This document shows positions 1 to 64,000 of a stretch of DNA of 64,000 bases, piece after piece. Below the pieces are notes generated by a model that saw only the letters and a list, made by a program, of their open reading frames with translations, had not been told where the DNA came from and did not search any database. The DNA comes from Deltaproteobacteria bacterium. Lineage in GTDB: Bacteria; Desulfobacterota; GWC2-55-46. The stretch lies in NCBI GenBank assembly GCA_016177845.1, contig JACOUO010000030.1, forward strand, positions 37,649-101,648. Reading direction: 5' to 3'. The stretch's first letter is position 1, and every line of letters begins with the position of its first letter. A program made the translations under genes and the position numbers.

Positions 1-647
1 ATAGCTGTTTTATTCGCTACATCGCCGATTATGTTCATTACCTCTGAAACATTCGGGGCCGGGCGCCTTTTATCAATAATGGCAAGGTTTGCCCCAAGCC
101 TCTTGGCAAATGCCCTCGCCCTTTCAACACCGCCCGCGTCAGGCGAAACGATGACGATATCGTCAACAAAATTCTCTTTGATATAATTTAAAATCACAGG
201 GGTCGCGTAAAGATGGTCAACAGGGATATTGAAGAAACCCTGTATCTGGCCTGCGTGAAGGTCAACGCAAACGACCCTTGTTGCCCCTGCTGTGGTTATA
301 AGGTCCGCTACAAGCTTTGCTGATATTGGAGTCCTCGGAGCCACTTTTCTGTCCTGCCTTGCATACCCGTAATACGGCAGCACAGCGGTAATCGACACGG
401 CTGAAGCCCTCTTGAAGGCATCCAGCATTATCAGGAGCTCCATCAGGTTATTGTTGCATGGAGGGCAGGTGGATTGGACTACATATACTTCTACACCCCT
501 TACGCTCTCCTGTATATCAACGTATACTTCTCCGTCGCTGAAACTCTTTACTTCCGATTTTCCGAGGGTAATCCCAAGGTGTTCGCAGATCTCAAGCGCG
601 AGCGGCTTATTGGAATTTCCGGTAAAGACCTTAATCTTGTCCATCAT
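1..647 (-). CDS. prs: Ribose-phosphate pyrophosphokinase, 3' part outside window
   Basis: Manual minus-strand translation from ATG at 647 (or 644): [13 protein letters not shown]...[11 protein letters not shown]...[11 protein letters not shown]...[11 protein letters not shown]...DKRRP, the PRPP synthetase motifs; usual ispE-tRNA(Gln)-prs order. Confidence 0.95.
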
Positions 648-708
648 CTTAACCTTCTTCTTAAAAGTCGTTGTCGTTTCAGCTTCTATAGGTTCTATAT
701 AAATTTAC

Positions 709-783
709 TGGCTGGGGCGGGAGGATTCGAACCTCCGGGTGCGGGGATCAAAACCCCGTGCCTTACCGCTTGGCGACGCCCCA
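709..783 (-). tRNA. tRNA-Gln(UUG), CCA encoded
   Basis: Reverse complement TGGGGCGTCGCCAAGCGGTAAGGCACGGGGTTTTGATCCCCGCACCCGGAGGTTCGAATCCTCCCGCCCCAGCCA folds as a cloverleaf; anticodon TTG; GTTCGAATC T-loop; U1-A72 pair. Confidence 0.96.
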
Positions 784-835
784 AAATAAGCTTGAGACGC
801 TCAGTTAAAGCTTTGTGCTTGCGCCCATTGCCCTT

Positions 836-1720
836 CTAAAGCCCCTGCACCTTGAACAATGAGTAATTCTTCTTTAACGACCGACGCAGGTTCTCATATG
901 CGAGCCCCGCGCTCTGTTCATCGGGAAATACGCCGAAAACCGTAGGGCCGCTGCCTGACATTAGGGCGCCCATGGCCCCGTTTTCCATCAATAAACTTTT
1001 TATCTCTGATATCTCAGTAAACCTGGCAACAGTTACAGATTCCAGATCATTGACCAGGTATTCCCTTATTTTCCCGTATTCCGCAAAATCCTTTTCGGAA
1101 TATGATAGATTATTATCTTCTGCTTTTTTTGTCAAGTCCAAATTATTGTATACCCAGGCAGTAGAAACATGGAAACCTGGATTAATTAAAATGTAATTGA
1201 ATTTGGGGATTTTTACTGACTGCAGAACCTCTCCCCTGCCCTTTGCAAGCGCGGACCCCTTTAATATAAAAAAGGGCACATCGCTTCCTAACTTAGCGCC
1301 CATCTCCATCAACTCGTTCCTGGGAATACGGGCGTCCAGCATTCCATTTAAAGCCATCAAGGTCGTAGCCGCATCAGAGCTTCCGCCGCCTAACCCGGCG
1401 CCTACTGGAATTTTTTTGTTTATATCGATTGATACGGCCCTTTTTAAGCCTATCCTGCCAAGGACAAACTCAGCCGCCCTGTAGGCAATATTATCCCTGC
1501 CTTCAGGCACTTCACAGTGTCCGCAGGCAACCTTTATCGAGTCGCCATCGCTTATACTGAACGCAATCTCGTCATAAAGGGAGATTGGCTGCATTACTGA
1601 GAGCAGCTCATGGTAATTGTCAGCCCTTTTAAAGAGAATCCTTAAAAAAAGGTTTACCTTAGCCGGAGAATGAAATATCCTCCGGATTTCTTGTATGGAA
1701 TTTTTCAGGTTATGGTCCAT
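836..1720 (-). CDS. ispE: 4-diphosphocytidyl-2-C-methyl-D-erythritol kinase
   Basis: SPAKVNLFL start, KKIPVGAGLGGGSSDAA GHMP motif, MSGSGPTVFG. Confidence 0.95.
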   Translation of the reverse strand: MDHNLKNSIQEIRRIFHSPAKVNLFLRILFKRADNYHELLSVMQPISLYDEIAFSISDGDSIKVACGHCEVPEGRDNIAYRAAEFVLGRIGLKRAVSIDINKKIPVGAGLGGGSSDAATTLMALNGMLDARIPRNELMEMGAKLGSDVPFFILKGSALAKGRGEVLQSVKIPKFNYILINPGFHVSTAWVYNNLDLTKKAEDNNLSYSEKDFAEYGKIREYLVNDLESVTVARFTEISEIKSLLMENGAMGALMSGSGPTVFGVFPDEQSAGLAYENLRRSLKKNYSLFKVQGL

Positions 1721-1767
1721 GCTCAGTGTGGAAAGGGGCTTTTAAATGCAGAAATACAGATAGATGC

Positions 1768-2028
1768 TCAGAAATGCCCGGTCTTATGGGGAGCCTTTTT
1801 ACAGACCTGATTGAGCTCTTCCAGAAGTATATATTCGTGGTAATCGTGCATAGCGGCAAGAAATTCAATAGCCTCGGTCTTAAGGCCGGGAACTTTAAAT
1901 ACATTCTCGCCTAAATGCTTTTTGAAGACCGCTTCAGCCTGAGGGCACACATGAAGCACATCTTCTACAATCATCTTTCCGGTGATTACGCCTTCTTCGT
2001 GGTGATGGTGCGAGCTATGACCTGCCAT
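1768..2028 (-). CDS. Small DUF1858-like protein with His-rich N-terminus
   Basis: ITGKMIVEDVLHVCPQAEAVF...LLEELN resembles the DUF1858 pattern; N-terminus HSSHHHHEE; 24 bp downstream of nuoN. Confidence 0.55.
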   Translation of the reverse strand: MAGHSSHHHHEEGVITGKMIVEDVLHVCPQAEAVFKKHLGENVFKVPGLKTEAIEFLAAMHDYHEYILLEELNQVCKKAPHKTGHF

Positions 2029-2052
2029 AATTATCTCTTCTGTTATAAGTTT

Positions 2053-3474
2053 TTAAAACAGCACCTTCGCAATATCCATTACCCAATCGGTGACTGGGCC
2101 AGGATACATGCCAAGGAATATGGTTGCAAAGTTAACGACATAAAGCACCGCACGGCTTGTAAAATCAACGTGGATAGGCGCGGTATTATGGGGAGGCCTG
2201 AGATATATGCTCTTTACGACAAGGAGGAAGTAGTACATGGACACAATCGCCATTACTACGCCGATTACCGCAAGGACCCAGAGGCCTTCCTTTACTGCCG
2301 CGGCAAATATGTAGAGTTTCGCTATAAAGCCTCCAAGCGGAGGAAAACCGGCCACGGAAAGAAGACCTACGAACAATGAGAATGCAAGAAGCGGTGAACG
2401 CCTGCTTAAGCCTGCATATGAGTCAATCAGGTCCGAACCTTCAGAATTATGGAATATTACGATAGCCAGGAAGCTGCCGAGGATACCGAATATGTATGTC
2501 AGCATGTAGAACATGATCGCGCCTGCGCCGAGTGTTGACCCTGCGGCAACTGCCATAAGCAAGTAGCCTGCTGAGCCGATACCCGCATAAGCGATAAGTC
2601 TCTTAAGGTCTTTCTGGGGCATCGCAGCCAGATTACCGAAAATGAGGGTAGCGCCTGAGATTACCGCTACAAATACCATCCACTCAGCCTTTATTCCTCC
2701 AAGGGCTGTAAAGAGTATGCGCATAATCACGACAAAACCGGCTCCCTTTGAGGCAGCGGCAAGAAGCGCTGTCACAGGGGTCGGCGCGCCCTGATAGACA
2801 TCAGGCGACCATACATGGAAAGGGATTGAAGATATCTTAAATGTAAGGCCGATTATCGCAAGAGAAAGCCCGAGTACAAGGAAGCCTGAGCCCGGTGCGG
2901 TCTTAAGGGCTGTGGCTACAGCACTAAAGCCGGTTGCGCCGGTTGAGCCATATATGAAGCTTATACCATATACAAGGAAGCCTGAGGCAAGTGCGCCCGT
3001 TATCAGGTATTTCAATCCGGCTTCAATTGTATTTCTGTTCTCGCTTGTAAACGCCGCAAGAACATAGAGGCATACAGCTACGAACTCAAGAGACACATAG
3101 AAGCTTATGAAGTCAGAGCTTGAGGCAAGCAGCATCATGCCTGCTATTGAGAAAAGAATCAACGAGTAAAACTCGCCTTTCCAGTGCTTGATCTTGTCCT
3201 CATACATCATTGTTATATAAAGGACAAGGACAGCGCACAGGACAAAGAGGGCCTTAAAATAAATCGCGACCTGGTCCTGTATAAAAAGCCCGCCAAGCGC
3301 GCTTCCGGTCTCCTGATAGAGGAGGCTTATTCCTGTGGCTATAGCTCCCAGAATACCTATAACCCCGAAAAACTTTCTTGAACCCCTTGCGATAAAAAGC
3401 TCTATTACAAGGAGGAGAAAAGCCGTTCCGAGCATTATGAATTCAGGGACTACTTTTATAAGATTCATTTCCAT
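2053..3474 (-). CDS. nuoN: NADH-quinone oxidoreductase subunit N
   Basis: Antiporter-like subunit: EAGLKYLI, FKISSIPFHVWSPDVYQGAPTPV, GFPPLGGFIAK; position in operon. Confidence 0.95.
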   Translation of the reverse strand: MEMNLIKVVPEFIMLGTAFLLLVIELFIARGSRKFFGVIGILGAIATGISLLYQETGSALGGLFIQDQVAIYFKALFVLCAVLVLYITMMYEDKIKHWKGEFYSLILFSIAGMMLLASSSDFISFYVSLEFVAVCLYVLAAFTSENRNTIEAGLKYLITGALASGFLVYGISFIYGSTGATGFSAVATALKTAPGSGFLVLGLSLAIIGLTFKISSIPFHVWSPDVYQGAPTPVTALLAAASKGAGFVVIMRILFTALGGIKAEWMVFVAVISGATLIFGNLAAMPQKDLKRLIAYAGIGSAGYLLMAVAAGSTLGAGAIMFYMLTYIFGILGSFLAIVIFHNSEGSDLIDSYAGLSRRSPLLAFSLFVGLLSVAGFPPLGGFIAKLYIFAAAVKEGLWVLAVIGVVMAIVSMYYFLLVVKSIYLRPPHNTAPIHVDFTSRAVLYVVNFATIFLGMYPGPVTDWVMDIAKVLF

Positions 3475-3536
3475 CTTGAAAGCCTCTCATTAATTACCGC
3501 GGTCTTTCACCGCGGTTCAGAAGATCTGTATTCCGA

Positions 3537-5030
3537 TTATCCGAGCGGTACCGCATTGACCCTGTCAACAAGCGGTACGACACCGGTATTGATGATATCA
3601 ACTATGATAGCTGGATAGAAACCGACTACAAGGAGAACCGCTATCAGTATCACAAACGGCATTCTTTCAACAAATGTTGTCGCGTCCTTGATATGGTCCC
3701 ATTTATCCTGCGGCTCGCGGAAGAAGACATCCCTTAAGCACCTGAGCATGTATGTGGCGGTGACAATGATACCGAACACGGCGACAATGGCCTGAATGGG
3801 ATAGTCCTTGAATGCGCCGATAAAGACCATAAGCTCGGCAACGAAGTTTGCAAGGCCCGGCAAACCGCTTGAGGCAAATCCCATTATCGCGAATGCTATT
3901 GATACGAACGGAAGCTTTTTCGCAAGGCCTGAGAAGTCATACATCATACGGGTATGCGCCTGGTCGTAGATGAAGCCTATCAAGGAGAAGGCCAGGGCTG
4001 TCATTATACCGTGTGCGAACATAAGGAGCACCGCTCCGTTTACGCCTATATAATTAACCGTTGCCAAACCAAGCAGGACATAGCCCATATGGCTTGAAGA
4101 AGAATAGCCTATCATGAACTTCATATCCTTCCTGCTCATGGCAACCATGCCGCCGTAAAATATGTTTATCAAGCTTAATACCGCTACCCAGGGCATCCAG
4201 AACTGCGCGCCCTGCGGAAGAAGCCACATAGCCCTGATGATACCGTACGCGCCAAGCTTCATCAGAACGCCCGCATGAAGCATACTGACGGCTGAAGGTG
4301 CGGCAGCATGACCAATCGGCGACCAAGAGTGGAAAGGCGCAAGTGGCACAAGCACCCCGAAGCCGAAGAGCAGCGGCAGGAAAACCTTAATCTGATAGCT
4401 GCCGTCAAATGAGAGCTTTGCTATCTCAAGCATGTCAAAGGTATACACTCCCGTCTGCGCGCCTGAGACAAAGTATATTGAAAGGAGGCCAAGAAGGGCA
4501 AAGAGCGCGCCGAAGCTTAAGTAAAGAGTAAGCTTCATGGTAGCGTATTCCCTGTTGGCGCTGCCCCAGATACCGATAAGAGGATACATCGGGATAACAG
4601 CGAGTTCGTAGAAGAGGAAGAAGCATATCAGGTCAAGTGATTCGAAAACGCCAAACACGCCTGCGACAAGCAGAAGAAGGAATATATAATGCTCTTTGAT
4701 CCTGTGCTTCACGCCTACCCATGATACGAAGACACCGGTAAAGATGACTATCGAGGTGAGCACGACCATGGCTACGCTTATGCCGTCAACCCCAAGATGG
4801 TATGACACTCCAAGGGATTTGATCCATTCGACCTTTTCTATGAACTGGTAGCCGCCTTTTACCTTATCGTAAGCCCACAGGAGGTAGAAAGATAATATCA
4901 GGCAAATCGATGTAGAAACAACCGAGATGGCCCTTATTAGCCCAATCCTCTCCTCTTTTACAAAGAGAAGGATTATAACCGCGATAAGTGGCGAAAGTAT
5001 TAATGCTGATAATACCGGAAAACCTTCCAC
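3537..5030 (-). CDS. nuoM: NADH-quinone oxidoreductase subunit M
   Basis: LGVDGISV, FFLFYEL, PFHSWSPIGHAAAP, LMKLGAYG, GLPGLANFVAE. Confidence 0.95.
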   Translation of the reverse strand: MEGFPVLSALILSPLIAVIILLFVKEERIGLIRAISVVSTSICLILSFYLLWAYDKVKGGYQFIEKVEWIKSLGVSYHLGVDGISVAMVVLTSIVIFTGVFVSWVGVKHRIKEHYIFLLLLVAGVFGVFESLDLICFFLFYELAVIPMYPLIGIWGSANREYATMKLTLYLSFGALFALLGLLSIYFVSGAQTGVYTFDMLEIAKLSFDGSYQIKVFLPLLFGFGVLVPLAPFHSWSPIGHAAAPSAVSMLHAGVLMKLGAYGIIRAMWLLPQGAQFWMPWVAVLSLINIFYGGMVAMSRKDMKFMIGYSSSSHMGYVLLGLATVNYIGVNGAVLLMFAHGIMTALAFSLIGFIYDQAHTRMMYDFSGLAKKLPFVSIAFAIMGFASSGLPGLANFVAELMVFIGAFKDYPIQAIVAVFGIIVTATYMLRCLRDVFFREPQDKWDHIKDATTFVERMPFVILIAVLLVVGFYPAIIVDIINTGVVPLVDRVNAVPLG

Positions 5031-5042
5031 GATAACCTCTTT

Positions 5043-6896
5043 TTAGAATATTACGAATATAATCATCAGGACAAAGACCCCGCCCACCATTACAAGCGTG
5101 TAGTGCTGGAGCTGGCCTGAGATTGTCAGCCTTAAGCCTCTTCCAATCTGCCTGGTGATGTATGCAATGCCGTTGAGAATAAAGTTGATGATTATATATA
5201 CCTCGATAAAGTTTGAGATCTTTGCTATCCCGTTATAAATCTTCTTTACAAGGTAGTTGTCGTATACGTAATCGAAGTAGAACCTGTTCTCAAGGACCCT
5301 GAAAACCTTGGGAAACTTTACTGCAAGTATATCCTCATGCATATCCTTCTTCGAATACAAGGCATAGCCGATGATGATACCCAAAAATACTGCCGCTGTT
5401 GATATTGTCGCTACCGCATAATTGAAGTGGTGCTCGCCTCCGTGACCGTGGCCGCCTCCGATAAAGGTGCCGAAGTTCGGCTCTAATCCCGGAAGTCCGG
5501 CAAGACCGGCAAACACAGCGAATACTGAAAGTACCATAAGGGGAATGGTCATTACGCCCGGCGATTCGTGCGGGTGTCCGTGATATCTCTTCTCCCCAAA
5601 GAATGTTACAAGTAAAAGCTTTGTCATGAACAATGCTGTAATGAAAGCCGTGAACACGCCAAGCCCAAAGAGGAACGTGTCAGCATTATAAGCGGCTGAG
5701 AGTATCTCGTCTTTTGACCAGAATCCGCTGAACGGGAAGATACCCATCATCGCGAAACTGCCCAGCAGGAAGGTTACGGCCGTGACCTTCATCTTGGGGA
5801 AGAGCTTGCCCATGTGCCAGATCTCATTTGTGTGGCAGGCATGGATGACGCTGCCCGCGCCAAGGAAGAGAAGGGCTTTGAAGAACGCATGGGTCGTAAG
5901 GTAGAACATACCGGCGCTTGTGCCGCCGACACCAACGCTCATTACCATGTAGCCGAGTGAGCTGAGTGTTGAATAAGCGATGATTCGTTTTATATCAGAC
6001 TGGCCAAGGGCCAAAAGAGCTGCCATAAGTGCCGTGAAACCACCTATATAGGCGATTGTCATCATTGCGAAGTGCGGTGCCGCGCTGTAGAGGAATGAGG
6101 CCCTCGCGAGCATATAAACACCGGCTGCGACCATTGTAGCGGCATGGATCAACGCTGAAACAGGGGTCGGGCCTTCCATGGCGTCCGGCAGCCATACATG
6201 AAGAGGGAACTGGGCTGACTTACCAACCGCTCCGCAGAATATAAGGAGAGCCGCCAGTCCAAGTGTCGCTGAATCGACTTTGCCGGCCGCTATTATATGG
6301 CCAAGCTCAATGAAGTTGAATGTGCCTGTTGCGTAATAGAGCACAAAGATACCGAGTATGAATCCGAAGTCGCCAACCCTGTTCACAAGGAACGCCTTTT
6401 TGGCGGCATCTGCAGCAGAGGCCTTCTCAAAGTAGAAGCCGATAAGCAGATATGAAGCCAGACCGACAAGCTCCCAGAATACAAAGATCATTATGAAGTT
6501 ATTCGAGAGCACGATGCCCAGCATCGAGAATATAAAGAGGGACAGGCAGGCAAAGAACCTGGAGAAACCGTGTTCTCCGTGCATGTAGCCCCTTGAGTAT
6601 ATATGTATGAGTGAGCCGACGAAGGTTACTATAAAGAGCATTATTATGCTGAGCGGGTCTATAATGGTGCCCATCTCAATAGTCAGACCCTTGACTTGAA
6701 GCCAGGTGAATGACTGCTCTAAGGCCTCCATATGCGGATTGCCGAGCATCTTCAAAAGATACGGGAATACGATAAAGAAGCAAAGTACTATTGCTCCAAT
6801 TGAAATAAAGGAGCTTAAGTCCTCATTCTTCCTGGTTACCAGCGTTATTAAAAGCGCTGCGGCTAGGGGTATTATTAATAAGGCCCAGATATCCAT
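5043..6896 (-). CDS. nuoL: NADH-quinone oxidoreductase subunit L
   Basis: GKSAQFPLHVWLPDAMEGPTPVSALIHAATMV; HAFFKALLFLGAGSVIH. Confidence 0.97.
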   Translation of the reverse strand: MDIWALLIIPLAAALLITLVTRKNEDLSSFISIGAIVLCFFIVFPYLLKMLGNPHMEALEQSFTWLQVKGLTIEMGTIIDPLSIIMLFIVTFVGSLIHIYSRGYMHGEHGFSRFFACLSLFIFSMLGIVLSNNFIMIFVFWELVGLASYLLIGFYFEKASAADAAKKAFLVNRVGDFGFILGIFVLYYATGTFNFIELGHIIAAGKVDSATLGLAALLIFCGAVGKSAQFPLHVWLPDAMEGPTPVSALIHAATMVAAGVYMLARASFLYSAAPHFAMMTIAYIGGFTALMAALLALGQSDIKRIIAYSTLSSLGYMVMSVGVGGTSAGMFYLTTHAFFKALLFLGAGSVIHACHTNEIWHMGKLFPKMKVTAVTFLLGSFAMMGIFPFSGFWSKDEILSAAYNADTFLFGLGVFTAFITALFMTKLLLVTFFGEKRYHGHPHESPGVMTIPLMVLSVFAVFAGLAGLPGLEPNFGTFIGGGHGHGGEHHFNYAVATISTAAVFLGIIIGYALYSKKDMHEDILAVKFPKVFRVLENRFYFDYVYDNYLVKKIYNGIAKISNFIEVYIIINFILNGIAYITRQIGRGLRLTISGQLQHYTLVMVGGVFVLMIIFVIF

Positions 6897-7198
6897 TAAT
6901 ACCTCATATCATTGAGTTCTTCGACATTTATGGACTTTCTGCTCCTGTAGACATTTACCAGGATGGCGAGTCCAATCGCCACTTCCGCCGCCGCAACCGT
7001 TATATTAAAGACGACAAGCACGGTGCCGTTAAGCGTTTGCAGATAGTATGAAAAAGCAGCCAAGCTTATGTTAACCGAGTTGAAAATCAACTCAAGCGAC
7101 ATCAATACTATAATGATGCTCCTGCGAAGCAATACTCCCGCAACACCTATTGAGAAGAGTATGAAGCTTAGTATAAGAAAGTGTGTTAAAGTGACCAT
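6896..7198 (-). CDS. nuoK: NADH-quinone oxidoreductase subunit K
   Basis: MSLELIFNSVN, TVAAAEVAIGLA; 100 aa with three TM segments. Confidence 0.95.
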   Translation of the reverse strand: MVTLTHFLILSFILFSIGVAGVLLRRSIIIVLMSLELIFNSVNISLAAFSYYLQTLNGTVLVVFNITVAAAEVAIGLAILVNVYRSRKSINVEELNDMRY

Positions 7199-7223
7199 TT
7201 TTATCTCTTATGCCCTTTTTATT

Positions 7224-7739
7224 TTAGGCCTGCTTGCCTTTTTTCTCTTTCAATACAAGGACGATAGCCCCGACAAGCGCAATAAGGAGCAGGAGCGAAA
7301 CTACTTCAAACGGGAATATATACTGTGTAAAGAGCGATTTTCCTATAACTTCTGTGTTCTTTGAAAGAGCCTCTTCAGTGAACTTTCCAAGCGGTACCGT
7401 TATCCTGCCCTGCGACACCAGATAACCCATTGTGGCAAAAAGCGCTATTACGGTTACGATTGCCGGGATCGCCTGTGTATGGAGATGTTCCTTGAACTGC
7501 TCCTTTCCAATGTCGAGCACCATGACCGCGAAAAGGAACAGGACCATTACGGCGCCGACATACACAAAAACCTGTACCGCCGCAAGGAATGGCGCCCTGA
7601 GAAGGATAAATATCGCCGCTACCTGCAAAAAGCAGACAATCAGGTAGAACGCGCTATGTACCGCATTCCTTACTGATACGACCATTACTGCCGAGATAAT
7701 GGCAAGTATGGAGAAAATGTAGAAAAATATTTGTTCCAT
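7224..7739 (-). CDS. nuoJ: NADH-quinone oxidoreductase subunit J
   Basis: NAVHSA, QVFVYVGAVMVLFLF, FPFEVVSLLLL. Confidence 0.95.
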   Translation of the reverse strand: MEQIFFYIFSILAIISAVMVVSVRNAVHSAFYLIVCFLQVAAIFILLRAPFLAAVQVFVYVGAVMVLFLFAVMVLDIGKEQFKEHLHTQAIPAIVTVIALFATMGYLVSQGRITVPLGKFTEEALSKNTEVIGKSLFTQYIFPFEVVSLLLLIALVGAIVLVLKEKKGKQA

Positions 7740-7792
7740 TTGAAATCAGGCGGGGTTTTATGCCCCCGTACTCCCTTGAGTTTTTGTTGTGC

Positions 7793-8371
7793 TTACCAGG
7801 CCCGCTTCTTTGAGTTCGACAGATCGGGCACAACCTTTATGCCTTCAGGCGTCTTCTCGAATTTCGCCTTTACTATAAATCCGCCTTCTATGCTTTCGGG
7901 CACTGACTGCGGCTTAAGGAGCTCTTCTCTCTCTTTTACAGTGCATTTTGAATCTGTACAGGCAAGCTCATATTCCCTGCCGAGCCTCAAAGCCCTTGTC
8001 GGACATGCATCTTCGCAATAACCGCAGAAAAAACATCTTACAAGGTCAACCTTCCAGACTTTAGCTACCCTGTCCGCTATACCCCTGCCTGTATCGTCTT
8101 CCATCGGAATGACTGTTATACAGCCGGTCGGGCAGGCCTTCGAACAAAGTTCGCAGGCAACGCAAAGCTCTTTGCCGCTTGCATCCCTGTTAAGGGTGTG
8201 CAGGCCTCTCCACCTTCTGTGGGGTATCCATTTCTCCTCGTCCGGGTACTTAAGAGTAATACTCTTGGAGAGATTGTAGCCGAGGGTTATGGTAAGTCCC
8301 TTCATGAAGTCCGTGAAGAGAACCCTTTTTATCATGTCCATCAAATTGAAGCTGTTTTTATTATCGCTCAT
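7793..8371 (-). CDS. nuoI: NADH-quinone oxidoreductase subunit I
   Basis: Two CxxCxxCxxxCP motifs (CVACELCSKACP, CFFCGYCEDACP). Start placed at ATG 8371, which overlaps the nuoH stop (ATGA), rather than at the track's 8431. Confidence 0.93.
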   Translation of the reverse strand: MSDNKNSFNLMDMIKRVLFTDFMKGLTITLGYNLSKSITLKYPDEEKWIPHRRWRGLHTLNRDASGKELCVACELCSKACPTGCITVIPMEDDTGRGIADRVAKVWKVDLVRCFFCGYCEDACPTRALRLGREYELACTDSKCTVKEREELLKPQSVPESIEGGFIVKAKFEKTPEGIKVVPDLSNSKKRAW

Positions 8372-9399
8372 ATCCGTAAAAGCCCTGTGATAAGGATGTT
8401 TACCAGTGAGATGGGTATCAACACCTTCCATCCTATTGTCATCAATTGGTCATATCTGTATCTGGGCAGCGTGAACCTTATCCACATGAAGAAGTAGATG
8501 AATGCCGCCACTTTAGCCACGAGCCAGAAAATAGGCGGTATTGGCAACGGGATGTTTAAAGGTGAATGCCAGCCGCCGAAGAAGAATATTACCGAGAGTA
8601 TTGAAACTGTTACCATCGCGATATACTCGGCGAGCATGAAGAAAGCGAATCTCATGCCGCTGTATTCGGTATGAAAGCCTGAGGCCAATGTACCTTCGTC
8701 CTCTGTCAAGTCGAACGGGATACGATTGATCTCGGCAAGTGAAGCTATGAAGAATATCATGAACCAGACCGGCCCGACAGGCAGGTAGAATATATTCCAG
8801 CTAAGTATTCCGTTGCCCTGGTCGTTTACTATGTCAACAAGGCTTAAGGAGTTCGCTATCATTACGACGCCGATTGCTGCGAAGCTTATCGCGATTTCGT
8901 AGCTGATCATCTGTGCGGATGAACGAAGACCGCCAAGGAGCGCGTATTTACTGTTTGAGGCCCAGCCGCCAAGTATCAAGCCGTAGATGCCAAGGCCTGA
9001 GATGGCAAGAATGTAAAGGACTCCGACATTCATATCCGATATGTAAAGCGTTACTTCCTTGTTGATGAACGGAATCATCAGCTTATCGCCGAACGGGACT
9101 GCGACAAAGACTGCGAAGGCAGGGACCATTGAAAGAAGCGGCGCAATCTTAAAGAGGAATTTATCAGCCTTATCCGGAATGATATCCTCTTTGAAAAGGA
9201 GCTTTATCATATCGGCAAAGGGCTGCAGCAAACCATGGGGGCCTACCCTCCACGGGCCAAGCCTTACCTGGATATGGCCTGCTATCTTCCTCTCAAGCCA
9301 TGTAAGAGGCAAGGGAAGACCGAAGAGGATCATGGTCACGACCCCTACCTTTACAAAAATCAATAGCACTTCTAATATAGTTGAAATATCTGGCATCAT
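8368..9399 (-). CDS. nuoH: NADH-quinone oxidoreductase subunit H
   Basis: WLERKIAGHIQVRLGP, GLLQPFADMIKL, RSSAQMISYE, PFDL.E...EYSGMRF. Confidence 0.97.
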   Translation of the reverse strand: MMPDISTILEVLLIFVKVGVVTMILFGLPLPLTWLERKIAGHIQVRLGPWRVGPHGLLQPFADMIKLLFKEDIIPDKADKFLFKIAPLLSMVPAFAVFVAVPFGDKLMIPFINKEVTLYISDMNVGVLYILAISGLGIYGLILGGWASNSKYALLGGLRSSAQMISYEIAISFAAIGVVMIANSLSLVDIVNDQGNGILSWNIFYLPVGPVWFMIFFIASLAEINRIPFDLTEDEGTLASGFHTEYSGMRFAFFMLAEYIAMVTVSILSVIFFFGGWHSPLNIPLPIPPIFWLVAKVAAFIYFFMWIRFTLPRYRYDQLMTIGWKVLIPISLVNILITGLLRI

Positions 9400-9448
9400 C
9401 AGGTTTTATCTTCTGTTTTATTGTTACTTCTGCTGCTTTTGGGGCGGA

Positions 9449-9925
9449 TTATCTTCTTCTGCCCCACATGTAGTTGATCATCTCGATATATCTTGAGTTC
9501 ATACCGCGTACTATCGAATGAATGGTGAAGACGATGTTCTTAAGAAGCTTGTAGATTATCCTCGGGTTTCCGTCAACAAGGGTCTCAAACTCAGCCTTAT
9601 CCATTACAAAAGTCTCGAGGTCAGATACCGCGACTATTGTTGCTGAACGGGGCCTTCCGTCAAGGAAGCTCATCTCGCCGAAAATATCTCCGTCCTTCAT
9701 TATTGTAAGGGTAAAGAGCTCTCCGTCAGGAGCGGTCTTGCAGGCCTTTACCTCGCCTTTTCTGATGATGTAGAGGGCTGCGCCGTCCTGTGATTCCTTG
9801 AATACGGTCTCGCCGAGGTTGAAATGCTTCTGCTTTACAACCTTTGATACAACTTCGAGCTCATTATCCGAAAGGTCAGCAAAAAACGGAATTTCTCTAA
9901 GTAACTTCGGATCGACCATGTTCAC
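9449..9925 (-). CDS. Stand-alone cyclic nucleotide-binding domain protein (no HTH)
   Basis: LYIIRKGEVK and FGEMSFLDGRPRSATIVA phosphate-binding cassette; 158 aa, ends after the C-helix. Start GTG 9925 or ATG 9919. Confidence 0.88.
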   Translation of the reverse strand: MNMVDPKLLREIPFFADLSDNELEVVSKVVKQKHFNLGETVFKESQDGAALYIIRKGEVKACKTAPDGELFTLTIMKDGDIFGEMSFLDGRPRSATIVAVSDLETFVMDKAEFETLVDGNPRIIYKLLKNIVFTIHSIVRGMNSRYIEMINYMWGRRR

Positions 9926-9993
9926 CCCACCTCTCTTTAAGGCAGATTAACTTCTAATCTATTTATATTTGCTTTATGTCTTATATATGAAGA

Positions 9994-12510
9994 TTAAGCT
10001 TTTGTTATGCCGACTCTGGGGATGTCGTCACCCCTCCTGAAGAACTTGCCTATCGGCGCATCATCGAAGTTCTCGCCTATGAAGGCCACTCCGCTCTTTG
10101 TGCCTCTTTTTGTCCTGAGTGTCAGTGTTGCCTCATATGCCCTGCCCCTGACCTTTACCCTGTCGCCGTTCTTAAGGCCCAGCGAATTGGCGTCCTCTTC
10201 GCTTATCTCAACCTCTCCGCCCTGCACAAGCCCAAGAAGCGTCCTTGACATCCTTGAGTATTTGCCTGAATGGAAGAGATGGTTTCCGGTGACAAGCTGG
10301 AAAGGCGCATCAGGCGTCTTTCTCTCTACTTTTGTCTTAAACTCCCCTATTGAGAGGGCCGCTGAATCAGCTGCCGCTACAAGGGAGGCCTTGTTATCAA
10401 GCTTATTCTCAGTGTTTTTCCTGTTATTGAACAAGAGGTTCACATCCTTGTACATCGGGACTTCTTTTCTTATCTCATCGAGTACAAGAAGGGCGTTCTT
10501 GGGGCCGAAAGAGCGGTCAAAATGCTCGCCAATAGCCCTTATTATATCGATATCCTTCTTTGCCTTACCGGGTGTGGGGAGGAGCTTCTTGATAAGCTGT
10601 GCCCTTCCTTCCTGGTTTGTGAATGTGCCGTCCTTCTCGCCAAAGCTTGAGCCCGGCAATACCACATGAGCAAGTTTCGCTGTATCCGTAAGGAACATAT
10701 CCTGCACTACAAGGAATTTAACCTTCTGCAGGGCTGATACCGCAAGCTCCTGCTCAGGATACATGGAAGCTATATCCGAACCTATAACATAAAGTACATC
10801 AAGCTGATTGTTCTGAGCGGCCAGAAGCATGCCGTCTACTCCACGGCCTTTTTCCCTCAGCTCCGAGTAACCAGGGCCGAAGTTCGGGTGTACGCCCATC
10901 TCCCATGCGCCCCTCTGGTTAGCCCTGTCAAGGGTAGGCATTACAAGGACCTTCTTGCCAAGCGACTTAAGTATGTTCTTAAGCGCCGCAAGCCCTATGG
11001 TGCCTTCCGGGAACCTGAGGAACTCAGTTCCCGCGATAATGCTTACGGTTGAAGAAGCGTGCAGCTTCTGTGCGATTGTATTTATTTCACTGTCCTTTAC
11101 CCCTGCAAGGGTAAGGAGGTCTTCTATCCTGGAGTCCTTTAATGCCTTGACTGAATCGTTATTGGCAAGCTTATCCGCATTTGCCGCAAATACACCGAGT
11201 GCAAGCGAATTAAGCACTGCGTTCTCTGTGCCGGGATTATGCCTTAAGAGCGTATTGGCTGATGAATCCAGCTTCATTGCCCTTGGTGAGGCAATGATGA
11301 GGTTCATCCTCCTGTTTGCGGATATGCGCCTTACTATGTAATCCGTTACCGGGTTTTCATCTGATAAATGTGAGCCTATTACAAGGACAGTGTCCGCTTC
11401 AAGGCAGTCGAATACGGAAACCCCGCCTTCGTTCATACCTGTTGCGGCAACATAGCTTTCAACCGCGTTCTGCTCCCACCTTGAGGTTGAGTCAATATTG
11501 GGGCTCCTCAATACTCCCCTTATAAGCTTCTGGAAGAGATAAAGCTCTTCGTTGGTAAGCCTCGGTGAAGCGATACCGCCTATGTGAGCGCCATTCGTTG
11601 ACCTGACATTTTCTACTATCGTATTTATGGCTTCTTCCCATGTAGCGGGCTCAAGCCTGCCTGATTTTCTGATAAGAGGTGTTGTCAGCCTCTCGGGGTG
11701 GTTTACAAAGTCAAACCCGAACCTGCCTCTTGCGCAAAGGGTCTCGCTGTTAAGGCCCACTCCAAGCTGTGCCTTTGCCCTTAAGACCACGCCGTCCCTC
11801 TGCTCTATGACCATTCTGCAGCCTACACCGCAGTATGAACATATCGTGTCTGAGCCTTTCAGGTCCCACGGCCTTGCCTGATACCTGTAGGGCAGCCTCA
11901 TGAAGCAGCCCACAGGGCATACTTCAATGCAGTTTCCGTCCTGATCGCAGTCAAGGAAGTGCCTGAAAAAGCTTGAAGGCTCCTGATGGTCGCCTCTTCC
12001 GAGCGCGCCAAGGACATTTGCGCCTACGACCTCGCGGCATACCCTTACGCACTTCATGCACTGTACGCAGCGGTTTGAGTTCTTTATGATAACGGGGCTT
12101 AACTGGTAATCTTTTTCATGGAATTTGAATTTGGGCTCTGAATGCCTTCCTGTGTGCGGGCCAAACTTATATACCATATCCTGCAGTTCGCACTCGCCGC
12201 CCTTATCGCAGACAGGGCAATCCATTGCATGATTGGCAAGCAGGAACTCAAGCATGGATGACCTTGCGGACATTACCTGCTGTGTTTCGGTATTGATGCT
12301 CATGCCATGGAGCACGGGAGTTACGCAGGAGGGCTGAAGTTTTTTCTGCCCTTCTATCTCAACGAGACACATCCTGCATGAGCCGACACCCACAAGGTCT
12401 GCCTGATAGCAGAAAGTTGGTATGTCGTAACCCGCGTCCCTTGCGGCGTCCAGTATAAGGGTATTATCCTCTACTGTTATCTCTTTGCCGTTTATTTTTA
12501 CAGTTACCAT
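9994..12510 (-). CDS. nuoG: NADH-quinone oxidoreductase subunit G (long form)
   Basis: N1b (FCY...GSCRMC...SC), N5 (HAMDCPVCDKGGECELQ), N4 (RCVQCMKC...CP), N7 (CSYCGVGC...LC), plus a molybdopterin-oxidoreductase-like C-terminal part. Confidence 0.95.
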   Translation of the reverse strand: MVTVKINGKEITVEDNTLILDAARDAGYDIPTFCYQADLVGVGSCRMCLVEIEGQKKLQPSCVTPVLHGMSINTETQQVMSARSSMLEFLLANHAMDCPVCDKGGECELQDMVYKFGPHTGRHSEPKFKFHEKDYQLSPVIIKNSNRCVQCMKCVRVCREVVGANVLGALGRGDHQEPSSFFRHFLDCDQDGNCIEVCPVGCFMRLPYRYQARPWDLKGSDTICSYCGVGCRMVIEQRDGVVLRAKAQLGVGLNSETLCARGRFGFDFVNHPERLTTPLIRKSGRLEPATWEEAINTIVENVRSTNGAHIGGIASPRLTNEELYLFQKLIRGVLRSPNIDSTSRWEQNAVESYVAATGMNEGGVSVFDCLEADTVLVIGSHLSDENPVTDYIVRRISANRRMNLIIASPRAMKLDSSANTLLRHNPGTENAVLNSLALGVFAANADKLANNDSVKALKDSRIEDLLTLAGVKDSEINTIAQKLHASSTVSIIAGTEFLRFPEGTIGLAALKNILKSLGKKVLVMPTLDRANQRGAWEMGVHPNFGPGYSELREKGRGVDGMLLAAQNNQLDVLYVIGSDIASMYPEQELAVSALQKVKFLVVQDMFLTDTAKLAHVVLPGSSFGEKDGTFTNQEGRAQLIKKLLPTPGKAKKDIDIIRAIGEHFDRSFGPKNALLVLDEIRKEVPMYKDVNLLFNNRKNTENKLDNKASLVAAADSAALSIGEFKTKVERKTPDAPFQLVTGNHLFHSGKYSRMSRTLLGLVQGGEVEISEEDANSLGLKNGDRVKVRGRAYEATLTLRTKRGTKSGVAFIGENFDDAPIGKFFRRGDDIPRVGITKA

Positions 12511-12535
12511 AAGTAATTTCCTGACCGTGCCCTGT

Positions 12536-13801
12536 TTATCTGCCGGATACCATACATCTCTTGTGGTCTATATGGTATTGGAATTCCTCTCTGAAGTTCT
12601 TAAGCGCCCCTCTCAGTGCCATTACAGCTCCGTCTCCGAGCGGACAGAAAGTCCTGCCGAATATGTTTGTGCAAAGGCTTTCAAGAAGCTCTACATCTCC
12701 GGGCTTGCCTTCTCCGTGCTCTATCCTTCTGAGCACATTGGTAAGCCAAGGCGTACCGTCACGGCACGGCGTGCATTTTCCGCAGGATTCGTGGCTGAAA
12801 AATCTGTTTACTATATAAGCCGTCTTGACCATGCAGGTCGACTCGTCCATTACAACGACCGCGCCTGAACCGAGCATCGAGCCTTTTGCGGCAAGCGAAT
12901 CAAAATCAAGGGGTGTATCAAGGTCCTTGGGGGTCAGCATCGGGGCGCTTACGCCTCCGGGGATAACTGCCTTAAGGGGTTTATCAGTAAGCATCCCGCC
13001 GCAATGGTTATAGATGAGGTCCCTTGCTGTCGTGCCCATCGGGAGCTCGTAAAGGCCTGGCCTCTTTACATGGCCGCTTACGCAGTATATCTTCGGCCCC
13101 GGGCTCTTCTCAGGCCCTATCTTTGAGAACCATTCAGGCCCTTTCTCTATGATTGCCGGTATGCATGAAAGTGTTTCAACGTTATTGATGACTGTAGGCT
13201 TGCCGTAAAGACCTGCCAAAGCAGGGAAAGGAGGCTTCTTTCTCGGCTGCGCCCTGTAGCCTTCGATTGATTCAAGAAGGGCTGTTTCTTCACCGCATAT
13301 ATAGGCTCCGAAACCCCTGTGTACATACATATTAAGATTGAAGCCGCTGCCCTGAATATTCTTTCCGAGATATCCCTTGGCATATGCCTCTTTAATCGCT
13401 GCGTCAAGCCTGTTGGCGCCGAATGCAAACTCGCCTCTTATATAGATATAGGCATTTGAGGCGCCTATTGCATAGCAGGCTATTGCCATGCCTTCTATAA
13501 GGAGGTGCGGATCGTTATCGATGATACCCCTGTCCTTGAATGTCCCCGGCTCTCCCTCGTCAGCATTGCAGCAAAGGTACTTCGCGATTGTCGGGTCCTT
13601 GGGTATAAAGCTCCACTTAAGGCCTGTTGAGAAGCCGGCTCCTCCTCTACCCCTGAGCCCCGAGTCCTTGACCATCTGAATGATGTTGTCGGGCTTAAGC
13701 TTAAGGGCAGACTCGAATGCCTTATATCCCCCATATTGTATATAGTTCTCTATCTTATGGGCGTCAGGCTTGTCTAAATTTTTTAAGAGTATTTTTTCCA
13801 T
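12536..13801 (-). CDS. nuoF: NADH-quinone oxidoreductase subunit F
   Basis: SGLRGRGGAGF, NADEGEPGTFKDR, GAYICGEETAL, ESCGKCTPCR...CPLG. Confidence 0.97.
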   Translation of the reverse strand: MEKILLKNLDKPDAHKIENYIQYGGYKAFESALKLKPDNIIQMVKDSGLRGRGGAGFSTGLKWSFIPKDPTIAKYLCCNADEGEPGTFKDRGIIDNDPHLLIEGMAIACYAIGASNAYIYIRGEFAFGANRLDAAIKEAYAKGYLGKNIQGSGFNLNMYVHRGFGAYICGEETALLESIEGYRAQPRKKPPFPALAGLYGKPTVINNVETLSCIPAIIEKGPEWFSKIGPEKSPGPKIYCVSGHVKRPGLYELPMGTTARDLIYNHCGGMLTDKPLKAVIPGGVSAPMLTPKDLDTPLDFDSLAAKGSMLGSGAVVVMDESTCMVKTAYIVNRFFSHESCGKCTPCRDGTPWLTNVLRRIEHGEGKPGDVELLESLCTNIFGRTFCPLGDGAVMALRGALKNFREEFQYHIDHKRCMVSGR

Positions 13802-13851
13802 TTTTAAAATATGTTTTCAGAACGATTTAAAATGCGTGCCCCGGCTTTGAA

Positions 13852-14322
13852 CTATTCAAGTTTGCGCAGGAGTTCATCAATTTTCTGTTCAGTCAAGTTC
13901 TCGTGGAAATCGTCGTTTATCTGCATCATCGGCGCGGTACCGCATGAGCCGAGGCACTCAACAGTTGACAGGGTAAACTTCTTATCGGAAGTCGTCTCGC
14001 CTGTTTTGACATTTAAGGCCTTCTCCATGTGCTTTATGAGATGCTCGGCGCCAAGGAGCGAGCAGGAAATGTTCCTGCATACCTGAATGTGATACTTGCC
14101 TATAGGCTTATTTATCTTATACATGGTATAGAAGGCGGCTGCGGCATTTACTTCAACCAACCGCATATCAAGCATCCTGCCGATCTCCTCCATATCAGGC
14201 TTCTCAAGGTGTCCGCCCCCGTCCTGCTGGGCTATCCTCAAGGCGTCCATGACAGCGGACCTCTTGTTCGGATACTTCTGCATTGCAGCTTCTATTTCTT
14301 TTTTCGCTTTTTCTGACAGCAT
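13852..14322 (-). CDS. nuoE: NADH-quinone oxidoreductase subunit E
   Basis: VCRNISC...VECLGSC N1a [2Fe-2S] motif. Confidence 0.95.
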   Translation of the reverse strand: MLSEKAKKEIEAAMQKYPNKRSAVMDALRIAQQDGGGHLEKPDMEEIGRMLDMRLVEVNAAAAFYTMYKINKPIGKYHIQVCRNISCSLLGAEHLIKHMEKALNVKTGETTSDKKFTLSTVECLGSCGTAPMMQINDDFHENLTEQKIDELLRKLE

Positions 14323-14348
14323 GGTTTTATATTTTTCTTTTTAGTTTT

Positions 14349-15542
14349 TTACTTGTCGCACTCGCCGAAGACCGGGTCAAGGCTTGAAACTATAGCTACG
14401 ATATCAGCCAGGTACCTGCCTTTGGACATATGGTTTACGGTCTGCAGGTTCATGAATGATGGCACCCTGAGCTTAAGTCTGTAGGGCTTCTCCGAACCGT
14501 CGCTGACTATATATACTCCAAGCTCGCCTTTAGGAGCTTCTATTGCCGAGTAAACTTCACCCTTTGGAACCTTGAAGCCTGTTGATACATATTTAAAATG
14601 ATGGATCAAGGCTTCCATATTTGAATAAACATCGGGCTTTTTAGGAGGCACTATCTGCGGGATATCGACATTGAACGGGCCTTCCGGCATATCTCTGAGG
14701 CACTGCTTGATTATGCGCATCGACTGCCTCATCTCAGCCATCCTGACGAGGTAACGGTCAAAACAGTCGCCGTTCTCTCCTACAGGCACGTCAAAATCGA
14801 CCCTGTCATATACGAGATAAGGCTCATCCTTCCTTATGTCCCACTTCACACCGCTTGCCCTGAGTGACGGACCGCTAAGTCCGAGGGCTACCGCCTCTTC
14901 GCCTGATATTACGCCTACACCCTTATTCCTCTGTATCCAGATCCTATTGCCCGTAAGGATTGTCTCGTACTCGTCAAGCCTCTTGGGAAGGACCTCAAGG
15001 AGATTATTGCAGGCTTCCTTGACTTTATCGGTAAAATCATATCTGACTCCTCCGACACGGAGGTATGAAAGCGTCATCCTCGCGCCGCAGAGGGATTCGA
15101 ATATATCGAGCACTATCTCCCTGTCCCTGATGGCATAAAGGAGTATTGTCATTGCGCCAAGATCAACTGCCCATGCGCCTACTCCGAGGAGATGGCCTGC
15201 TATCCTTGAAAGCTCGGAAGCTATTACCCTTATATATTTGGCTCTCTCGGTTATCTCTATATCAAGGAGCTTTTCAACTGCCTGAACATACGCCAGGTTA
15301 TTTGTCATGGCGCACATATAGTCGAGCCTGTCTGTATAAGGCACAAACTGATGATAAAAGAGATTTTCCGCAAGCTTCTCAGTACCCCTGTGGAGGTATC
15401 CGATATCGGCTTCCGCGTTTATGATCCTTTCACCCTGCAGGTCCAGTATCAGGTGCAAAACACCGTGAGTGGAGGGGTGCTGAGGCCCCATGTGCAGAGT
15501 TACCTCTTGCGTAGTTATTATGTTATCTTTTGTATCAGGCAT
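14349..15542 (-). CDS. nuoD: NADH-quinone oxidoreductase subunit D
   Basis: GPQHPSTHGVL, GYLHRGTEK, DRLDY, EAPKGELG, DPVFGECDK. Confidence 0.97.
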   Translation of the reverse strand: MPDTKDNIITTQEVTLHMGPQHPSTHGVLHLILDLQGERIINAEADIGYLHRGTEKLAENLFYHQFVPYTDRLDYMCAMTNNLAYVQAVEKLLDIEITERAKYIRVIASELSRIAGHLLGVGAWAVDLGAMTILLYAIRDREIVLDIFESLCGARMTLSYLRVGGVRYDFTDKVKEACNNLLEVLPKRLDEYETILTGNRIWIQRNKGVGVISGEEAVALGLSGPSLRASGVKWDIRKDEPYLVYDRVDFDVPVGENGDCFDRYLVRMAEMRQSMRIIKQCLRDMPEGPFNVDIPQIVPPKKPDVYSNMEALIHHFKYVSTGFKVPKGEVYSAIEAPKGELGVYIVSDGSEKPYRLKLRVPSFMNLQTVNHMSKGRYLADIVAIVSSLDPVFGECDK

Positions 15543-15587
15543 ATTCCGAAACTTTTATCCCGTTTAACGGGTTATTTTTTTAAAACC

Positions 15588-16091
15588 CTATTCCTTTTCA
15601 ACACCGTAAGGATTGTAGCGGTCCTTGTAGCCCCTTACAGGATATTCCTTGCGAAGCGGGAACCCTTCAAAATCCTCCGGCAGGTAGATACGCTTCAAAT
15701 TCGGGTGCCCTTCAAAAACAATCCCGAACATGTCATAGACTTCTCTCTCAGGCCAATCAGCGCCGTGCCAGATACCGGCAATAGAGGGCACTGTCTCCCC
15801 GTCGTTGACCTTTACCTTAAGCCTTATCCTCAGCTTTTTCGAAGTTGAGTAGAAGTGATAGACGACCTCAAATCTTGGCGTTTCGGTATTGTAGTCAACC
15901 CCTACAACATCTGAAATAAAGTTCATCTTTATTTCGGGATCAGTCTTTAAAAAGGTGCATATGCTGCGCAGCGCGCTCATTTGAATAAGATGCGTCACTT
16001 CGCCCCTGAATACGGTTGTCTCTATAATGTCGTGCCTGAAGGCCGACTGTATTTTTTTGATTAAGAGTTCGTCTCTATCTACAGGAGTCAT
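15588..16091 (-). CDS. nuoC: NADH-quinone oxidoreductase subunit C
   Basis: [23 protein letters not shown]...GFPLRKEYP. Confidence 0.96.
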
Positions 16092-16657
16092 TTGCCTACT
16101 CCGATCTTTCTTTTATCAAGGATATACGGGTTTTCCTTCTTGATCTTCTCCATAAGCTGGAGGAAGCCGAAGAGGAGCGCGTCCGGCCTTGGCGGGCATC
16201 CCGGCACATAGACATCCACCGGAACAACAAGGTCTGTGCCCTGTACGACGGAATAAGTATTATAAGGCCCGCCTGCAGAGGCGCAACCGCCCTGCGCTAT
16301 GACCCACCTGGGCTCAGGCATCTGGTCATAAAGCTTTTTGACTGCGGGGGCTATCTTTTTGGTCATTGTACCGGCTACTACCATTACGTCCGACTGACGG
16401 GGTGAAGGCCTGAACACTATACCCATCCTGTCAAGGTCGTAGCGTGAGCACGCGGCAGCTATCATTTCAATGGCACAGCATGCCAGACCAAAGGTCATGG
16501 GCCACAAAGAAGAGGAACGACCCCAGTTGACCACATCGCCGGTAACGGTGTTTTCCTTGATTGTATTGATGACGGGATTATTCCTTAATACATCCGCTAT
16601 GCTTTCAAGCGTTGTAAAAAAGATAGAATCTTCGATTGGATTTTTCCCTGTAACCAC
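16088..16657 (-). CDS. nuoB: NADH-quinone oxidoreductase subunit B
   Basis: [27 protein letters not shown]; GTG start. Confidence 0.96.
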
Positions 16658-16721
16658 AGAATTACCTTCAAAAAATTAATTTATTTACTGCCAAGCCGCT
16701 CTTACCTGAAGCCGGGTAGAA

Positions 16722-17087
16722 TCAAATCCATTCAAGCGCGCCCTTGACCCATGCGTAGATGAGCCCGACGGCGAGAACGGCAATAAATACAAACATCTCC
16801 ACAAAGAGGAACATGGATATGCTATGGTCGGTTAATATTACAGCCCAGGGAAAGAGAAAGAGAGTTTCAACATCAAAGACGATAAAGAGTATGGCGATGA
16901 TAAAGAAGTGAATCCTGAAATGCCCGGTATTGGCGTCCCCTACAGGCTCCATACCGCACTCCCAAGGAGTAAGCTTTTCCTTGTAAGGGTTCTTGGGCTG
17001 CATGATGAAGCTCATAAAAAGAGCCATGACGCCCATGAAAGACGCGAACCCGATCATTATGAGAATTGGCAAGTAAGAAAGAAGCAT
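16722..17087 (-). CDS. nuoA: NADH-quinone oxidoreductase subunit A
   Basis: PWECG, ILFIVFDVETLFLFPWA, GALEW. Confidence 0.96.
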   Translation of the reverse strand: MLLSYLPILIMIGFASFMGVMALFMSFIMQPKNPYKEKLTPWECGMEPVGDANTGHFRIHFFIIAILFIVFDVETLFLFPWAVILTDHSISMFLFVEMFVFIAVLAVGLIYAWVKGALEWI

Positions 17088-17163
17088 GTAGACCCTCGTA
17101 AAATTACAATTATGGCAAGATTGTAAGTTCCAATTGTTACACTATATTTGTCAGGGTAGAGCA

Positions 17164-17192
17164 AGATTAAACCAACTTCCAAGATTTGTCAA
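17164..17192 (-). promoter_or_regulatory. Putative sigma70 promoter of the nuo operon
   Basis: Minus strand TTGACA (17192-17187), 17-nt spacer, TAATCT (17169-17164). Confidence 0.5.
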
Positions 17193-17201
17193 GAGGAAAA
17201 A

Positions 17202-17216
17202 TGTATACTGTATACA
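17202..17216. promoter_or_regulatory. Perfect palindrome TGTATAC-T-GTATACA, putative regulator site
   Basis: 7-bp inverted repeat with a 1-nt centre, just upstream of the nuo -35. Confidence 0.45.
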
Positions 17217-17283
17217 ATATACCCTCAAAAAAACCTTGACGACAATCTAACCCATTGAAAACACAGCTTTTTGCCCTCTAACA

Positions 17284-18075
17284 TTACAGTAAAAAAAGGT
17301 CTTTTCTTCTATCTTTGAAGAGATTATTCAGGGGTGTAATGTCCTTGGTGCGGGCCTTTTTGGGGTCGATTTCCACTACCCCGGCCTCCGGTTTCCGTCT
17401 TCCTGCCCTGCAGAGCACCTCTCCGTTGAATGCAGTGACCTGGCTGGTGCCTATGAACTTAAGCTCTTTTCCCTTTATCCTCTCCTCTGTGCCGACCCTG
17501 TTCGCTGTGATTGAAAAAATCCTGTTCTCAAGCGACCTCGTTATCATGGCCTGAGGGCAGTACGGCAGCACAAGGTTTGAAGGGTGCAGAATTACCTCAG
17601 CCCCTTTAAGGGCAAGCGTCCTTGCGGCCTCAGGGAAGACCCAGTCAAAGCATATCATCATGCCGACCTTGGCCTTTCCAATGTCATAGACCTCAAACGG
17701 TGTATCTCCGGGGCTGAATATCTTCTTCTCGTTCCAGAAAAGGTGCGCCTTCCTGTATACGCCTATGAACCCTTTGGGCCCTACGAGTATGGAAGAATTA
17801 AAGACCTTCCTCTTTACCTTCTCATTTATCCCCGCCGCAATAAACATCTTCTTCTTTTTAGCCACTTCTATCAGACTTGCAGCAGCGTATCCAACTTTAG
17901 CGTCCTCGGCAAGGCTCATCGCCTCTTCCTTTGACCTAAACTGGTATCCTGTTGAAAAAAGTTCCGGCAGGACTACAAGTTCGGCATCGAGTGAGCTTAA
18001 CCTGGCCACAGCTTTATCGACATTGGCCAGGATGTCCCCGAAAACAGGCAGGGTCTGAATGAAACCGACTTTCAT
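17284..18075 (-). CDS. Nitrilase/carbon-nitrogen hydrolase family protein
   Basis: Catalytic triad contexts LPEL (Glu), YRKAHL (Lys), ICFDW (Cys); ANRVG. Confidence 0.9.
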   Translation of the reverse strand: MKVGFIQTLPVFGDILANVDKAVARLSSLDAELVVLPELFSTGYQFRSKEEAMSLAEDAKVGYAAASLIEVAKKKKMFIAAGINEKVKRKVFNSSILVGPKGFIGVYRKAHLFWNEKKIFSPGDTPFEVYDIGKAKVGMMICFDWVFPEAARTLALKGAEVILHPSNLVLPYCPQAMITRSLENRIFSITANRVGTEERIKGKELKFIGTSQVTAFNGEVLCRAGRRKPEAGVVEIDPKKARTKDITPLNNLFKDRRKDLFLL

Positions 18076-18260
18076 TTTCTTCTCCCGAAAAGGTATAAAA
18101 ACCGTTAAGGCTTAATAAGCCTAAAAACACAATTTAAAATTGAATTAAGTGGAGTTGAGCCGCAAAAACAGAAGGTACAGCAGAGGAGAATGTTACGGAA
18201 TAAAGCTCATATTAATATTTATTTTTTTCAAAGTCAAGATGCGAGAACAGCAGACAAACC

Positions 18261-18292
18261 AAAGGGAGATGACATTGCTGTCATCTCCCTTT
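18261..18292 (-). terminator. Hairpin, probable terminator of the 34-aa ORF
   Basis: Perfect 14-bp stem AAAGGGAGATGACA/TGTCATCTCCCTTT with a 4-nt loop, 18 nt past the ORF stop. Confidence 0.7.
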
Positions 18293-18310
18293 CAGTGCGG
18301 ATGCGTTCTC

Positions 18311-18415
18311 TTAGCGGCAGCAGCCTGATTTCTTGGCTGCGGTCTTCTTTACGGTGGTCTTCTTCGCTGCTGTTGTCGCCTTCTTTTTCGGAGCAGCCTT
18401 TTTCGTTGTAGCCAT
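18311..18415 (-). CDS. 34-aa Lys/Ala/Thr-rich histone H1-like small protein (not in ORF track)
   Basis: MATTKKAAPKKKATTAAKKTTVKKTAAKKSGCCR; AAGGAGG 6 nt upstream of ATG; promoter upstream and hairpin downstream. Confidence 0.8.
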   Translation of the reverse strand: MATTKKAAPKKKATTAAKKTTVKKTAAKKSGCCR

Positions 18416-18474
18416 TACTTGCCTCCTTGGTTTTAGGGTTTTGAGTTTTAGATCCCTCAACGAAATTCAAGGAA

Positions 18475-18503
18475 AATTTAACATTTAAAAAAATCGGTGT
18501 CAA
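18475..18503 (-). promoter_or_regulatory. Putative sigma70 promoter for the 34-aa ORF
   Basis: Minus strand TTGACA (18503-18498), 17 nt, TAAATT (18480-18475). Confidence 0.6.
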
Positions 18504-18578
18504 CACTATTCCCCTGATTTCTAAAGATTTTATCGGCCCTTCCGATTGAAAACTTTAAAAGATTTTTCAAGCTCAAAC

Positions 18579-18607
18579 TTGCATGTAGCATCTTTGTATG
18601 GTAATTT
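18579..18607 (+). promoter_or_regulatory. Putative promoter of gatCAB
   Basis: TTGCAT, 17 nt, TGn-TAATTT. Confidence 0.4.
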
Positions 18608-18641
18608 AATTTTTTAAAATTTCTTTCAAGGGGTTTGTAGC

Positions 18642-18929
18642 GTGTCAATCACGAAAAAGGATGTCCTGCATGTAGCCGACCTTGCGAGGCTTGCCTTGAC
18701 CGAAGAGGAAATCAACCTCTACACAGATCAGATCCAGAGGATTTTAAGCTACGTTGAAAAACTCTCCGAGCTCGATACAACCGGAGTTGAGCCGACAACG
18801 CACACTGTCCCGCACAAGACCGCATTCCGCGAGGATAAGGCTCTCCCTTCTCTTGCGCAGGATGATGTGCTGAGAAATGCGCCTGAAGCTGAGCGCAGCT
18901 GCTTCAAGGTCCCAAAGATCATCGAATAA
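18642..18929 (+). CDS. gatC: Asp/Glu-tRNA amidotransferase subunit C
   Basis: HVADLARL...FRED...NAP...FKVPKIIE; first gene of gatCAB; GTG start. Confidence 0.95.
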
Positions 18930-18975
18930 AAAAAACAGGTTCAGTTCCTTTCAATATATTTTAAGGAGAAGGCGC

Positions 18976-20436
18976 TTGGATTTAACTTCTTTAACAATAC
19001 ACGAGCTTTCGGAAAAATTATCAAAAAAGGAAGTATCCTCGGTTGAGGTCACAAATGCATACCTCAAAAGGATAGAGTCGCTTGAAGACAGGATACACGC
19101 CTTTATTACTGTCACTCCTGAAGAGGCGTTAAAAGCCGCACAGGCCGCTGACGACAGGATTGCAAAGGGAGATAAGATTACCCCTCTTACCGGCGTGCCC
19201 ATCTCAGTCAAAGACATCTTCTGCACAAAGGATGTACGGACGACCTGCGCCTCAAAGATACTTGGGAACTTCGTACCCCCTTATGACGCTACCGTCACAA
19301 GGAAGTTAAAAGAGGCAGGAGCGGTAATACTCGGCAAAAACAATATGGACGAGTTCGCAATGGGCTCATCGACCGAGAACTCCGCTTTTTACAAGACCCG
19401 CAACCCTTGGGCGCTTGACAGGGTGCCTGGCGGAAGCTCAGGCGGCTCAGCCGCTTCTGTTGCGGCAAGCGAATGCATCGCCTCTGTCGGCACTGACACA
19501 GGCGGCTCAATAAGACAGCCTGCCTCATGCTGCGGAGTGGTAGGGCTTAAGCCGACATACGGCAGGATATCAAGGTTCGGCATGATAGCGTTCGCTTCAT
19601 CGCTCGACCAGGCAGGCCCGTTTACAAAAGATGTCAAAGACTCTGCGATAATGCTTCAGGCCCTTGCGGGTTTCGACCCATCCGATTCTACTTCAATCAA
19701 TACGGAAGTGCCTGATTATAGCTCATTCCTTACAGGCAACCTCAAAGGGCTTAAGGTAGGCATACCCAAGGAATACTTCATCGAGGGAATGGATACGGAT
19801 GTCGAAGCCGCTATCAGGCAGTCCCTTGAGGTGCTTAAAGACCGGGGAGCGGAACTTGTCCCCGTAAGCCTGCCCCACACCGAATACGCCGTTGCCGTTT
19901 ACTATCTCGTGGCAACAGCAGAAGCCTCCAGCAACCTTGCCCGTTATGACGGGGTAAAGTACGGTCTTAGGGTAAACGATACCGGAAGCCTCATCGACAT
20001 GTATAAAAGGACAAGGGATGAGGGCTTTGGCGGAGAGGTAAAAAGAAGGATAATGCTTGGCACATATTCCCTTTCAGCGGGATATTATGATGCCTATTAT
20101 AAGAAGGCCTCACAGGTAAGGACGCTTGTCAAAAACGATTTTGACGAGGCATTCAAGTCCTGTGATGTGATAGCGACCCCTACTGCCCCGACAGCGGCTT
20201 TCAAGCTCGGTGAGAGGGTAGAAGACCCGCTTACAATGTATCTCTCTGACATATTTACGATATCTTGCAACCTTGCCGGCATTCCCGGCATCTCAGTCCC
20301 CTGCGGCTTTACAAAAGACGGGCTTCCGGTAGGGCTTCAGATACTCGGCAAGACCCTTGACGAAGGCACAGTGCTTAAGGCTGCCCACGCTTACGAGCAG
20401 GCAACAGACTGGAACAAGAGAAAGCCTTCGATTTAA
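18976..20436 (+). CDS. gatA: Asp/Glu-tRNA amidotransferase subunit A
   Basis: Amidase signature [21 protein letters not shown]; start moved to TTG 18976 after an AAGGAG RBS. Confidence 0.96.
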
Positions 20437-20502
20437 TTTTTAAATAACCCGGCTTGCATTTTATTGCCGGAACCATAAAAAATTCAAAAGAGGATTTTTT
20501 AA

Positions 20503-21939
20503 ATGAAATACGAAGCAGTTATAGGTCTTGAGGTACACGCCCAGCTCCTGACTGATTCAAAACTCTTCTGCGGGTGCTCAACTAAATTCGGCTCTGACCC
20601 TAACACTCAGGTCTGCCAGATATGCCTGGGCATGCCGGGCGTCCTGCCTGTCCTTAACAGGAAAGCGGTTGAGTACGCAGTCAAGATGGCGCTTGCCGTA
20701 AACTGCAAGGTAAACCATAAGAGCGTCTTCGCAAGGAAAAATTACTTCTACCCTGACCTGCCCAAGGGCTACCAGATATCGCAGTATAACGAGCCTCTGA
20801 CTGAAAAAGGCTTCCTTGACATAGACCTCGAAGCAGGAAGAAAGAGGATAGGCATAACAAGGATACACATGGAGGAAGACGCAGGAAAGCTCCTCCACGG
20901 AGAAGGCATTGAGGACGCCAACTACAGCTTTGTCGACCTCAACAGGACAGGAGTGCCGCTTATCGAGATCGTCAGCGAGCCTGACATGCGCACCTCTGAA
21001 GAGGCGCAGGCATACCTTAGGGCTTTAAGGGATATACTGGTTTATCTTGAGATATGCAGCGGCAACATGGAGGAAGGCAGCTTCCGCTGTGACGCCAATG
21101 TCTCCATCAGGCCGGTTGGGGCTGAGAAGCTCGGCACAAAAGCAGAGCTTAAGAACATGAACTCATTCAAATTCGTAAAAGAGGCAATCGATTACGAAAT
21201 TCAAAGGCAGATAGACATTGTCGAAAACGGCGGCAAAGTTGTTCAGGAGACACGCCTTTTCGACTCCGCCAAAGGCATTACTGCTTCAATGAGGTCAAAG
21301 GAAGAGGCGCACGACTACAGGTACTTCCCTGAGCCGGATCTCCTTCCCTTGTTTGTCGAAGATAAACTCATAGAAGACTGCCGCTCAAAACTACCGGAAC
21401 TCCCTCAGCAGAAAAGAGAGAGGTTTATAAGCGAGTACGGCATCCCTGCTTATGACGCAGGCGTCCTTACAGCCACAAAAGAACTTGCCCATTATTACGA
21501 ATCAGTCGTAAAGGCAACAGGTGAGCCCAAGCTTTCTTCCAACTGGATAATGGGAGAGCTTCTAAGGCTCCTTAAGGAAGACAACAAGGATGTCAAGGAC
21601 TGCCCTATCACGCCTGAGGCAATAGCAAGCCTTATCGAAATGGTCAAAAAAGGCGAGATAAGCGGCAAGATGGCAAAAGAGGTCTTTGAAGATATGTACA
21701 AGACCGGCAAAGCCCCTGCCGAGATAGTAAAGTCCAAGGGCATGTCACAGATATCAAACGAGGATGAACTCGGAAAGATTATAGAAGGCATCATCGCCGC
21801 AAACCCTGAAAACGCCGAAAGGTACAGGGCAGGAAAGGTTCAGCTCATGGGCTTTTTCGTAGGCGAGACAATGAAGGCGACAAAAGGGCAGGCAAACCCC
21901 GGCGTTGTCAATAAGATACTCAAACAAAAACTCGGCTAA
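20503..21939 (+). CDS. gatB: Asp/Glu-tRNA amidotransferase subunit B
   Basis: [51 protein letters not shown]. Confidence 0.97.
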
Positions 21940-21953
21940 CTGCAAAAGCTTTA

Positions 21954-21983
21954 CAGGGGTTCAGGCATCCGCCTGAACCCCTG
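21954..21983 (+). terminator. Hairpin after gatB
   Basis: Perfect 13-bp stem CAGGGGTTCAGGC/GCCTGAACCCCTG, 4-nt loop; weak T-tract. Confidence 0.65.
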
Positions 21984-22313
21984 TTCTAATTTCACATCCC
22001 GGAATACCAAAATACAATTACCGATATAATTAAAACACTTCTTCCTCAGCACATCTCATACCGTAACCCAATATGAAAAAAATTAAGCTTGCCTATCTTT
22101 TGTTAAATTCGAATAGCGAACTCAACTAAAAAGCCAACTATTGCTTTGACACTGTAAATATTTAATGTTATCACCAAGCGATATCGTTTAAATAACCAGC
22201 CTGCAGCTTGAATTGTAAAATGTTAATATGTTTTATAAGGCTTATATTCTGCCAATTGGGGCGGTGATGCTATTGAGTTAGCGGCAGGTACAGCTGCAGA
22301 GTAATCTCAAATT

Positions 22314-22330
22314 GGTGCGTGGCACCCTAC
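22314..22330 (-). repeat. GTAG-type REP-like element
   Basis: Minus strand GTAG-GGTGC-CAC-GCACC: GTAG tetranucleotide followed by a short palindrome. Confidence 0.4.
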
Positions 22331-22410
22331 AGAACTAGTTTTTTTGGGGAGGGAACCTCAAAGCAGGATAATTTAACTTCAAACAATGAAAAAATGAGGG
22401 AGACTCATCT

Positions 22411-22977
22411 ATGTCAAAATGCCACACATGCGGTTGTCTGCCTGGTTTTTTCGGACCATTAGTAGAGTTTCAGGAAAAGAAATATTGTAGCAAGTGTGCC
22501 GAAAAAGCCATGTTACCGAAATGCTACACATGCGGTTCTGTGCCCGGTTTTCTAGGTGGACCATTAGTAGAGTTTCAAAGCAAGGAATATTGCAGAAAAT
22601 GTGCAGAAGGAGCTATTGATGAAGCTTCCTCAGTTGTAATGGTTACTACTACACACAATTTTGATGGGTATAGGGTTCAAAGATATATCGAAATAGAATC
22701 CGTAGAAATCGTAATTGGAACAGGTATTTTTAGCGAAATTACCGGCGAATTTTCAGATTTTTTTGGATCTCGCTCGTCTGCTTTTGAAAAAAAGCTTACA
22801 AGGGCTAAAGAGGTTGCTTTTAAAAAATTGAAATATCAAGCGTTTATGAAAGGTGGTAACGCAGTCATCGGCATAGATATGGACTACACCGAGTTTTCAG
22901 GAAATAGAATAGGCCTGATAGTAAACGGAACGATCGTGGAACTTGAAAAATGCAGCCAAAACACGAGGGGGAAGTGA
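22411..22977 (+). CDS. YbjQ/UPF0145-family protein with two tandem N-terminal CxxC...CxxC repeats
   Basis: C-terminal VTTTHNFDGYRV...GGNAVIGIDMDY...LIVNGTIV typical of YbjQ; duplicated KCxTCG...YCxKCAE unit. Confidence 0.8.
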   Translation: MSKCHTCGCLPGFFGPLVEFQEKKYCSKCAEKAMLPKCYTCGSVPGFLGGPLVEFQSKEYCRKCAEGAIDEASSVVMVTTTHNFDGYRVQRYIEIESVEIVIGTGIFSEITGEFSDFFGSRSSAFEKKLTRAKEVAFKKLKYQAFMKGGNAVIGIDMDYTEFSGNRIGLIVNGTIVELEKCSQNTRGK

Positions 22978-23001
22978 GGTCCTAAGAAGGGCCAGCTTCC
23001 A

Positions 23002-23079
23002 TAGGTAGGCTTAGCGAAGCGTAACCCAAACTACGAAACTAATGGTATGGTCAGCCTTGTAGGTTGCGCTGTGCCCACC
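23002..23079. repeat. Two degenerate GTAG-type REP-like palindromes
   Basis: TAGGTAGGCTTAGCGAAGCGTAACCCAAACTAC (23002-23034) and GTAGGTTGCGCTGTGCCCACC (23059-23079). Confidence 0.4.
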
Positions 23080-23155
23080 ATTTAATCTTTGCTTCAGACA
23101 AAGTAAGCACCCTTAAAAACTACCAAGCGCCCTGATTCCAAACCCAATTATAACT

Positions 23156-23599
23156 TCACATCTCAAACACCTTAAACCCATCCCTCTTCCATCTGAAGTA
23201 ATCCTTAAGCACCTGAGCATGGTCAAAGGCAAGAGGGCCTGGCAGATTATTCTCTGTAAATACCCCGATATTTTTGGCGTCATCCTTTGCCTCAGGAAGC
23301 CCCTCTGCATCTGCCGCGAATACCATAGTAACCGTATGGAATCTCGGGTCTCTTTTGGGGTCTGAGTATGCGTGCATCTGGCATTTAAGGCGAATATCAA
23401 GCGAGGTCTCTTCCTTTGCCTCCCTTATTGCCGCCTCCTCAAGGCTTTCCCCGTAGTCAACAAACCCGCCCGGTATTGCCCAGCCCGCTGGAGGGTTCTT
23501 CCTTTCAATCAGGATTATCCCCTTGCCTTCAAGCTCTATGATTATATCTACCGTCGGCTTGGGGTTTTTATATTCCTTTGGCATCAGCCTTCCTTTCAA
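23156..23599 (-). CDS. NUDIX hydrolase (ADP-ribose pyrophosphatase-like)
   Basis: Nudix box [24 protein letters not shown]; YSDPKRDPR. Confidence 0.92.
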
Positions 23600-24591
23600 T
23601 CAGATCTCGCCGCCCTTAAAAATTCCGCGCTCTTCTCAGGCAGGCTTGTATTTATGAACATGCCGCTTCCCAGCTCAAAACCGGCAGTCCTTGTCACTCT
23701 CGGCACAATGCTTAAGTACCAATGGCAGTATAGATTAGCGGAGTCCTGCGGCCTGCTTGACCTGACCACGAAATTATAATCAGGGTTATCAAGCCCGTAA
23801 TAGACCTTTGAAAGGAGTGTCTTTAAATGGAATGACAGATCCTTTATCTCATCTTCACCAATAGATGTGAATGACGCCGAATGCCTCTTCGGGAAGATCC
23901 ATGTATGAAAAGGAGAGAGGGCCGCATAGGGAATAAAAGTGACAAAGTTATCCGTATCGATGATTATCCTTGTGCCCTCCTCCCGTTCCTTTCTGAGTAT
24001 CGAGCAGAACATGCATTCGCCCGTATCATCAAAGAAATGCATGGCTGCCTGCACCCTGTCCCTGAACTGTATCGGCACAACAGGGGTTGCGATAAGCTGA
24101 GAATGCGGATGCTCAAGCGAAGTGCCTGCGCCCTCCCCTGAGTTCTTAAAGATGATAGCGTGCTCAATCCTTGGGTCATTGTGGGCGTTTATAAACCTGC
24201 TCTGATAAACCCTTATCAGGTCCTGCACATCCCTCAGGTCCATCTGGGCTATGCTTAGGTTATGCACGGGAGTCTCTACTATGACCTCGTGTATGCCGAC
24301 CCCCGTAACAAACCTTTTGAACACATCGGAAGACCTGTGTTTCTCCCCTTGCGGATTAAGCGCAGGGTATTTATTGGAGACTACCCTTATCTTCCAGCCC
24401 TCTTCAGCCGAGAGTCGAAAGTGCTCCTGAGGCGTTTTATATTCGTTACCCGGGCAAAAAGGGCAGGTGTTAAGGAATGAGGGAATGGTCCTGGTTTCTC
24501 TGTATTCCTTGAAATCAATAGGCCTTTTAGCCCTTTCGGTAGCTATAATGACCCATTCCCTTGTGACAAGGTTAAGTCTGAGTTCCGGCAT
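23596..24591 (-). CDS. galT: GalT-family nucleotidylyltransferase (galactose-1-P uridylyltransferase / ADP-glucose phosphorylase-like)
   Basis: [24 protein letters not shown] active-site motif, CMFC, GFELGSG. Confidence 0.8.
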
Positions 24592-24612
24592 TTTGTATTA
24601 GCCTGTTGTATT

Positions 24613-25101
24613 TTAAGGGTTGGCCGAGAGCATATTCTCTATCTGGCTGACATGGGACTTCTCTTCTTCAAGAAGCTCGCTGTATATTTTTCTTCCTTCT
24701 TCGGTCTGCGACCTCTTTGAGAGCTTCTCAAAATACTCAACAGAATGCCTTTCCGTATCGAGAGCTATAATGAGGGCCTTTTTAGGGGTATCTATGGCAC
24801 GCACAAGAGCATCTACATTTATCCTTTTTGAAAAAATATCTGCCGCGCCGGTCCGCTCGATAAAATCTTCTATCTGCAGTTCTTCTTCCGTGATCTGGTC
24901 TGAAAACCCTGCCTCAGGGAAGAAATGCGTCTCTATCAATTTAAGGTGCTGTTTTTCGTCATCCGCAAGCTTCTTAAATATTGCGCGCGCGTCCTTGTTC
25001 TCCGTCTTTCCTGCAAGAAGCGTATAAAACCTGTAACCGTTTATCTCTATCAGAGCCGCTCTCTTGACTGCCTCTTTTTCTTCCAGATGATCAAAAACCA
25101 T
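24613..25101 (-). CDS. Ferritin-like / rubrerythrin diiron-domain protein
   Basis: Two E...ExxH halves (EINGYRFY...DEKQH; ERHSVEYF...EEKSH); no rubredoxin domain. Confidence 0.8.
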   Translation of the reverse strand: MVFDHLEEKEAVKRAALIEINGYRFYTLLAGKTENKDARAIFKKLADDEKQHLKLIETHFFPEAGFSDQITEEELQIEDFIERTGAADIFSKRINVDALVRAIDTPKKALIIALDTERHSVEYFEKLSKRSQTEEGRKIYSELLEEEKSHVSQIENMLSANP

Positions 25102-25297
25102 AACCGAATCTCCTTTTAAAAGTTTGCGCGCCCGAATTCCTATTTAAATTTATCAGAAATAAGGGATTTGGGCAAGTCAGGCCAAAAGTAAGTATTGAAT
25201 CACAGGCGGAATAATGTTAGAAGATATGGTCTGCTAATATTTAGATTTCTGAAACGCGCGCAAACTAATACGGTATTACCTAAAGAGGAGGTTGTGA

Positions 25298-26068
25298 ATG
25301 GGACTGCTTGAGGGGAAAAAGGGTATAATTTTCGGCGTCGCGAATGACAAAAGCATAGCGTGGGCAATTGCCCAGCTCCTCCATAAAGAGGGCATGGAAT
25401 TGGCCTTCACATACGCCGGAGAGGCCCTTGAGTCCAGGGTCAGGCCTCTTGCGGATTCACTTGGCGCAAAACTCATATTGCCCTGTGATGTAACCAATGA
25501 CAGCCAAATAGACGAAGTATTTGAAATCATTAAGAAAGAATGGAACGGGCTCGATGTCCTCGTCCATTCCATAGCATTTGCAAAGAAAGAAGAGCTTAAG
25601 GGCGAATACACCCAGACCTCAAGAGAGGGCTTCAAGCTCGCAATGGAAGTAAGCGCATATTCCCTTGTAGCGCTGGCAAGAAGAGCTGAGCCCTTGATGC
25701 TTGACAGGAACGGCAGCATCGTTACCTTAAGCTACTACGGAAGCGAAAAGGTAATACCCAATTATAATGTAATGGGGGTAGCAAAGGCAGCTCTTGAGGC
25801 AAGCGTCAGGTATCTGGCCGCTGACCTTGGCCCGAAAAACATAAGAGTCAATGCTATTTCAGCAGGCCCTTTAAAAACGCTTGCTGCAATGGGCATCTCC
25901 GGGTTCAAGCAAATCCTCGATATAGTCGAAGCGAAGGCCCCTCTCAGGCGTAATGTCACGCAGGAAGATGTAGCAAAAACAGCGCTTTACCTCTTAAGCG
26001 ACCTTGCCAGTGGCGTTACCGGAGAAGTGCTTTATGTGGATTCAGGATACAATGTGATAGGGATTTAG
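25298..26068 (+). CDS. fabI: Enoyl-ACP reductase
   Basis: [31 protein letters not shown]. Confidence 0.95.
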
Positions 26069-26320
26069 CCCGGTAAGCGTAATTTTGGGCTTTCCTTTTA
26101 TGTTTTTTTGTGATAGACTCTACTAAAATCTACATCCCTGATTAAACAAAGAAATTTTAAGAAAACACTGAGAATTTGCCCCCATACAGTTTTTTTTAAG
26201 CTTCGGGCAAATTAATCCATAAATCTGCCCTGCGTTGACAGGCAGGTTTTTTATGTATAGGACTGCGTAAAATAAAGGAAGATATGATTACCTGAATAAA
26301 AGCTGTACACATATAAAGTT

Positions 26321-27595
26321 ATGCATATAATAGCCGACCTGCACATCCACAGCAGTTACTCGAGGGCGACAAGCAAAGACATGAATCTGGACACGCTTTC
26401 GCTCTGGGCAAAAGTAAAAGGGATAGATCTCCTCGGCACCGGAGATTTTACCCACCCTGCACATTTTGCCTCCATCGAAGAGAAGCTCGAACCCACTGGG
26501 GACGGGCTGTTCGTCCTGAAAAATTCAAACAATCCCAAAAAATCAAATAATCCTCCCATAAATTTCATGCTGACGGCTGAAGTCAGCAACATATATTCCG
26601 AAGGCGGGAAGACCCGTAAGATACACAACCTTATCTTTGCCCCTTCCCTGGAAGCCGCAAAGAAGATAAACGCCTCTTTTGCCAAACTGGGCAATATCAC
26701 CTCTGACGGCAGGCCCATTTTCGGTTTTTCGGCAAAAGACCTCATTAAGATAGTCCTTGATGCCTCGCCTGACTGCATGCTCATCCCGGCACACGCGTGG
26801 ACCCCGTGGTTTTCAATCTTCGGCAGCAAATCAGGCTACAACTCAATAGAAGAATGCTTCGGCGAGTATTCAAAATACATCTACGCCATTGAAACCGGGC
26901 TTTCCTCCAATCCGCAGATGAACTGGAGGCTCTCATCGCTCGATAATGTCACCCTTATCTCCAATTCAGACGCCCATTCGCCCTCCAAGCTCGGCAGGGA
27001 GGCAAATGTCCTCGACTGCAAAATGGACTACTTTGAGATAATAGATATTTTAAAAACAAAGAATAACGAAAAATTCCTTTATACAATAGAATTTTACCCT
27101 GAAGAGGGCAAATACCACTCAGACGGCCACAGGGGCTGCGGCATCCTCTTCTCTCCTGAAGAGACCATAAAGGCAGGAAAGAGATGTCCTGTCTGCAACA
27201 GAGATGTAACCGTAGGAGTCTTAAGCCGGGTAGAAGAGCTTGCGGACAGGCCTGAGGGCTTTATGCCTGAAAATGCCATCCCCTCGAAGCACCTTGTTCC
27301 GCTTGAGGAAATCCTCGCCGAGACATTTGAAGTAGGTGTAGCCTCAGTAAAAGTGCAAAGGGAATACAAAAGGCTTACAGAAGAAGCAGGGAGCGAGTTC
27401 AATCTGCTCCTCCATATGGATGAGGATGAAATATCGACGATAGCCGGCCCAAAGGTGGCAGAGGCTATCTTAAAAGTAAGGAATGGAGATTTAAGCATCA
27501 GCCCCGGCTTTGACGGGGAGTTCGGAAAAATAAAGATCTTCGGCAGGACTGAAGAGATCGTGCCTCTTGGCCCTCAGCAGATAGGGCTCTTTTGA
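26321..27595 (+). CDS. Endonuclease Q family / PHP-domain protein
   Basis: DLHIHSSYSRATSK, GTGDFTHP, PAHAWTPW, SNSDAHS, GKYHSDGHR, CPVC, PGFDGEFG. Confidence 0.85.
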   Translation: MHIIADLHIHSSYSRATSKDMNLDTLSLWAKVKGIDLLGTGDFTHPAHFASIEEKLEPTGDGLFVLKNSNNPKKSNNPPINFMLTAEVSNIYSEGGKTRKIHNLIFAPSLEAAKKINASFAKLGNITSDGRPIFGFSAKDLIKIVLDASPDCMLIPAHAWTPWFSIFGSKSGYNSIEECFGEYSKYIYAIETGLSSNPQMNWRLSSLDNVTLISNSDAHSPSKLGREANVLDCKMDYFEIIDILKTKNNEKFLYTIEFYPEEGKYHSDGHRGCGILFSPEETIKAGKRCPVCNRDVTVGVLSRVEELADRPEGFMPENAIPSKHLVPLEEILAETFEVGVASVKVQREYKRLTEEAGSEFNLLLHMDEDEISTIAGPKVAEAILKVRNGDLSISPGFDGEFGKIKIFGRTEEIVPLGPQQIGLF

Positions 27596-27691
27596 TTTTT
27601 TTAGCGGGGAGAAAAGCTTTCCCGTGTCAGCATCGGCAACAATTTTATTCACGATACTATTCTTACTACTTGTATTACACAGGAGGGCTTT

Positions 27692-28378
27692 ATGCAGAGG
27701 CTATATAAGGGAATTCAGAAATTCCAGCAACTGCACCACAAAAAAGATGAAGAGTTCTACTCAGAATTGTCGAAAGGACAATCTCCTGATGTACTCTTTT
27801 TCGCGTGTTCGGACTCAAGGGTCGATCCGAACCTTATAACCCAGAGCAAACCCGGCGAACTCTTCATAGTAAAAAATGTCGGCAATATCATCCCCGCAAA
27901 CGGCCCGCGCTGGAACAAGAGCTGTACGGCAGCGGCTATAGAGTTTTCATTGCTCGTATTGAAGGTGCCCGATATCGTAATCTGCGGTCACTCGGACTGC
28001 GGCGCGATGAAGGCGCTTTACTATGATGAAAAAGACTTCTCAGAGATGCCAAATCTCAAGGATTGGGTCAACACGGCCAAGAATGTAAAGGAAGCCGTTG
28101 AGCATGAAAAGAACCCTGACCCGTCTTACAAGGCGCGCAAGGAACTTACCGAGAAGATGCATGTAATGCTTCAGATAGAGAACCTTATGAGCTATCCTCT
28201 TGTAAAGGAAGCTGTCGAGGAAGAAAAGCTTACGCTTCACGGCTGGTATTATGATATCGGCACAGGCCTTGTGCACGCCTATGACAGGCACAACAACACA
28301 TTCGAGCCCATACAGTGCGACGATGACGACCTCATAGGGCCGGTGCTTAAGAGAGATTCCTGCAGCGACGCGCAGTAA
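27692..28378 (+). CDS. Beta-class carbonic anhydrase
   Basis: CSDSRV and HSDCG zinc ligands; LHGWYYDI. Confidence 0.93.
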   Translation: MQRLYKGIQKFQQLHHKKDEEFYSELSKGQSPDVLFFACSDSRVDPNLITQSKPGELFIVKNVGNIIPANGPRWNKSCTAAAIEFSLLVLKVPDIVICGHSDCGAMKALYYDEKDFSEMPNLKDWVNTAKNVKEAVEHEKNPDPSYKARKELTEKMHVMLQIENLMSYPLVKEAVEEEKLTLHGWYYDIGTGLVHAYDRHNNTFEPIQCDDDDLIGPVLKRDSCSDAQ

Positions 28379-28619
28379 TCATTTTTAATTGTTTTTTTCC
28401 GGAGTTCACAGACATTTTTTAAATGGTCTGAATGAAAATAGCCTCCTTTTTTCTTTTTTAAAAAATCTGAAACTTATTTGATCTGGAATTTTTTAGTATT
28501 TTCCGGCAAGAGTCTCTTTTTTCCTGAATCCTTCCACAAACCCCTGTTAACTCCCCAAAAACCTGAAAAAAAATTTTGTATTATACTTTATCGAGGCTTA
28601 ACTACCGAAAGGCAAAGCG

Positions 28620-28868
28620 ATGAGGTATCTCAAGTATCTCCTTTTACTTTTCATACTTATATGCGTCCTTATCATCTCTGCCGTGTCATGGCATTCGATA
28701 GAGGAGATACACTACCTTAAATCCTTTTATCCTGAGCGCCTCTCGGTTGAAGACGCTTTCCATGCCGCATGGGTCGAGGTCTTAAAAATACATATAATCA
28801 GCCTGCCTCTGCTTACCATCATCCTCATCTGCGCATTCCTGCTATGGCTCTATAAAAAAAGGGAATAG
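28620..28868 (+). CDS. Hypothetical small membrane protein (2 TM)
   Basis: Two hydrophobic segments; 56 bp upstream of the USP gene. Confidence 0.6.
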   Translation: MRYLKYLLLLFILICVLIISAVSWHSIEEIHYLKSFYPERLSVEDAFHAAWVEVLKIHIISLPLLTIILICAFLLWLYKKRE

Positions 28869-28924
28869 CCGGCTGCCTTAAAATCCTTTCCTAAGCCCGT
28901 GATTTAAGATAAAATATCCGCCGT

Positions 28925-30109
28925 ATGTATAGAAAAATACTATTTTGCCTTGATAATTCAGCTTACGCAAACACCGGAATAGACCTTGGGCTTGAGATAG
29001 CCAAAGAGCATAACGCCTCTAATGCCGGCTGCCATGTGTATGCTGCAAAGCTCCACAATGACAGGTTCCGCGAGATGGAAGACGGCCTGCCGCCACAGTA
29101 CCAACAAGGAGAAATATTAAAAAACCAGCGCGAAGTCCACGACACCCTCATTACAAGGGGCTTAAAAATAATCTCCGACTCCTACACCTCCGTACTCCAT
29201 GCCAAATCAAAGGTGCTTGGACTTGATTCAATAGGGATAAGCAGGGAGGGCAAGAATTACGAACAACTTGTCCTGGAGATAACCGAAGGCGGATACGACC
29301 TTGCCGTAATCGGCGCTTTCGGGCTCGGCAAGACAGAATCAGGCCGCATAGGAAGCGTCTGCGAAAGAGTAATAAGGCGGATAAACATAGACACCCTCGT
29401 TACGAGGGATACACTCTCAACAAACCCTCAGGGAAGCATTCTGGTTGCCATTGACGGCAGCCCGCAATCATTCGGAGGGCTTTTGACCGCGCTTGAGCTT
29501 TCAAAGGTGTTTAACCGCAAAGTTGAGGCAGTGAGCGCATTTGACCCATGCTTCCATCAGACAGCGTTCCGTTCGATTGCCGGGGTACTCAGTGTTGAGG
29601 CAGGCAGGCTATTTAAATTCAGCGAACAGGAAAAGCTCCATGAAGAGATAATAGATAAAGGGCTTGCCAGAATATACCAGGAGCACCTCGATACCGCAGT
29701 CTCAATAGGCAAAGAAAAAGGCATCGAGGTAAAGGCAACTCTCCTTTCAGGCAAGCCTTTCAATGAGATACTCAAATACATGAAAAAGACCTCTCCTTTC
29801 ATGCTCATTATCGGCAGGACAGGCGTCCATGCCTCCCCTACCCTTGACATAGGCTCTACAACCGAGAACTGCATGAGGGAGTCAGACTGCCATATCCTCA
29901 TCTCTTCAAGGAAATACTCGCCTGATGCGGGAGCAAAAAAGATTGACGCCATCACATGGACGGATGAGGCTAAAACAATCCTTGAGCGCATTCCCCAGTT
30001 CGCAAGGGGTGTAGTCAAGAACATGGTTGAAAACTCTGCAAGGAGCGCGGGCCTCGATGAGGTCACTGCGGAGTTCATGCACACTGTCCGCAAGAAGATG
30101 GAAGAATGA
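28925..30109 (+). CDS. Tandem universal stress protein with C-terminal PCP_red-like domain
   Basis: Two USP units (KILFCLDNS...GSVCERVIR; ILVAIDGS...GSTTENCMR); tail WTDEAKTILERIPQFARGVVKNMVE...VTAE. Confidence 0.8.
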   Translation: MYRKILFCLDNSAYANTGIDLGLEIAKEHNASNAGCHVYAAKLHNDRFREMEDGLPPQYQQGEILKNQREVHDTLITRGLKIISDSYTSVLHAKSKVLGLDSIGISREGKNYEQLVLEITEGGYDLAVIGAFGLGKTESGRIGSVCERVIRRINIDTLVTRDTLSTNPQGSILVAIDGSPQSFGGLLTALELSKVFNRKVEAVSAFDPCFHQTAFRSIAGVLSVEAGRLFKFSEQEKLHEEIIDKGLARIYQEHLDTAVSIGKEKGIEVKATLLSGKPFNEILKYMKKTSPFMLIIGRTGVHASPTLDIGSTTENCMRESDCHILISSRKYSPDAGAKKIDAITWTDEAKTILERIPQFARGVVKNMVENSARSAGLDEVTAEFMHTVRKKMEE

Positions 30110-31308
30110 TTCCGATGGACTGCCCTCCTTTTTTAGTCTCATGGAATATCACCAAAAGGTGCAATCTCAAATGCAGCCACTGCTATCTTGACGCCTCTGA
30201 GCTTGAAGGCAACAATGAAGCCACAACGGTTGAAGCGCACAGGTTTGTCGATGAGATAGCTTCCGTAAACCCTCAGGCAATGCTGGTGCTGACAGGCGGA
30301 GAGCCTCTGATGCGCCCCGATATTTTTGAGGTCTCTTGCTACGCCTCTCAAAAAGGGCTTACAGTCGTACTTGGCACCAACGGAACGCTGCTTGAAGACA
30401 AGCTGATTGAAAAACTCAAGGATAGCGGAGTTAAGGGTGTAGGAGTAAGCCTTGACTCCTTAAACCCAAGCTACCACGATACATTCAGGGGACAAGACGG
30501 AGCATGGCAAAAGACAGTTAAAGCAATAGATTCGCTGAGATTACATGAAGTGCCTTTCCAGCTTCAGCTTACTGCCACACGGCAGAACATGCAAGAGATA
30601 CCCTCCTTCATTGAATTCGCCTATGAAAAAAATGCCAAGGCCGTTAACATTTTCTTTCTTGTATGCACAGGCAGGGGGCAGGATATAACGGATATAACCC
30701 CATCCGAATACGAAGAGATACTGAAATACCTTACAGAGGCTGAAGATGCCTATAAAGGCAAGATCATGGTCAGGGCAAGGTGCGCACCTCATTTTTTAAG
30801 GGTCGCCTCAGAGAATCCCCTTCACGGCTCTACAAGCGGCTGCATAGCAGGAAGAGGGTATTTAAGGATATCCCCTGAGGGGTTTGTCACCCCATGCCCC
30901 TACATACCCGTAAACAGCGCCACCTATAATCTAAAGGAAAAACCCCTTAAAGATATTATCGAGACCGACCGGCAGTTCACCTCTCTCAGAAAACCTCAAT
31001 ACTCCGGCAGGTGCAAGGGTTGTGAATTTGCGGAGAGCTGCGGCGGGTGCAGGGCAAGGGCGCTTGCCTCTACAGGCGACCTTATGGGAGAAGACCCGTG
31101 GTGCGCTTACGAGCCGAAAGGATCCGACGCAAAAAAGATTGAGGTAAACCCGCTCTGGACTATTGAAGCTCAAGAGAGGCTTAAAAACATCCCTTCTTTT
31201 TTAAGAGGCATGGTAAAAAAAGGGGTCGAGAGATACGCAAAACATAAAGGCATTGAAAGGATTACCCCTGAGTTAATGGCAGAGCTTAGAAAGAGGAGCG
31301 GCAGGTGA
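30106..31308 (+). CDS. Radical SAM/SPASM protein (Ahb/NirJ-like) with C-terminal PCP_red-like domain
   Basis: WNITKRCNLKCSHCY, TGGEP, SPASM cysteines (CIAG...PCP...CKGC...CGGCRAR...DPWC); tail WTIEAQERLKNIPSFLRGMVK. Confidence 0.85.
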   Translation: MIPMDCPPFLVSWNITKRCNLKCSHCYLDASELEGNNEATTVEAHRFVDEIASVNPQAMLVLTGGEPLMRPDIFEVSCYASQKGLTVVLGTNGTLLEDKLIEKLKDSGVKGVGVSLDSLNPSYHDTFRGQDGAWQKTVKAIDSLRLHEVPFQLQLTATRQNMQEIPSFIEFAYEKNAKAVNIFFLVCTGRGQDITDITPSEYEEILKYLTEAEDAYKGKIMVRARCAPHFLRVASENPLHGSTSGCIAGRGYLRISPEGFVTPCPYIPVNSATYNLKEKPLKDIIETDRQFTSLRKPQYSGRCKGCEFAESCGGCRARALASTGDLMGEDPWCAYEPKGSDAKKIEVNPLWTIEAQERLKNIPSFLRGMVKKGVERYAKHKGIERITPELMAELRKRSGR

Positions 31309-31502
31309 GCAAAAAAGAAAGCGAATTTAAACCCAAAAAGGGGATCAAAAGACAGTTCTTCGGCTGCGTGCTCCTTTCGCTTGGTTTTCTCAATACTTTA
31401 TTATCGGTAAGGGCGGGTGTTGAGCCGGGCTGGTTTAATTATCTGATGATAATCTTCGGTTCGATATTTTTAGGCACAGGCATATGGCAGGCGCGCTCTT
31501 AA
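31305..31502 (+). CDS. Hypothetical small membrane protein (2 TM)
   Basis: GTG start overlapping the rSAM stop (GTGA); basic N-terminus plus two hydrophobic segments. Confidence 0.6.
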   Translation: MSKKESEFKPKKGIKRQFFGCVLLSLGFLNTLLSVRAGVEPGWFNYLMIIFGSIFLGTGIWQARS

Positions 31503-33034
31503 TCCTTCTTTCTCCTTGCGCTGTAAAGCCACAAAAGCTCGCCTGCGAACACAAATAGCCCTATCAATACAGGCCATACATAAAATGAATTATCCGCCTC
31601 AGTCTCTAAGATCAGCCAATGCCAGCTCGTCATCACATGCCTTGAGCCCTTATCCCCGTTAGAGCCGTCCCATGCTGCAAAGGCTACAGGGATGAACTTG
31701 CCCGGTTCAAACTGGATATCTCTTTTGCTGTCGCCTGTCTTAAGCGGTCTTGTGAGAATAACTCTCCAGGTACCCTTTTCATAAGCGCCCGTTGCCTTAA
31801 GGCCAATCTCTTCGGACATACGAATTTCACTGTTGCTTGCTCCCTTTGAGTTCATCAGCTTTAGGCTCTGCGGTGAATCGATTGCGCCCTCACTTTGCCA
31901 GAACCAGATGTTTACAGGCTTGGAATCTCCCATGCCGAAGTATGGCTTTTCACTTTCTTTCGAAACAACAGGAAACTGAACCGCAACTCCGTCCACAAAC
32001 AACTCGCCGTCTGCTATCTCTATCGCCTTTTCATCCCAGGGCATGCTCTTTGTCGGGTCATCCCATTCAAGGAGGAAGACTATCTCGCTCTCGTTATAAA
32101 GGACCTTTACGGAAATCGAATTCAAGGAAGGCTTGAAGTGCCTCTCATTCGCTATAATCTGGGGCACCATGTAAAAGCTTGTGTATTCGGCCTTTGCCCA
32201 GGCCTCGCTCTTAGCATCCTTTGGCAGCTGCCCCGTTACCCTCACAGCCTTTATGGCATCGCTGTCGCCGGGCTTTTTATACGGCTCATCAAGAGAGGCA
32301 ACATAGTTGGCAACATCCCACCTCTCCTTGTCAGTCATTATCTTTTTGCTCTGCGGGTCCGCAAAGCTCGGCATCTGCGTGCCGGGTATGCCTACGGTAA
32401 TGCGGGCGTAAATATCCTCAGGCTCATTCGTAACCCTGAACGACCATCCTTTTGTAAGATTCCTTGGCCATGTCCTGCCCCCCCAGTCATCCTTAAGCTT
32501 CTTTGTTCCGTCTCCCCTGCCCTCTTCCCCGTGGCATTCCGAGCACCTGTCCCTGAAAAGCTTGCCTCCGCTCTCGATACTCTCTTTTGAAGACCTTACT
32601 TTTGAGGACAGGTCTATTTTCCCCTTCTCAGGTTTTTCTAATCCCCCCAGGCTCTTTATGTAAGCCGTGGCATTCTTTATTTCAGAGCCGCTTAACATAT
32701 CAGCCCAGCCGGGCATTGATGTGCCGTTCATGCCTGTCCAGCCCGGTATTCCGTTATGGGCGTTCGCGCCTGCTATCATCCTATTGAAATCTTCATCAGA
32801 TGGCGCAATCTCATCGAACGGGGTCGACTTCCACTTATATACGCCAAGGGTGAAGTCCCTCGGGGCAGGGTTCAGGAATTCAGAGGCAGGCCCGTCCCCT
32901 GCGCCGTCCTTTCCGTGGCACCATGAACATCTTTTTCCGTAAACTTCTTTCCCTTTTTCAATATCGCCTTCAGCCAATGAAAGCATCGGAAAAAGAGTAA
33001 ATATTGTTATAAGGAGTAAAATCCTTTTAAGCAT
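31499..33034 (-). CDS. Diheme cytochrome c fused to an EbdC-like (DOMON-type) heme-b domain, C-terminal TM anchor
   Basis: Signal peptide; CSWCH and CSECH; EWDD...DGVAVQFP...FGMGD...NIWFW...AFAAWDG; hydrophobic C-terminus. Confidence 0.8.
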   Translation of the reverse strand: MLKRILLLITIFTLFPMLSLAEGDIEKGKEVYGKRCSWCHGKDGAGDGPASEFLNPAPRDFTLGVYKWKSTPFDEIAPSDEDFNRMIAGANAHNGIPGWTGMNGTSMPGWADMLSGSEIKNATAYIKSLGGLEKPEKGKIDLSSKVRSSKESIESGGKLFRDRCSECHGEEGRGDGTKKLKDDWGGRTWPRNLTKGWSFRVTNEPEDIYARITVGIPGTQMPSFADPQSKKIMTDKERWDVANYVASLDEPYKKPGDSDAIKAVRVTGQLPKDAKSEAWAKAEYTSFYMVPQIIANERHFKPSLNSISVKVLYNESEIVFLLEWDDPTKSMPWDEKAIEIADGELFVDGVAVQFPVVSKESEKPYFGMGDSKPVNIWFWQSEGAIDSPQSLKLMNSKGASNSEIRMSEEIGLKATGAYEKGTWRVILTRPLKTGDSKRDIQFEPGKFIPVAFAAWDGSNGDKGSRHVMTSWHWLILETEADNSFYVWPVLIGLFVFAGELLWLYSARRKKD

Positions 33035-33799
33035 CTATTTCTTTCCCCATGACCTTGGTACATTGCCGGTATAGTCGTAGATAAAGAGTATCGCCTTCCA
33101 GACCTCATCCTCAGTTAGCATATTCTCCCACGCAGGCATGGATGATATGGCTGGAGAGCCTTCTTTAGGCAGGCCGGGCCCGCCTTTTACAACTCTCCAG
33201 AAGACATACGATTCCTGAAGCTGTGCAATTGTATCCTTGCCCTGAAATGGCAGGGGCAGAGGGTTAAGGCCCTGCGCATAGTGGCCTTTGCCGTCAAGCT
33301 TGTCTCCGTGGCAATAAAAACAATTCCTGAAATAAATCACGCCGCCCTCACCTACAAACTGCCTGAACTGTGCCGGGTCTTCCTTCTCAAGCCTTCTGTA
33401 AGGGTTTTCAAGGGTAGCAAGGTCAAATGTCTTATCATATGCCTTGATGGTTGCGGGCGGTGCAGGATGCGTTGCCCTAAGCTCTACAGGCGGCTCAAGG
33501 GAGGGCTTAACTGCGTTATAAGTAAAATAAATTGCAATCAAAGGAAGGACCGCAAATACGACATTCCTTATTAGTCTTTTTGAAGGGTCTTCCACAAGCG
33601 CCCTGATGGGAGAGAAGAGCTCCTTTGTGCCTTTCTCAGTAGATGTCATCACAAGCAGTATTGTGATGACTACAAAGAACATATACATGAATATGAGGCT
33701 CTCAGGGATGGGCTTACCCAATAAAAACCCGGGAGCCTTGAAGAACAGATAGGCAAGGAGCGAAAGGACGATAAATTGTATTATCTTCGGCATCTTCAT
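33035..33799 (-). CDS. Membrane-anchored monoheme cytochrome c
   Basis: N-terminal TM segments; CFYCH; distal SSMPAW. Confidence 0.85.
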   Translation of the reverse strand: MKMPKIIQFIVLSLLAYLFFKAPGFLLGKPIPESLIFMYMFFVVITILLVMTSTEKGTKELFSPIRALVEDPSKRLIRNVVFAVLPLIAIYFTYNAVKPSLEPPVELRATHPAPPATIKAYDKTFDLATLENPYRRLEKEDPAQFRQFVGEGGVIYFRNCFYCHGDKLDGKGHYAQGLNPLPLPFQGKDTIAQLQESYVFWRVVKGGPGLPKEGSPAISSMPAWENMLTEDEVWKAILFIYDYTGNVPRSWGKK

Positions 33800-34338
33800 T
33801 GCTTGCCTTCCATAGCGTTTTGTTCCTGAGCTTGAGGAGGCGTTACGACAGTCACCTCAGCCCCGCCGAGTCTCTGCAGATATGCGATTACAGCCTTTAT
33901 TTCTGTCTCATTTAATCCTATCGAGCCTGTGCGCACATCAGGCATGGGGCTTTCTTTATCGTTCGTACCTGTCACGCCAAACCCCGCTGCAACATAGGCT
34001 GAAGGGCTTACCATCGACTCACGGATATATTCCTCAGCGGTCTTTGCGCTCCCCTTATACCCTGCCCCCTTTATCCTTTCAGAAGCAACAGTTGCTATAT
34101 TATCAAGCAGAGGCGCCCTGCCCCCGACAGGAGTATGGCATAGCGTGCAGGCGCCTTTGCCGTTGTATACGACTTCTCCGAGAGAGACGAACTCATCTAC
34201 CGTCATTGAGCCTTCATCAAAGGCCTCTTCCTTCGGCGGCTCTTCGGGCTTTATAGGCGGCACATACTTTACTGAAAAGAGCGTATAGACCCCGATTACG
34301 AAAAGGCTGAATATCGTCACCTTTACAAAGTTACTCAT
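33796..34338 (-). CDS. Monoheme cytochrome c
   Basis: N-terminal anchor; CTLCH; YIRES...SPMP. Confidence 0.85.
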   Translation of the reverse strand: MSNFVKVTIFSLFVIGVYTLFSVKYVPPIKPEEPPKEEAFDEGSMTVDEFVSLGEVVYNGKGACTLCHTPVGGRAPLLDNIATVASERIKGAGYKGSAKTAEEYIRESMVSPSAYVAAGFGVTGTNDKESPMPDVRTGSIGLNETEIKAVIAYLQRLGGAEVTVVTPPQAQEQNAMEGKQ

Positions 34339-36181
34339 CCGCTGCCCCGTATTTGTTCTCAGTGCTCATCTGGCTCAGCCAGAATATGAAAATGACGATT
34401 GCCATGAAGATGATGGTGCCGACCGATACCACATTTGCGGCATAGCCGATTGTCGGCGTGTACGCGTCAGGAGAAGTGTCCCGCATCACAGAATAGACAT
34501 GCCAGTGCTGCCTTATGGCAGACCGTACAAAGCCCATGAGCCCCATCAGCCATGTGAATGAAACCGCAATGAGGAAAAGGGCGTACTGGCTCCTGTCAGG
34601 CATCCTGCCCCATCTGTGCGGGCTCGCCTCTTTCGCGCCACTGAACATGAAAAAATCTATTACGCTGCACAAAATTATTACTGCCAGGGTTGACATGACC
34701 TGCGGAACCGATGAAGCCACCTTGTAAACGGTATTCGTGAAGTATCCGTAATAAACCCCAAGATAGATGATGTTTACGATAGCCGCAGTAAAAATCGCGC
34801 CCTGCGCCGCGTTGCCGTATTTTGCCCATGAGACTGCGGCAATTTTATTCGCCCTTCTGTATAAAAGAAAACTTAGAAAGGTAAACAGGAGCATTATATT
34901 TACAGCCGTATTCTTGGCAGGCATTATGCCAAGCGGGCCAAGATACGGATGGTATTGGCCTCCGAGAGCCTTTGCCTCATAGGGCTTAAGTATCAGACTA
35001 TGCGGAGTGAACCATATCAAAAAGCAGACCATTATCACAAAGGCGATGTACTTGATGTATTTAGTGTAACGCTGCCCGCCCTCGCTCCTTTCAAGCCCGC
35101 ACCAGAGGTAATAATTCGCCGCAAGGAAGAGCGCGCCTATCAAGACCGCCTGAATGATGAAGAGCCACGCGAACACCCCTCCCATAAGAGTAATGCCCAT
35201 CTGCTGGCTGTAGGCATAAATCTCTGCGGTAAGCCAGTAGCCCGCAAAAGGCAAAGGAAGGAGCGCGCCTATGGCGATAAGGTTTGCCGTATAGCCCATC
35301 CAGTCGTAATGCGCCCTTTGTTCCATCGTGCGCGCGCTTAAGAACTTGTAAGCGGCATATGCCCCGACAATTGAACCGCCGTAAGCGATATTTGCGATAA
35401 ACCTGTGGAGGTTCATGGGATTCCAGAGGTGGTTGTGCACTGCATGCCAGATATTGCCGTCAAAAGACCCCGCGATATCCACTCCCGCGGGCGACATCAT
35501 GAATGTCACCCATGCGTTTGCAATGAACATGAGGGTAGTGCCTGCGCCGTTTAACAATAACCCAACCCCAAGGTGCGCCCATTTTTTATAGCCCTTATCC
35601 ATTGAATGCCAGCCGTAGTAATAGATGTAGAGGGCGGCTGACTCAACAAAAAAGAACAGGGCATACAAAAGCATGGTCGGCCCGAAGATGGAGGAGAGAT
35701 ACTTCATCAGGTCAGGATAGAATACGATTAAACTAAGCAGGAGAAGGCCGCCTGTTACCGCGGTAATCGAGTACGCCGTAAGGCTTACCCTTATGAACTC
35801 ATACGCCATCTCATCATAGCGTTTATCTTTTGTAGCCATGCCGATTGCTTCGATAATGAATACAAATATCGGAACCGCAAGCACAAATGCCGCAAACCAC
35901 AGGTGCATCTGAGCGGCCAGCCATACTGCCACCCTGCCGTTCACACCCTTTATCTTCGGGTAGTCCTGTGCCTTGAGCTTGGGCGCGGGCGGGTTCGCCT
36001 GTTTTACCGAATCCCCGGTAACGGAACTGCCCTGAACTGGTTCAGTTATTGCCGTCTCAGCGGCAAAGGATATGTTACGGGAGCCATCGAAAGAAATAGA
36101 GACGCAAAGGAATGAGAACGCGAAAAGCAGTATGAGGAATACTTTTCTTCCAAAAAGATTTAAAGCGGAGGTGCTCACCAA
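34331..36181 (-). CDS. Cytochrome bd subunit I (CydA)-like membrane oxidoreductase
   Basis: QMHLW (His19-like), ANAW...SPAG, LHRF (His186-like), IMP (Met393-like), RQHW in place of GRQPW; no CydB beside it. Confidence 0.8.
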   Translation of the reverse strand: MVSTSALNLFGRKVFLILLFAFSFLCVSISFDGSRNISFAAETAITEPVQGSSVTGDSVKQANPPAPKLKAQDYPKIKGVNGRVAVWLAAQMHLWFAAFVLAVPIFVFIIEAIGMATKDKRYDEMAYEFIRVSLTAYSITAVTGGLLLLSLIVFYPDLMKYLSSIFGPTMLLYALFFFVESAALYIYYYGWHSMDKGYKKWAHLGVGLLLNGAGTTLMFIANAWVTFMMSPAGVDIAGSFDGNIWHAVHNHLWNPMNLHRFIANIAYGGSIVGAYAAYKFLSARTMEQRAHYDWMGYTANLIAIGALLPLPFAGYWLTAEIYAYSQQMGITLMGGVFAWLFIIQAVLIGALFLAANYYLWCGLERSEGGQRYTKYIKYIAFVIMVCFLIWFTPHSLILKPYEAKALGGQYHPYLGPLGIMPAKNTAVNIMLLFTFLSFLLYRRANKIAAVSWAKYGNAAQGAIFTAAIVNIIYLGVYYGYFTNTVYKVASSVPQVMSTLAVIILCSVIDFFMFSGAKEASPHRWGRMPDRSQYALFLIAVSFTWLMGLMGFVRSAIRQHWHVYSVMRDTSPDAYTPTIGYAANVVSVGTIIFMAIVIFIFWLSQMSTENKYGAADE

Positions 36182-36198
36182 AGATTCTCCCGGATTTT

Positions 36199-36312
36199 TT
36201 ACGGCTTGAAAATAAATGAGAGGCCCTGCGCATTGAAAAGGGCTACATCAAGGCCAAGGAACAAAATGCCGAATGCCGCAAGGGCTATCAAGAATGCCAG
36301 ACTATACTTCAT
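36199..36312 (-). CDS. 37-aa single-TM protein heading the oxidase operon (not in ORF track)
   Basis: MKYSLAFLIALAAFGILFLGLDVALFNAQGLSFIFKP; AAGGT upstream; stop 17 nt before the CydA-like start. Confidence 0.65.
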   Translation of the reverse strand: MKYSLAFLIALAAFGILFLGLDVALFNAQGLSFIFKP

Positions 36313-36377
36313 CTCTTACCTTTTACGCTCGTCTTTACCGCATTGACAAAATATTATGCATGGATTAATCTTAAGAA

Positions 36378-36491
36378 ATGATTAGAGAAATTCTCAGAAG
36401 GTCAAGGCCTGCGGATATCCTGATACTGCTTGGCGTTATCATAAACATTTTTGTCATAGCAGCGATACTCGCTTTTTACTTTCTCTCTTGA
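36378..36491 (+). CDS. 37-aa single-TM ORF divergent from the oxidase operon (not in ORF track)
   Basis: MIREILRRSRPADILILLGVIINIFVIAAILAFYFLS; preceded by TTGACA-17-TAATCT; weak RBS. Confidence 0.45.
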   Translation: MIREILRRSRPADILILLGVIINIFVIAAILAFYFLS

Positions 36492-36575
36492 TGAACAGAG
36501 GCCTTCTGAATTCTTCACCTGTTCCGCAGCAAAATTTCCCACATATTATACTCATTAATCAATTGTTTTTACAAG

Positions 36576-36597
36576 TGTATCTATATTGTATCTATAT
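36576..36597. repeat. 11-bp tandem direct repeat (TGTATCTATAT x2), putative regulator site
   Basis: Exact duplication 69 bp upstream of the hydrogenase maturation operon. Confidence 0.5.
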
Positions 36598-36666
36598 ATG
36601 GATTAGTCCTCATCTTTTTGTTAAAATAGAGTTAAAAGAATAAGGCCTGCATACCCCTGAGCGCAC

Positions 36667-37167
36667 ATGGCGAATAAAGACAAAAAAAAGGCCCTTGTAC
36701 TTGGAATAGGCAATATCCTATTAAAGGACGAAGGGCTTGGGGTCAGGGCGATAGAGTTTTTTGAGAGGATGTACAGTTTCAGCCGGGAAGTCTCCTGCAT
36801 GGACGGGGGCACTGCCGGGTTAGCGCTTCTTTCATATATAAAAGATTTCTCCCACATCATTATTATCGACGCTGTCGCCGCAAACGGGCACCCCGGCTCT
36901 ATCCTTAAGTTCAAAGGAGACGAAGTCCTCAAAGGCCCGCCCCTCAGGACATCCGCTCACCAGCTCGGAGTTACAGACCTGCTCACTCTTTTGAAATTCG
37001 AGGGTTACAGCCCTGAAGTTGCCATTATAGGGGTAATCCCTGAAGATTATTCAGCCGGACTTGAACTTTCTCCTTCTATCTCAAAGGTTCTCCCTGAAAT
37101 TGCCGAAGCTATATCAGATGAGCTTGCCGCCTTTGGATTCAAGACAAAGAGGAAAAACCATGCATGA
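36667..37167 (+). CDS. Hydrogenase maturation endopeptidase (HyaD/HybD family)
   Basis: LGIGNILLKDEGLG, DGGT, IIDA, SAHQ. Confidence 0.92.
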   Translation: MANKDKKKALVLGIGNILLKDEGLGVRAIEFFERMYSFSREVSCMDGGTAGLALLSYIKDFSHIIIIDAVAANGHPGSILKFKGDEVLKGPPLRTSAHQLGVTDLLTLLKFEGYSPEVAIIGVIPEDYSAGLELSPSISKVLPEIAEAISDELAAFGFKTKRKNHA

Positions 37168-37501
37168 GATGTCCATAACAAAAAGCATGCTTGAGATAAT
37201 CAAAGACGAGATGGATAAAAGCAAAGTCTCTCAGCTCAGAAGCGTTCGGATTAAAGTCGGGGAACTTACGGCTGTAGAGCCTGATGCGCTTAGGTTCTGC
37301 TTTGAGGCATCCACAAAAAACACCCCACTGGAGGGAGCTTCCCTTGAGATTGAGGAAGTGCCTTTGAAAGGGAAATGCCGCAGGTGCGGAAATAAATTCA
37401 GGATAGAGGCATTCGTAAGCCGATGCCCTGAATGCGGCGGCGCTGATATAGAAAAAATATCAGGCACTGAACTTGATATAGTCTCGATAGAGGCTGAGTG
37501 A
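37160..37501 (+). CDS. hypA: Hydrogenase nickel incorporation protein
   Basis: MHE start at ATG 37160; CRRC and CPEC. Confidence 0.93.
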   Translation: MHEMSITKSMLEIIKDEMDKSKVSQLRSVRIKVGELTAVEPDALRFCFEASTKNTPLEGASLEIEEVPLKGKCRRCGNKFRIEAFVSRCPECGGADIEKISGTELDIVSIEAE

Positions 37502-37520
37502 TTACGGAGGATTTTGCAAA

Positions 37521-38189
37521 ATGCACGATATATCGGTTGAACAGAAGATATTATCCAAAAACGACGAGCTTGCGGGCGAGAACAGAGAGCTTCTTACAAG
37601 TAAAAAGATATTTTCCATTAACATGGTAAGCTCGCCCGGTTCTGGAAAGACTTCAATCATCGAAAAGACGCTCCCCTATCTCAAAGAGCGCATTAAGATA
37701 GCGGTAATCGAAGGGGACCTTCAGACCGACCTTGACGCGCAAAGGGTCGCAAAGTACGGTATCCCAGTAAAGCAGATAACAACGGGCAAGGCCTGCCACC
37801 TTGACGCGCACAACATCCACCATGTACTGCCCTGGGTAATGGAGCAGGACGGGATAGGTCTCCTCATAATCGAAAATGTCGGCAACATGGTCTGCCCGGC
37901 TGAATACGACCTTGGGGAAGACATGATGATAACCGTAATGAGCACGACCGAGGGAGATGACAAGCCGCTTAAATACCCGGCAATTTTCAGCTCAGCGGAT
38001 GTGCTGCTTTTAAATAAGACAGACCTCGCGCCTTATACTGACTTCAATATCGAAAGGGCAAAAGAGAATGCCCTCAGGATAAACCCGTACCTTAAAATTT
38101 TTGAGACCTCATGCAGGACAGGCGCTGGCATAAAAGAGTGGAGCGATTTTCTCGCTCAAACAGCCCTGAACGGGCATGGAAAGATTTGA
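37521..38189 (+). CDS. hypB: Hydrogenase nickel GTPase
   Basis: SSPGSGKT, CHLDA, ENVGNMVCPA, NKTDL. Confidence 0.95.
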   Translation: MHDISVEQKILSKNDELAGENRELLTSKKIFSINMVSSPGSGKTSIIEKTLPYLKERIKIAVIEGDLQTDLDAQRVAKYGIPVKQITTGKACHLDAHNIHHVLPWVMEQDGIGLLIIENVGNMVCPAEYDLGEDMMITVMSTTEGDDKPLKYPAIFSSADVLLLNKTDLAPYTDFNIERAKENALRINPYLKIFETSCRTGAGIKEWSDFLAQTALNGHGKI

Positions 38190-40514
38190 ATGGACAAAGC
38201 CTCAAGGATACATATTACCGGAATAGTGCAGGGAGTCGGCTTCCGTCCCTTTGTCTATAATCTCGCTGGAAAATACAACCTCAAGGGGTTCTGCCTCAAT
38301 GACTCCGAAGGGGTTACAATCGAGGTACAGGGCAATTCCGTTGACAGGTTCATTGATGAACTCAAGGCAGCTCCTCCGCCCCTTTCAAGGATAGAGACAT
38401 TTTCTGTGGAGGATGTAGCCGCTTCCCCCTACACTGATTTCTCAATCAGGGAAAGCCAAAAGAAAGACGGAAAGTTCGTCCTCATATCCCCTGACATAGC
38501 CATATGCCCGGACTGCCTGAGGGAGTTACTGGACCCCGCTGACAGGAGATACCTCTACCCGTTCATAAACTGCACCAATTGCGGCCCGCGGTATTCAATA
38601 GTAAAAGACATACCCTATGACAGGCCGTTTACCACAATGGCCCCTTTCAAATTATGTGCAGACTGCGAGAGCGAATACCATAACCCGGCTGACCGCCGCT
38701 TCCATGCCCAGCCAAACGCATGCGCGCATTGCGGCCCAATGCTCTGGCTTGCGGAAGACCATCTCGCAAAACCTTATGAGGTAAATTATTCGGCAATAAA
38801 GATGGTGCAGGAACTCCTGAAAAAGGGAGCGATACTGGCCATTAAAGGGCTTGGGGGCTTCCACCTTGCCTGCGACGCTGAAAACGATAAGGCTGTAAAG
38901 AAGCTGAGGGAGAGAAAAAGAAAATCCCTTCTCAAAGGCGTAAGCTCAAATAAGCCATTTGCGCTCATGAGCCCTGACATTGAAAAGATAAAGTCCTATG
39001 CCCATGTGTCAAGGCTTGAGCAGGAAACGCTTGAAGGCAGAATAAGGCCTATCGTACTTCTCGAAAAAAAGGATTCGAGGAATCTGTCTGAATCCATCGC
39101 GCCCAATAATACGCGCTACGGAGTGATGCTTCCATATACGCCTATGCATTACCTGCTCTTCAATTCAGAGGCGCATAACTTCAGGGCGCTTGTAATGACA
39201 AGCGGAAATCTATCAGAAGAGCCTATTACCATTTCCAATAATGAAGCTGAGGAGAGGCTTTCAGGCATTGCAGATTATTTTCTCCAGCACAACAGGGACA
39301 TATACATGAGGGTCGATGACTCAATCGTCCGCGCGGACGGAAAGCTCAGGATACTGAGGCGCGCTCGCGGCTTCACACCAAGCCCTATTCACATCGGCGA
39401 AGAGGTGAAAGACATACTGGCCTGCGGTGCTGAACTTAAGAACACATTCTGCATCACGAAAGGAAAGAACGCCATCTTAAGCCAGCACATAGGAGACCTT
39501 GAAAATTTCGAGGCTCTGGAATTTTATAAAGAGACGCTTAAAAACCTTAAGAACTCATTCAGGAGCGAACCCGGGATTATTGCCCATGACATGCATCCTG
39601 ATTACCTGAGCACCAAGTTTGCCTCTGAATATATCGAAGAGAATAATATCAAGCATGAGGATGTCTTTCCCGTACAGCACCACCACGCCCATATTGCAAG
39701 CTGCATGGCTGAGAACGGCTTAAGGCAAAAATGCATCGGGATATCCTTTGACGGCACAGGCTACGGCACTGACGGGAATATCTGGGGAGGAGAATTCCTT
39801 ATAGCGGACAGGTTGGATTTTAAACGGGAGGCCCACTTCAGCTACATCGCTCTGCCCGGAGGGGACAAGGCCGTAAAAGAGCCGTGGAGGGTCGCGCTTT
39901 CATATCTCATGCATACCTATAATGATGAAAACAGCGATGAAGTGAAGCTCTTCCTGAAAAGGTTTGAAAGTAAAGAATCCGATATAATACTTAAGATGAT
40001 AAAAGGCCGCATCAATTCTCCTTTGACATCGAGCGCGGGGAGGCTCTTTGACGCCATCGCCTCCATTATAGGACTAAGGGACAGGATAACATTCGAGGCA
40101 GAGGCTGCCATAGAACTTGAGGCAATTGCCGACAACTCCGTTAAAGAAAGCTATCCTTATGCTGTTGAAAACAGAGAGCCTTCTGAAATTGATCTTAGGC
40201 CTCTTATAATGGCAATAATCAATGACCTGAAAGACGGCATCTCTCTTCCGACAATCTCAGGCAGGTTCCACAATACGATTGCCGATATCATTAAAAATAT
40301 TGCCCGGAAGGTCAGGAGCAGGGATAAAACAAACGATGTGGTCTTAAGCGGAGGCGTGTTTCAGAACAACCTCTTATTGCAAAAAACACAGGAACTCCTT
40401 GAGGCAGAGGGCTTCAAGGTATGGACTCATGGGCAGGTGCCGTCAAATGACGGAGGCATTGCGCTCGGTCAGGCAATTGTCGCATGGGAGAGATTCAAAC
40501 ATAAAGGAGTATAA
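38190..40514 (+). CDS. hypF: Carbamoyltransferase
   Basis: GIVQGVGFRPF acylphosphatase domain; four CxxC zinc motifs; KGLGGFHL; QHHHAH; PSNDGGIALGQ. Confidence 0.96.
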   Translation: MDKASRIHITGIVQGVGFRPFVYNLAGKYNLKGFCLNDSEGVTIEVQGNSVDRFIDELKAAPPPLSRIETFSVEDVAASPYTDFSIRESQKKDGKFVLISPDIAICPDCLRELLDPADRRYLYPFINCTNCGPRYSIVKDIPYDRPFTTMAPFKLCADCESEYHNPADRRFHAQPNACAHCGPMLWLAEDHLAKPYEVNYSAIKMVQELLKKGAILAIKGLGGFHLACDAENDKAVKKLRERKRKSLLKGVSSNKPFALMSPDIEKIKSYAHVSRLEQETLEGRIRPIVLLEKKDSRNLSESIAPNNTRYGVMLPYTPMHYLLFNSEAHNFRALVMTSGNLSEEPITISNNEAEERLSGIADYFLQHNRDIYMRVDDSIVRADGKLRILRRARGFTPSPIHIGEEVKDILACGAELKNTFCITKGKNAILSQHIGDLENFEALEFYKETLKNLKNSFRSEPGIIAHDMHPDYLSTKFASEYIEENNIKHEDVFPVQHHHAHIASCMAENGLRQKCIGISFDGTGYGTDGNIWGGEFLIADRLDFKREAHFSYIALPGGDKAVKEPWRVALSYLMHTYNDENSDEVKLFLKRFESKESDIILKMIKGRINSPLTSSAGRLFDAIASIIGLRDRITFEAEAAIELEAIADNSVKESYPYAVENREPSEIDLRPLIMAIINDLKDGISLPTISGRFHNTIADIIKNIARKVRSRDKTNDVVLSGGVFQNNLLLQKTQELLEAEGFKVWTHGQVPSNDGGIALGQAIVAWERFKHKGV

Positions 40515-40517
40515 AAT

Positions 40518-40733
40518 ATGTGCCTTGGAATTCCGGGCAAGATAATAGAAATAAACGGCTCAACGGCAAAGGTCGATATAGCCGGCACGAGGAAAGAGGC
40601 TTCCATAAAGCTTATGGAAGATGTCAAGGTCGGTGAATTCGTCATCATCCACGCAGGCTTTGCCATAGAAAAGGTCGACGAGCAAAAGGCCAGAGAGACT
40701 CTCGAACTTATAGACGAGGTTATAGAACGATAA
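40518..40733 (+). CDS. hypC: Hydrogenase chaperone
   Basis: MCLGIPG N-terminus; HAGFAI. Confidence 0.96.
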   Translation: MCLGIPGKIIEINGSTAKVDIAGTRKEASIKLMEDVKVGEFVIIHAGFAIEKVDEQKARETLELIDEVIER

Positions 40734-41824
40734 TGAAATACATAGATGAATTCCGCCGAAAAAAAGAAGCGCAGGGGATATTGAAAACAATCCATAAGAT
40801 ATCCCGAAAACGGGTAAACATCATGGAGATATGCGGCACACACACGCATTCGATCTCCAGGTACGGGATACGGGAAGGCCTTCCTGAGAGCATCAAGCTC
40901 ATCTCCGGGCCGGGCTGCCCTGTGTGCGTCACATCCGCAGCGGACATAAACAGGATAATAGAGTTCAGCAAGTCCAGAAAGGACGCTATCATAGCTACCT
41001 TCGGGGACATGATGAGGGTCCCTGGCACTAACTCTTCGCTTCAGGAAGAAAGGGCAAGGGGCGGTGATATAAGGGTAGTCTATTCGCCTCTCGGCACGCT
41101 TGATATCGCAAGGGCAAACCCTGATAAAGAAGTTGTCTTCTATGCCGTAGGGTTTGAGACGACTGTGCCTACAGTTGCCTCCACCATCCTTACAGCCAAA
41201 GAAGAGGGGCTTAAGAACTTATCAGTCCTGTCCCTGCACAAGCTCACGCCTCCAGCAATGAGGGCTCTGCTTGACAGCGGCGAGGTCGAGATAAACGGGT
41301 TTATCTGTCCGGGCCATGTTACGGCCATAATTGGTGCAGGCGCATACGAGTTCCTTGCAACGGATTACAAATCACCCTGTGTCGTAGCGGGCTTTGAGCC
41401 GATTGACGCGCTCATGGGCTTATATATGCTTGTAAAACAGCTTGAAGAGGACAGGTGCGAGATAGAGATAGAATATAATAGAGTAGTCACCTGGGACGGC
41501 AACAAAAAGGCCCAGACTGTAATAGATGAAGTATTCGAGCCTTCCGACAGCCTCTGGAGAGGCATTGGCAATATCCCGAAGAGCGGACTTCAGATAAATG
41601 AAAAATACGCCTTCTTTGATGCCGAGAAGAGGTTTTCAATACCAAAGGGCGAGGATGCAGAGCCCAAGGGCTGCAGGTGCGGCTTAGTGCTTAAAGGCAT
41701 TATGACGCCTGACCAGTGCCCGCTCTTTGCCACGGCGTGCACGCCTGAATCACCGGTTGGCCCTTGCATGGTATCCTCAGAAGGCACATGCGCGGCCTTC
41801 TTCAAATACAGAAGAGTTGCTTGA
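40733..41824 (+). CDS. hypD: Hydrogenase maturation protein
   Basis: CGTHTH, GPGCPVC, GFETT, PGHV, C-terminal Cys cluster. Confidence 0.96.
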   Translation: MKYIDEFRRKKEAQGILKTIHKISRKRVNIMEICGTHTHSISRYGIREGLPESIKLISGPGCPVCVTSAADINRIIEFSKSRKDAIIATFGDMMRVPGTNSSLQEERARGGDIRVVYSPLGTLDIARANPDKEVVFYAVGFETTVPTVASTILTAKEEGLKNLSVLSLHKLTPPAMRALLDSGEVEINGFICPGHVTAIIGAGAYEFLATDYKSPCVVAGFEPIDALMGLYMLVKQLEEDRCEIEIEYNRVVTWDGNKKAQTVIDEVFEPSDSLWRGIGNIPKSGLQINEKYAFFDAEKRFSIPKGEDAEPKGCRCGLVLKGIMTPDQCPLFATACTPESPVGPCMVSSEGTCAAFFKYRRVA

Positions 41825-41841
41825 AATCAAATAGGAGTAAT

Positions 41842-42858
41842 ATGTCCAAAGAAAAAGAAAAGATACTTTTAGCACACGGCAGCGGCGGAATACTGAGCAG
41901 GAGGCTTGTTGAAGAAGTCTTCGCGAAGGCATTCTCAAACCCTCTGCTTGCCCCTTTAAACGATCAGGCCATATTCGAGCTGCCGAATAAAAAACTCGCC
42001 TTCACGACTGATTCATATGTGGTGAACCCTGTATTTTTCCCGGGCGGAGATATCGGCAAGCTATCCGTATGCGGCACAATAAACGACCTTGCTGTAGGAG
42101 GGGCTGAGCCGGTCTATCTGAGCGCTTCATTTATCATCGAAGAGGGCATGGACTTTGATGACCTTAAAAAAATAGTTGATTCAATGTCGAAAACAGCCAA
42201 TGCCGCCGGGGTAAAGATAATCACCGGGGATACAAAGGTTGTTGAACGGGGAAAGGGTGATAAGGTCTTTATAAATACAACAGGTATCGGAGTGGTAAAT
42301 GATGATATTAATCTGACCCCTGCAAACATCAGCCCCGGAGATGTTATCATAGTCTCAGGTTCCATGGGAGACCACGGTATCGCCATCATGACCTTCAGGG
42401 AAGGCATACAGATGGAAGTGCCTGTTGAGAGCGACTGCGCCCCTCTACACCTCCTTGTAAACGATATGCTTACAAAGGCAGGCGGCGTCAAGGCAATGAG
42501 AGACCCCACGAGGGGCGGGCTTGCCACTATCTTAAATGAGTTTGCCTCATCCTCAAACTGCGGGATGATTATCAGGGAAGATGATATCCCCGTAAAAGAA
42601 GAGGTAAAAGGCGCCTGTGAAATTCTTGGGTTTGACCCGCTCTATCTCGCCAATGAAGGAAAACTTGTTGCCGTTGTAGCAAAGGAATATGCCCAAGATG
42701 TGCTCTCGGCAATGAAGGCGAACCCGCTCGGGAAAGATGCCGCTATTATCGGCACTGTATTGAGCGAGCCTAAAGGGAAGGTACTGCTTGAGACTTCAAT
42801 AGGAAATAAGAGGATACTTGACATGCTCTCAGGCGAGCAGCTGCCGAGGATTTGCTGA
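41842..42858 (+). CDS. hypE: Carbamoyl dehydratase
   Basis: AHGSGG, TTDSYV, DPTRGG, C-terminal PRIC; start moved to ATG 41842 after AGGAG. Confidence 0.96.
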   Translation: MSKEKEKILLAHGSGGILSRRLVEEVFAKAFSNPLLAPLNDQAIFELPNKKLAFTTDSYVVNPVFFPGGDIGKLSVCGTINDLAVGGAEPVYLSASFIIEEGMDFDDLKKIVDSMSKTANAAGVKIITGDTKVVERGKGDKVFINTTGIGVVNDDINLTPANISPGDVIIVSGSMGDHGIAIMTFREGIQMEVPVESDCAPLHLLVNDMLTKAGGVKAMRDPTRGGLATILNEFASSSNCGMIIREDDIPVKEEVKGACEILGFDPLYLANEGKLVAVVAKEYAQDVLSAMKANPLGKDAAIIGTVLSEPKGKVLLETSIGNKRILDMLSGEQLPRIC

Positions 42859-42861
42859 TAA

Positions 42862-43257
42862 CTATACGGTCTCGTCCACAAGGTGCTTTTTACCTTCGAG
42901 GTAATCCTCTAACCTCTGAAGGTCTTCTGCCAAATGGTTTCTAAACCGCACCTGCATGCCTTTGGGATATTCAGGGTCATTGGTATTGACTCCAACGACC
43001 TCTCCTTCCAAACGGCACAGCACCTTTTCTTCGGGGATTTCAAAGACAAGCGTCAGCTCTGCCCCTTTGTCCAAAGGGTCTTCCAAGAGTATGAAAATAT
43101 CAGCCTTGTTGATATTCAGGATAAAATCAGGGCAGGCCGCAAATTCCTTTCCTGTGTACTTGATTGACAGGCACACGGGAAAGCGGACCTGTTTACGTTT
43201 ATCCCTGCCCTCAAACTCCTGAACCTCTCCTCCCTTATCGACAAAAAGCTTATCCAT
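42862..43257 (-). CDS. PilZ-domain protein
   Basis: RKQVR RxxxR motif followed by a beta-barrel pattern ending GMQVRF. Confidence 0.7.
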   Translation of the reverse strand: MDKLFVDKGGEVQEFEGRDKRKQVRFPVCLSIKYTGKEFAACPDFILNINKADIFILLEDPLDKGAELTLVFEIPEEKVLCRLEGEVVGVNTNDPEYPKGMQVRFRNHLAEDLQRLEDYLEGKKHLVDETV

Positions 43258-43258
43258 T

Positions 43259-44206
43259 TCAAAACCTCAGCATTGTTTTTAAAACACCTTTTTTAGCCGC
43301 ATGTTCAAAAGCAGCCAGCCCTTCCTCAACAGGAAATATTTTATCGACAAGCGGCATTACATCGACCCTTTTTTCAGCCAAAGCCTTTATCGCAGGCCCG
43401 AAAGGCCCGCACCTTGACCCTGTAATGGTAATCTCATCGATGACTATCTGATTAAGGTCGAATGCGCCCCTGTCGGCAACAGTTGTCTTAAGTACGATAT
43501 TGCCCCTTGGCTTTACAATGCGAAGCGCCTCATTAAGGCCGTCATTCGAGCCTGTGCAATCGACTGCAACATCAAATTCACGCCCAAGCCCGTCTGCATT
43601 GTCCCTTGTTCTCAGGCCTCTGTTTTTAAGTATTGACAGCTTCTCAGGGTGTCTGCCGATAGTTGTTAACCTGCACCCCGTAAGCGCAAGGACCTGCGCG
43701 CACAAAAGCCCAAGCCTGCCGTCCCCGATAACGCAGACCTTTTTATCTTTTAGCTCCACCTGCTCAAGTATCTCAAAGGCCGCCGCAAGCGGCTCAATAA
43801 ATACCGCCTCAAGATAACTGATTGAATCAGGCAGCAGATGGAGGTTCCTGACAGGGAGCGTCACATAATCCGCGAATACCCCGTCTTTTTTGTATATGCC
43901 TAAAACAGTCCTGTTCGGGCAGTGAGTCTTATTGCCGCCAATGCAGAATTCGCATGTCCCACACCAGAGGTTTATCTCTCCTACTACCCTTTTACCTATG
44001 AGACTTTCATCAGCGCACTTCTCTACTATGCCGATGAACTCATGGCCGGGTATGCCCTTAAAGCCCATGTAGCCTTTGGTAATCTCAAGGTCTGTGGCGC
44101 AGATGCCTGCGTAACAGACCCTGATAAGCGCCTCACCGGCATTTGGCACAGGCGTTGGATAGTCAGCACAATATTCAAGTTTTCCGTCAAAAACAAGCGC
44201 TCTCAT
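43259..44206 (-). CDS. Zinc-dependent alcohol dehydrogenase (MDR family)
   Basis: GICATD, GHEFIG, CGTCEFC...HC, GDGRLG. Confidence 0.92.
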   Translation of the reverse strand: MRALVFDGKLEYCADYPTPVPNAGEALIRVCYAGICATDLEITKGYMGFKGIPGHEFIGIVEKCADESLIGKRVVGEINLWCGTCEFCIGGNKTHCPNRTVLGIYKKDGVFADYVTLPVRNLHLLPDSISYLEAVFIEPLAAAFEILEQVELKDKKVCVIGDGRLGLLCAQVLALTGCRLTTIGRHPEKLSILKNRGLRTRDNADGLGREFDVAVDCTGSNDGLNEALRIVKPRGNIVLKTTVADRGAFDLNQIVIDEITITGSRCGPFGPAIKALAEKRVDVMPLVDKIFPVEEGLAAFEHAAKKGVLKTMLRF

Positions 44207-44267
44207 ATAAGACCAGAGTATATCAAAATACGAAAAAAAAGTAATCGGTAATCAAAATACAGGTCTG

Positions 44268-44283
44268 AGTGATTAAAGTCACA
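44268..44283. promoter_or_regulatory. CRP/FNR-family box-like site
   Basis: AGTGA-N6-TCACA, 9/10 match to TGTGA-N6-TCACA, in the divergent adh/ABC intergenic region. Confidence 0.45.
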
Positions 44284-44368
44284 TAATGGTACTTACGATT
44301 TGACTATCCTTTTAGGGGTAAGGCATTTATAATATCCGTAACCATTCAATTTTCAAAGGTTTTTCAAG

Positions 44369-46135
44369 ATGTCTACAGAACAAGGCAAAGGTTGGTTCAA
44401 ACAGGCAGGAAGAGCCCTCCAATTCATCTCCCCCCACAGAAGCTCAATCACCGTAATAATGGCAATGACGCTGGCGGTAGCCGCCCTTGGGGCAATCGAG
44501 CCGCTTATAATGAAGTACTTCTTCGACAGGCTTGGGAACCGCGCAATTGACTCAGTTCTCATCGGGGCTTTCATGCTTATCTCCCTCGGGCTTGCCAGAG
44601 AGATAATAGGAGGCGCATCAAACTGGCTCACCTGGCGGGTAAGGCTCAATGTCAACTACGACCTCCTTGAGGCAACCGTGACACGGCTTCACTCCCTGCC
44701 AATTACCTATCACCGCGAGGAGACTGTTGGCGGTATAATGACCAAACTTGATAAGGGCATCAACGGCTTTGTAAGCGCACTCTCCGAGATAGCGTTCAAT
44801 ATATTTCCGGGCATCGTCTATCTTTTCATCTCCCTTGTGGTCATGCTTGAGCTTGATTGGCGCCTTTCCGGCCTTGTCCTTTTCTTCGCTCCCATTCCGG
44901 CTTTAATCGGCATGTGGGCCGCCAAAGAGCAGACCCAGAGGGATAAAATGCTCATGGACAGCTGGACCGGAATCTTCTCACGCTTCAACGAAGTCCTCTC
45001 CGGCATCCTCACCGTGAAAAGCTTTGTCATGGAGGATGTCGAAAAACACCGTTTCATGCAGGGGGTAAAGGGCGCAAACGAAATGGTCATCAAGGGGGTG
45101 GGCATTGACACAGGGGTAGGGGCGGCAAAAAATGTCGTCGGCATATTTGCGAGGATTGCGGCCCTTGCGGCAGGAGGCTATCTTGTCATCAAGGGAGAGA
45201 TAACAGCAGGCACTCTCGTTGCCTTTCTCGGCTATGCCACCGGGCTTTTCGGCCCTGTGCAGGGGCTTACCGGAATTTATCAGACCTTAAGGCGGGCTAC
45301 AGTTTCGCTTGATATAATCTTTTCCATACTTGACGCCCATGACCATATGAAAGACCTGCCCGGCGCCGGACACATAAAGATAATCGGCGGAGATGTCAGG
45401 TTTGAAAATGTAAGTTTTTCCTATCATAAAAAGGATAACCCCATATTGACCCATATTGACCTGCATATAAAACAGGGTGAAGTTGTCGCCCTTGTAGGCC
45501 CAAGCGGAGCAGGCAAAACAACCATGATGGCGCTTCTGCAACGGCTCTATGACCCCACATTCGGCACGATAAAGATAGACGGAGTTGATATCAGGGAAAT
45601 ACAGCAGAGGTCCTTAAGGCAGCAGATAGGTGTAGTTTCACAGGAGGCGCTGCTGTTCAATGACTCGATTAAAAACAACATCGCTTACGGTAAGCCCTAT
45701 GCCTCGATGAGAGAGATAATTGATGCGGCAAAGGCTGCGCATGCCCATGAGTTCACGGTCAGGCTCAGGGATGGATACGACACAAGGATAGGAGAGAGGG
45801 GAGGCCGCCTGTCAGCAGGTGAAAGGCAACGCCTGAGCATTGCCCGCGCCATCATCAAAGACCCTCCGATACTCATCCTCGATGAGGCGACTTCAGCCCT
45901 TGACGCTGAATCAGAGACTTTTGTTCAGGACGCCCTTGAAGTGCTGATGAAAGACCGCACCACATTTATTATCGCCCACAGGCTCTCAACCGTTGTACGC
46001 GCTGACAGGATACTTGTGCTGAAAGATGGCAGGATAACGGAGATGGGTAGCCATGAGAAGCTTATAAAGCAGGGCGGTTATTATGCCTCTCTCGTGCAGT
46101 GCCAGACAAAGGGGCTTCTTATAGAAGCCGCCTGA
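44369..46135 (+). CDS. ABC exporter, fused TMD-NBD half transporter
   Basis: N-terminal TM helices; GPSGAGKT, LSAGERQR, ILDEATS. Confidence 0.93.
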   Translation: MSTEQGKGWFKQAGRALQFISPHRSSITVIMAMTLAVAALGAIEPLIMKYFFDRLGNRAIDSVLIGAFMLISLGLAREIIGGASNWLTWRVRLNVNYDLLEATVTRLHSLPITYHREETVGGIMTKLDKGINGFVSALSEIAFNIFPGIVYLFISLVVMLELDWRLSGLVLFFAPIPALIGMWAAKEQTQRDKMLMDSWTGIFSRFNEVLSGILTVKSFVMEDVEKHRFMQGVKGANEMVIKGVGIDTGVGAAKNVVGIFARIAALAAGGYLVIKGEITAGTLVAFLGYATGLFGPVQGLTGIYQTLRRATVSLDIIFSILDAHDHMKDLPGAGHIKIIGGDVRFENVSFSYHKKDNPILTHIDLHIKQGEVVALVGPSGAGKTTMMALLQRLYDPTFGTIKIDGVDIREIQQRSLRQQIGVVSQEALLFNDSIKNNIAYGKPYASMREIIDAAKAAHAHEFTVRLRDGYDTRIGERGGRLSAGERQRLSIARAIIKDPPILILDEATSALDAESETFVQDALEVLMKDRTTFIIAHRLSTVVRADRILVLKDGRITEMGSHEKLIKQGGYYASLVQCQTKGLLIEAA

Positions 46136-46786
46136 TCACTTCTTTTTCTTTTTATAAACAGTTTTATAATAGATGCTGTAGTCCTGAATGGGGCATGTGT
46201 CGCAAAGGGGATTTGCCGCTTTGCAGGTCTTTCTGCCATGCTGGATAAAAAGGTGCGTGGTTTTTGTCCACCACTCCTCCGGTATAACGGCGCACAGGTC
46301 TTTTTCAACCTGGTCAGGATTATCGGACTCAGTCAGGCCAAGCCTCCTGGCTACCCTCTTCACATGGGTATCCACGGCAAGGGCATTCTTCCCGAACGCA
46401 TTGCCAAGGACGATATTGGCTGTCTTTCTGCCTACTCCGGGCAGTTCGGTCAGCTCTTCAAGCGTCTCAGGCACTTTTCCGCCGTACTCATCGACTATCA
46501 TCCTGCAGCAGGCCTTTATATTTTTTGCCTTGGTCTTATAATAATTGACCGGGGCTGAGAGCTTTGCCAGCTCTTCTGGGTCAGCTTCTGCAAAGTCTTT
46601 TGCGCTACTGTATTTTTGAAATAGAGCCGGGGTTATCTTATTTACGAGTTTATCTGTGGCCTGGGCTGAAAGGATTGTTGCGATAAGGAGTTCAAGCGGG
46701 TTGGTGAATTCGAGGGCTGTAGTTGCCTCGGGGAATTCTTTTTCCAGTATATCGAGGACTTTTTTTGCCTTTTCTTTTTTATCCAT
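46136..46786 (-). CDS. nth: Endonuclease III
   Basis: ILSAQATD, LPGVGRKTA HhH with catalytic Lys, AVDTHV; Fe-S motif has Ser at the fourth Cys. Confidence 0.92.
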   Translation of the reverse strand: MDKKEKAKKVLDILEKEFPEATTALEFTNPLELLIATILSAQATDKLVNKITPALFQKYSSAKDFAEADPEELAKLSAPVNYYKTKAKNIKACCRMIVDEYGGKVPETLEELTELPGVGRKTANIVLGNAFGKNALAVDTHVKRVARRLGLTESDNPDQVEKDLCAVIPEEWWTKTTHLFIQHGRKTCKAANPLCDTCPIQDYSIYYKTVYKKKKK

Positions 46787-46813
46787 TTGTATGCCGGTCT
46801 TGAGGCTTATGGA

Positions 46814-47830
46814 TTAATAGGTCCTGTCTATGACAAAATCCGCTACGGCAATTAACGCCGCCCTCTCGATATTAGGCTCAAACGAATCAAGGTTCTTCTT
46901 TGCGTCATCAATATACTTATGCGCCCTGTCCATCGTGTAATCGATACCGCCGTATTTCTTTATAAGCTCTATAACGCCCTGAAGCTTGTCGTCTTCAAGG
47001 TCTTCTGATTCGATGGCTTCCCTGATATATTCCCTCTCTGCATCATTGGCCTTTTTAGAGGCCTGTATAAGGGGCATCGTTACCTTGCCTTCCCTTAGAT
47101 CATTGCCTACTGACTTGCCGAGGTCTTCATCCGTTGAGATATAGTCAAGGCAGTCATCCATGAGCTGGTACGCGATTCCCAATCCCATTCCGAAGTTTGC
47201 CAGAGCCACTTCCTTCTCAAGACTTACTTCTCCAAGAATGCCTGCGACCTGTGCTGCCGCTGATATGAGGACAGCGGTCTTGTTCGTGACTACATCGAGG
47301 TAATCCTTCTCGGTCGTGTCCGCGTCGCTGTGCTTTATAAGCTGTAATACCTCGCCTTCAGCCATGCGGGTTGTCGTGTTTGAAAGGACTTTGAGTATCC
47401 TCATATCGCCATTAGCCACGGCAAGCGAGAACGCCTTTGAAAGCAGGTAATCGCCTACAAGGATGCTTGCGCCATCGCCCCAGACAGTATTTGCGGATGC
47501 GCTTCCACGCCTTAAGTTCGCGTTATCAACTACATCGTCGTGAAGGAGGGTAGCGGTGTGGATGAACTCAATTACTCCGGCAAGCGCAATTTGCTTATCG
47601 CCGGTATAGTTGCAAAGGCGCGCGGCAAGGAGCATTATCATGGGCCTGAACCTTTTGCCGCCGCTCTTCAATATGTATTCGCCAACCTTGCTTACCAGGT
47701 AAACATCGGAATTGAGGTTTTTCTTAAAGCCGTCTTCCATCTTCCTGATGTCGTCTTTTATGAGGTCAAAGGCTTCCTGAATATGCATGAGTGCTGGCTC
47801 CGTGGCTGTCTCTTTTAGCTTCTTGTCCAT
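46814..47830 (-). CDS. Polyprenyl diphosphate synthase (IspB/HepT-like)
   Basis: GGKRFRP, HDDVVD...RRG, QLMDDCLD, GKVTMP. Confidence 0.92.
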   Translation of the reverse strand: MDKKLKETATEPALMHIQEAFDLIKDDIRKMEDGFKKNLNSDVYLVSKVGEYILKSGGKRFRPMIMLLAARLCNYTGDKQIALAGVIEFIHTATLLHDDVVDNANLRRGSASANTVWGDGASILVGDYLLSKAFSLAVANGDMRILKVLSNTTTRMAEGEVLQLIKHSDADTTEKDYLDVVTNKTAVLISAAAQVAGILGEVSLEKEVALANFGMGLGIAYQLMDDCLDYISTDEDLGKSVGNDLREGKVTMPLIQASKKANDAEREYIREAIESEDLEDDKLQGVIELIKKYGGIDYTMDRAHKYIDDAKKNLDSFEPNIERAALIAVADFVIDRTY

Positions 47831-47980
47831 TTTTTTATTCCGGGAAATTAAAACAGAAAATCCCCCTAAGCTTTCGCTTTGAAAATTGATAATTTCAGGG
47901 GTTTTTATGGGTTAGATGTTACCCCATATACGCTGTCCTGTCAAAGATATTTTAATTAACCCAATGTTTTACTTGGATTT

Positions 47981-48847
47981 TTACAAAATGCAGATTTTCT
48001 TTATCAGGCAACTTTCGCATTTTTCAGGGTCAGGCTCTTTAGGGCATTGGTCCAATATCCCGAGCCTGCAAAGCGAGAAGTCATATTTTACGGGGTCGTT
48101 CGGGTCAAGAGCCTTTAAAGATTCGGTTATCTCCTCAGCCATTTTCCAGTCCGGGTTTGCCCTTGCGGTCAGCCCTATGTTCCTGGAAATCCTTGCTATA
48201 TGGGTATCAAGCGGTATGACGAGCTTTGAGGGGCTGACCTCTTTCCATATGCCGAAATCAAGTTTATCCCCCCTCCGTACCATCCACCTCAGGTAAAGGT
48301 TGAGCCTTTTGCACGGGCTTCCGTCAACAGGAGAAGGGAAGAAGAACCTTACGCCCGCCTTTTCAGGCAGTTTTTCCCTCCCGTAAATCGGGGCAGAATC
48401 AAGAGCCAATACATTCCCGGAAAATTTTGAGAGAGCGTCTTTTATATTCCTGTGGTCTTGCGAATACCCTTTCAGGAAGAATTTGCCGATTGAGCCCTTC
48501 TCTTCTATCATCTGCTTTATGAAATAAATGAGGCAGGCTATGTCAGGGCCCCTGTTGAACCTGTGGACAAATCCGTCAAAAACTCCTTTATCCCTCTCAG
48601 GGGAGAAGTTTACGGCAAATTTATAAGGAGACGCCCCCACTACGGAGAGGACTTTTTCAATGCTCTTCTTAATGGTGTCAACCCGCCCGTAAGCAAGGCT
48701 TGAGGCGATGAGGCCAACTATCTCCCGGTCCTTTGAAGAACTGTACTTATGCACAAATTCCAAAGGGTCGGTAGAGAGGAACTCCAGATCAAAAGTCCTG
48801 TAAAGCCTCTCCAAATACTCTTTCAGCGAATCATTCCTTGACGGCAT
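47981..48847 (-). CDS. TIGR02757-family protein (HhH-GPD related)
   Basis: DPLEFVH, LAYGRV, CKRLNLYLRWMVR, IPLDTH, DPVKYDFSL. Confidence 0.8.
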   Translation of the reverse strand: MPSRNDSLKEYLERLYRTFDLEFLSTDPLEFVHKYSSSKDREIVGLIASSLAYGRVDTIKKSIEKVLSVVGASPYKFAVNFSPERDKGVFDGFVHRFNRGPDIACLIYFIKQMIEEKGSIGKFFLKGYSQDHRNIKDALSKFSGNVLALDSAPIYGREKLPEKAGVRFFFPSPVDGSPCKRLNLYLRWMVRRGDKLDFGIWKEVSPSKLVIPLDTHIARISRNIGLTARANPDWKMAEEITESLKALDPNDPVKYDFSLCRLGILDQCPKEPDPEKCESCLIKKICIL

Positions 48848-49006
48848 GAAACAAAAATCCAGGATTTATTTTGCCCTTAAAAGGATACAGGCATTACAAC
48901 CAAATATAGCATACTTTTCGGGGATTATTTTGAGTTTTTGAGGGAGGGAATAAGATTAATTTTAATTGTACAAAGCACAAGTAGAGGCGCGCTCTTTTAA
49001 AACAAA

Positions 49007-49037
49007 AAAGGCCTTAGCTCTTTGAGCTAAGGCCTTT
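49007..49037 (-). terminator. Intrinsic terminator of tRNA-Pro
   Basis: Perfect 14-bp stem AAAGGCCTTAGCTC/GAGCTAAGGCCTTT; T-rich tail on the minus strand; 11 nt past CCA. Confidence 0.85.
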
Positions 49038-49048
49038 ACCTGATTTCA

Positions 49049-49125
49049 TGGTCGGGGCGAGAGGATTCGAACCTCCGGCCCCCGCGTCCCGAACGCGGTG
49101 CTCTACCAGACTGAGCCACGCCCCG
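49049..49125 (-). tRNA. tRNA-Pro(CGG), CCA encoded
   Basis: Reverse complement CGGGGCGTGGCTCAGTCTGGTAGAGCACCGCGTTCGGGACGCGGGGGCCGGAGGTTCGAATCCTCTCGCCCCGACCA; anticodon CGG. Confidence 0.96.
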
Positions 49126-49146
49126 ACTGTAAACAATTTCAAATAC

Positions 49147-50238
49147 TTATGGCTTTGAAAAACGCCCCTGAATTATATTTTCATGGGTTTCGCCACAATT
49201 TTGCCACACTTTTGAATAACCCAATCCAAAATCAAGCCTATCAACGGAATCCCGAAGATCTTCCTTGACCAAGTTAACATAAAGCATCGTAGTCTCGATG
49301 TCAAGATGACCAGCGAGAAACATGATCTTCTGGACAGGTACATTTTTCCTGGCAAGCTGGGTACAAAAGGTGTGCCGAAGAGAATGTATATCTGCATCAG
49401 TGATACCGGCTCTCTTATAGCACACCTTAAGGTTCCGAAGCAAATTATTTTTTCTCGGGTTCCCCTTCTCATTCGGGAAAACATACCTGCTCGTGCCTGC
49501 CAGCCTGTCCCTCTGAATAAGCAGGGCATTGTAAGCATCCTCATTCAACGGAACAGTCCGGGGCTGATAGTTCTTGGTGTGATAATTATACTCAGGCTTG
49601 TTCCTGACGTAAACCATCCTGTCCTCAAAGTCTATGTCACACCATTCCAGCATGACCAGCTCCATTTTCCGGAGGCCGATGTTGATCCCTGCCACGATAA
49701 ACGCCCACATGGTATCAGTGGTCAGAGCCAAAAGTGTCTTTATCTCGTGATCACGGAGCCAGCGGGGAAGTTTTTTGGTCTTTACCTTGTAAAACCTGAC
49801 CTCTTTTACAGGGTTCTCGACAAGGTACTTCTTAGTGACCGCATAGTTGAACATGCTCCGTATGTCAGAAAGCTCGCGATTCACCGTATTCTCCGACACC
49901 TTCGCCTTCCTGGCCGGCTTATACGCTTCAATCACCGATGGGGTGACCTTATCCAGGAATTCGATTCCAGATATATGCGCCAGGAAATGATTCATCGAAA
50001 GCTGCATCCTGGAGTATCCGTTGTGTGAAGCGTGGTCTTTGAAATACGGCAGGAACTCGCCCATGAACTCTGAAATGCTTATCCTGCTCGCGAATCCCAG
50101 GCCATGGCGTTCTTTGCGGAGCTTCATATCCGAAATCCAAGCCTCCGCAAAGCGCTTGGTGCTGAACCGCTTGGTTCTGCGAACACCGTTGATCATCACA
50201 TTTGCTTCATATGAGCCATCTTTGAATCTCACGCCCAT
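49147..50238 (-). CDS. Tyrosine recombinase / integrase
   Basis: GLRKMEL (Arg), HSLRHT (HxxR), LAGH, TMLY (Tyr); N-terminal arm and core-binding domains. Confidence 0.95.
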   Translation of the reverse strand: MGVRFKDGSYEANVMINGVRRTKRFSTKRFAEAWISDMKLRKERHGLGFASRISISEFMGEFLPYFKDHASHNGYSRMQLSMNHFLAHISGIEFLDKVTPSVIEAYKPARKAKVSENTVNRELSDIRSMFNYAVTKKYLVENPVKEVRFYKVKTKKLPRWLRDHEIKTLLALTTDTMWAFIVAGINIGLRKMELVMLEWCDIDFEDRMVYVRNKPEYNYHTKNYQPRTVPLNEDAYNALLIQRDRLAGTSRYVFPNEKGNPRKNNLLRNLKVCYKRAGITDADIHSLRHTFCTQLARKNVPVQKIMFLAGHLDIETTMLYVNLVKEDLRDSVDRLDFGLGYSKVWQNCGETHENIIQGRFSKP

Positions 50239-50495
50239 TATAGGTCTGCCTCCTTCCCTGGACGCGGCTCATTGTGCGTATTATCCGTAAATATGATAAC
50301 ACTTTCGACCGGCAAATCAAGCGCCCGAAGAATCCTTACAATAGTTCGGGTCTTGGTCTTCCGACCATTATACTTCATCAATGTCTGCCACGCCTCAAAA
50401 GATACTCCGGCCTTCTTGCAGATATCTTTAATGTCATACATCTTCTTGAGCCTTTGCAGCTCAATCTGTTTTATATCAAACTCGCGAGCTATCAT
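50238..50495 (-). CDS. Small HTH protein, possible excisionase/Cro-like
   Basis: IKDICKKAGVSFEAWQTLM helix-turn-helix; stop overlaps the integrase start (TAATG). Confidence 0.6.
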   Translation of the reverse strand: MIAREFDIKQIELQRLKKMYDIKDICKKAGVSFEAWQTLMKYNGRKTKTRTIVRILRALDLPVESVIIFTDNTHNEPRPGKEADL

Positions 50496-50597
50496 CCTTC
50501 ACCTCAGAAGACGCTTCTCTGCTTTTATCGTACCAATTTGCCCACTACACTGATGGCAGAATACCTTTTCACGCCATAGGTTTTTATTTCTTAATGA

Positions 50598-51386
50598 TTA
50601 ACCAAGTTTTTTCCATTCCCCCTTTTCGCCATCGAATATCGATTTTTGGAATCTTTGTATAGCTATGACACAGCTCATAAGTCCGTTATTTTTGAAATCC
50701 GCATGTGTGATTATGCAGATACCAAGAAGGGAACCCTCTATATATTTGGCCAGATTTGCGGCACGCTTGGCATCTCTGACAATCAAGATGATATTCATCT
50801 CCCAGCTCCTGAGTTTTGGCTCCCAATAGCTCCGCCCCTTGTTTCCATTTTCATATTCAATATGATAACCGCGCTCGATCACACGATTATCTCTGCCCTT
50901 CAATCTTATAGCTATCATGAGATCGGCTATGTACTTGTTCTTGAGGCTCTCACCCCTGTTCTTATGCCACAGCCTTATCTGCGTGTCATCGGACAAGCTG
51001 ACCAACTCGTATTGCTTCAGTCGGCTCCCTGTTTTTATTACATTTACGATTTCAGTTAGCCTGATCTCGTGGTCTACATTCGCGGGTTTTGGACAGGTCA
51101 TACGAAAGTCAGCAGGATCAAGGTTGGATCCCATGGCACACAGAAAATTCGCCCCTAAAGGGAGCAGGATGGCTGCCCGACGCCCATAGGTCTCACTGGC
51201 ATACTCGCAGGATATTATCTTGATATACTTGTTTTCTGCCAATTTTCTCATGCCGCGAAGGAAAAACTTCCAGCCTACCCGTGTGCCGTCGCGCTTAAGG
51301 AAGCAGTCAAGATTGTAGAGGATTTTAAGGGGTGTCAAGCCCGATGTTAAATGCCAAAAGACGATTATCATTCTATCATTATTCAT
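50598..51386 (-). CDS. Replication-relaxation (Replic_Relax)-like protein
   Basis: N-terminal wHTH-like part, then DHEIRL...IADLMI...HIEYENG...W.PKL pattern; recognised by eye only. Confidence 0.45.
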   Translation of the reverse strand: MNNDRMIIVFWHLTSGLTPLKILYNLDCFLKRDGTRVGWKFFLRGMRKLAENKYIKIISCEYASETYGRRAAILLPLGANFLCAMGSNLDPADFRMTCPKPANVDHEIRLTEIVNVIKTGSRLKQYELVSLSDDTQIRLWHKNRGESLKNKYIADLMIAIRLKGRDNRVIERGYHIEYENGNKGRSYWEPKLRSWEMNIILIVRDAKRAANLAKYIEGSLLGICIITHADFKNNGLMSCVIAIQRFQKSIFDGEKGEWKKLG

Positions 51387-51528
51387 ATAGCCCTCCTTTT
51401 GGATATAAGATTGTAGGGGCGAACTTATCCCTTGATAGTCTTATCGACGAACCCTGAAATAACTTTAATTAAAATGCTTATATCAACTTCTAAGATTTAT
51501 ATTTTAATAGATATTTATTGACAATTGC

Positions 51529-52284
51529 TTGACTTGGCTTATGTTTCCTGTTATGTTCTGGTTCATGGAACTTAATAAACTTTTCAGATTATCGAGAGAA
51601 GTCCAAGGGCTCAAGCAATCCGCTTTGGTAAAAAAGCTTCATATTTCACAGTCTTCGCTCTCTCAGTTCGAAAACGGGCAGTCTACTCTATCTTCGGAGT
51701 GCCTGCTCACCCTCGCCCCCCTGCTCAAAATAAATCCGGGATATCTAATGTGCGAGTCGAAAAACCCCTTCAGTAGCCCGGATCTTATAAAAATGCTTCT
51801 CACGGAAAAAATATTAGTGGGCGTGGACTATACTCCGCTTGAATATGTAGTAATGGTAAACCCCGGCGTGCAGGTCGTCTTTTTGCTCGCCACCTCGATG
51901 TTGGATAAGGCATTGGCAAAGACGGTAGTCGGGCAGTTGACCCTGGCAATCCTCGTCAGGGATCAGGACGGGAATACATTCATTTTCCGCCGAAACAGTC
52001 GGGGCTCCTATATCGTTGGAGAAGGTAATCTGCAGGCCAAGCTACAAGCCATGGAGAAGGAGGACGAAAATAAGGTTGTTACGGTCCGCTTCGAGCATAT
52101 TAGCAAGGCACTTGCCAAGAAGATTAGCGCCTGGGATGTCACTCTTACAGATGTTCAGGGTTTCTTTGAATCGAAGGTGACCAAGACCTTAACGCTGGCT
52201 GAGAACAGGGTCATCGAGCTGATGAGGGCCGAAAAACTTGATCTTGAAGCAGTTGAGCAACTCCTGAGGCATATGAAAGAATAG
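51529..52284 (+). CDS. XRE-family HTH regulator
   Basis: LKQSALVKKLHISQSSLSQFENG; divergent from the relax-xis-int unit; true start may be ATG 51565. Confidence 0.75.
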   Translation: MTWLMFPVMFWFMELNKLFRLSREVQGLKQSALVKKLHISQSSLSQFENGQSTLSSECLLTLAPLLKINPGYLMCESKNPFSSPDLIKMLLTEKILVGVDYTPLEYVVMVNPGVQVVFLLATSMLDKALAKTVVGQLTLAILVRDQDGNTFIFRRNSRGSYIVGEGNLQAKLQAMEKEDENKVVTVRFEHISKALAKKISAWDVTLTDVQGFFESKVTKTLTLAENRVIELMRAEKLDLEAVEQLLRHMKE

Positions 52285-52495
52285 AAAACTATTGAGGAGA
52301 GGCTAATTCTTTGCCGCCCCCCTAAAACATGCCGGCTCCCATGGTGGTTCCCTGTTTCCGGTATTATCAGAATGAAAGTATCATGAATAATCGAGGCTGC
52401 TTTTTCATATAGCCATAATGTGCCTTTTTGCGTTATATTCGATTCGGTCTCAAGTGATGGGGCCTGTATCCTGCGTTGACTCTGGAGGTGGACTG

Positions 52496-52798
52496 ATGGG
52501 AATGGCGAAAATAAATATTCCCTATGATGAGCTGGCGGACTTTTGCCGGAGGAACCATATCATTAAGCTTGCCCTTTTCGGCTCCGTTTTGCGTAACGAC
52601 TTCGGCCCGGAAAGCGATATCGATGTACTGGTGGAATTCGAGAGGGGGCGCGTGCCCGGCCTTATCACCCTCTCGGGAATGGAGCTCGAGTTAAGCCGGA
52701 TGTTCGGACGCAAGGTCGACCTGAGGACGCCCGAAGACCTTAGCAGGTATTTCCGGGATGAAGTTGTGAAGGCCGCAGAGGTCCAATATGCCGCGTAG
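52496..52798 (+). CDS. MNT nucleotidyltransferase antitoxin (MntA-like)
   Basis: [19 protein letters not shown] (GSx10DxD); GGAGG RBS before ATG 52496. Confidence 0.88.
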
Positions 52799-53138
52799 GG
52801 AAGATGTCATACGCCTGCACCATATGCTGGAGGCCTCAAGGGACGCACTGTCATTTATCAGCGGCAAGGCGAGACGCGACCTCGATGATAACAAGATGCT
52901 GCGCCTCTCACTTGTCAGATGCATAGAGATTATAGGTGAAGCGGCCTCAAGGCTCTCCCCTGATTGCCAGTCGGAATTCCCCGCTATTCCTTGGAAAAAT
53001 ATTATTAATATGAGGAACAGGCTCATACACGCCTATTACGATATAAATATCGATACCGTCTGGGGCACAGTCACTGAAGACCTTCCGCCTCTTATAACTG
53101 AGCTCGAAAAGATAGTCACATTAGCCGAGAAGCCTTGA
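52788..53138 (+). CDS. HEPN/DUF86 RNase toxin (HepT-like)
   Basis: IEIIGEA, IPW...MRNRLIHAY (Rx4H); overlaps the MNT gene. Confidence 0.88.
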
Positions 53139-53184
53139 GCCCTCTCGGCTTCCATTAATTGTCAAATACGCCTGAAGGAAAGAA

Positions 53185-54876
53185 GTGAAGAAGACAAAAC
53201 TTGAGCTGACCTGGATAGGCAAAGAGAACCGGCCGAGGCTTGAGCCGCGTATCCTCATCGAGGACCCGTCAAAGTCGTACCACGCGCCCTTCCGTACCGG
53301 CGGGAATGATATATTCGACAACCGCATCATTTTCGGGGACAACCTGCTGGCCCTCAAGGCCCTGGAGCAGGAGTTTGCCGGGAAGGTGAAGTGCATATAT
53401 ATAGACCCGCCGTATAATACCGGGAGCGCCTTTACGCATTACGATGATGGCGTCGAGCATTCAATATGGCTGTCTCTGATGCGCGAAAGACTTAGCATTC
53501 TCTGGCGCCTTTTAGATCGCACGAGCGGGTCTTTGTGGGTCTCTATAGATGACCGCGAAATGGCATACCTCAAAGTATTATTAGATGAGATTTGTGGTAG
53601 GCTGAATTTTATAGCTGCGAATGTCTGGCAAAAACGCTATTCACGAGAGAATCGAGAAGCCATTGGCGATGCACATGAATACCTACTCGTTTATGCTACC
53701 GACCCAGTAGCCTTTAAGGAAGGGCGGAATTTAATTCCTCTTCAAGAGAAACAGAAAAAGCAATACTCAAACCCTGATAATGACCCACGCGGGCCATGGC
53801 AGTCGGTTTCGTTACTGGCGCAAGGCTATAGGCCGAATCAGATGTATGAGATAATCGCTCCAAATGGTCGTCGCCATACACCGCCGCCTGGAAACTGCTG
53901 GAAAATCATTAATTCAGAGTACGAAAAGCTTGTAGCAGAAAACCGCGTGTATTTTGGTCGAGATGGCAATGGGGTGCCGAGGCGCAAGGAGTTTCTTAGT
54001 AAATCAAAAGGCTTAGTGCCATGGACATGGTGGCCCCACGAAGATGTTGGGCATACAGGTGAATCCAAGATAGAAGCAAATACTCTTTTCGGTGCTGATA
54101 TCAGTTTCGGGACACCAAAACCTGAGCGTCTTATGAAAAGAGTTATTGAGATTGCCACCAATCCCGGCGACCGCGTCCTCGACTCTTTCGCCGGTTCCGG
54201 CACAACCGGCGCCGTGGCGCACAAGATGGGCCGCCGCTGGATAATGGTCGAGCTGGGCGAGCACTGCCACACCCACATCATTCCCCGAATCAAGAAGGTG
54301 ATAAATGGGGAAGACAAGGGCGGTATCAGCGAGCCTGTCAATTGGAAGGGCGGCGGGGGCTTCAGGTATTACCGCATCGCGCCCTCTTTACTTGAAAAAG
54401 ACCAGTTCGGCAACTGGGTCATAAGCAAGGAATATAATCCGGCCATGCTTGCCGAGGCAATCTGCAAGCTCGAGGGCTTCACCTACGCCCCGAGCGATAC
54501 GGTCTATTGGCAGCACGGCCACTCCACTGAGAGCGACTTCATTTATGTCACGACCCAGACGCTCACCCGTGAGCAGCTCCAGAAACTCTCGGATGAGGTC
54601 GGCCCGAAAAGGAGCCTCCTTATAATGTGCGGGGCCTTCCGGGCAAAGAGCCTTGACGAGTTCCAGAACCTGACCGTAAAGAAAATACCCAAGGCCGTGC
54701 TCAATAGCTGCGAATGGGGCAAGGACGACTACAGCCTTGAAGTAGACAACCTTCCGATTAAAACCCCTAATGAAGAGACGGCCCCGGATGACCGGAAGCC
54801 GCACTCCATGAAAGAGAAGCGGACAGGAGCGCAAACCCTTTTATTTAATATGGCAGGTGAGAAAGAGGACGCGTAA
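53185..54876 (+). CDS. mod: Type III R-M methyltransferase (Mod)
   Basis: GDNL, IYIDPPYNTG, TPKPE, DSFAGSGTTG. Confidence 0.9.
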   Translation: MKKTKLELTWIGKENRPRLEPRILIEDPSKSYHAPFRTGGNDIFDNRIIFGDNLLALKALEQEFAGKVKCIYIDPPYNTGSAFTHYDDGVEHSIWLSLMRERLSILWRLLDRTSGSLWVSIDDREMAYLKVLLDEICGRLNFIAANVWQKRYSRENREAIGDAHEYLLVYATDPVAFKEGRNLIPLQEKQKKQYSNPDNDPRGPWQSVSLLAQGYRPNQMYEIIAPNGRRHTPPPGNCWKIINSEYEKLVAENRVYFGRDGNGVPRRKEFLSKSKGLVPWTWWPHEDVGHTGESKIEANTLFGADISFGTPKPERLMKRVIEIATNPGDRVLDSFAGSGTTGAVAHKMGRRWIMVELGEHCHTHIIPRIKKVINGEDKGGISEPVNWKGGGGFRYYRIAPSLLEKDQFGNWVISKEYNPAMLAEAICKLEGFTYAPSDTVYWQHGHSTESDFIYVTTQTLTREQLQKLSDEVGPKRSLLIMCGAFRAKSLDEFQNLTVKKIPKAVLNSCEWGKDDYSLEVDNLPIKTPNEETAPDDRKPHSMKEKRTGAQTLLFNMAGEKEDA

Positions 54877-57563
54877 TGAATCCCATCGTAAATGCCATTG
54901 CCAACCGCCTTAGCCTGAGGCAGCCACAGCGGAACTCTCTCGATATACTGGCCCAACTCTGCGATATGCTGCCCTTTGAGAAGAATACGGATACCATCGA
55001 AGCGCTCAAGGCGGTGCAGGCCGGATATGCCTCTGTCACTGATTTTGAACGCGACTTTCCCTCTCTATGCTTCGCCCTCGCTACCGGAGTTGGGAAGACG
55101 AGGCTCATGGGCGCGTTCATTGCCTATCTTTATAAGGCAGAAGGCCTCAGGCATTTCTTCGTCCTCGCCCCGAACCTTACCATCTACAACAAGCTCATAG
55201 CCGATTTTACTCCCAACACTCCGAAGTATGTTTTGCAGGGGATATCCGAGTTTGCGATGGAACCGCCGGAGCTAATAACGGGAGACAACTACGAGAGCGG
55301 ACGGGGAGTGCGCAAGGAAGGCAATCTGCCTGGAGTAGACTGGGAAAGGAATGTACATATAAACATTTTCAACATTTCGAAGATAAACAGCGAAGTGCGC
55401 GGCGGCAACGCGCCCCGTATAAAGCGGCTGGCAGAATACATCGGGCAGAGCTATTTTGAATACCTCGCTGGACTCAATGACCTGGTTCTCCTTATGGATG
55501 AATCTCACCGTTACCGGGCTACTGCCGGTGTTCGCGCCATTAACGAGCTGAAGCCCGTACTGGGGCTTGAGCTTACAGCCACGCCGCAGGTTGAGACTGG
55601 CGGCAAGACTACCTCATTCAAGAATGTCATTTACAGCTACCCGCTTTCAAGCGCAATGGCCGACGGCTTCGTAAAAGAACCGGCTGTGGCCACCCGCGAG
55701 AACTTCGACGCGAAGAACTATGACGCTGACGGGCTGGAGCGCCTTAAGCTCGAGGACGGCGTCCGCATCCATGAGAACACCAAGGTTGAGCTTGAGGTAT
55801 ATGCCCGTGAAAACAGCAAGCCCATCGTAAAGCCTTTCATGCTGGTCATAGCGCGAGATACAGTACACGCCAATGAGCTTGTAAAGGCGATAGAGGATGA
55901 GTCCTTCTTCGAGGGGCGGTACAAGGGCAAGGTCATCCAGGTCCATTCAAAGCAGAGCGGTCAGGAAAAAGACGAGACCGTCCAACAGCTCATTAATGTG
56001 GAGAAGCCGGAAAACCCGACCGAGATAGTCATTCATGTCAATATGCTCAAAGAAGGCTGGGATGTCACCAACCTTTATACGATTGTCCCATTGAGGGCCG
56101 CGAACTCGCAGACGCTTGTGGAACAGTCCATTGGGCGCGGCCTTCGTCTGCCATACGGCAAGCGCACCGGCGTTGGGGCGGTAGACCGGCTGACCATAGT
56201 CTCTCATGACAAGTTCCAGGAGATAGTTGATTATGCCAATAGCCCGAATTCTGTAATAAGGGGCGGGCTGAAGGTCGTCTATGTTAATGACGAGCGTTCA
56301 AAAGTATATGTGGCGGAGCCGGAGATAATCTTTCGCGTAAATCCCCCGGCTGAGGGTGGCCAGCTTCCTGCGGGCGCACCATCAAAACAGAAGGTCTTAT
56401 TTGAATCGCCCAAAGAGCAGGAGGCCGCGAAAGCAACCCTTGAGGTAATCCGAGAATACGAGAACCTGCCGCGCTCCGTTGACCTTGCCAGGCCGGAGAT
56501 ACAGAAGGAGATAATAGAGAAGGTCAGGGAGATAATCACCCCAGCTCAGAAGGAACTGGAAGGCGTAACGGAGAAGATAGAACTGGCCAAGATAGTGGCC
56601 GAGACAGTTGCCAAACATAACGAGCTTTTAATAGATATCCCCAGGATTACGCTCCAGCCCATTGGCGATGTCACGCGAGGGTACAAAGAGTTCAAGCTCG
56701 ACCTGTCGGGCGTGCGCCTCCATCCGGTGGAGAACGAGATCCTCATCGAGGAACTGCACCGGAGGGAACAGGTTCTCCTGATGAGTGGCACCGGGATTAT
56801 GCCCGAGGACAAGCCGGAAGATTACATAGTACGCGGCCTCATGGAATTTGATGATATTTGCTATGACGAGCACGCCGGGCTTCTTTACAACTTGGCAGGG
56901 CAGGTTGTCGCGCACCTCAGGACATACCTCAAGAATGAAGATGAGGTCTTAAATGTCCTTCAAAATCACAATCCGGCCCTCGTAAACCTGATACATGCCC
57001 AGATGCAGGCCCATTACGAAGATAAAGCCGAGGGCTATGAAGTACATGTAAGCAGGGGCTTCACGACCCTGAGGGCGAATAATTATTCAGCCCCGGCTGG
57101 CGAGTCAGAGCGTGACTTCCGTGTGCCTGTCGCTGATAAACAGGATATCCGCAGGATGCTCTTTGCCGGGTTCGAGAGATGCCTCTACAGGGTTCAGAAG
57201 TTCGACTCCGACTCCGAAAGGCGGTTCGCCGTCGTACTGGAAAAAGACAAGGATGTCCTAAAGTGGTTCAAGCCCGTCAAGGGAGATTTCAGGATACACT
57301 ACACGAGTGACGCAAGCTATGTGCCGGACTTTATCGTAGAGACCAGGGACAAGAAGTTTATCTGCGAGCCAAAGGCCGCTGGGGAGATGACCGACAAGGA
57401 TGTGCAGTCAAAGGCAAGGGCGGCCGTTGAATGGTGTGCCCATGCGACGGCCCACGAGCTTAAGCACGGCGGCAAGCCCTGGGCGTATCTCCTTATACCC
57501 CATGATGCTATCGCGAATAACAAAAGCCTCAAGGGACTGGCTACCTCTTTTACAGTGACGTGA
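54876..57563 (+). CDS. res: Type III R-M endonuclease/helicase (Res)
   Basis: ATGVGKT, DESH, TATP, MLKEGWDV, QSIGRGLRL, C-terminal PDF...EPK nuclease; start overlaps the mod stop. Confidence 0.9.
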   Translation: MNPIVNAIANRLSLRQPQRNSLDILAQLCDMLPFEKNTDTIEALKAVQAGYASVTDFERDFPSLCFALATGVGKTRLMGAFIAYLYKAEGLRHFFVLAPNLTIYNKLIADFTPNTPKYVLQGISEFAMEPPELITGDNYESGRGVRKEGNLPGVDWERNVHINIFNISKINSEVRGGNAPRIKRLAEYIGQSYFEYLAGLNDLVLLMDESHRYRATAGVRAINELKPVLGLELTATPQVETGGKTTSFKNVIYSYPLSSAMADGFVKEPAVATRENFDAKNYDADGLERLKLEDGVRIHENTKVELEVYARENSKPIVKPFMLVIARDTVHANELVKAIEDESFFEGRYKGKVIQVHSKQSGQEKDETVQQLINVEKPENPTEIVIHVNMLKEGWDVTNLYTIVPLRAANSQTLVEQSIGRGLRLPYGKRTGVGAVDRLTIVSHDKFQEIVDYANSPNSVIRGGLKVVYVNDERSKVYVAEPEIIFRVNPPAEGGQLPAGAPSKQKVLFESPKEQEAAKATLEVIREYENLPRSVDLARPEIQKEIIEKVREIITPAQKELEGVTEKIELAKIVAETVAKHNELLIDIPRITLQPIGDVTRGYKEFKLDLSGVRLHPVENEILIEELHRREQVLLMSGTGIMPEDKPEDYIVRGLMEFDDICYDEHAGLLYNLAGQVVAHLRTYLKNEDEVLNVLQNHNPALVNLIHAQMQAHYEDKAEGYEVHVSRGFTTLRANNYSAPAGESERDFRVPVADKQDIRRMLFAGFERCLYRVQKFDSDSERRFAVVLEKDKDVLKWFKPVKGDFRIHYTSDASYVPDFIVETRDKKFICEPKAAGEMTDKDVQSKARAAVEWCAHATAHELKHGGKPWAYLLIPHDAIANNKSLKGLATSFTVT

Positions 57564-57857
57564 AGCTGCAGCCCTTTCTATGAGTCTCAAAAGGCGGTTC
57601 CGGATGGGGTTCCAGGGGTGATGTCGTGGGAAATACTGTAATTTTTCTAAGCTCCCATTCTGCTTATGTTTTTTCATGCCTTAATTCCCAGCCATAACAT
57701 ACCTTTTTATGCTGTAAAATAAAAAACACACTTGGCTGGCTATCGCCCGCTACATCTTCAGAATAAAAGAATGACCCAGGATTTATCACAAATATCCGGG
57801 CGGCTGCTACCTATTCTCCTTTGGCAACTGCCTCAAAAAATCTGCCCCTAACGCCAA

Positions 57858-57866
57858 TGCTATAAT
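57858..57866 (+). promoter_or_regulatory. Extended -10 promoter
   Basis: TGcTATAAT, 49 nt upstream of the 27-aa ORF. Confidence 0.55.
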
Positions 57867-57915
57867 AATCCTGAGTTGAAGAGGTTTAAAAATATCTCAA
57901 TACAAGGAGGGTTTT

Positions 57916-57999
57916 ATGCAAAAGGTACTCGGGGTTATTGCGGATGTCATTACGGTATCAGTATTTATAAAAGTACTCGTGACAGCCGCAGGAATCTAA
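57916..57999 (+). CDS. 27-aa hydrophobic peptide (not in ORF track)
   Basis: MQKVLGVIADVITVSVFIKVLVTAAGI; AAGGAGG RBS. Confidence 0.6.
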   Translation: MQKVLGVIADVITVSVFIKVLVTAAGI

Positions 58000-58114
58000 A
58001 CAGTCAAAAATAGGTCAATACAACTTAATACTTATTCCCCATATCTCAGGGCTCTTTTTTAGGAAGAGATTGGTTTACCATTGAACTTATACAGGATGGA
58101 AAGGAGGGCAGCGT

Positions 58115-58249
58115 ATGAATACAGTTGCAATCTTTTTTGCGCTTATGACGGCAGTCGGGTTTATAGGTGCTTATCTTGTCCGAAGGCATGAACGCAAGGT
58201 CCGAGTTGAAAGGGCGGCACAGGCCGAAAGGCACAGCCGTCATCTCTAA
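58115..58249 (+). CDS. 44-aa single-TM peptide with charged tail (not in ORF track)
   Basis: MNTVAIFFALMTAVGFIGAYLVRRHERKVRVERAAQAERHSRHL; AAGGAGG RBS. Confidence 0.65.
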   Translation: MNTVAIFFALMTAVGFIGAYLVRRHERKVRVERAAQAERHSRHL

Positions 58250-58482
58250 ACCTTCACATGTTTACTCCTCTTTAAAACATAAGGGCCTTCGGGTGCCATT
58301 AAAGCACCTGAAGGCCTCCTCGTTTTTTTGGCAGGCTTCAAAGCTACATTCAAACAACATGGCCTTATCGCCCAACATTCTCCTAAAACAAACGCCTTTG
58401 ATGTCCTTTTCTCCAGAAACCTCTTAACAGCGGATTCCGGGATAAGGACCGGTTTTCCCCTTATAGTCGTAATAAGCCTCAT
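58246..58482 (-). CDS. Hypothetical protein
   Basis: 78-aa ORF with an ATGA overlap to the upstream ORF; no family recognised. Confidence 0.35.
   Translation of the reverse strand: MRLITTIRGKPVLIPESAVKRFLEKRTSKAFVLGECWAIRPCCLNVALKPAKKTRRPSGALMAPEGPYVLKRSKHVKV
58284..58329 (+). terminator. Intrinsic terminator after the 44-aa ORF
   Basis: 13-bp stem GGCCTTCGGGTGC/GCACCTGAAGGCC (one G-U pair) followed by T7. Confidence 0.6.
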
Positions 58483-58667
58483 ACTGACCTAATGGCGGGA
58501 CAAAGTACGGGGTCAGAGCCTTTACGCAGGCGCTCGCGCTTGAGCACCATGGACACAGAATATGCAACGTATGTCAATGGGCAATGAATTTTTACCCCTT
58601 TGGGGCTTTGAAAATTTACCCCCTGTGCCGGTTTAGTTTTCTTCCTCTTGGTTTCTGATGAGCCCAA
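58479..58667 (-). CDS. Hypothetical protein
   Basis: 62-aa basic ORF, TTG start, AAGGT upstream; no family recognised. Confidence 0.3.
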   Translation of the reverse strand: MGSSETKRKKTKPAQGVNFQSPKGVKIHCPLTYVAYSVSMVLKRERLRKGSDPVLCPAIRSV

Positions 58668-58766
58668 CTTTTACCTTTTCCTTGAGCCCAATTTAAAACG
58701 GAATATCTTCTATATTATTATTGTGTATCCGTCAATCAGGTTTGTATCAAGGTCTGCGGCGGCCTT

Positions 58767-59015
58767 TTGAAGTATTGCGTCTTTAATATTCAGGTTCCGA
58801 CCATCTTGATGGTGAATAAGGAAAATGGCAGTTACTTTCCAGTATCCACGGGTGTAGTGGCGTTAGATGATTTAGAACTCAGAATCTATAGGAGCGTGCG
58901 TCTACTTAAAGGGGAGATTCAACCTAAGGACTGGTCTGATTACGAGTTCCAAAATGGCGGAATCTTCGATACCCAGACTAGACCAAATATGCCTCAAATA
59001 GAAAGCTACCAGTAA
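58767..59015 (+). CDS. Hypothetical protein
   Basis: Open frame directly upstream of traH; start uncertain. Confidence 0.35.
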   Translation: MKYCVFNIQVPTILMVNKENGSYFPVSTGVVALDDLELRIYRSVRLLKGEIQPKDWSDYEFQNGGIFDTQTRPNMPQIESYQ

Positions 59016-59056
59016 AATCCAAAGGTCAATTTTAACCTTTATCAAAAGGACCTGAT

Positions 59057-60421
59057 ATGAACCGTAAAATCATTCTTTTATTTATTACCCTTCTGTTCTG
59101 CGTAAATACAGCTCATGCCGGCTGGGTTGACGACTGGTTCAACCAAAAAACAGAGACGGCACCAGGGTATCTTGAGGGCCAGAAAAGAGGGTATGTGACT
59201 GGAGGCTCTTTTTCCGCCAGAGTACAGAGCCACAATGACTACCTTGCAACCTTTCAGGCCCCTTCATTTAAAGGGGGGTGCGGCGGTATAGACGCATTCA
59301 TGGGAGGTTTTTCATTTTTAAATACGGACAGACTTGTCAATAAGGCCGAGGCCATGATAGCAAGCGCCCCTGCTATCGCATTCGACTTAGCCTTAAACTC
59401 ATTATCCCAGACACTGTCAATAAGCTCTAAAGATTTTAATACTATATCGGACACCTTAAATAAGCTTCAGCTGGATGACTGCAAGATGTCAAAGGCCGTT
59501 ATTACAAGAACTCTGGATTATACTGCTGGCACTCATGTAGCTCAGCAGAATGATGAAATAGATAAATTTGTCGGCATGTGGAGAGGGACAACAGACTTGG
59601 CGCAAAACATCACGGATAATCACAAAAACAACACAGCTTCTTCCAATTGGTCCGAAGCCCATTCTGCCTGTCCTGCGGAGCTTCAAAATATAGTAGGCTA
59701 TAATTCAGTACTAGAATATGTGGTAGCGCTTAACGGGATTGGAGGGTCAGATACCACTCAGCTACTACGCGGCTATATCGGAGATATTAGATTGAACTTT
59801 AGCGGGACTACCTTAAAGGCCGCTTATGAGTCTTCTTGTGCTGAAAATCTTGATTATAAGGCTATCTTAGAGGGGACTGCTTACGGTAAAGTCATGGGTG
59901 GGGGATGCGCTCAATTAGGCCCAAATACCATCAAGACTACAGTTTACAATAATATAACAGATGCCATGAACTCCATGAAAACCGGTACTCCTTCTAATCC
60001 GGCCACTACCGCTTTTTTAAATTCTATGTCAACCATCCCTTTGTATCACTATCTTCAATATATGATAGTGACAAACCAGTTTGATGCCGGTAGAAATGTG
60101 GCAACAGATTTTGTGTCCGAGGCATATGTATACAATGTATTCCAAGCCTTGATGGATACATCCTTGAGCCTGCAGAAAAATTTAAAGAAGCTTGTTAGCA
60201 GCGCTGATTCCCAAGCGCAATGCCAATTACAGGAGTTCGACGGGCTTATTGAATCACTTAATGTTTTAAATCAATTCGCACGGATTTACAAGGAAGATGC
60301 TGACAAGCAGTATAGCAGGGCAACCAGTGCGTTTATGCAGACTTTTGAGATGTCGGATAAGGTGTTGACCTTCAAAAAAATGGCCACAGACAACTTAAAG
60401 AAACTAACTTACAGTAAATAG
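59057..60421 (+). CDS. traH: F-type conjugative pilus assembly protein TraH
   Basis: Signal peptide; AGWVDDWF...GGSFSAR...PSFKGGCGGIDAFMGGFSF.N; followed by traG. Confidence 0.85.
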   Translation: MNRKIILLFITLLFCVNTAHAGWVDDWFNQKTETAPGYLEGQKRGYVTGGSFSARVQSHNDYLATFQAPSFKGGCGGIDAFMGGFSFLNTDRLVNKAEAMIASAPAIAFDLALNSLSQTLSISSKDFNTISDTLNKLQLDDCKMSKAVITRTLDYTAGTHVAQQNDEIDKFVGMWRGTTDLAQNITDNHKNNTASSNWSEAHSACPAELQNIVGYNSVLEYVVALNGIGGSDTTQLLRGYIGDIRLNFSGTTLKAAYESSCAENLDYKAILEGTAYGKVMGGGCAQLGPNTIKTTVYNNITDAMNSMKTGTPSNPATTAFLNSMSTIPLYHYLQYMIVTNQFDAGRNVATDFVSEAYVYNVFQALMDTSLSLQKNLKKLVSSADSQAQCQLQEFDGLIESLNVLNQFARIYKEDADKQYSRATSAFMQTFEMSDKVLTFKKMATDNLKKLTYSK

Positions 60422-60426
60422 GATTT

Positions 60427-63400
60427 ATGTATACTACTGAATATATAACGCATTCCGGCTTCGATATACTGAAAAACTCTCTCCAGGGGACAGCCCTTCT
60501 TTTCGGGGATAGTTCCCTGGATACGCTCTATACGGCTATCCTTATGTTGGGGGTTGTGCTGGTAGCTGTGGCGATTTCAATCAAAGTAGTATTCGACAGC
60601 AAGACCCATCCCTTGGAATGGGTTAAGCCTGCTGGTCTGGCGGTGATGCTCTATCTTTTACTGGTAGTGCCAAAAGGAACCATCAATCTCTATGACGATG
60701 TAGAAAATAAATCCATATCGATAGGCGGCCTTCCAGTGGGCCTTGTACTGATGGCAGGGCTGACAAACAACATAGAGACCGAAATCAATGACAGGATAAC
60801 CCTTGCCATGTCCCCCATTATTTCTATATCTGACATAGGGTACGGTAGGACTTTTGACCTCTATAAAAATTTGTTTAATTCGGTAGACAAGACCGACTCT
60901 ATAAGCCCTTACCATCGGATGACTGTAAAAAACTACATGAACGACTGCGTCCTGTGGGGAGTCTCATTGGGGGATATCTCGGTGGAGGATGTACAAGGCA
61001 ACGATAACTGGACCGCAATTATGAATGCGGCCTCAACTTACAGTTCGACATATACTACCTATCATGACGCAACTTCGGCTGCTAATATGGCGGGTGTAAC
61101 CAAAACCTGTACGGAGGCATGGGCTTCTATACAGGCGCAGCTATGGCCGGATGCAGCAGCCCATTGGGAGAGGGCTCTCAAAGACTATTGCTCCTCGACT
61201 GGCTTTAACTCTGCCGACCCAGCTTCATATCTTGAATGCAAGAACAAGATGGAGTCTTTTACCAAGTACATAACAAAGACCGCCGTTGATATTCCGGCTA
61301 CAGCCCTTTTAAAGCAGGCCTGGGTTTCCAATGTGATAGCCCATACTCTAAGCGAAGGGCAGTCCGTGGACGCAGCCCAGATGCAGGGGCTTCTCCAGAC
61401 CAATACCACCTTAGTCTCAAGCGGGCTGATGGCCACTGAATATATCTATATAATCAAGGCCGTCACTACAGGTATTGTATTCGGCTCTACAATAATTATG
61501 GCGCTTCTCATCTGCACCCCTTTTGCCAAGACAGCCGCGCAGTACTGGTTGGGCATGTATCTGTGGCTTCTGATGTGGGGAGTCATGGATGCGCTATTGC
61601 AGACCACCGCGATAAATTACGCCTACCAGTTTATGCAATCCAACAGGGAGTCCCTTGGCTTGGGTCTGGCGGGCATGAGCGTCTTAGGAGATAATGCCAC
61701 CAAAGCCATTGCCCTGATGGGGCATATGCGTTGGATGGGTATGATGCTTAGCGCCTCTCTTACATTCGGCGTGTTTAAGTTCGGAGGGGACGCATTCACC
61801 TCGTTTGCCGGAAGTCTTGGAAGCGTTCCCCAGGGGGCAGGTGGAGGCGCCGGCAAGGTAATGACCCCTGAAGGGGCGACATCTGCCATAAACGAACACG
61901 CCAAGAGTGTAGCCCCTACGATGGCCGTTACTAGCCGTTATGGAGTAGAAGGCATGTCCAGCGCTAATACATACGAAGCAATGAGACAGCATTCGGCAAA
62001 TAGCGCATTAGGGAGCAGTGACACAGCCAGTGAAGCTGGCCGTATACAAGGCCTCAATACTGTGGGGAACACAGTCGGTGCTGCCGGCTATTCGACACAT
62101 CAAGAAGGTAATAAGCAAATATATGGCAAGGTCAATGCTGATGGTTCAACAACCACGGGTGAAATAGACCGGTTAACAGGCGCTGGTACGGAAACAACAA
62201 CCGGCATGAAAGATGGATTGTCCTTTACCAAAACAGAAGCTGTGCAGTCTTCTAAATTTGGGGCGAATGCAAGCGCAGAAGACATACTTGACAGTAAGCA
62301 GAGTAAAGGTGGCACCTATCATGCTACAGGTACACAGAGTATGGATCTGGACGGCAAAGGGAGTAAGCCTTATCAGGTGTCGCAGGACGGCATGGTCGGG
62401 GCTGACGGCTCAACAACACCGACTACTACAAATGTCGCATCTACAGACGGGTCTAATTTCAGGGCCTCTTTAGACAGTAAGGGCAATATAGTATCTTCCA
62501 GTGACGATCAGAGGAACACTATCAGCGTCGCAGGCGGAAGCATTGTTATGGATAAAGACGGCCATGTAAGGGACGCTAACTTAAAGGGTATAAGCACCCA
62601 GTTCTCAAACAAGATAGGGACAGCCTTTACTAAGTCTGACGCCAATTCAATAGCCAAGTCAGTAGGTTGGCAGCAAATCCTGAGTAACGATACCAACGCC
62701 AGCTGGAATAAAGGGGTTGATAAAAGACATACGGATTCATTGTCTTCTACTACAAGACAGATGATGTCGGAAGGCATAACCACTAACAACTCTCTTAGCA
62801 ACGCAAGATCGAAAGAGACGGGGCAGACCCTTGCTGGGGCTATCAGTGCAGGTGTTGGCACTCCCAGTATCAGTCCTATAAAAGTAAACGGAGAGACGCG
62901 GTATCAGGTAGAAACAAAAACTAAAGACGGAACAACGCAGACATTTGAGCTCAGCGCACAGCAGAAGGAGGCCTATGACAAGATTACTGAATCTGCAGTG
63001 ACCAATGCAATAACAAAGTCTGCCTCAACCTCCGAAGGCAGGGCCAATACCTTAAGGATCGCGGAGAATGTGAATGCCACTCAAGCCAGTCAATCCCTCT
63101 CTCAGATAAGAAGGGAAGAGGCTGCTGCGGCCCAGATAACCAACAATATGGATGCAGCCGCGTTTACCGCCTATGCCGATAGCAACTTCGGAGAGATTAA
63201 AAACGATAGGGAGCGGTATACGGCAGCACTTAATCATATTGCTGAGACTTATAGCTCAGGAGATATCGATAAAGTGAGTGAGCTGAATAAACAGTTGAGC
63301 GGGCCTGTCCATTCCATGAATGACGCAGCCACTCAAGGATTAGAGGAAAAAGCTGTAAATGCGGGCGTACAGCCAAGCGAAGTTACAGCAACAGAAGTAG

Positions 63401-63777
63401 AACAGCATGCGCAGGAGGTTCATAATAAGGCAAATGAAGGAGCTGAGAAGCTGGATAAAGTCCCGGACAAGCCAGGGGACCCGCGCCAACTACCAAATAC
63501 GCCTCGCCCCGATGAAGGAAAATTTGAGGAAAAAGAAAAGGAGCAGAAGAATAAAATCAATGGCACAGATATGCCTACTACACCGTTTCATACTGTTGTG
63601 GATGCCGTAAAAAATGCAGCAATTGCCGGCGGGACGCCCGATGACCCCGCTGCGGCTCTAAAGAAACAGGCTGGGGAACTCTTTAAATTTGGAGGAATAT
63701 CAAATCCCTCTCCGGATATATCTTTAGGCGAAAACCTAAAGAAAGAATTGCAGGAAAAATCAGGGGACAAGAGGTAG
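60427..63777 (+). CDS. traG: F-type mating-pair stabilisation protein TraG
   Basis: 1116 aa; TraG_N-like multi-TM N-terminal half (GLPVGLV, NYMNDCV, YLWLLMWG) and a long Ser/Thr/Gly-rich C-terminal region. Confidence 0.8.
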   Translation: MYTTEYITHSGFDILKNSLQGTALLFGDSSLDTLYTAILMLGVVLVAVAISIKVVFDSKTHPLEWVKPAGLAVMLYLLLVVPKGTINLYDDVENKSISIGGLPVGLVLMAGLTNNIETEINDRITLAMSPIISISDIGYGRTFDLYKNLFNSVDKTDSISPYHRMTVKNYMNDCVLWGVSLGDISVEDVQGNDNWTAIMNAASTYSSTYTTYHDATSAANMAGVTKTCTEAWASIQAQLWPDAAAHWERALKDYCSSTGFNSADPASYLECKNKMESFTKYITKTAVDIPATALLKQAWVSNVIAHTLSEGQSVDAAQMQGLLQTNTTLVSSGLMATEYIYIIKAVTTGIVFGSTIIMALLICTPFAKTAAQYWLGMYLWLLMWGVMDALLQTTAINYAYQFMQSNRESLGLGLAGMSVLGDNATKAIALMGHMRWMGMMLSASLTFGVFKFGGDAFTSFAGSLGSVPQGAGGGAGKVMTPEGATSAINEHAKSVAPTMAVTSRYGVEGMSSANTYEAMRQHSANSALGSSDTASEAGRIQGLNTVGNTVGAAGYSTHQEGNKQIYGKVNADGSTTTGEIDRLTGAGTETTTGMKDGLSFTKTEAVQSSKFGANASAEDILDSKQSKGGTYHATGTQSMDLDGKGSKPYQVSQDGMVGADGSTTPTTTNVASTDGSNFRASLDSKGNIVSSSDDQRNTISVAGGSIVMDKDGHVRDANLKGISTQFSNKIGTAFTKSDANSIAKSVGWQQILSNDTNASWNKGVDKRHTDSLSSTTRQMMSEGITTNNSLSNARSKETGQTLAGAISAGVGTPSISPIKVNGETRYQVETKTKDGTTQTFELSAQQKEAYDKITESAVTNAITKSASTSEGRANTLRIAENVNATQASQSLSQIRREEAAAAQITNNMDAAAFTAYADSNFGEIKNDRERYTAALNHIAETYSSGDIDKVSELNKQLSGPVHSMNDAATQGLEEKAVNAGVQPSEVTATEVEQHAQEVHNKANEGAEKLDKVPDKPGDPRQLPNTPRPDEGKFEEKEKEQKNKINGTDMPTTPFHTVVDAVKNAAIAGGTPDDPAAALKKQAGELFKFGGISNPSPDISLGENLKKELQEKSGDKR

Positions 63778-63783
63778 TTGTAT

Positions 63784-64000
63784 ATGGAATGGCCTTTAAA
63801 ACTTGTTAATTTTTCTGAAAGCGCTGTAATCATATACGGGAAGAAAATATCCGCGAATATGCAAATATTGACTATCGACAGGATAGAAGGCAACTTGGCT
63901 TTAGTGATAGGGGATACGATATGTATCCCCTTGAACCTCTTGGATCTGACTGATGCGGCAACTTACAGGTTGTTTCTGGCAGGCGGGGGTACTGATCCTG
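63784..64000 (+). CDS. Partial ORF downstream of traG
   Basis: Frame open from ATG 63784 to the window end (MEWPLKLVNFSESAVIIYG...); no family recognised. Confidence 0.4.
   Translation, partial: MEWPLKLVNFSESAVIIYGKKISANMQILTIDRIEGNLALVIGDTICIPLNLLDLTDAATYRLFLAGGGTDP

Follow-up and report, generated by a model that had tools for sequence, protein, structure and literature searches.

The 64,000-nt window, meaning the whole stretch of DNA analyzed here, appears to hold one end of a decayed conjugative or defense island inserted in reversed orientation into a chromosomal tRNA-Pro(CGG) gene. The element's attP would have carried the 5' half of the tRNA, with strand exchange at the anticodon stem-loop. 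We give this reading a probability of roughly 0.65. Under the proposed mechanism, attP would lie just downstream of the integrase gene and would hold a promoter-leader segment followed by tRNA positions 1 to about 41. Recombination would take place at the anticodon stem-loop, a natural inverted repeat with a 7-nt spacer. The tRNA gene beside the integrase would as a result be a hybrid: promoter, leader, and 5' half would stem from the element, and the 3' half with the terminator from the host. The promoter and 5' half that the host gene originally had would have been displaced to the island's opposite end, as a fragment forming a direct repeat there.

The tRNA-Pro(CGG) gene occupies positions 49049-49125 on the minus strand. 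It is intact, 77 nt long, and encodes its CCA end, as determined with ARAGORN and Rfam (RF00005, 65.8 bits over the full model). The island thus has at one end an intact tRNA gene, the insertion target, which was restored at the junction next to the integrase. It differs by one nucleotide from the tRNA of a related locus that lacks an upstream integrase gene (L031). Direct reading of the sequence places a 21-nt leader (49126-49146, minus strand) after the integrase stop codon and directly ahead of tRNA position 1, with ...TTGAAATTGTTTACAGT on the leader side of the boundary and CGGGGCG on the tRNA side. The 3' part of this leader, TTGAAATTGTT(T/G)ACAGT, is also present in the closest relative (L112) and is unrelated to the leaders at the empty sites L029 and L033. 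By these comparisons, the leader is element DNA. On the host side, the tRNA is followed by a 14-bp hairpin and T-run resembling an intrinsic terminator (49007-49037, minus strand) and by a DUF2400/TIGR02757 gene (47981-48847, minus strand; Pfam 3e-77), beyond which lie a 338-aa ORF and a 216-aa ORF. In relatives, the gene order is DUF2400, polyprenyl synthase, HhH-GPD, and their DNA aligns with the 3' flank of the tRNA in the window. tRNA-Pro(CGG) is found upstream of DUF2400 at five other loci (L011, L029, L031, L033, L039).

The integrase gene lies upstream of the tRNA on the same strand (49147-50238, minus strand). It encodes an intact tyrosine integrase of 363 aa, with Pfam matches to Phage_integrase (E=2.5e-26) and to SAM-like N-terminal domains; NCBIfam returned Xer-like matches below threshold only. 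Residues R190, H285, R288, H311, and Y320 fall in columns conserved across relatives (alignments A1 and A6). As in the Islander definition, a tyrosine integrase gene, recognized by Pfam and by these catalytic residues, is therefore located within the island and adjoins the tRNA. Two claims of the initial annotation hold on this evidence. ARAGORN, Pfam, and sequence reading agree that the integrase, encoded on the strand of the tRNA, ends 21 nt short of tRNA position 1, and the hairpin with its T-run and the DUF2400 synteny with relatives bear out that the tRNA 3' end is followed by its own terminator and chromosomal genes.

Further features surround the integrase gene. The integrases of the clade described below end in a C-terminal tail of about 25 aa that is poorly conserved as protein and is absent from more distant integrases with the usual geometry. 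Within the region encoding this tail is a tandem direct repeat with 11-bp phasing, GTGTGGCAAAA/TTGTGGCGAAA (49188-49209, minus strand). Its consensus, TGYGGC-N5-TRYGGC, stands at the same place in all eight live or remnant loci of the clade, with the two copies in different frames, and is decayed in a fossil locus (L039). These repeats may serve as arm-type binding sites for the recombinase. An 85-aa ORF (50238-50495, minus strand) immediately precedes the integrase, and its stop codon overlaps the integrase start codon. A counterpart with 57-58% identity occupies the same place next to the integrase in L004, L005, and L010. Its helix-turn-helix signal is weak (HTH_3 in Pfam, sub-threshold only), and it is a candidate excisionase or regulator. 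Plasmid and viral collections contained no close relative of the integrase, the best identities being 27% in PLSDB and 26% in IMG/VR.

Comparison with empty sites indicates on which side of the tRNA the element was inserted. We scanned JGI metagenomes for DUF2400 relatives and retained the best 80 loci (L029-L108). In four of these best 80 (L029, L031, L033, L039), a tRNA-Pro(CGG) gene is located upstream of DUF2400 on the same strand, and at none of the four is the tRNA preceded by an integrase gene. The genes located there instead encode a 2-thiouracil desulfurase, a shikimate kinase, an HI0933-like oxidoreductase, and a ferredoxin-type protein; at one of the four loci, the HI0933-like oxidoreductase gene adjoins a 320-aa ORF without a Pfam match. 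L029 and L033 combine housekeeping genes upstream of tRNA-Pro(CGG) with the DUF2400 linkage. When the window was compared with the empty-site loci by BLAST, the downstream genes and the tRNA aligned and homology ended 1-3 nt before tRNA position 1. This indicates that the tRNA is chromosomal and that the inserted DNA lies on its 5' side. The island is thus 5' of an intact tRNA and chromosomal DNA is 3' of it, as evidenced both by the 3' synteny and by the loss of homology to L029 and L033 at about -1 to -3. Neither the window nor L002, a Logan contig that extends it, contains homologues of the genes that precede the tRNA at the empty sites, and these genes therefore give no guide to the far flank.

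The same layout recurs among close relatives of the integrase. Sequence and profile searches recovered a small clade only: besides the window, seven loci, each assembled independently, whose integrases share 65-81% identity with that of the window, as well as the fossil L039. These loci come from several samples and four pipelines (Logan, SPAdes/ENA, NCBI MAG, JGI). At all eight loci including the window, and at the fossil, the integrase 3' end is followed by 5-25 nt and then by position 1 of tRNA-Pro(CGG). Three loci with 65% identical integrases have full-length genes: in L004, the tRNA begins after 5 nt and the contig stops at +27; in L005, 20 nt precede tRNA positions 1-41 and unrelated DNA follows; and in L010, 20 nt precede an intact tRNA. 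Among those with 69% identity, L006 has a split integrase ORF followed after 21 nt by an intact tRNA, L011 has an integrase cut by the contig start followed after 5 nt by an intact tRNA and DUF2400 as in the window, and L113 retains the last 184 codons followed after 20 nt by an intact tRNA. The 81% identical L112 retains only the last ~139 codons, with an intact tRNA after 13 nt. Across the clade, DNA on the 5' side of the tRNA is homologous and DNA on the 3' side is completely different. More distant integrases behave otherwise: P0007 (29% identity; locus L007) is encoded downstream of the 3' end of a tRNA-Leu gene and P0006 (31% identity; locus L027) downstream of the 3' end of a tRNA, both in the usual layout, while P0008 (locus L028) has no tRNA nearby. 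With two distant integrases in the usual layout and a third without a tRNA, the reversed layout is a trait of this integrase clade.

On the basis of these comparisons, several proposals of the initial annotation stand. The empty-site comparison that it called for, together with the 3' synteny, confirms that the tRNA-Pro is chromosomal and intact and that the element lies 5' of it, since homology to L029 and L033 starts at about -1 to -3. Its suggestion that close homologues of the integrase might share this geometry is supported at eight of eight independent loci including the window, plus one fossil. Its prediction that the element must supply both leader and promoter agrees with the observation that, from about -1 to -3 outward, none of the upstream DNA matches L029 and L033.

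The DNA to the right of the integrase shows what the island carries. A 262-aa ORF of unassigned function (50598-51386, minus strand) and a divergent gene for an XRE-type helix-turn-helix protein (51529-52284, plus strand; Pfam HTH_19/HTH_3) are probably a regulatory module (50598-52284), and both also lie beside the integrase in L001. From 52418 to the right end of the window, the genes named here are all on the plus strand. An MntA/HepT toxin-antitoxin pair (52418-53138) is carried as cargo, followed by a type III-like restriction-modification pair consisting of an N6_N4 methylase (53185-54876) and a ResIII helicase-endonuclease (54876-57563), all assigned by Pfam and NCBIfam. After about 1.1 kb of ORF-poor DNA comes a C-terminal fragment of TraF (58767-59015), which matches only profile positions 192-224 of 224 (33 residues), then TraH (59057-60421; Pfam 1.8e-60) and TraG_N (60427-63777; Pfam 1.4e-62). 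L002 reaches 4.7 kb beyond the window, to about 68.5 kb, and encodes small ORFs followed by cas2, a cas4-cas1 fusion, and a Cas12b/C2c1 gene. From 49.1 to 68.5 kb, the F-type transfer set consists of TraH, TraG_N, and the TraF tail only; no relaxase, coupling protein, or TraC/VirB4 was detected in the 19 kb from the integrase to ~68.5 kb. The island is a mosaic with a truncated F-type transfer module rather than a complete conjugative element. With its transfer genes cut short in this way, the element may have lost its mobility.

A related interpretation is that the junction is the fixed relic of an old, now immobile element, onto which the restriction-modification genes, conjugation fragment, and CRISPR-Cas genes later accreted and from which the far-end repeat was deleted. 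The reduction of the conjugation module to a TraF fragment, TraH, and TraG is in line with this, as is the frequency of remnants in the family (L112, L113, L039, and the split integrase of L006). So too is the search for tRNA fragments: a mismatch search and short-word BLAST for copies of the tRNA 5' or 3' half across the window and L002 returned only tRNA-Pro itself and the T-arm of a tRNA-Gln, with no tRNA 5' fragment within 19 kb. However, the integrase ORF is full length and retains its catalytic residues, and the overlapping 85-aa ORF is intact. We consider the relic interpretation unlikely. It bears solely on whether the element is active today; as to how the junction arose, it does not depart from the reversed-insertion reading. 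Since there is no tRNA-Pro fragment in the 19 kb to the right of the tRNA, the far boundary of the island lies further on, beyond ~68.5 kb.

The position of the crossover is best indicated by comparing two clade members. L005 and L010 align without gaps over 1430 nt at 94% identity, and the alignment stops at tRNA position 41. Beyond this position, L010 continues with the rest of an intact tRNA, a terminator, and host genes. L005 continues instead with unrelated sequence: it reads ...CCGCG TTCGGGA CG and then switches to GTCTCGTTTTACCC..., 2 nt past the anticodon loop. L005 is one contig of 1.6 kb, to which the assembler gave a coverage tag of 1.69; its distal 110 nt have no match among the sequences compared. 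It may be a true attP, in circle or plasmid form, or else an assembler path through the 41-nt repeat. Either origin requires a junction between the tRNA 5' half and non-tRNA DNA, which is the signature of reversed integration at the anticodon stem-loop.

In the window, tRNA positions 1-41 correspond to 49085-49125 on the minus strand and encompass the 5' strand of the acceptor stem, the D arm, the 5' strand of the anticodon stem, the loop, and 2 nt more; the reverse complement of this segment, as read on the plus strand, is CGTCCCGAACGCGGTGCTCTACCAGACTGAGCCACGCCCCG. We infer that it is an element-borne, attP-derived identity block, an assignment made because the homologous L005 carries integrase, positions 1-41, and foreign DNA. 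The anticodon stem-loop itself, CCGCG-TTCGGGA-CGCGG (49082-49098, minus strand; loop at 49087-49093), is a perfect 5-bp inverted repeat around a 7-nt spacer. Inverted repeats around a spacer of this length are the ordinary core architecture for tyrosine recombinases. This stem-loop is thus a candidate for the core site and for the overlap region of strand exchange, and the crossover is likely to be located here rather than at the acceptor stem. Scans for a tRNA-Pro 5' half running into non-tRNA sequence were also performed on larger collections. They gave no matches in the JGI metagenomes and ten in IMG/VR, which were rejected as chance matches inside GC-rich coding sequence.

The initial annotation had instead put the exchange at the tRNA 5' end or close to it. 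In this model, strands would be exchanged at or just upstream of position 1, the 5' strand of the acceptor stem would be recognized as a mimic of the reverse complement of the usual 3'-end target, and the element would carry only the leader and the promoter, plus at most a few tRNA bases. The boundary of empty-site homology at -1 to -3 fits this model as well as it fits exchange at the anticodon loop, and a T at -1 is invariant at all clade loci. In L005, however, positions 1-41 are kept, so that 41 nt of tRNA travel with the integrase and the break falls 2 nt past the anticodon loop. The proposed mimicry does not stand either. The 7-nt match, CGGGGCG, follows automatically from stem complementarity, and of the additional GT only the T at -1 is conserved: leaders in the clade end in GAT, AAT, ATT, or CAT, with AGT found only in the window and its closest relative. 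Exchange at position 1 is accordingly an improbable account of this junction, with odds well short of one in five.

Two other explanations fare worse. The complete tRNA-Pro gene might be cargo of an element whose integration site is elsewhere, so that the tRNA was never the target. Adjacency alone is compatible with this, and there are DUF2400 relatives without an upstream tRNA (L025 and most of L029-L108). Yet the DNA directly 3' of the CCA end differs at every clade locus, genomes without the integrase keep the same tRNA-DUF2400 linkage, and L005 has only half of the tRNA, all of which make the cargo model very hard to sustain. An assembly artefact or inversion at the integrase-tRNA junction, a concern raised by the initial annotation and by two Logan contigs that end inside the tRNA (L001, L004), can be set aside almost entirely, given that the same junction is present in seven other independently assembled loci and in L001, an independent Logan reassembly in which the integrase, leader, and tRNA positions 1-17 are 100% identical to the window, and that contig ends are expected at repeats, with L003 ending exactly at the end of a 33-nt repeat.

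If the element supplies the 5' half of the tRNA gene, as proposed in the reversed-insertion reading, it must also supply a promoter. A consensus scan detected a promoter-like TTGACA-17-TATGTT (10/12 matches) inside the integrase 3' end (49276-49304, minus strand), which is a candidate for the element-supplied tRNA promoter. Located 150-180 nt upstream of the tRNA, this motif is shared by the window and L112 and is absent from other clade members. A lone TATAAT also occurs in the window, at 49172-49177. In most of the clade, and in the fossil as well, a hexamer of the TATAAT type (TATAAT, TATAAA, or TATGAT) lies some 75-85 nt before the tRNA. No convincing sigma-70 promoter common to all clade members was found, and candidate sites differ by subclade.

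The fossil locus provides a view of what remains when an element decays. The 150 nt that precede the tRNA in L039 align with the integrase 3' end and leader of L011, L004, and L010 (global z=6-7, with 0 of 500 shuffles reaching the score), including a local block with 27 of 36 positions identical (z=9.4). The alignment is in frame (KLDFSLRTLYN versus KLDFGLGSQYN) with stop codons just upstream, and the downstream genes have about 81% DNA identity to those of the occupied locus L011. We considered whether the elements had captured a host promoter, given that a AAAAGCTGGATTTC...TATAAT block is present in both L039 and L031. This possibility was rejected; the block encodes ...SVEKLDF, an ending that is native to integrases and also occurs in distant integrases with the usual geometry, which terminate just after it. 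For this reason, the L039 block is a fossil integrase end rather than a captured host promoter. The upstream similarity of L031 to the integrase end is weak (z up to 4.4). L113 (184 codons), L112 (~139 codons), and L039 form a graded deletion series in which the integrase 3' end, leader, and tRNA are always kept. Such a pattern would be expected if the tRNA depends on an element-supplied promoter.

A broader scenario can be offered tentatively, as one that is possible but has the odds against it. The integrase ORF may have grown its C-terminal tail over its own attP arm, and the tRNA promoter may lie within the integrase 3' end. Integration would in that case place expression of tRNA-Pro(CGG) under lasting new control, and the integrase 3' end would be kept as a promoter when the element decays, a course that the graded remnants L113, L112, and L039 fit. 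If so, mobile elements would be the source of some tRNA-Pro promoters that look native in these bacteria, left behind as fossils, and repeated reversed integrations could stack such fossils upstream of tRNA-Pro.

Island-finding tools and annotators generally expect an island to lie downstream of its tRNA. Among mapped tRNA-gene islands only about 4% are reversed, and few of these have been studied. The clade described here offers occupied, empty, partly deleted, and fossil states that can be compared, and its probable attP suggests that the anticodon loop could be a pivot permitting either polarity. If confirmed, it would be a tractable system for understanding how a tyrosine integrase family switches target polarity, as well as whether mobile elements can take over a host tRNA promoter and leave one behind.

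Reversed targeting of tRNA genes is uncommon and already documented, and the window does not contain a new kind of system. Zhao and Williams (2002) reportedly described one such case, and a classification by Williams (2002) is said to include integrases of the anticodon loop, or "A" site. Among the 3919 islands of the Islander database, 3760 have a 3' tRNA-gene fragment and 159 a 5' fragment, contrary to the unprecedented orientation implied by the initial annotation; anticodon-centered attP sites are the commonest class (2083 of 3919) (PMC4383910). In their passage on reversed targeting, Krupovic et al. (2019) cite Zhao and Williams (2002) and archaeal cases, and elements listed there as recombining with the 5'-distal part of a tRNA are those of Krupovic and Bamford (2008), Gaudin (2014), and Cossu (2017), and CalSub-E1 (PMC6563490).

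The island resembles known reversed-orientation islands in that a tyrosine-integrase island is located 5' of a regenerated tRNA and the element must supply the 5' part and promoter. It differs from them in host, which here comprises uncultured Deltaproteobacteria/Thermodesulfobacteriota MAGs; in integrase clade, with identity of 27% or less in PLSDB; and in that the integrase ORF reaches within 5-25 nt of tRNA position 1. The displaced 5' fragment that defines such islands is absent from the window and the 4.7 kb beyond. The proposed crossover at the anticodon stem-loop, with an identity block that would end at the loop, would be shared with "A"-site integrases. In contrast to their usual arrangement, the block here would be a mirror image that extends from the loop to the 5' end rather than the 3' end, and the integrase is upstream of attP and reads towards it. 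The archaeal 5'-distal elements have the same reversed target polarity, although they are archaeal viruses and plasmids and the likeness is one of analogy only. Likewise, TraH, TraG_N, and the TraF fragment near the integrase module recall F-type (MPF-F) integrative conjugative elements, of which the 19 kb read contains only the tail of the transfer operon. What is particular to this clade is an integrase gene that abuts the tRNA 5' end, a probable pivot at the anticodon loop, and a visible series of decay.

Defence-type cargo adjoins the integrase module of the island (window 52418-57563): the toxin-antitoxin genes MntA/HepT, and a methylase and a ResIII helicase-endonuclease that form a type III-like pair. 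The latter pair includes an RE_endonuc C-terminal domain and weakly matches the BPTD_3080 family. Between the restriction gene on one side and the TraF fragment on the other lies a stretch of about 1.1 kb (window 57600-58700) in which no ORF exceeds about 90 aa. It probably consists of remnants left when the upstream transfer genes were deleted.

The truncated conjugation module that follows is enclosed by an exact direct repeat of 33 nt. One copy is located at window 58728-58760 and the other at 4449-4481 of L002, the Logan contig that reaches past the window, equivalent to about window positions 64753-64785; when extended to 41 nt, the two copies are 95% identical. Between them lie the TraF fragment, TraH, TraG, and a small-ORF segment, and each copy makes up the 3' end of a small ORF (...PSIRFVSRSAAA). 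The same 33-nt repeats form both ends of another Logan contig, L003. The pair may be a sign of a rearrangement or of a nested insertion. Elsewhere in the window, two neighbouring repeat families (22417-22616; period about 102-105 nt, 80-84% identity) apparently lie within coding sequence in which a Cys-containing motif is repeated.

Just past the right end of the window, approximately 1.3 kb downstream of TraG, L002 carries adaptation and effector genes of type V-B CRISPR-Cas (4806-8193). These are cas2, a cas4-cas1 fusion, and a Cas12b/C2c1 gene with RuvC-like and Nuc-II domains; the available sequence shows no CRISPR array.

Two Logan contigs end within the 5' half of the tRNA: L001, which independently covers the junction of integrase, leader, and tRNA in the window, at +17 (window 49109), and L004, from a relative with the same integrase clade, at +27. 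As L003 illustrates, Logan contigs end where repeats of at least 31 nt end. By this reasoning, the stop of L001 may reflect a second sequence in sample SRR12113422, one that shares 14 nt of the element leader and tRNA positions 1-17. It is equally possible that low coverage caused the stop.

Related loci show further features of interest. In L006, the integrase (233-1329) is broken into ORFs of 129 aa and 233 aa and is probably a pseudogene, while the tRNA-Pro next to it is still intact. In L031, a site without an integrase gene, the integrase-end block recurs in weaker form (AAAGACTGGATTTCGCTCCGCGAAAGTGTTAT) at about 5644-5676, some 190 nt upstream of tRNA-Pro (z up to 4.4); this copy may be an older fossil. 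The closest relative, L112, carries a similar CTGGATTTCG block about 1 kb upstream of its tRNA, as well as a 3' fragment of a different tRNA on the opposite strand (about 1192-1232), just upstream of the truncated integrase. The 3' end of its tRNA-Pro (ATCCTCTCGCCCCGACCA) recurs as an 18-nt direct repeat at 2117-2134, 141 nt downstream of the tRNA, with a TTTTA flank common to both. This repeat is the scar expected of an element inserted in the usual orientation at the same tRNA-Pro.

Follow-up and report, generated by a model that had tools for sequence, protein, structure and literature searches.

The window, the whole 64,000-nucleotide stretch of DNA that was analyzed, contains the left end of a genomic island (Table 1, where positions past 64,000 continue the window numbering). 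The island begins at a 52-bp direct repeat overlapping an intact tRNA-Pro(CGG) gene, which was the sole match in an Rfam scan. Its attR is an identical 52-bp copy, located by exact k-mer match at positions 208891-208942 of contig C3, and a complete tRNA is absent there. The site is empty in two relatives (G032 and G023), where a TIGR02757 gene, tRNA-Pro(CGG) and an MCP gene keep their order and orientation. Because the ends of contigs C12 and C3 abut inside one degenerate IS3 orfB, the entire element could be seen. It is completely delimited and about 30.4 kb long, with the 5' half of tRNA-Pro(CGG) as its insertion site, and it offers a clear case of an island whose integration rebuilds this half of a tRNA gene.

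Table 1. Features at the left end of the island and around its CRISPR array.
Feature	Position	Strand	Remarks
Terminator hairpin of tRNA-Pro(CGG)	49007-49037		Terminator scan
tRNA-Pro(CGG), intact	49049-49125	-	ARAGORN; Rfam tRNA 65.8 bits
attL, 52-bp direct repeat	49087-49138		tRNA positions 1-39 plus 13 nt upstream
int, tyrosine recombinase	49147-50238	-	Transcribed toward tRNA; Phage_integrase 2.5e-26, SAM-like N domains
85-aa ORF, candidate excisionase/RDF	50238-50495	-	Weak HTH_3, E 0.09
262-aa ORF, wHTH and PD-(D/E)xK-like	50598-51386	-	Remote homology, model
XRE-family HTH regulator	51529-52284	+	HTH_19 4.8e-9, HTH_3 4.4e-6
MNT (nucleotidyltransferase)/HepT toxin-antitoxin pair	52418-53138	+	NTP_transf_2 2.2e-16; HepT-like 4.1e-24
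Type III restriction-modification, mod then res	53185-57563	+	N6_N4_Mtase 1.7e-42; ResIII 4.7e-21
Array trailer	57564-58724		Mosaic, small ORFs only
Solitary CRISPR repeat	58725-58760	+	35/36 versus the 29 array repeats, orientation shared
traF 3' remnant	58761-59015 (ORF 58686/58767-59015)	+	Last ~66 codons and stop; 5' part absent
traH	59057-60421	+	PF06122 1.8e-60; intact ORF, signal-peptide-like N-terminus
traG, 1116 aa	60427-63777	+	Intact ORF; TraG_N 1.4e-62, residues 5-467
102-aa ORF	Starts 63778	+	Runs past window end
64-codon ORF	64556-64749		Cut by first array repeat; ribosome-binding site, one TM segment
29-repeat array	64750-66769		29 identical repeats, 28 spacers of 34-37 nt
cas2, cas4/cas1, cas12b	Right of array	-

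Int, whose product is XerC/D-like by NCBIfam, is co-oriented with the genes of an 85-aa and a 262-aa protein, and all three are divergent from the XRE-family regulator. This gene content agrees with what an earlier note on this DNA had described. The 85-aa protein, which matched a PHROG family of transcriptional repressors (E 0.027), may be the excisionase or RDF, judging from its position between the relaxase-like gene and int. A family search with the C-terminal ~150 aa of the XRE regulator gave no match. The earlier note had called the int-xis-relaxase unit non-canonical; however, the same compact relaxase-excisionase-integrase order is usual in IMEs (PMC5357655).

The cargo of the island is defense. 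It comprises the MNT/HepT pair, the type III restriction-modification genes (with a C-terminal endonuclease domain also present in res), a CRISPR-Cas system and an AIPR fragment, the latter lying with the degenerate IS3 at the far end. By its gene content the CRISPR-Cas system is assigned to type V-B, with C2c1 RuvC-like (1.6e-25) and Nuc-II domains, a Cas4-Cas1 fusion (Cas_Cas1 1.4e-79) and Cas2. A candidate tracrRNA lies between cas2 and the array, where a stretch resembles an anti-repeat.

A tra block between two CRISPR repeats

Two parts of the array trailer have counterparts elsewhere in the assembly, 57831-58251 being 79% identical to C10:122464-122878 and 58572-58671 being 96% identical to C16:30342-30441. 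Toward its end the trailer becomes AT-rich (GC 0.38 over the last ~160 bp) and leads to a solitary CRISPR repeat, for which one match was obtained versus none expected in 100 shuffles. The genome holds exactly 30 copies of this repeat, all in one orientation, and the solitary repeat is the only one outside the 29-repeat array. Between them lies a block of 5,989 bp (58761-64749), flanked on both sides by the island's own repeat in direct orientation and containing the 3' end of traF, traH, traG, the 102-aa ORF and the 5' piece of another ORF. A truncated gene stands at either end of the block, and each cut falls at a CRISPR repeat.

In a 30-repeat array, the block stands where the trailer-end spacer would be. 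That this is the trailer, and hence the "oldest", end follows from the array orientation that we infer. Terminal CRISPR repeats often carry mismatches (PMC4869251); the solitary repeat has the only mismatch in this set, and we take it to be the terminal repeat of the array in degenerate form. Like a spacer, the block is unique sequence between two direct repeats, but its length of 5,989 bp is far from the 34-37 nt of the other spacers. A spacer-sized remnant was not recognizable at either block junction, so there is room for a plain insertion into an old spacer. The spacers had no match in the genome or in the ICE loci examined, and neither IMG/VR nor a set of 400 genomes contained the repeat. 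Scans of genomes, metagenomes and viruses yielded no related array, island or donor showing the state before insertion, and this is a single instance.

An assembly artefact would offer a trivial explanation, in which contig pieces were wrongly joined at CRISPR repeats and the block lies elsewhere in the real chromosome. The assembly is a draft of 30 contigs with odd low-complexity ends (simple-sequence runs at the ends of C12 and C3), and 36-nt repeats can confuse short-k assemblers. However, the solitary repeat has a unique mismatch and unique flanks, and no other array of this repeat family is present in the genome. Moreover, both block ends abut repeats, and a mis-join would still leave a CRISPR-flanked block somewhere. 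We therefore regard an artefact as very improbable.

The tra genes and the missing T4SS

The earlier note had reported that traF was missing. The full gene is indeed absent, but its 3' stump is found among what had been taken for "tiny ORFs" just upstream of traH. This remnant matches positions 192-224 of the 224 in Pfam TraF (E 1.7e-5) and aligns at 42% identity with the C-terminal ~66 residues of complete TraF proteins from two related genomes (E 1e-14 to 1e-15). Firm TraF homology begins at 58782, 21 nt past the solitary CRISPR repeat. TraH keeps 54 of 61 family-conserved positions, on a par with TraH of intact ICEs. Its best identity to database TraH proteins is 33-41%, with no relative above 41%; 55-aa "cluster mates" of TraH were rejected as tRNA-antisense artefacts. 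The C-terminal 646 aa of TraG gave no family match. A role of the 102-aa ORF as an entry-exclusion-like membrane protein was considered and rejected, as a TM segment is absent, and no homologue was found for the 64-codon cut ORF. A promoter-like site (58692-58721) is directed into the block.

TraC_F_IV (PF11130), VirB4 (PF03135) and TraN were absent across the genome, which is 100% complete, while two control relatives (G013 and G032) were positive in the TraC_F_IV/VirB4 search. The genome holds a single TraH. An inventory of the whole 30.4-kb element revealed no T4SS gene beyond traF'-traH-traG; the family searches covered TraC_F_IV, VirB4, TraN, TraF, TraH and TraG-D_C/TrwB. A coupling protein was not present within the element either, the TraG-D_C/TrwB matches being confined to other loci, on C10 and C20. 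Contig C10 carries a coupling protein (T4CP) together with a MOBF relaxase in an unrelated element; these were rejected as the missing half of the element, since a different island, which has a P4-type integrase of its own, harbors them.

With no T4SS beyond traF'-traH-traG in the element and no TraC, VirB4 or TraN in the genome, the element is not an ICE. The lack of traN, traC and a coupling protein, which the earlier note had observed in the window, thus extends to the entire element. A full standard F-type set just past position 64,000 had been envisaged there as an outcome that would overturn its reading; that region holds CRISPR-Cas instead. Its proposal of a rearranged F-type ICE is not supported, the element being visible end to end.

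It could still be argued that the block is what in situ decay left of a once-complete F-type ICE, the tra operon having been deleted down to traF'-traH-traG and the CRISPR-Cas genes and stray repeat having come to flank it by later rearrangement. The truncation of traF would be expected from such a history. The AIPR fragment and the degenerate IS3 could be taken as signs of ongoing erosion, and related ICEs carry variable defense cargo directly upstream of traF that resembles the toxin-antitoxin and restriction-modification genes found here. Nevertheless, under decay two illegitimate events, independent of each other, would both have had to end precisely at the border of a repeat, and a directly oriented repeat copy would have had to arrive 6 kb away from the array. 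Recombination between array repeats alone cannot yield this arrangement. In addition, the one related ICE that was compared, in G013, lacks the 262-aa gene and encodes an integrase of only 30% identity. In situ decay is accordingly unlikely in our estimation.

A distant relaxase candidate

The 262-aa protein had no family match in Pfam, NCBIfam or PHROGs. It did not match PF13814 (Replic_Relax) even at E<=10, and a six-frame search of the genome with this profile was also negative. However, PF13814 was matched by 21 of its 46 profile-linked relatives (best E 6e-10), most of these matches scoring below the cut-off of 25.3 bits. An AlphaFold model of the protein reached a pLDDT of 94.6, whereas an earlier model built from 7 sequences was unusable (pLDDT 48). 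A MarR/PadR-like wHTH is clear in the model (Z 8-9). For the C-terminal domain, the top Foldseek rows were FokI and MUS81, both weak (E about 1e-3 to 3e-2). The nearest ESM Atlas clusters were "Replication-relaxation" and "MobC", with a TM of 0.69 over 232 residues for a replication-relaxation cluster, and a PDB sequence search gave one marginal wHTH match only. Among the 46 sequences of the family, H106, D155 and K191 are invariant and E177 is conserved in at least 90%.

Taken together, profile searches, the AlphaFold model and the ESM Atlas point to the 262-aa protein as a candidate for a distant relaxase (or replication protein) of the Replic_Relax/MOBC type, PF13814 being the family that corresponds to MOBC in CONJscan (PMC5357655). 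The earlier note had named the gene Replic_Relax-like and had regarded a lack of such similarity as fatal to its reading. The name fails by direct profile match and holds by remote homology only; a remote Replic_Relax/MOBC similarity is nevertheless present. The MOBC relaxases CloDF13 MobC and pAD1 TraX, of the PD-(D/E)XK type (PMC12857230), provide a point of comparison. As in these proteins, small size is combined with an N-terminal winged helix, a putative nuclease-like C-terminal domain and invariant acidic and lysine residues. A difference is that the 262-aa protein shows no detectable pairwise similarity to plasmid proteins. The family may extend the MOBC/Replic_Relax superfamily to a lineage missed by current profiles.

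A 50%-identical homologue of the 262-aa protein is encoded in a complete genome of ~2.99 Mb. As for the genomic context of its homologues, a metagenome scan gave one 1.6-kb contig, and nothing was obtained from genome-contig scans, a viral scan, plasmids, 400 genomes of the phylum or 77 genomes of the order.

Discussion

The backbone of this element is that of an integrative, probably mobilizable, IME-like defense island. Its tyrosine integrase, 52-bp flanking repeats and empty sites in relatives amount to an integrase with att repeats at a defined target, as expected of an IME. With regard to a relaxase and oriT of its own, the remote MOBC-like candidate has a putative role as the island relaxase, and no convincing oriT repeats were recognized. 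The island encodes no mating pore of its own, and its movement would depend on excision and on the T4SS and coupling protein of a helper.

The closest parallels to this backbone are the streptococcal IMEs, including IME_Class_8, which has a MOBC (PF13814) relaxase (PMC5357655). As in these elements, relaxase-like, small HTH and integrase genes are co-oriented, a T4SS is lacking, insertion is site-specific with direct repeats, and the candidate relaxase is a putative member of the Replic_Relax/MOBC superfamily. There are differences too. IME_Class_8 uses a serine integrase and encodes a VirD4 coupling protein, whereas the integrase of the island is a tyrosine recombinase and a coupling protein is lacking. 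The island protein is too divergent to score directly against PF13814, the host is not a Firmicute, and insertion restores the 5' half of the tRNA gene instead of the 3' half.

What remains to be explained is the presence of tra genes in such an island. The earlier note had offered, as one of its options, a mobilizable element carrying only traH and traG to alter the mating pore of a helper. The precedent is SGI1, whose traN, traH and traG remodel the IncC mating pore (PMC5389848). Acting likewise, the island would replace helper subunits with its own TraH and TraG, boost its mobilization and evade entry exclusion, and the adjacency of the CRISPR array would be incidental. SGI1 is also non-conjugative and has F-type traH-traG order next to int/xis. 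Here, both genes are intact, the root-to-tip length of TraH is ordinary and 54 of the 61 positions conserved in its family are retained, there is a promoter-like site upstream, and the island has an int/xis module with a relaxase candidate. An identity of ~33% to ICEs of the sister genus is compatible with function as well, given that SGI1 TraG is only 37% identical to IncC TraG and yet substitutes for it (PMC5389848).

Unlike SGI1, however, the island has no traN, no activator gene of the SgaCD/AcaCD type was seen, the genome is without a helper T4SS, and the relaxase type differs. Most importantly, the block starts mid-traF and stops mid-ORF, both times at a CRISPR repeat, and so looks like a random fragment and not like a selected module. 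A second island of this layout was not found in the scans. Manipulation of a helper pore is thus disfavored and, in our view, quite improbable. The earlier interpretation as a whole is supported in part.

We lean instead toward an IME-like defense island with a CRISPR array that took up part of a foreign conjugative element of the F type. Under this capture scenario, the tra genes would be passenger DNA with no part in island transfer; at most, the bases beside the array-side repeat might still provide a guide that targets the donor. A sister genus has F-type ICEs in which traF, traH and traG are contiguous and TraC is present, so plausible donors circulate. The piece could have entered the array by several routes. 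One would be homologous recombination between a spacer and its target in the invader, by double crossover or by a single crossover that integrates the entire invader and is followed by deletion. Another would be recombination via a solitary repeat carried by the invader. Alternatively, Cas4/Cas1-Cas2 could aberrantly integrate an over-long fragment. Each of these routes is possible, and they are indistinguishable at this locus.

The last of these routes deserves comment for its consequences. We consider it rather unlikely that the type V-B Cas4/Cas1-Cas2 machinery integrated a ~6-kb invader piece at the repeat as an over-long "spacer". If it did, CRISPR adaptation could rarely capture whole genes, a casposon-like activity persisting in a present-day adaptation module, which would represent a new route of gene acquisition.

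Capture of foreign DNA at a CRISPR array has relatives in the literature. That DNA can enter or leave CRISPR loci when spacers or repeats recombine has been either proposed or demonstrated, and both spacer-target recombination (Varble 2019) and the solitary repeat units of MGEs (Faure 2019) have been reviewed (PMC8616872). As in interrupted arrays and other reviewed cases, foreign DNA is here joined to array repeats. In contrast to them, the insert is 6 kb long, gene-bearing, without transposase and placed exactly between two repeats; a limited literature search found no report of such an insert. A 6-kb gene block in this position would be a natural example of an array gaining kilobases of DNA from a target element. 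More generally, orphan tra genes beside an integrase do not make an ICE: it was the boundaries, the genome inventory and the junctions that revealed an IME-like defense island.

The block itself shares the traF-traH-traG order of SXT/R391 and of the F-like regions of IncC, and the donor clearly had these three genes contiguous. It differs from them in retaining only the last ~66 codons of traF, in the absence of the other tra genes and in a TraH identity of at most 41%. Counting against capture, the intact traH and traG and the conserved residues of TraH also fit genes kept by selection, and the promoter-like site points into the block.

Results

The best reading of the tra genes in the window is a 6-kb piece of foreign DNA within the CRISPR array of an integrative defence island, as a single instance in a draft assembly. 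ORF listing and family scans bore out the gene content that the earlier note had read from sequence, namely int, an HTH gene and a 262-aa gene with a divergent XRE regulator, followed by traH-traG.

Gene content of the island (window coordinates)
Feature	Position	Strand	Evidence or remark
int, tyrosine recombinase	49147-50238	-	ORF listing, family scans
85-aa ORF	50238-50495	-	weak HTH_3 signal, E 0.09
262-aa ORF	50598-51386	-	ORF listing
XRE-HTH gene	51529-52284	+	divergent from int module; family scans
MNT/HepT toxin-antitoxin pair	52418-53138		family scans
Type III R-M, mod	53185-54876		family scans
Type III R-M, res	54876-57563		family scans
Stretch without solid ORFs	between res and tra genes		~1.2 kb
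traH	59057-60421		PF06122, 1.8e-60
traG	60427-63777		TraG_N, 1.4e-62
orf102	past traG		102 aa
CRISPR array	past traG		29 identical 36-nt repeats, 28 spacers of 34-37 nt
cas2, cas4-cas1 fusion		-
cas12b (C2c1)	~69171-73781 (L001 10171-14781)	-	1536 aa from TTG start
Few small genes, IS3 remnant	past cas genes
AIPR (abortive-infection) C-terminal fragment	~77089-77568 (L001 18089-18568)	-	past cas genes, beside IS3 remnant

Full-length traF is indeed missing, as first noticed, but one of the ORFs described as tiny is a traF stump. Its match to Pfam TraF covers the final 33 positions of the family (E 1.7e-5, above cut-off), and it was 42% identical to the C-terminal ~66 residues of the full-length TraF proteins of two related genomes (E 1e-14 to 1e-15). 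When the 1.2-kb gap was compared with the genome by BLAST, positions 58725-58760 proved to be a copy of the island's own type V-B CRISPR repeat, matching at 35/36 nt and lying on the strand of the array. This repeat occurs exactly 30 times in the genome, 29 times in the array and once as this solitary copy, and firm TraF homology starts 21 nt past the latter. The opposite end holds an ORF that starts at 5556 of L001 (the locus running past the window end), has a good ribosome-binding site and a single TM segment, and is interrupted after 64 codons by the array's first repeat. The block traF stump-traH-traG-orf102-cut ORF (58761-64749, 5,989 bp) is therefore bracketed by direct CRISPR repeats, with both end genes truncated at a repeat border, and it takes the place of a spacer.

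The solitary repeat is the only one bearing a mismatch, and terminal repeats often carry mismatches (PMC4869251). Since, in addition, a repeat-like inverted stretch between cas2 and the array (CCCTGATACACATCTGATTGATCCAC, L001 ~7970-7996) is a candidate tracrRNA anti-repeat, we infer that the leader is on the cas2 side and the tra block at the trailer end. Trailer sequence at 57831-58251, covering small membrane-peptide ORFs, is 79% identical over 423 bp to C10:122464-122878 of the same genome, and 58572-58671 is 96% identical over 100 bp to C16:30342-30441. The seven codons that separate the solitary repeat from firm TraF homology (58761-58781, GLLKYCV) resemble the TraF motif GILKYF(I/T), sited ~20 residues further upstream in full-length TraF; they could reflect chance, an internal deletion or the remnant of a traF-derived spacer.

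The genome (3.0 Mb, 30 contigs) is scored 100% complete, and the window corresponds to C12:37649-101648. A 52-bp stretch at 49087-49138, comprising tRNA-Pro positions 1-39 and 13 nt upstream, is repeated exactly at 208891-208942 of contig C3, 1.2 kb from its end, where there is no complete tRNA. In two sister-genus genomes a TIGR02757 gene, tRNA-Pro(CGG) and the orthologue of the C3 MCP gene adjoin in conserved order and orientation, an arrangement that represents the empty site. The end of C12, the window's contig, and the reverse-complemented end of C3 are consecutive parts of one degenerate IS3 orfB, kept apart only by odd simple-sequence runs. Together, these repeats, empty sites and shared orfB delimit an element of ~30.4 kb, seen in full from window 49139 through the C12 end and the terminal 1.2 kb of C3. 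The element is situated upstream of the intact tRNA-Pro(CGG), whose 5' half, with 13 nt upstream, it supplies. Integration usually restores the 3' end of a tRNA gene; the case here is its mirror image. The intact tRNA with these 13 nt (49049-49138) is now just downstream of int, and the displaced 5' half on C3 retains its native upstream region beside the MCP gene.

The simple repeats at these contig ends (C12 115780-116000, C3 209930-210165; (ACGCATACGGC)n, (GCACGCAC)n, (AGGC)n and (AAGGC)n), in mid-orfB, suggest an artefact of assembly or sequencing. In the IS3 copy itself there are a frameshift and a premature stop. These ends are peculiar, and the junctions rest on a draft assembly.

A rearranged F-type ICE, one of two readings proposed earlier, is contradicted by the inventory of the whole ~30.4 kb, which yielded no tra gene beyond the stump, traH and traG. 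The absence of traN, traC and a coupling protein from the window extends to the entire element; past traG stand orf102, the array and cas genes, and no standard F-type set lies beyond the window end. TraC_F_IV, VirB4 and TraN are absent from the whole genome, in which TraH occurs once. The element is not an ICE. A coupling protein (TrwB_AAD_bind, 8e-102) and a MOBF TrwC relaxase-helicase on contig C10 (94000-114000) were considered as parts of this island and rejected: they belong to another island, which has a P4-type integrase of its own together with an IS fragment, two Thoeris-type TIR genes and an ArdC-like gene and likewise lacks a T4SS.

Pfam, NCBIfam and PHROGs gave no match to the 262-aa protein, not even at E<=10, and a six-frame search of the genome with PF13814 (Replic_Relax) found none. 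Six close homologues were present among 5.8 billion proteins, and their profile recruited 53 further relatives among 1.84 billion representatives. PF13814 was matched by 21 of 46 aligned family members (best E 6e-10); the ten strongest-linked relatives scored 15-22 bits, all below the 25.3-bit cut-off. In the AlphaFold model from a deeper alignment (pLDDT 94.6), residues 1-90 fold as a winged helix of the MarR/PadR kind (Z 8-9), and the top whole-model Foldseek rows, with weak scores, were the PD-(D/E)XK nucleases FokI and MUS81. H106, D155 and K191 are invariant in the family, and E177 is kept in at least 90% of sequences. ESM Atlas neighbours fell in clusters named "Replication-relaxation family protein" and "MobC" (score 0.94), with a structure match of TM 0.69 over 232 residues. 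Replic_Relax is a PD-(D/E)XK family (PMC3424549) read as MOBC by CONJscan (PMC5357655), and the MOBC prototypes CloDF13 MobC and pAD1 TraX are restriction-endonuclease-like relaxases (PMC12857230). The original Replic_Relax-like label is thus right at the level of remote homology, and the protein is a candidate relaxase. The supposedly non-canonical layout is not odd, since relaxase, excisionase, integrase is the usual order of compact IME modules (PMC5357655). For the backbone, the mobilisable-island part of the other earlier reading is supported.

Discussion

The array would have captured foreign DNA in one event. In-situ deletion inside a former ICE is less simple, because each of two independent illegitimate events would have to stop at a repeat border and a repeat would have to be displaced as well. 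Capture might have proceeded by spacer-target recombination with an F-type invader, which would extend a process demonstrated with phages (Varble 2019, as cited by PMC8616872). The invader might instead have brought a solitary repeat unit through which it recombined, an idea put forward for viruses (PMC8616872), or Cas4/Cas1-Cas2 might have integrated an over-long fragment aberrantly. Telling these routes apart needs the donor sequence. Donors of a plausible kind do circulate: two sister-genus genomes bear F-type ICEs with TraC and contiguous traF-traH-traG. One of these (G032:C80:10000-29999) has cargo immediately before traF-traH-traG, comprising a type I R-M system and a CBASS pair of SAVED-HNH effector and CD-NTase, a defence-cargo hotspot similar to the variable stretch that precedes traF in SXT/R391 elements. 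The sequence collections searched, including metagenomic, viral and plasmid sets and 400 genomes of the phylum, yielded no related array, island or donor, and a limited literature search found no description of a kilobase insert in a spacer position.

The fragment might also serve the island as in SGI1, with traH and traG acting in a helper's pore. Both genes are intact, TraH has 54 of the 61 positions conserved in its family (55 and 53 in two intact ICEs), a promoter-like site points into the block, and in SGI1 a 37%-identical TraG can substitute in the helper pore (PMC5389848). The TraH branch is the longest terminal one of 122 sequences, with ordinary root-to-tip length. Weighing these points, we assign such a role a low probability.

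The island bears a type V-B system in which the cas4-cas1 fusion and cas2 follow cas12b. Characterised Cas12b proteins have ~1100-1300 aa; the extra length here is mostly N-terminal, before the RuvC-like domain. With its AIPR fragment and IS3 remnant, the right end of the island is eroding.
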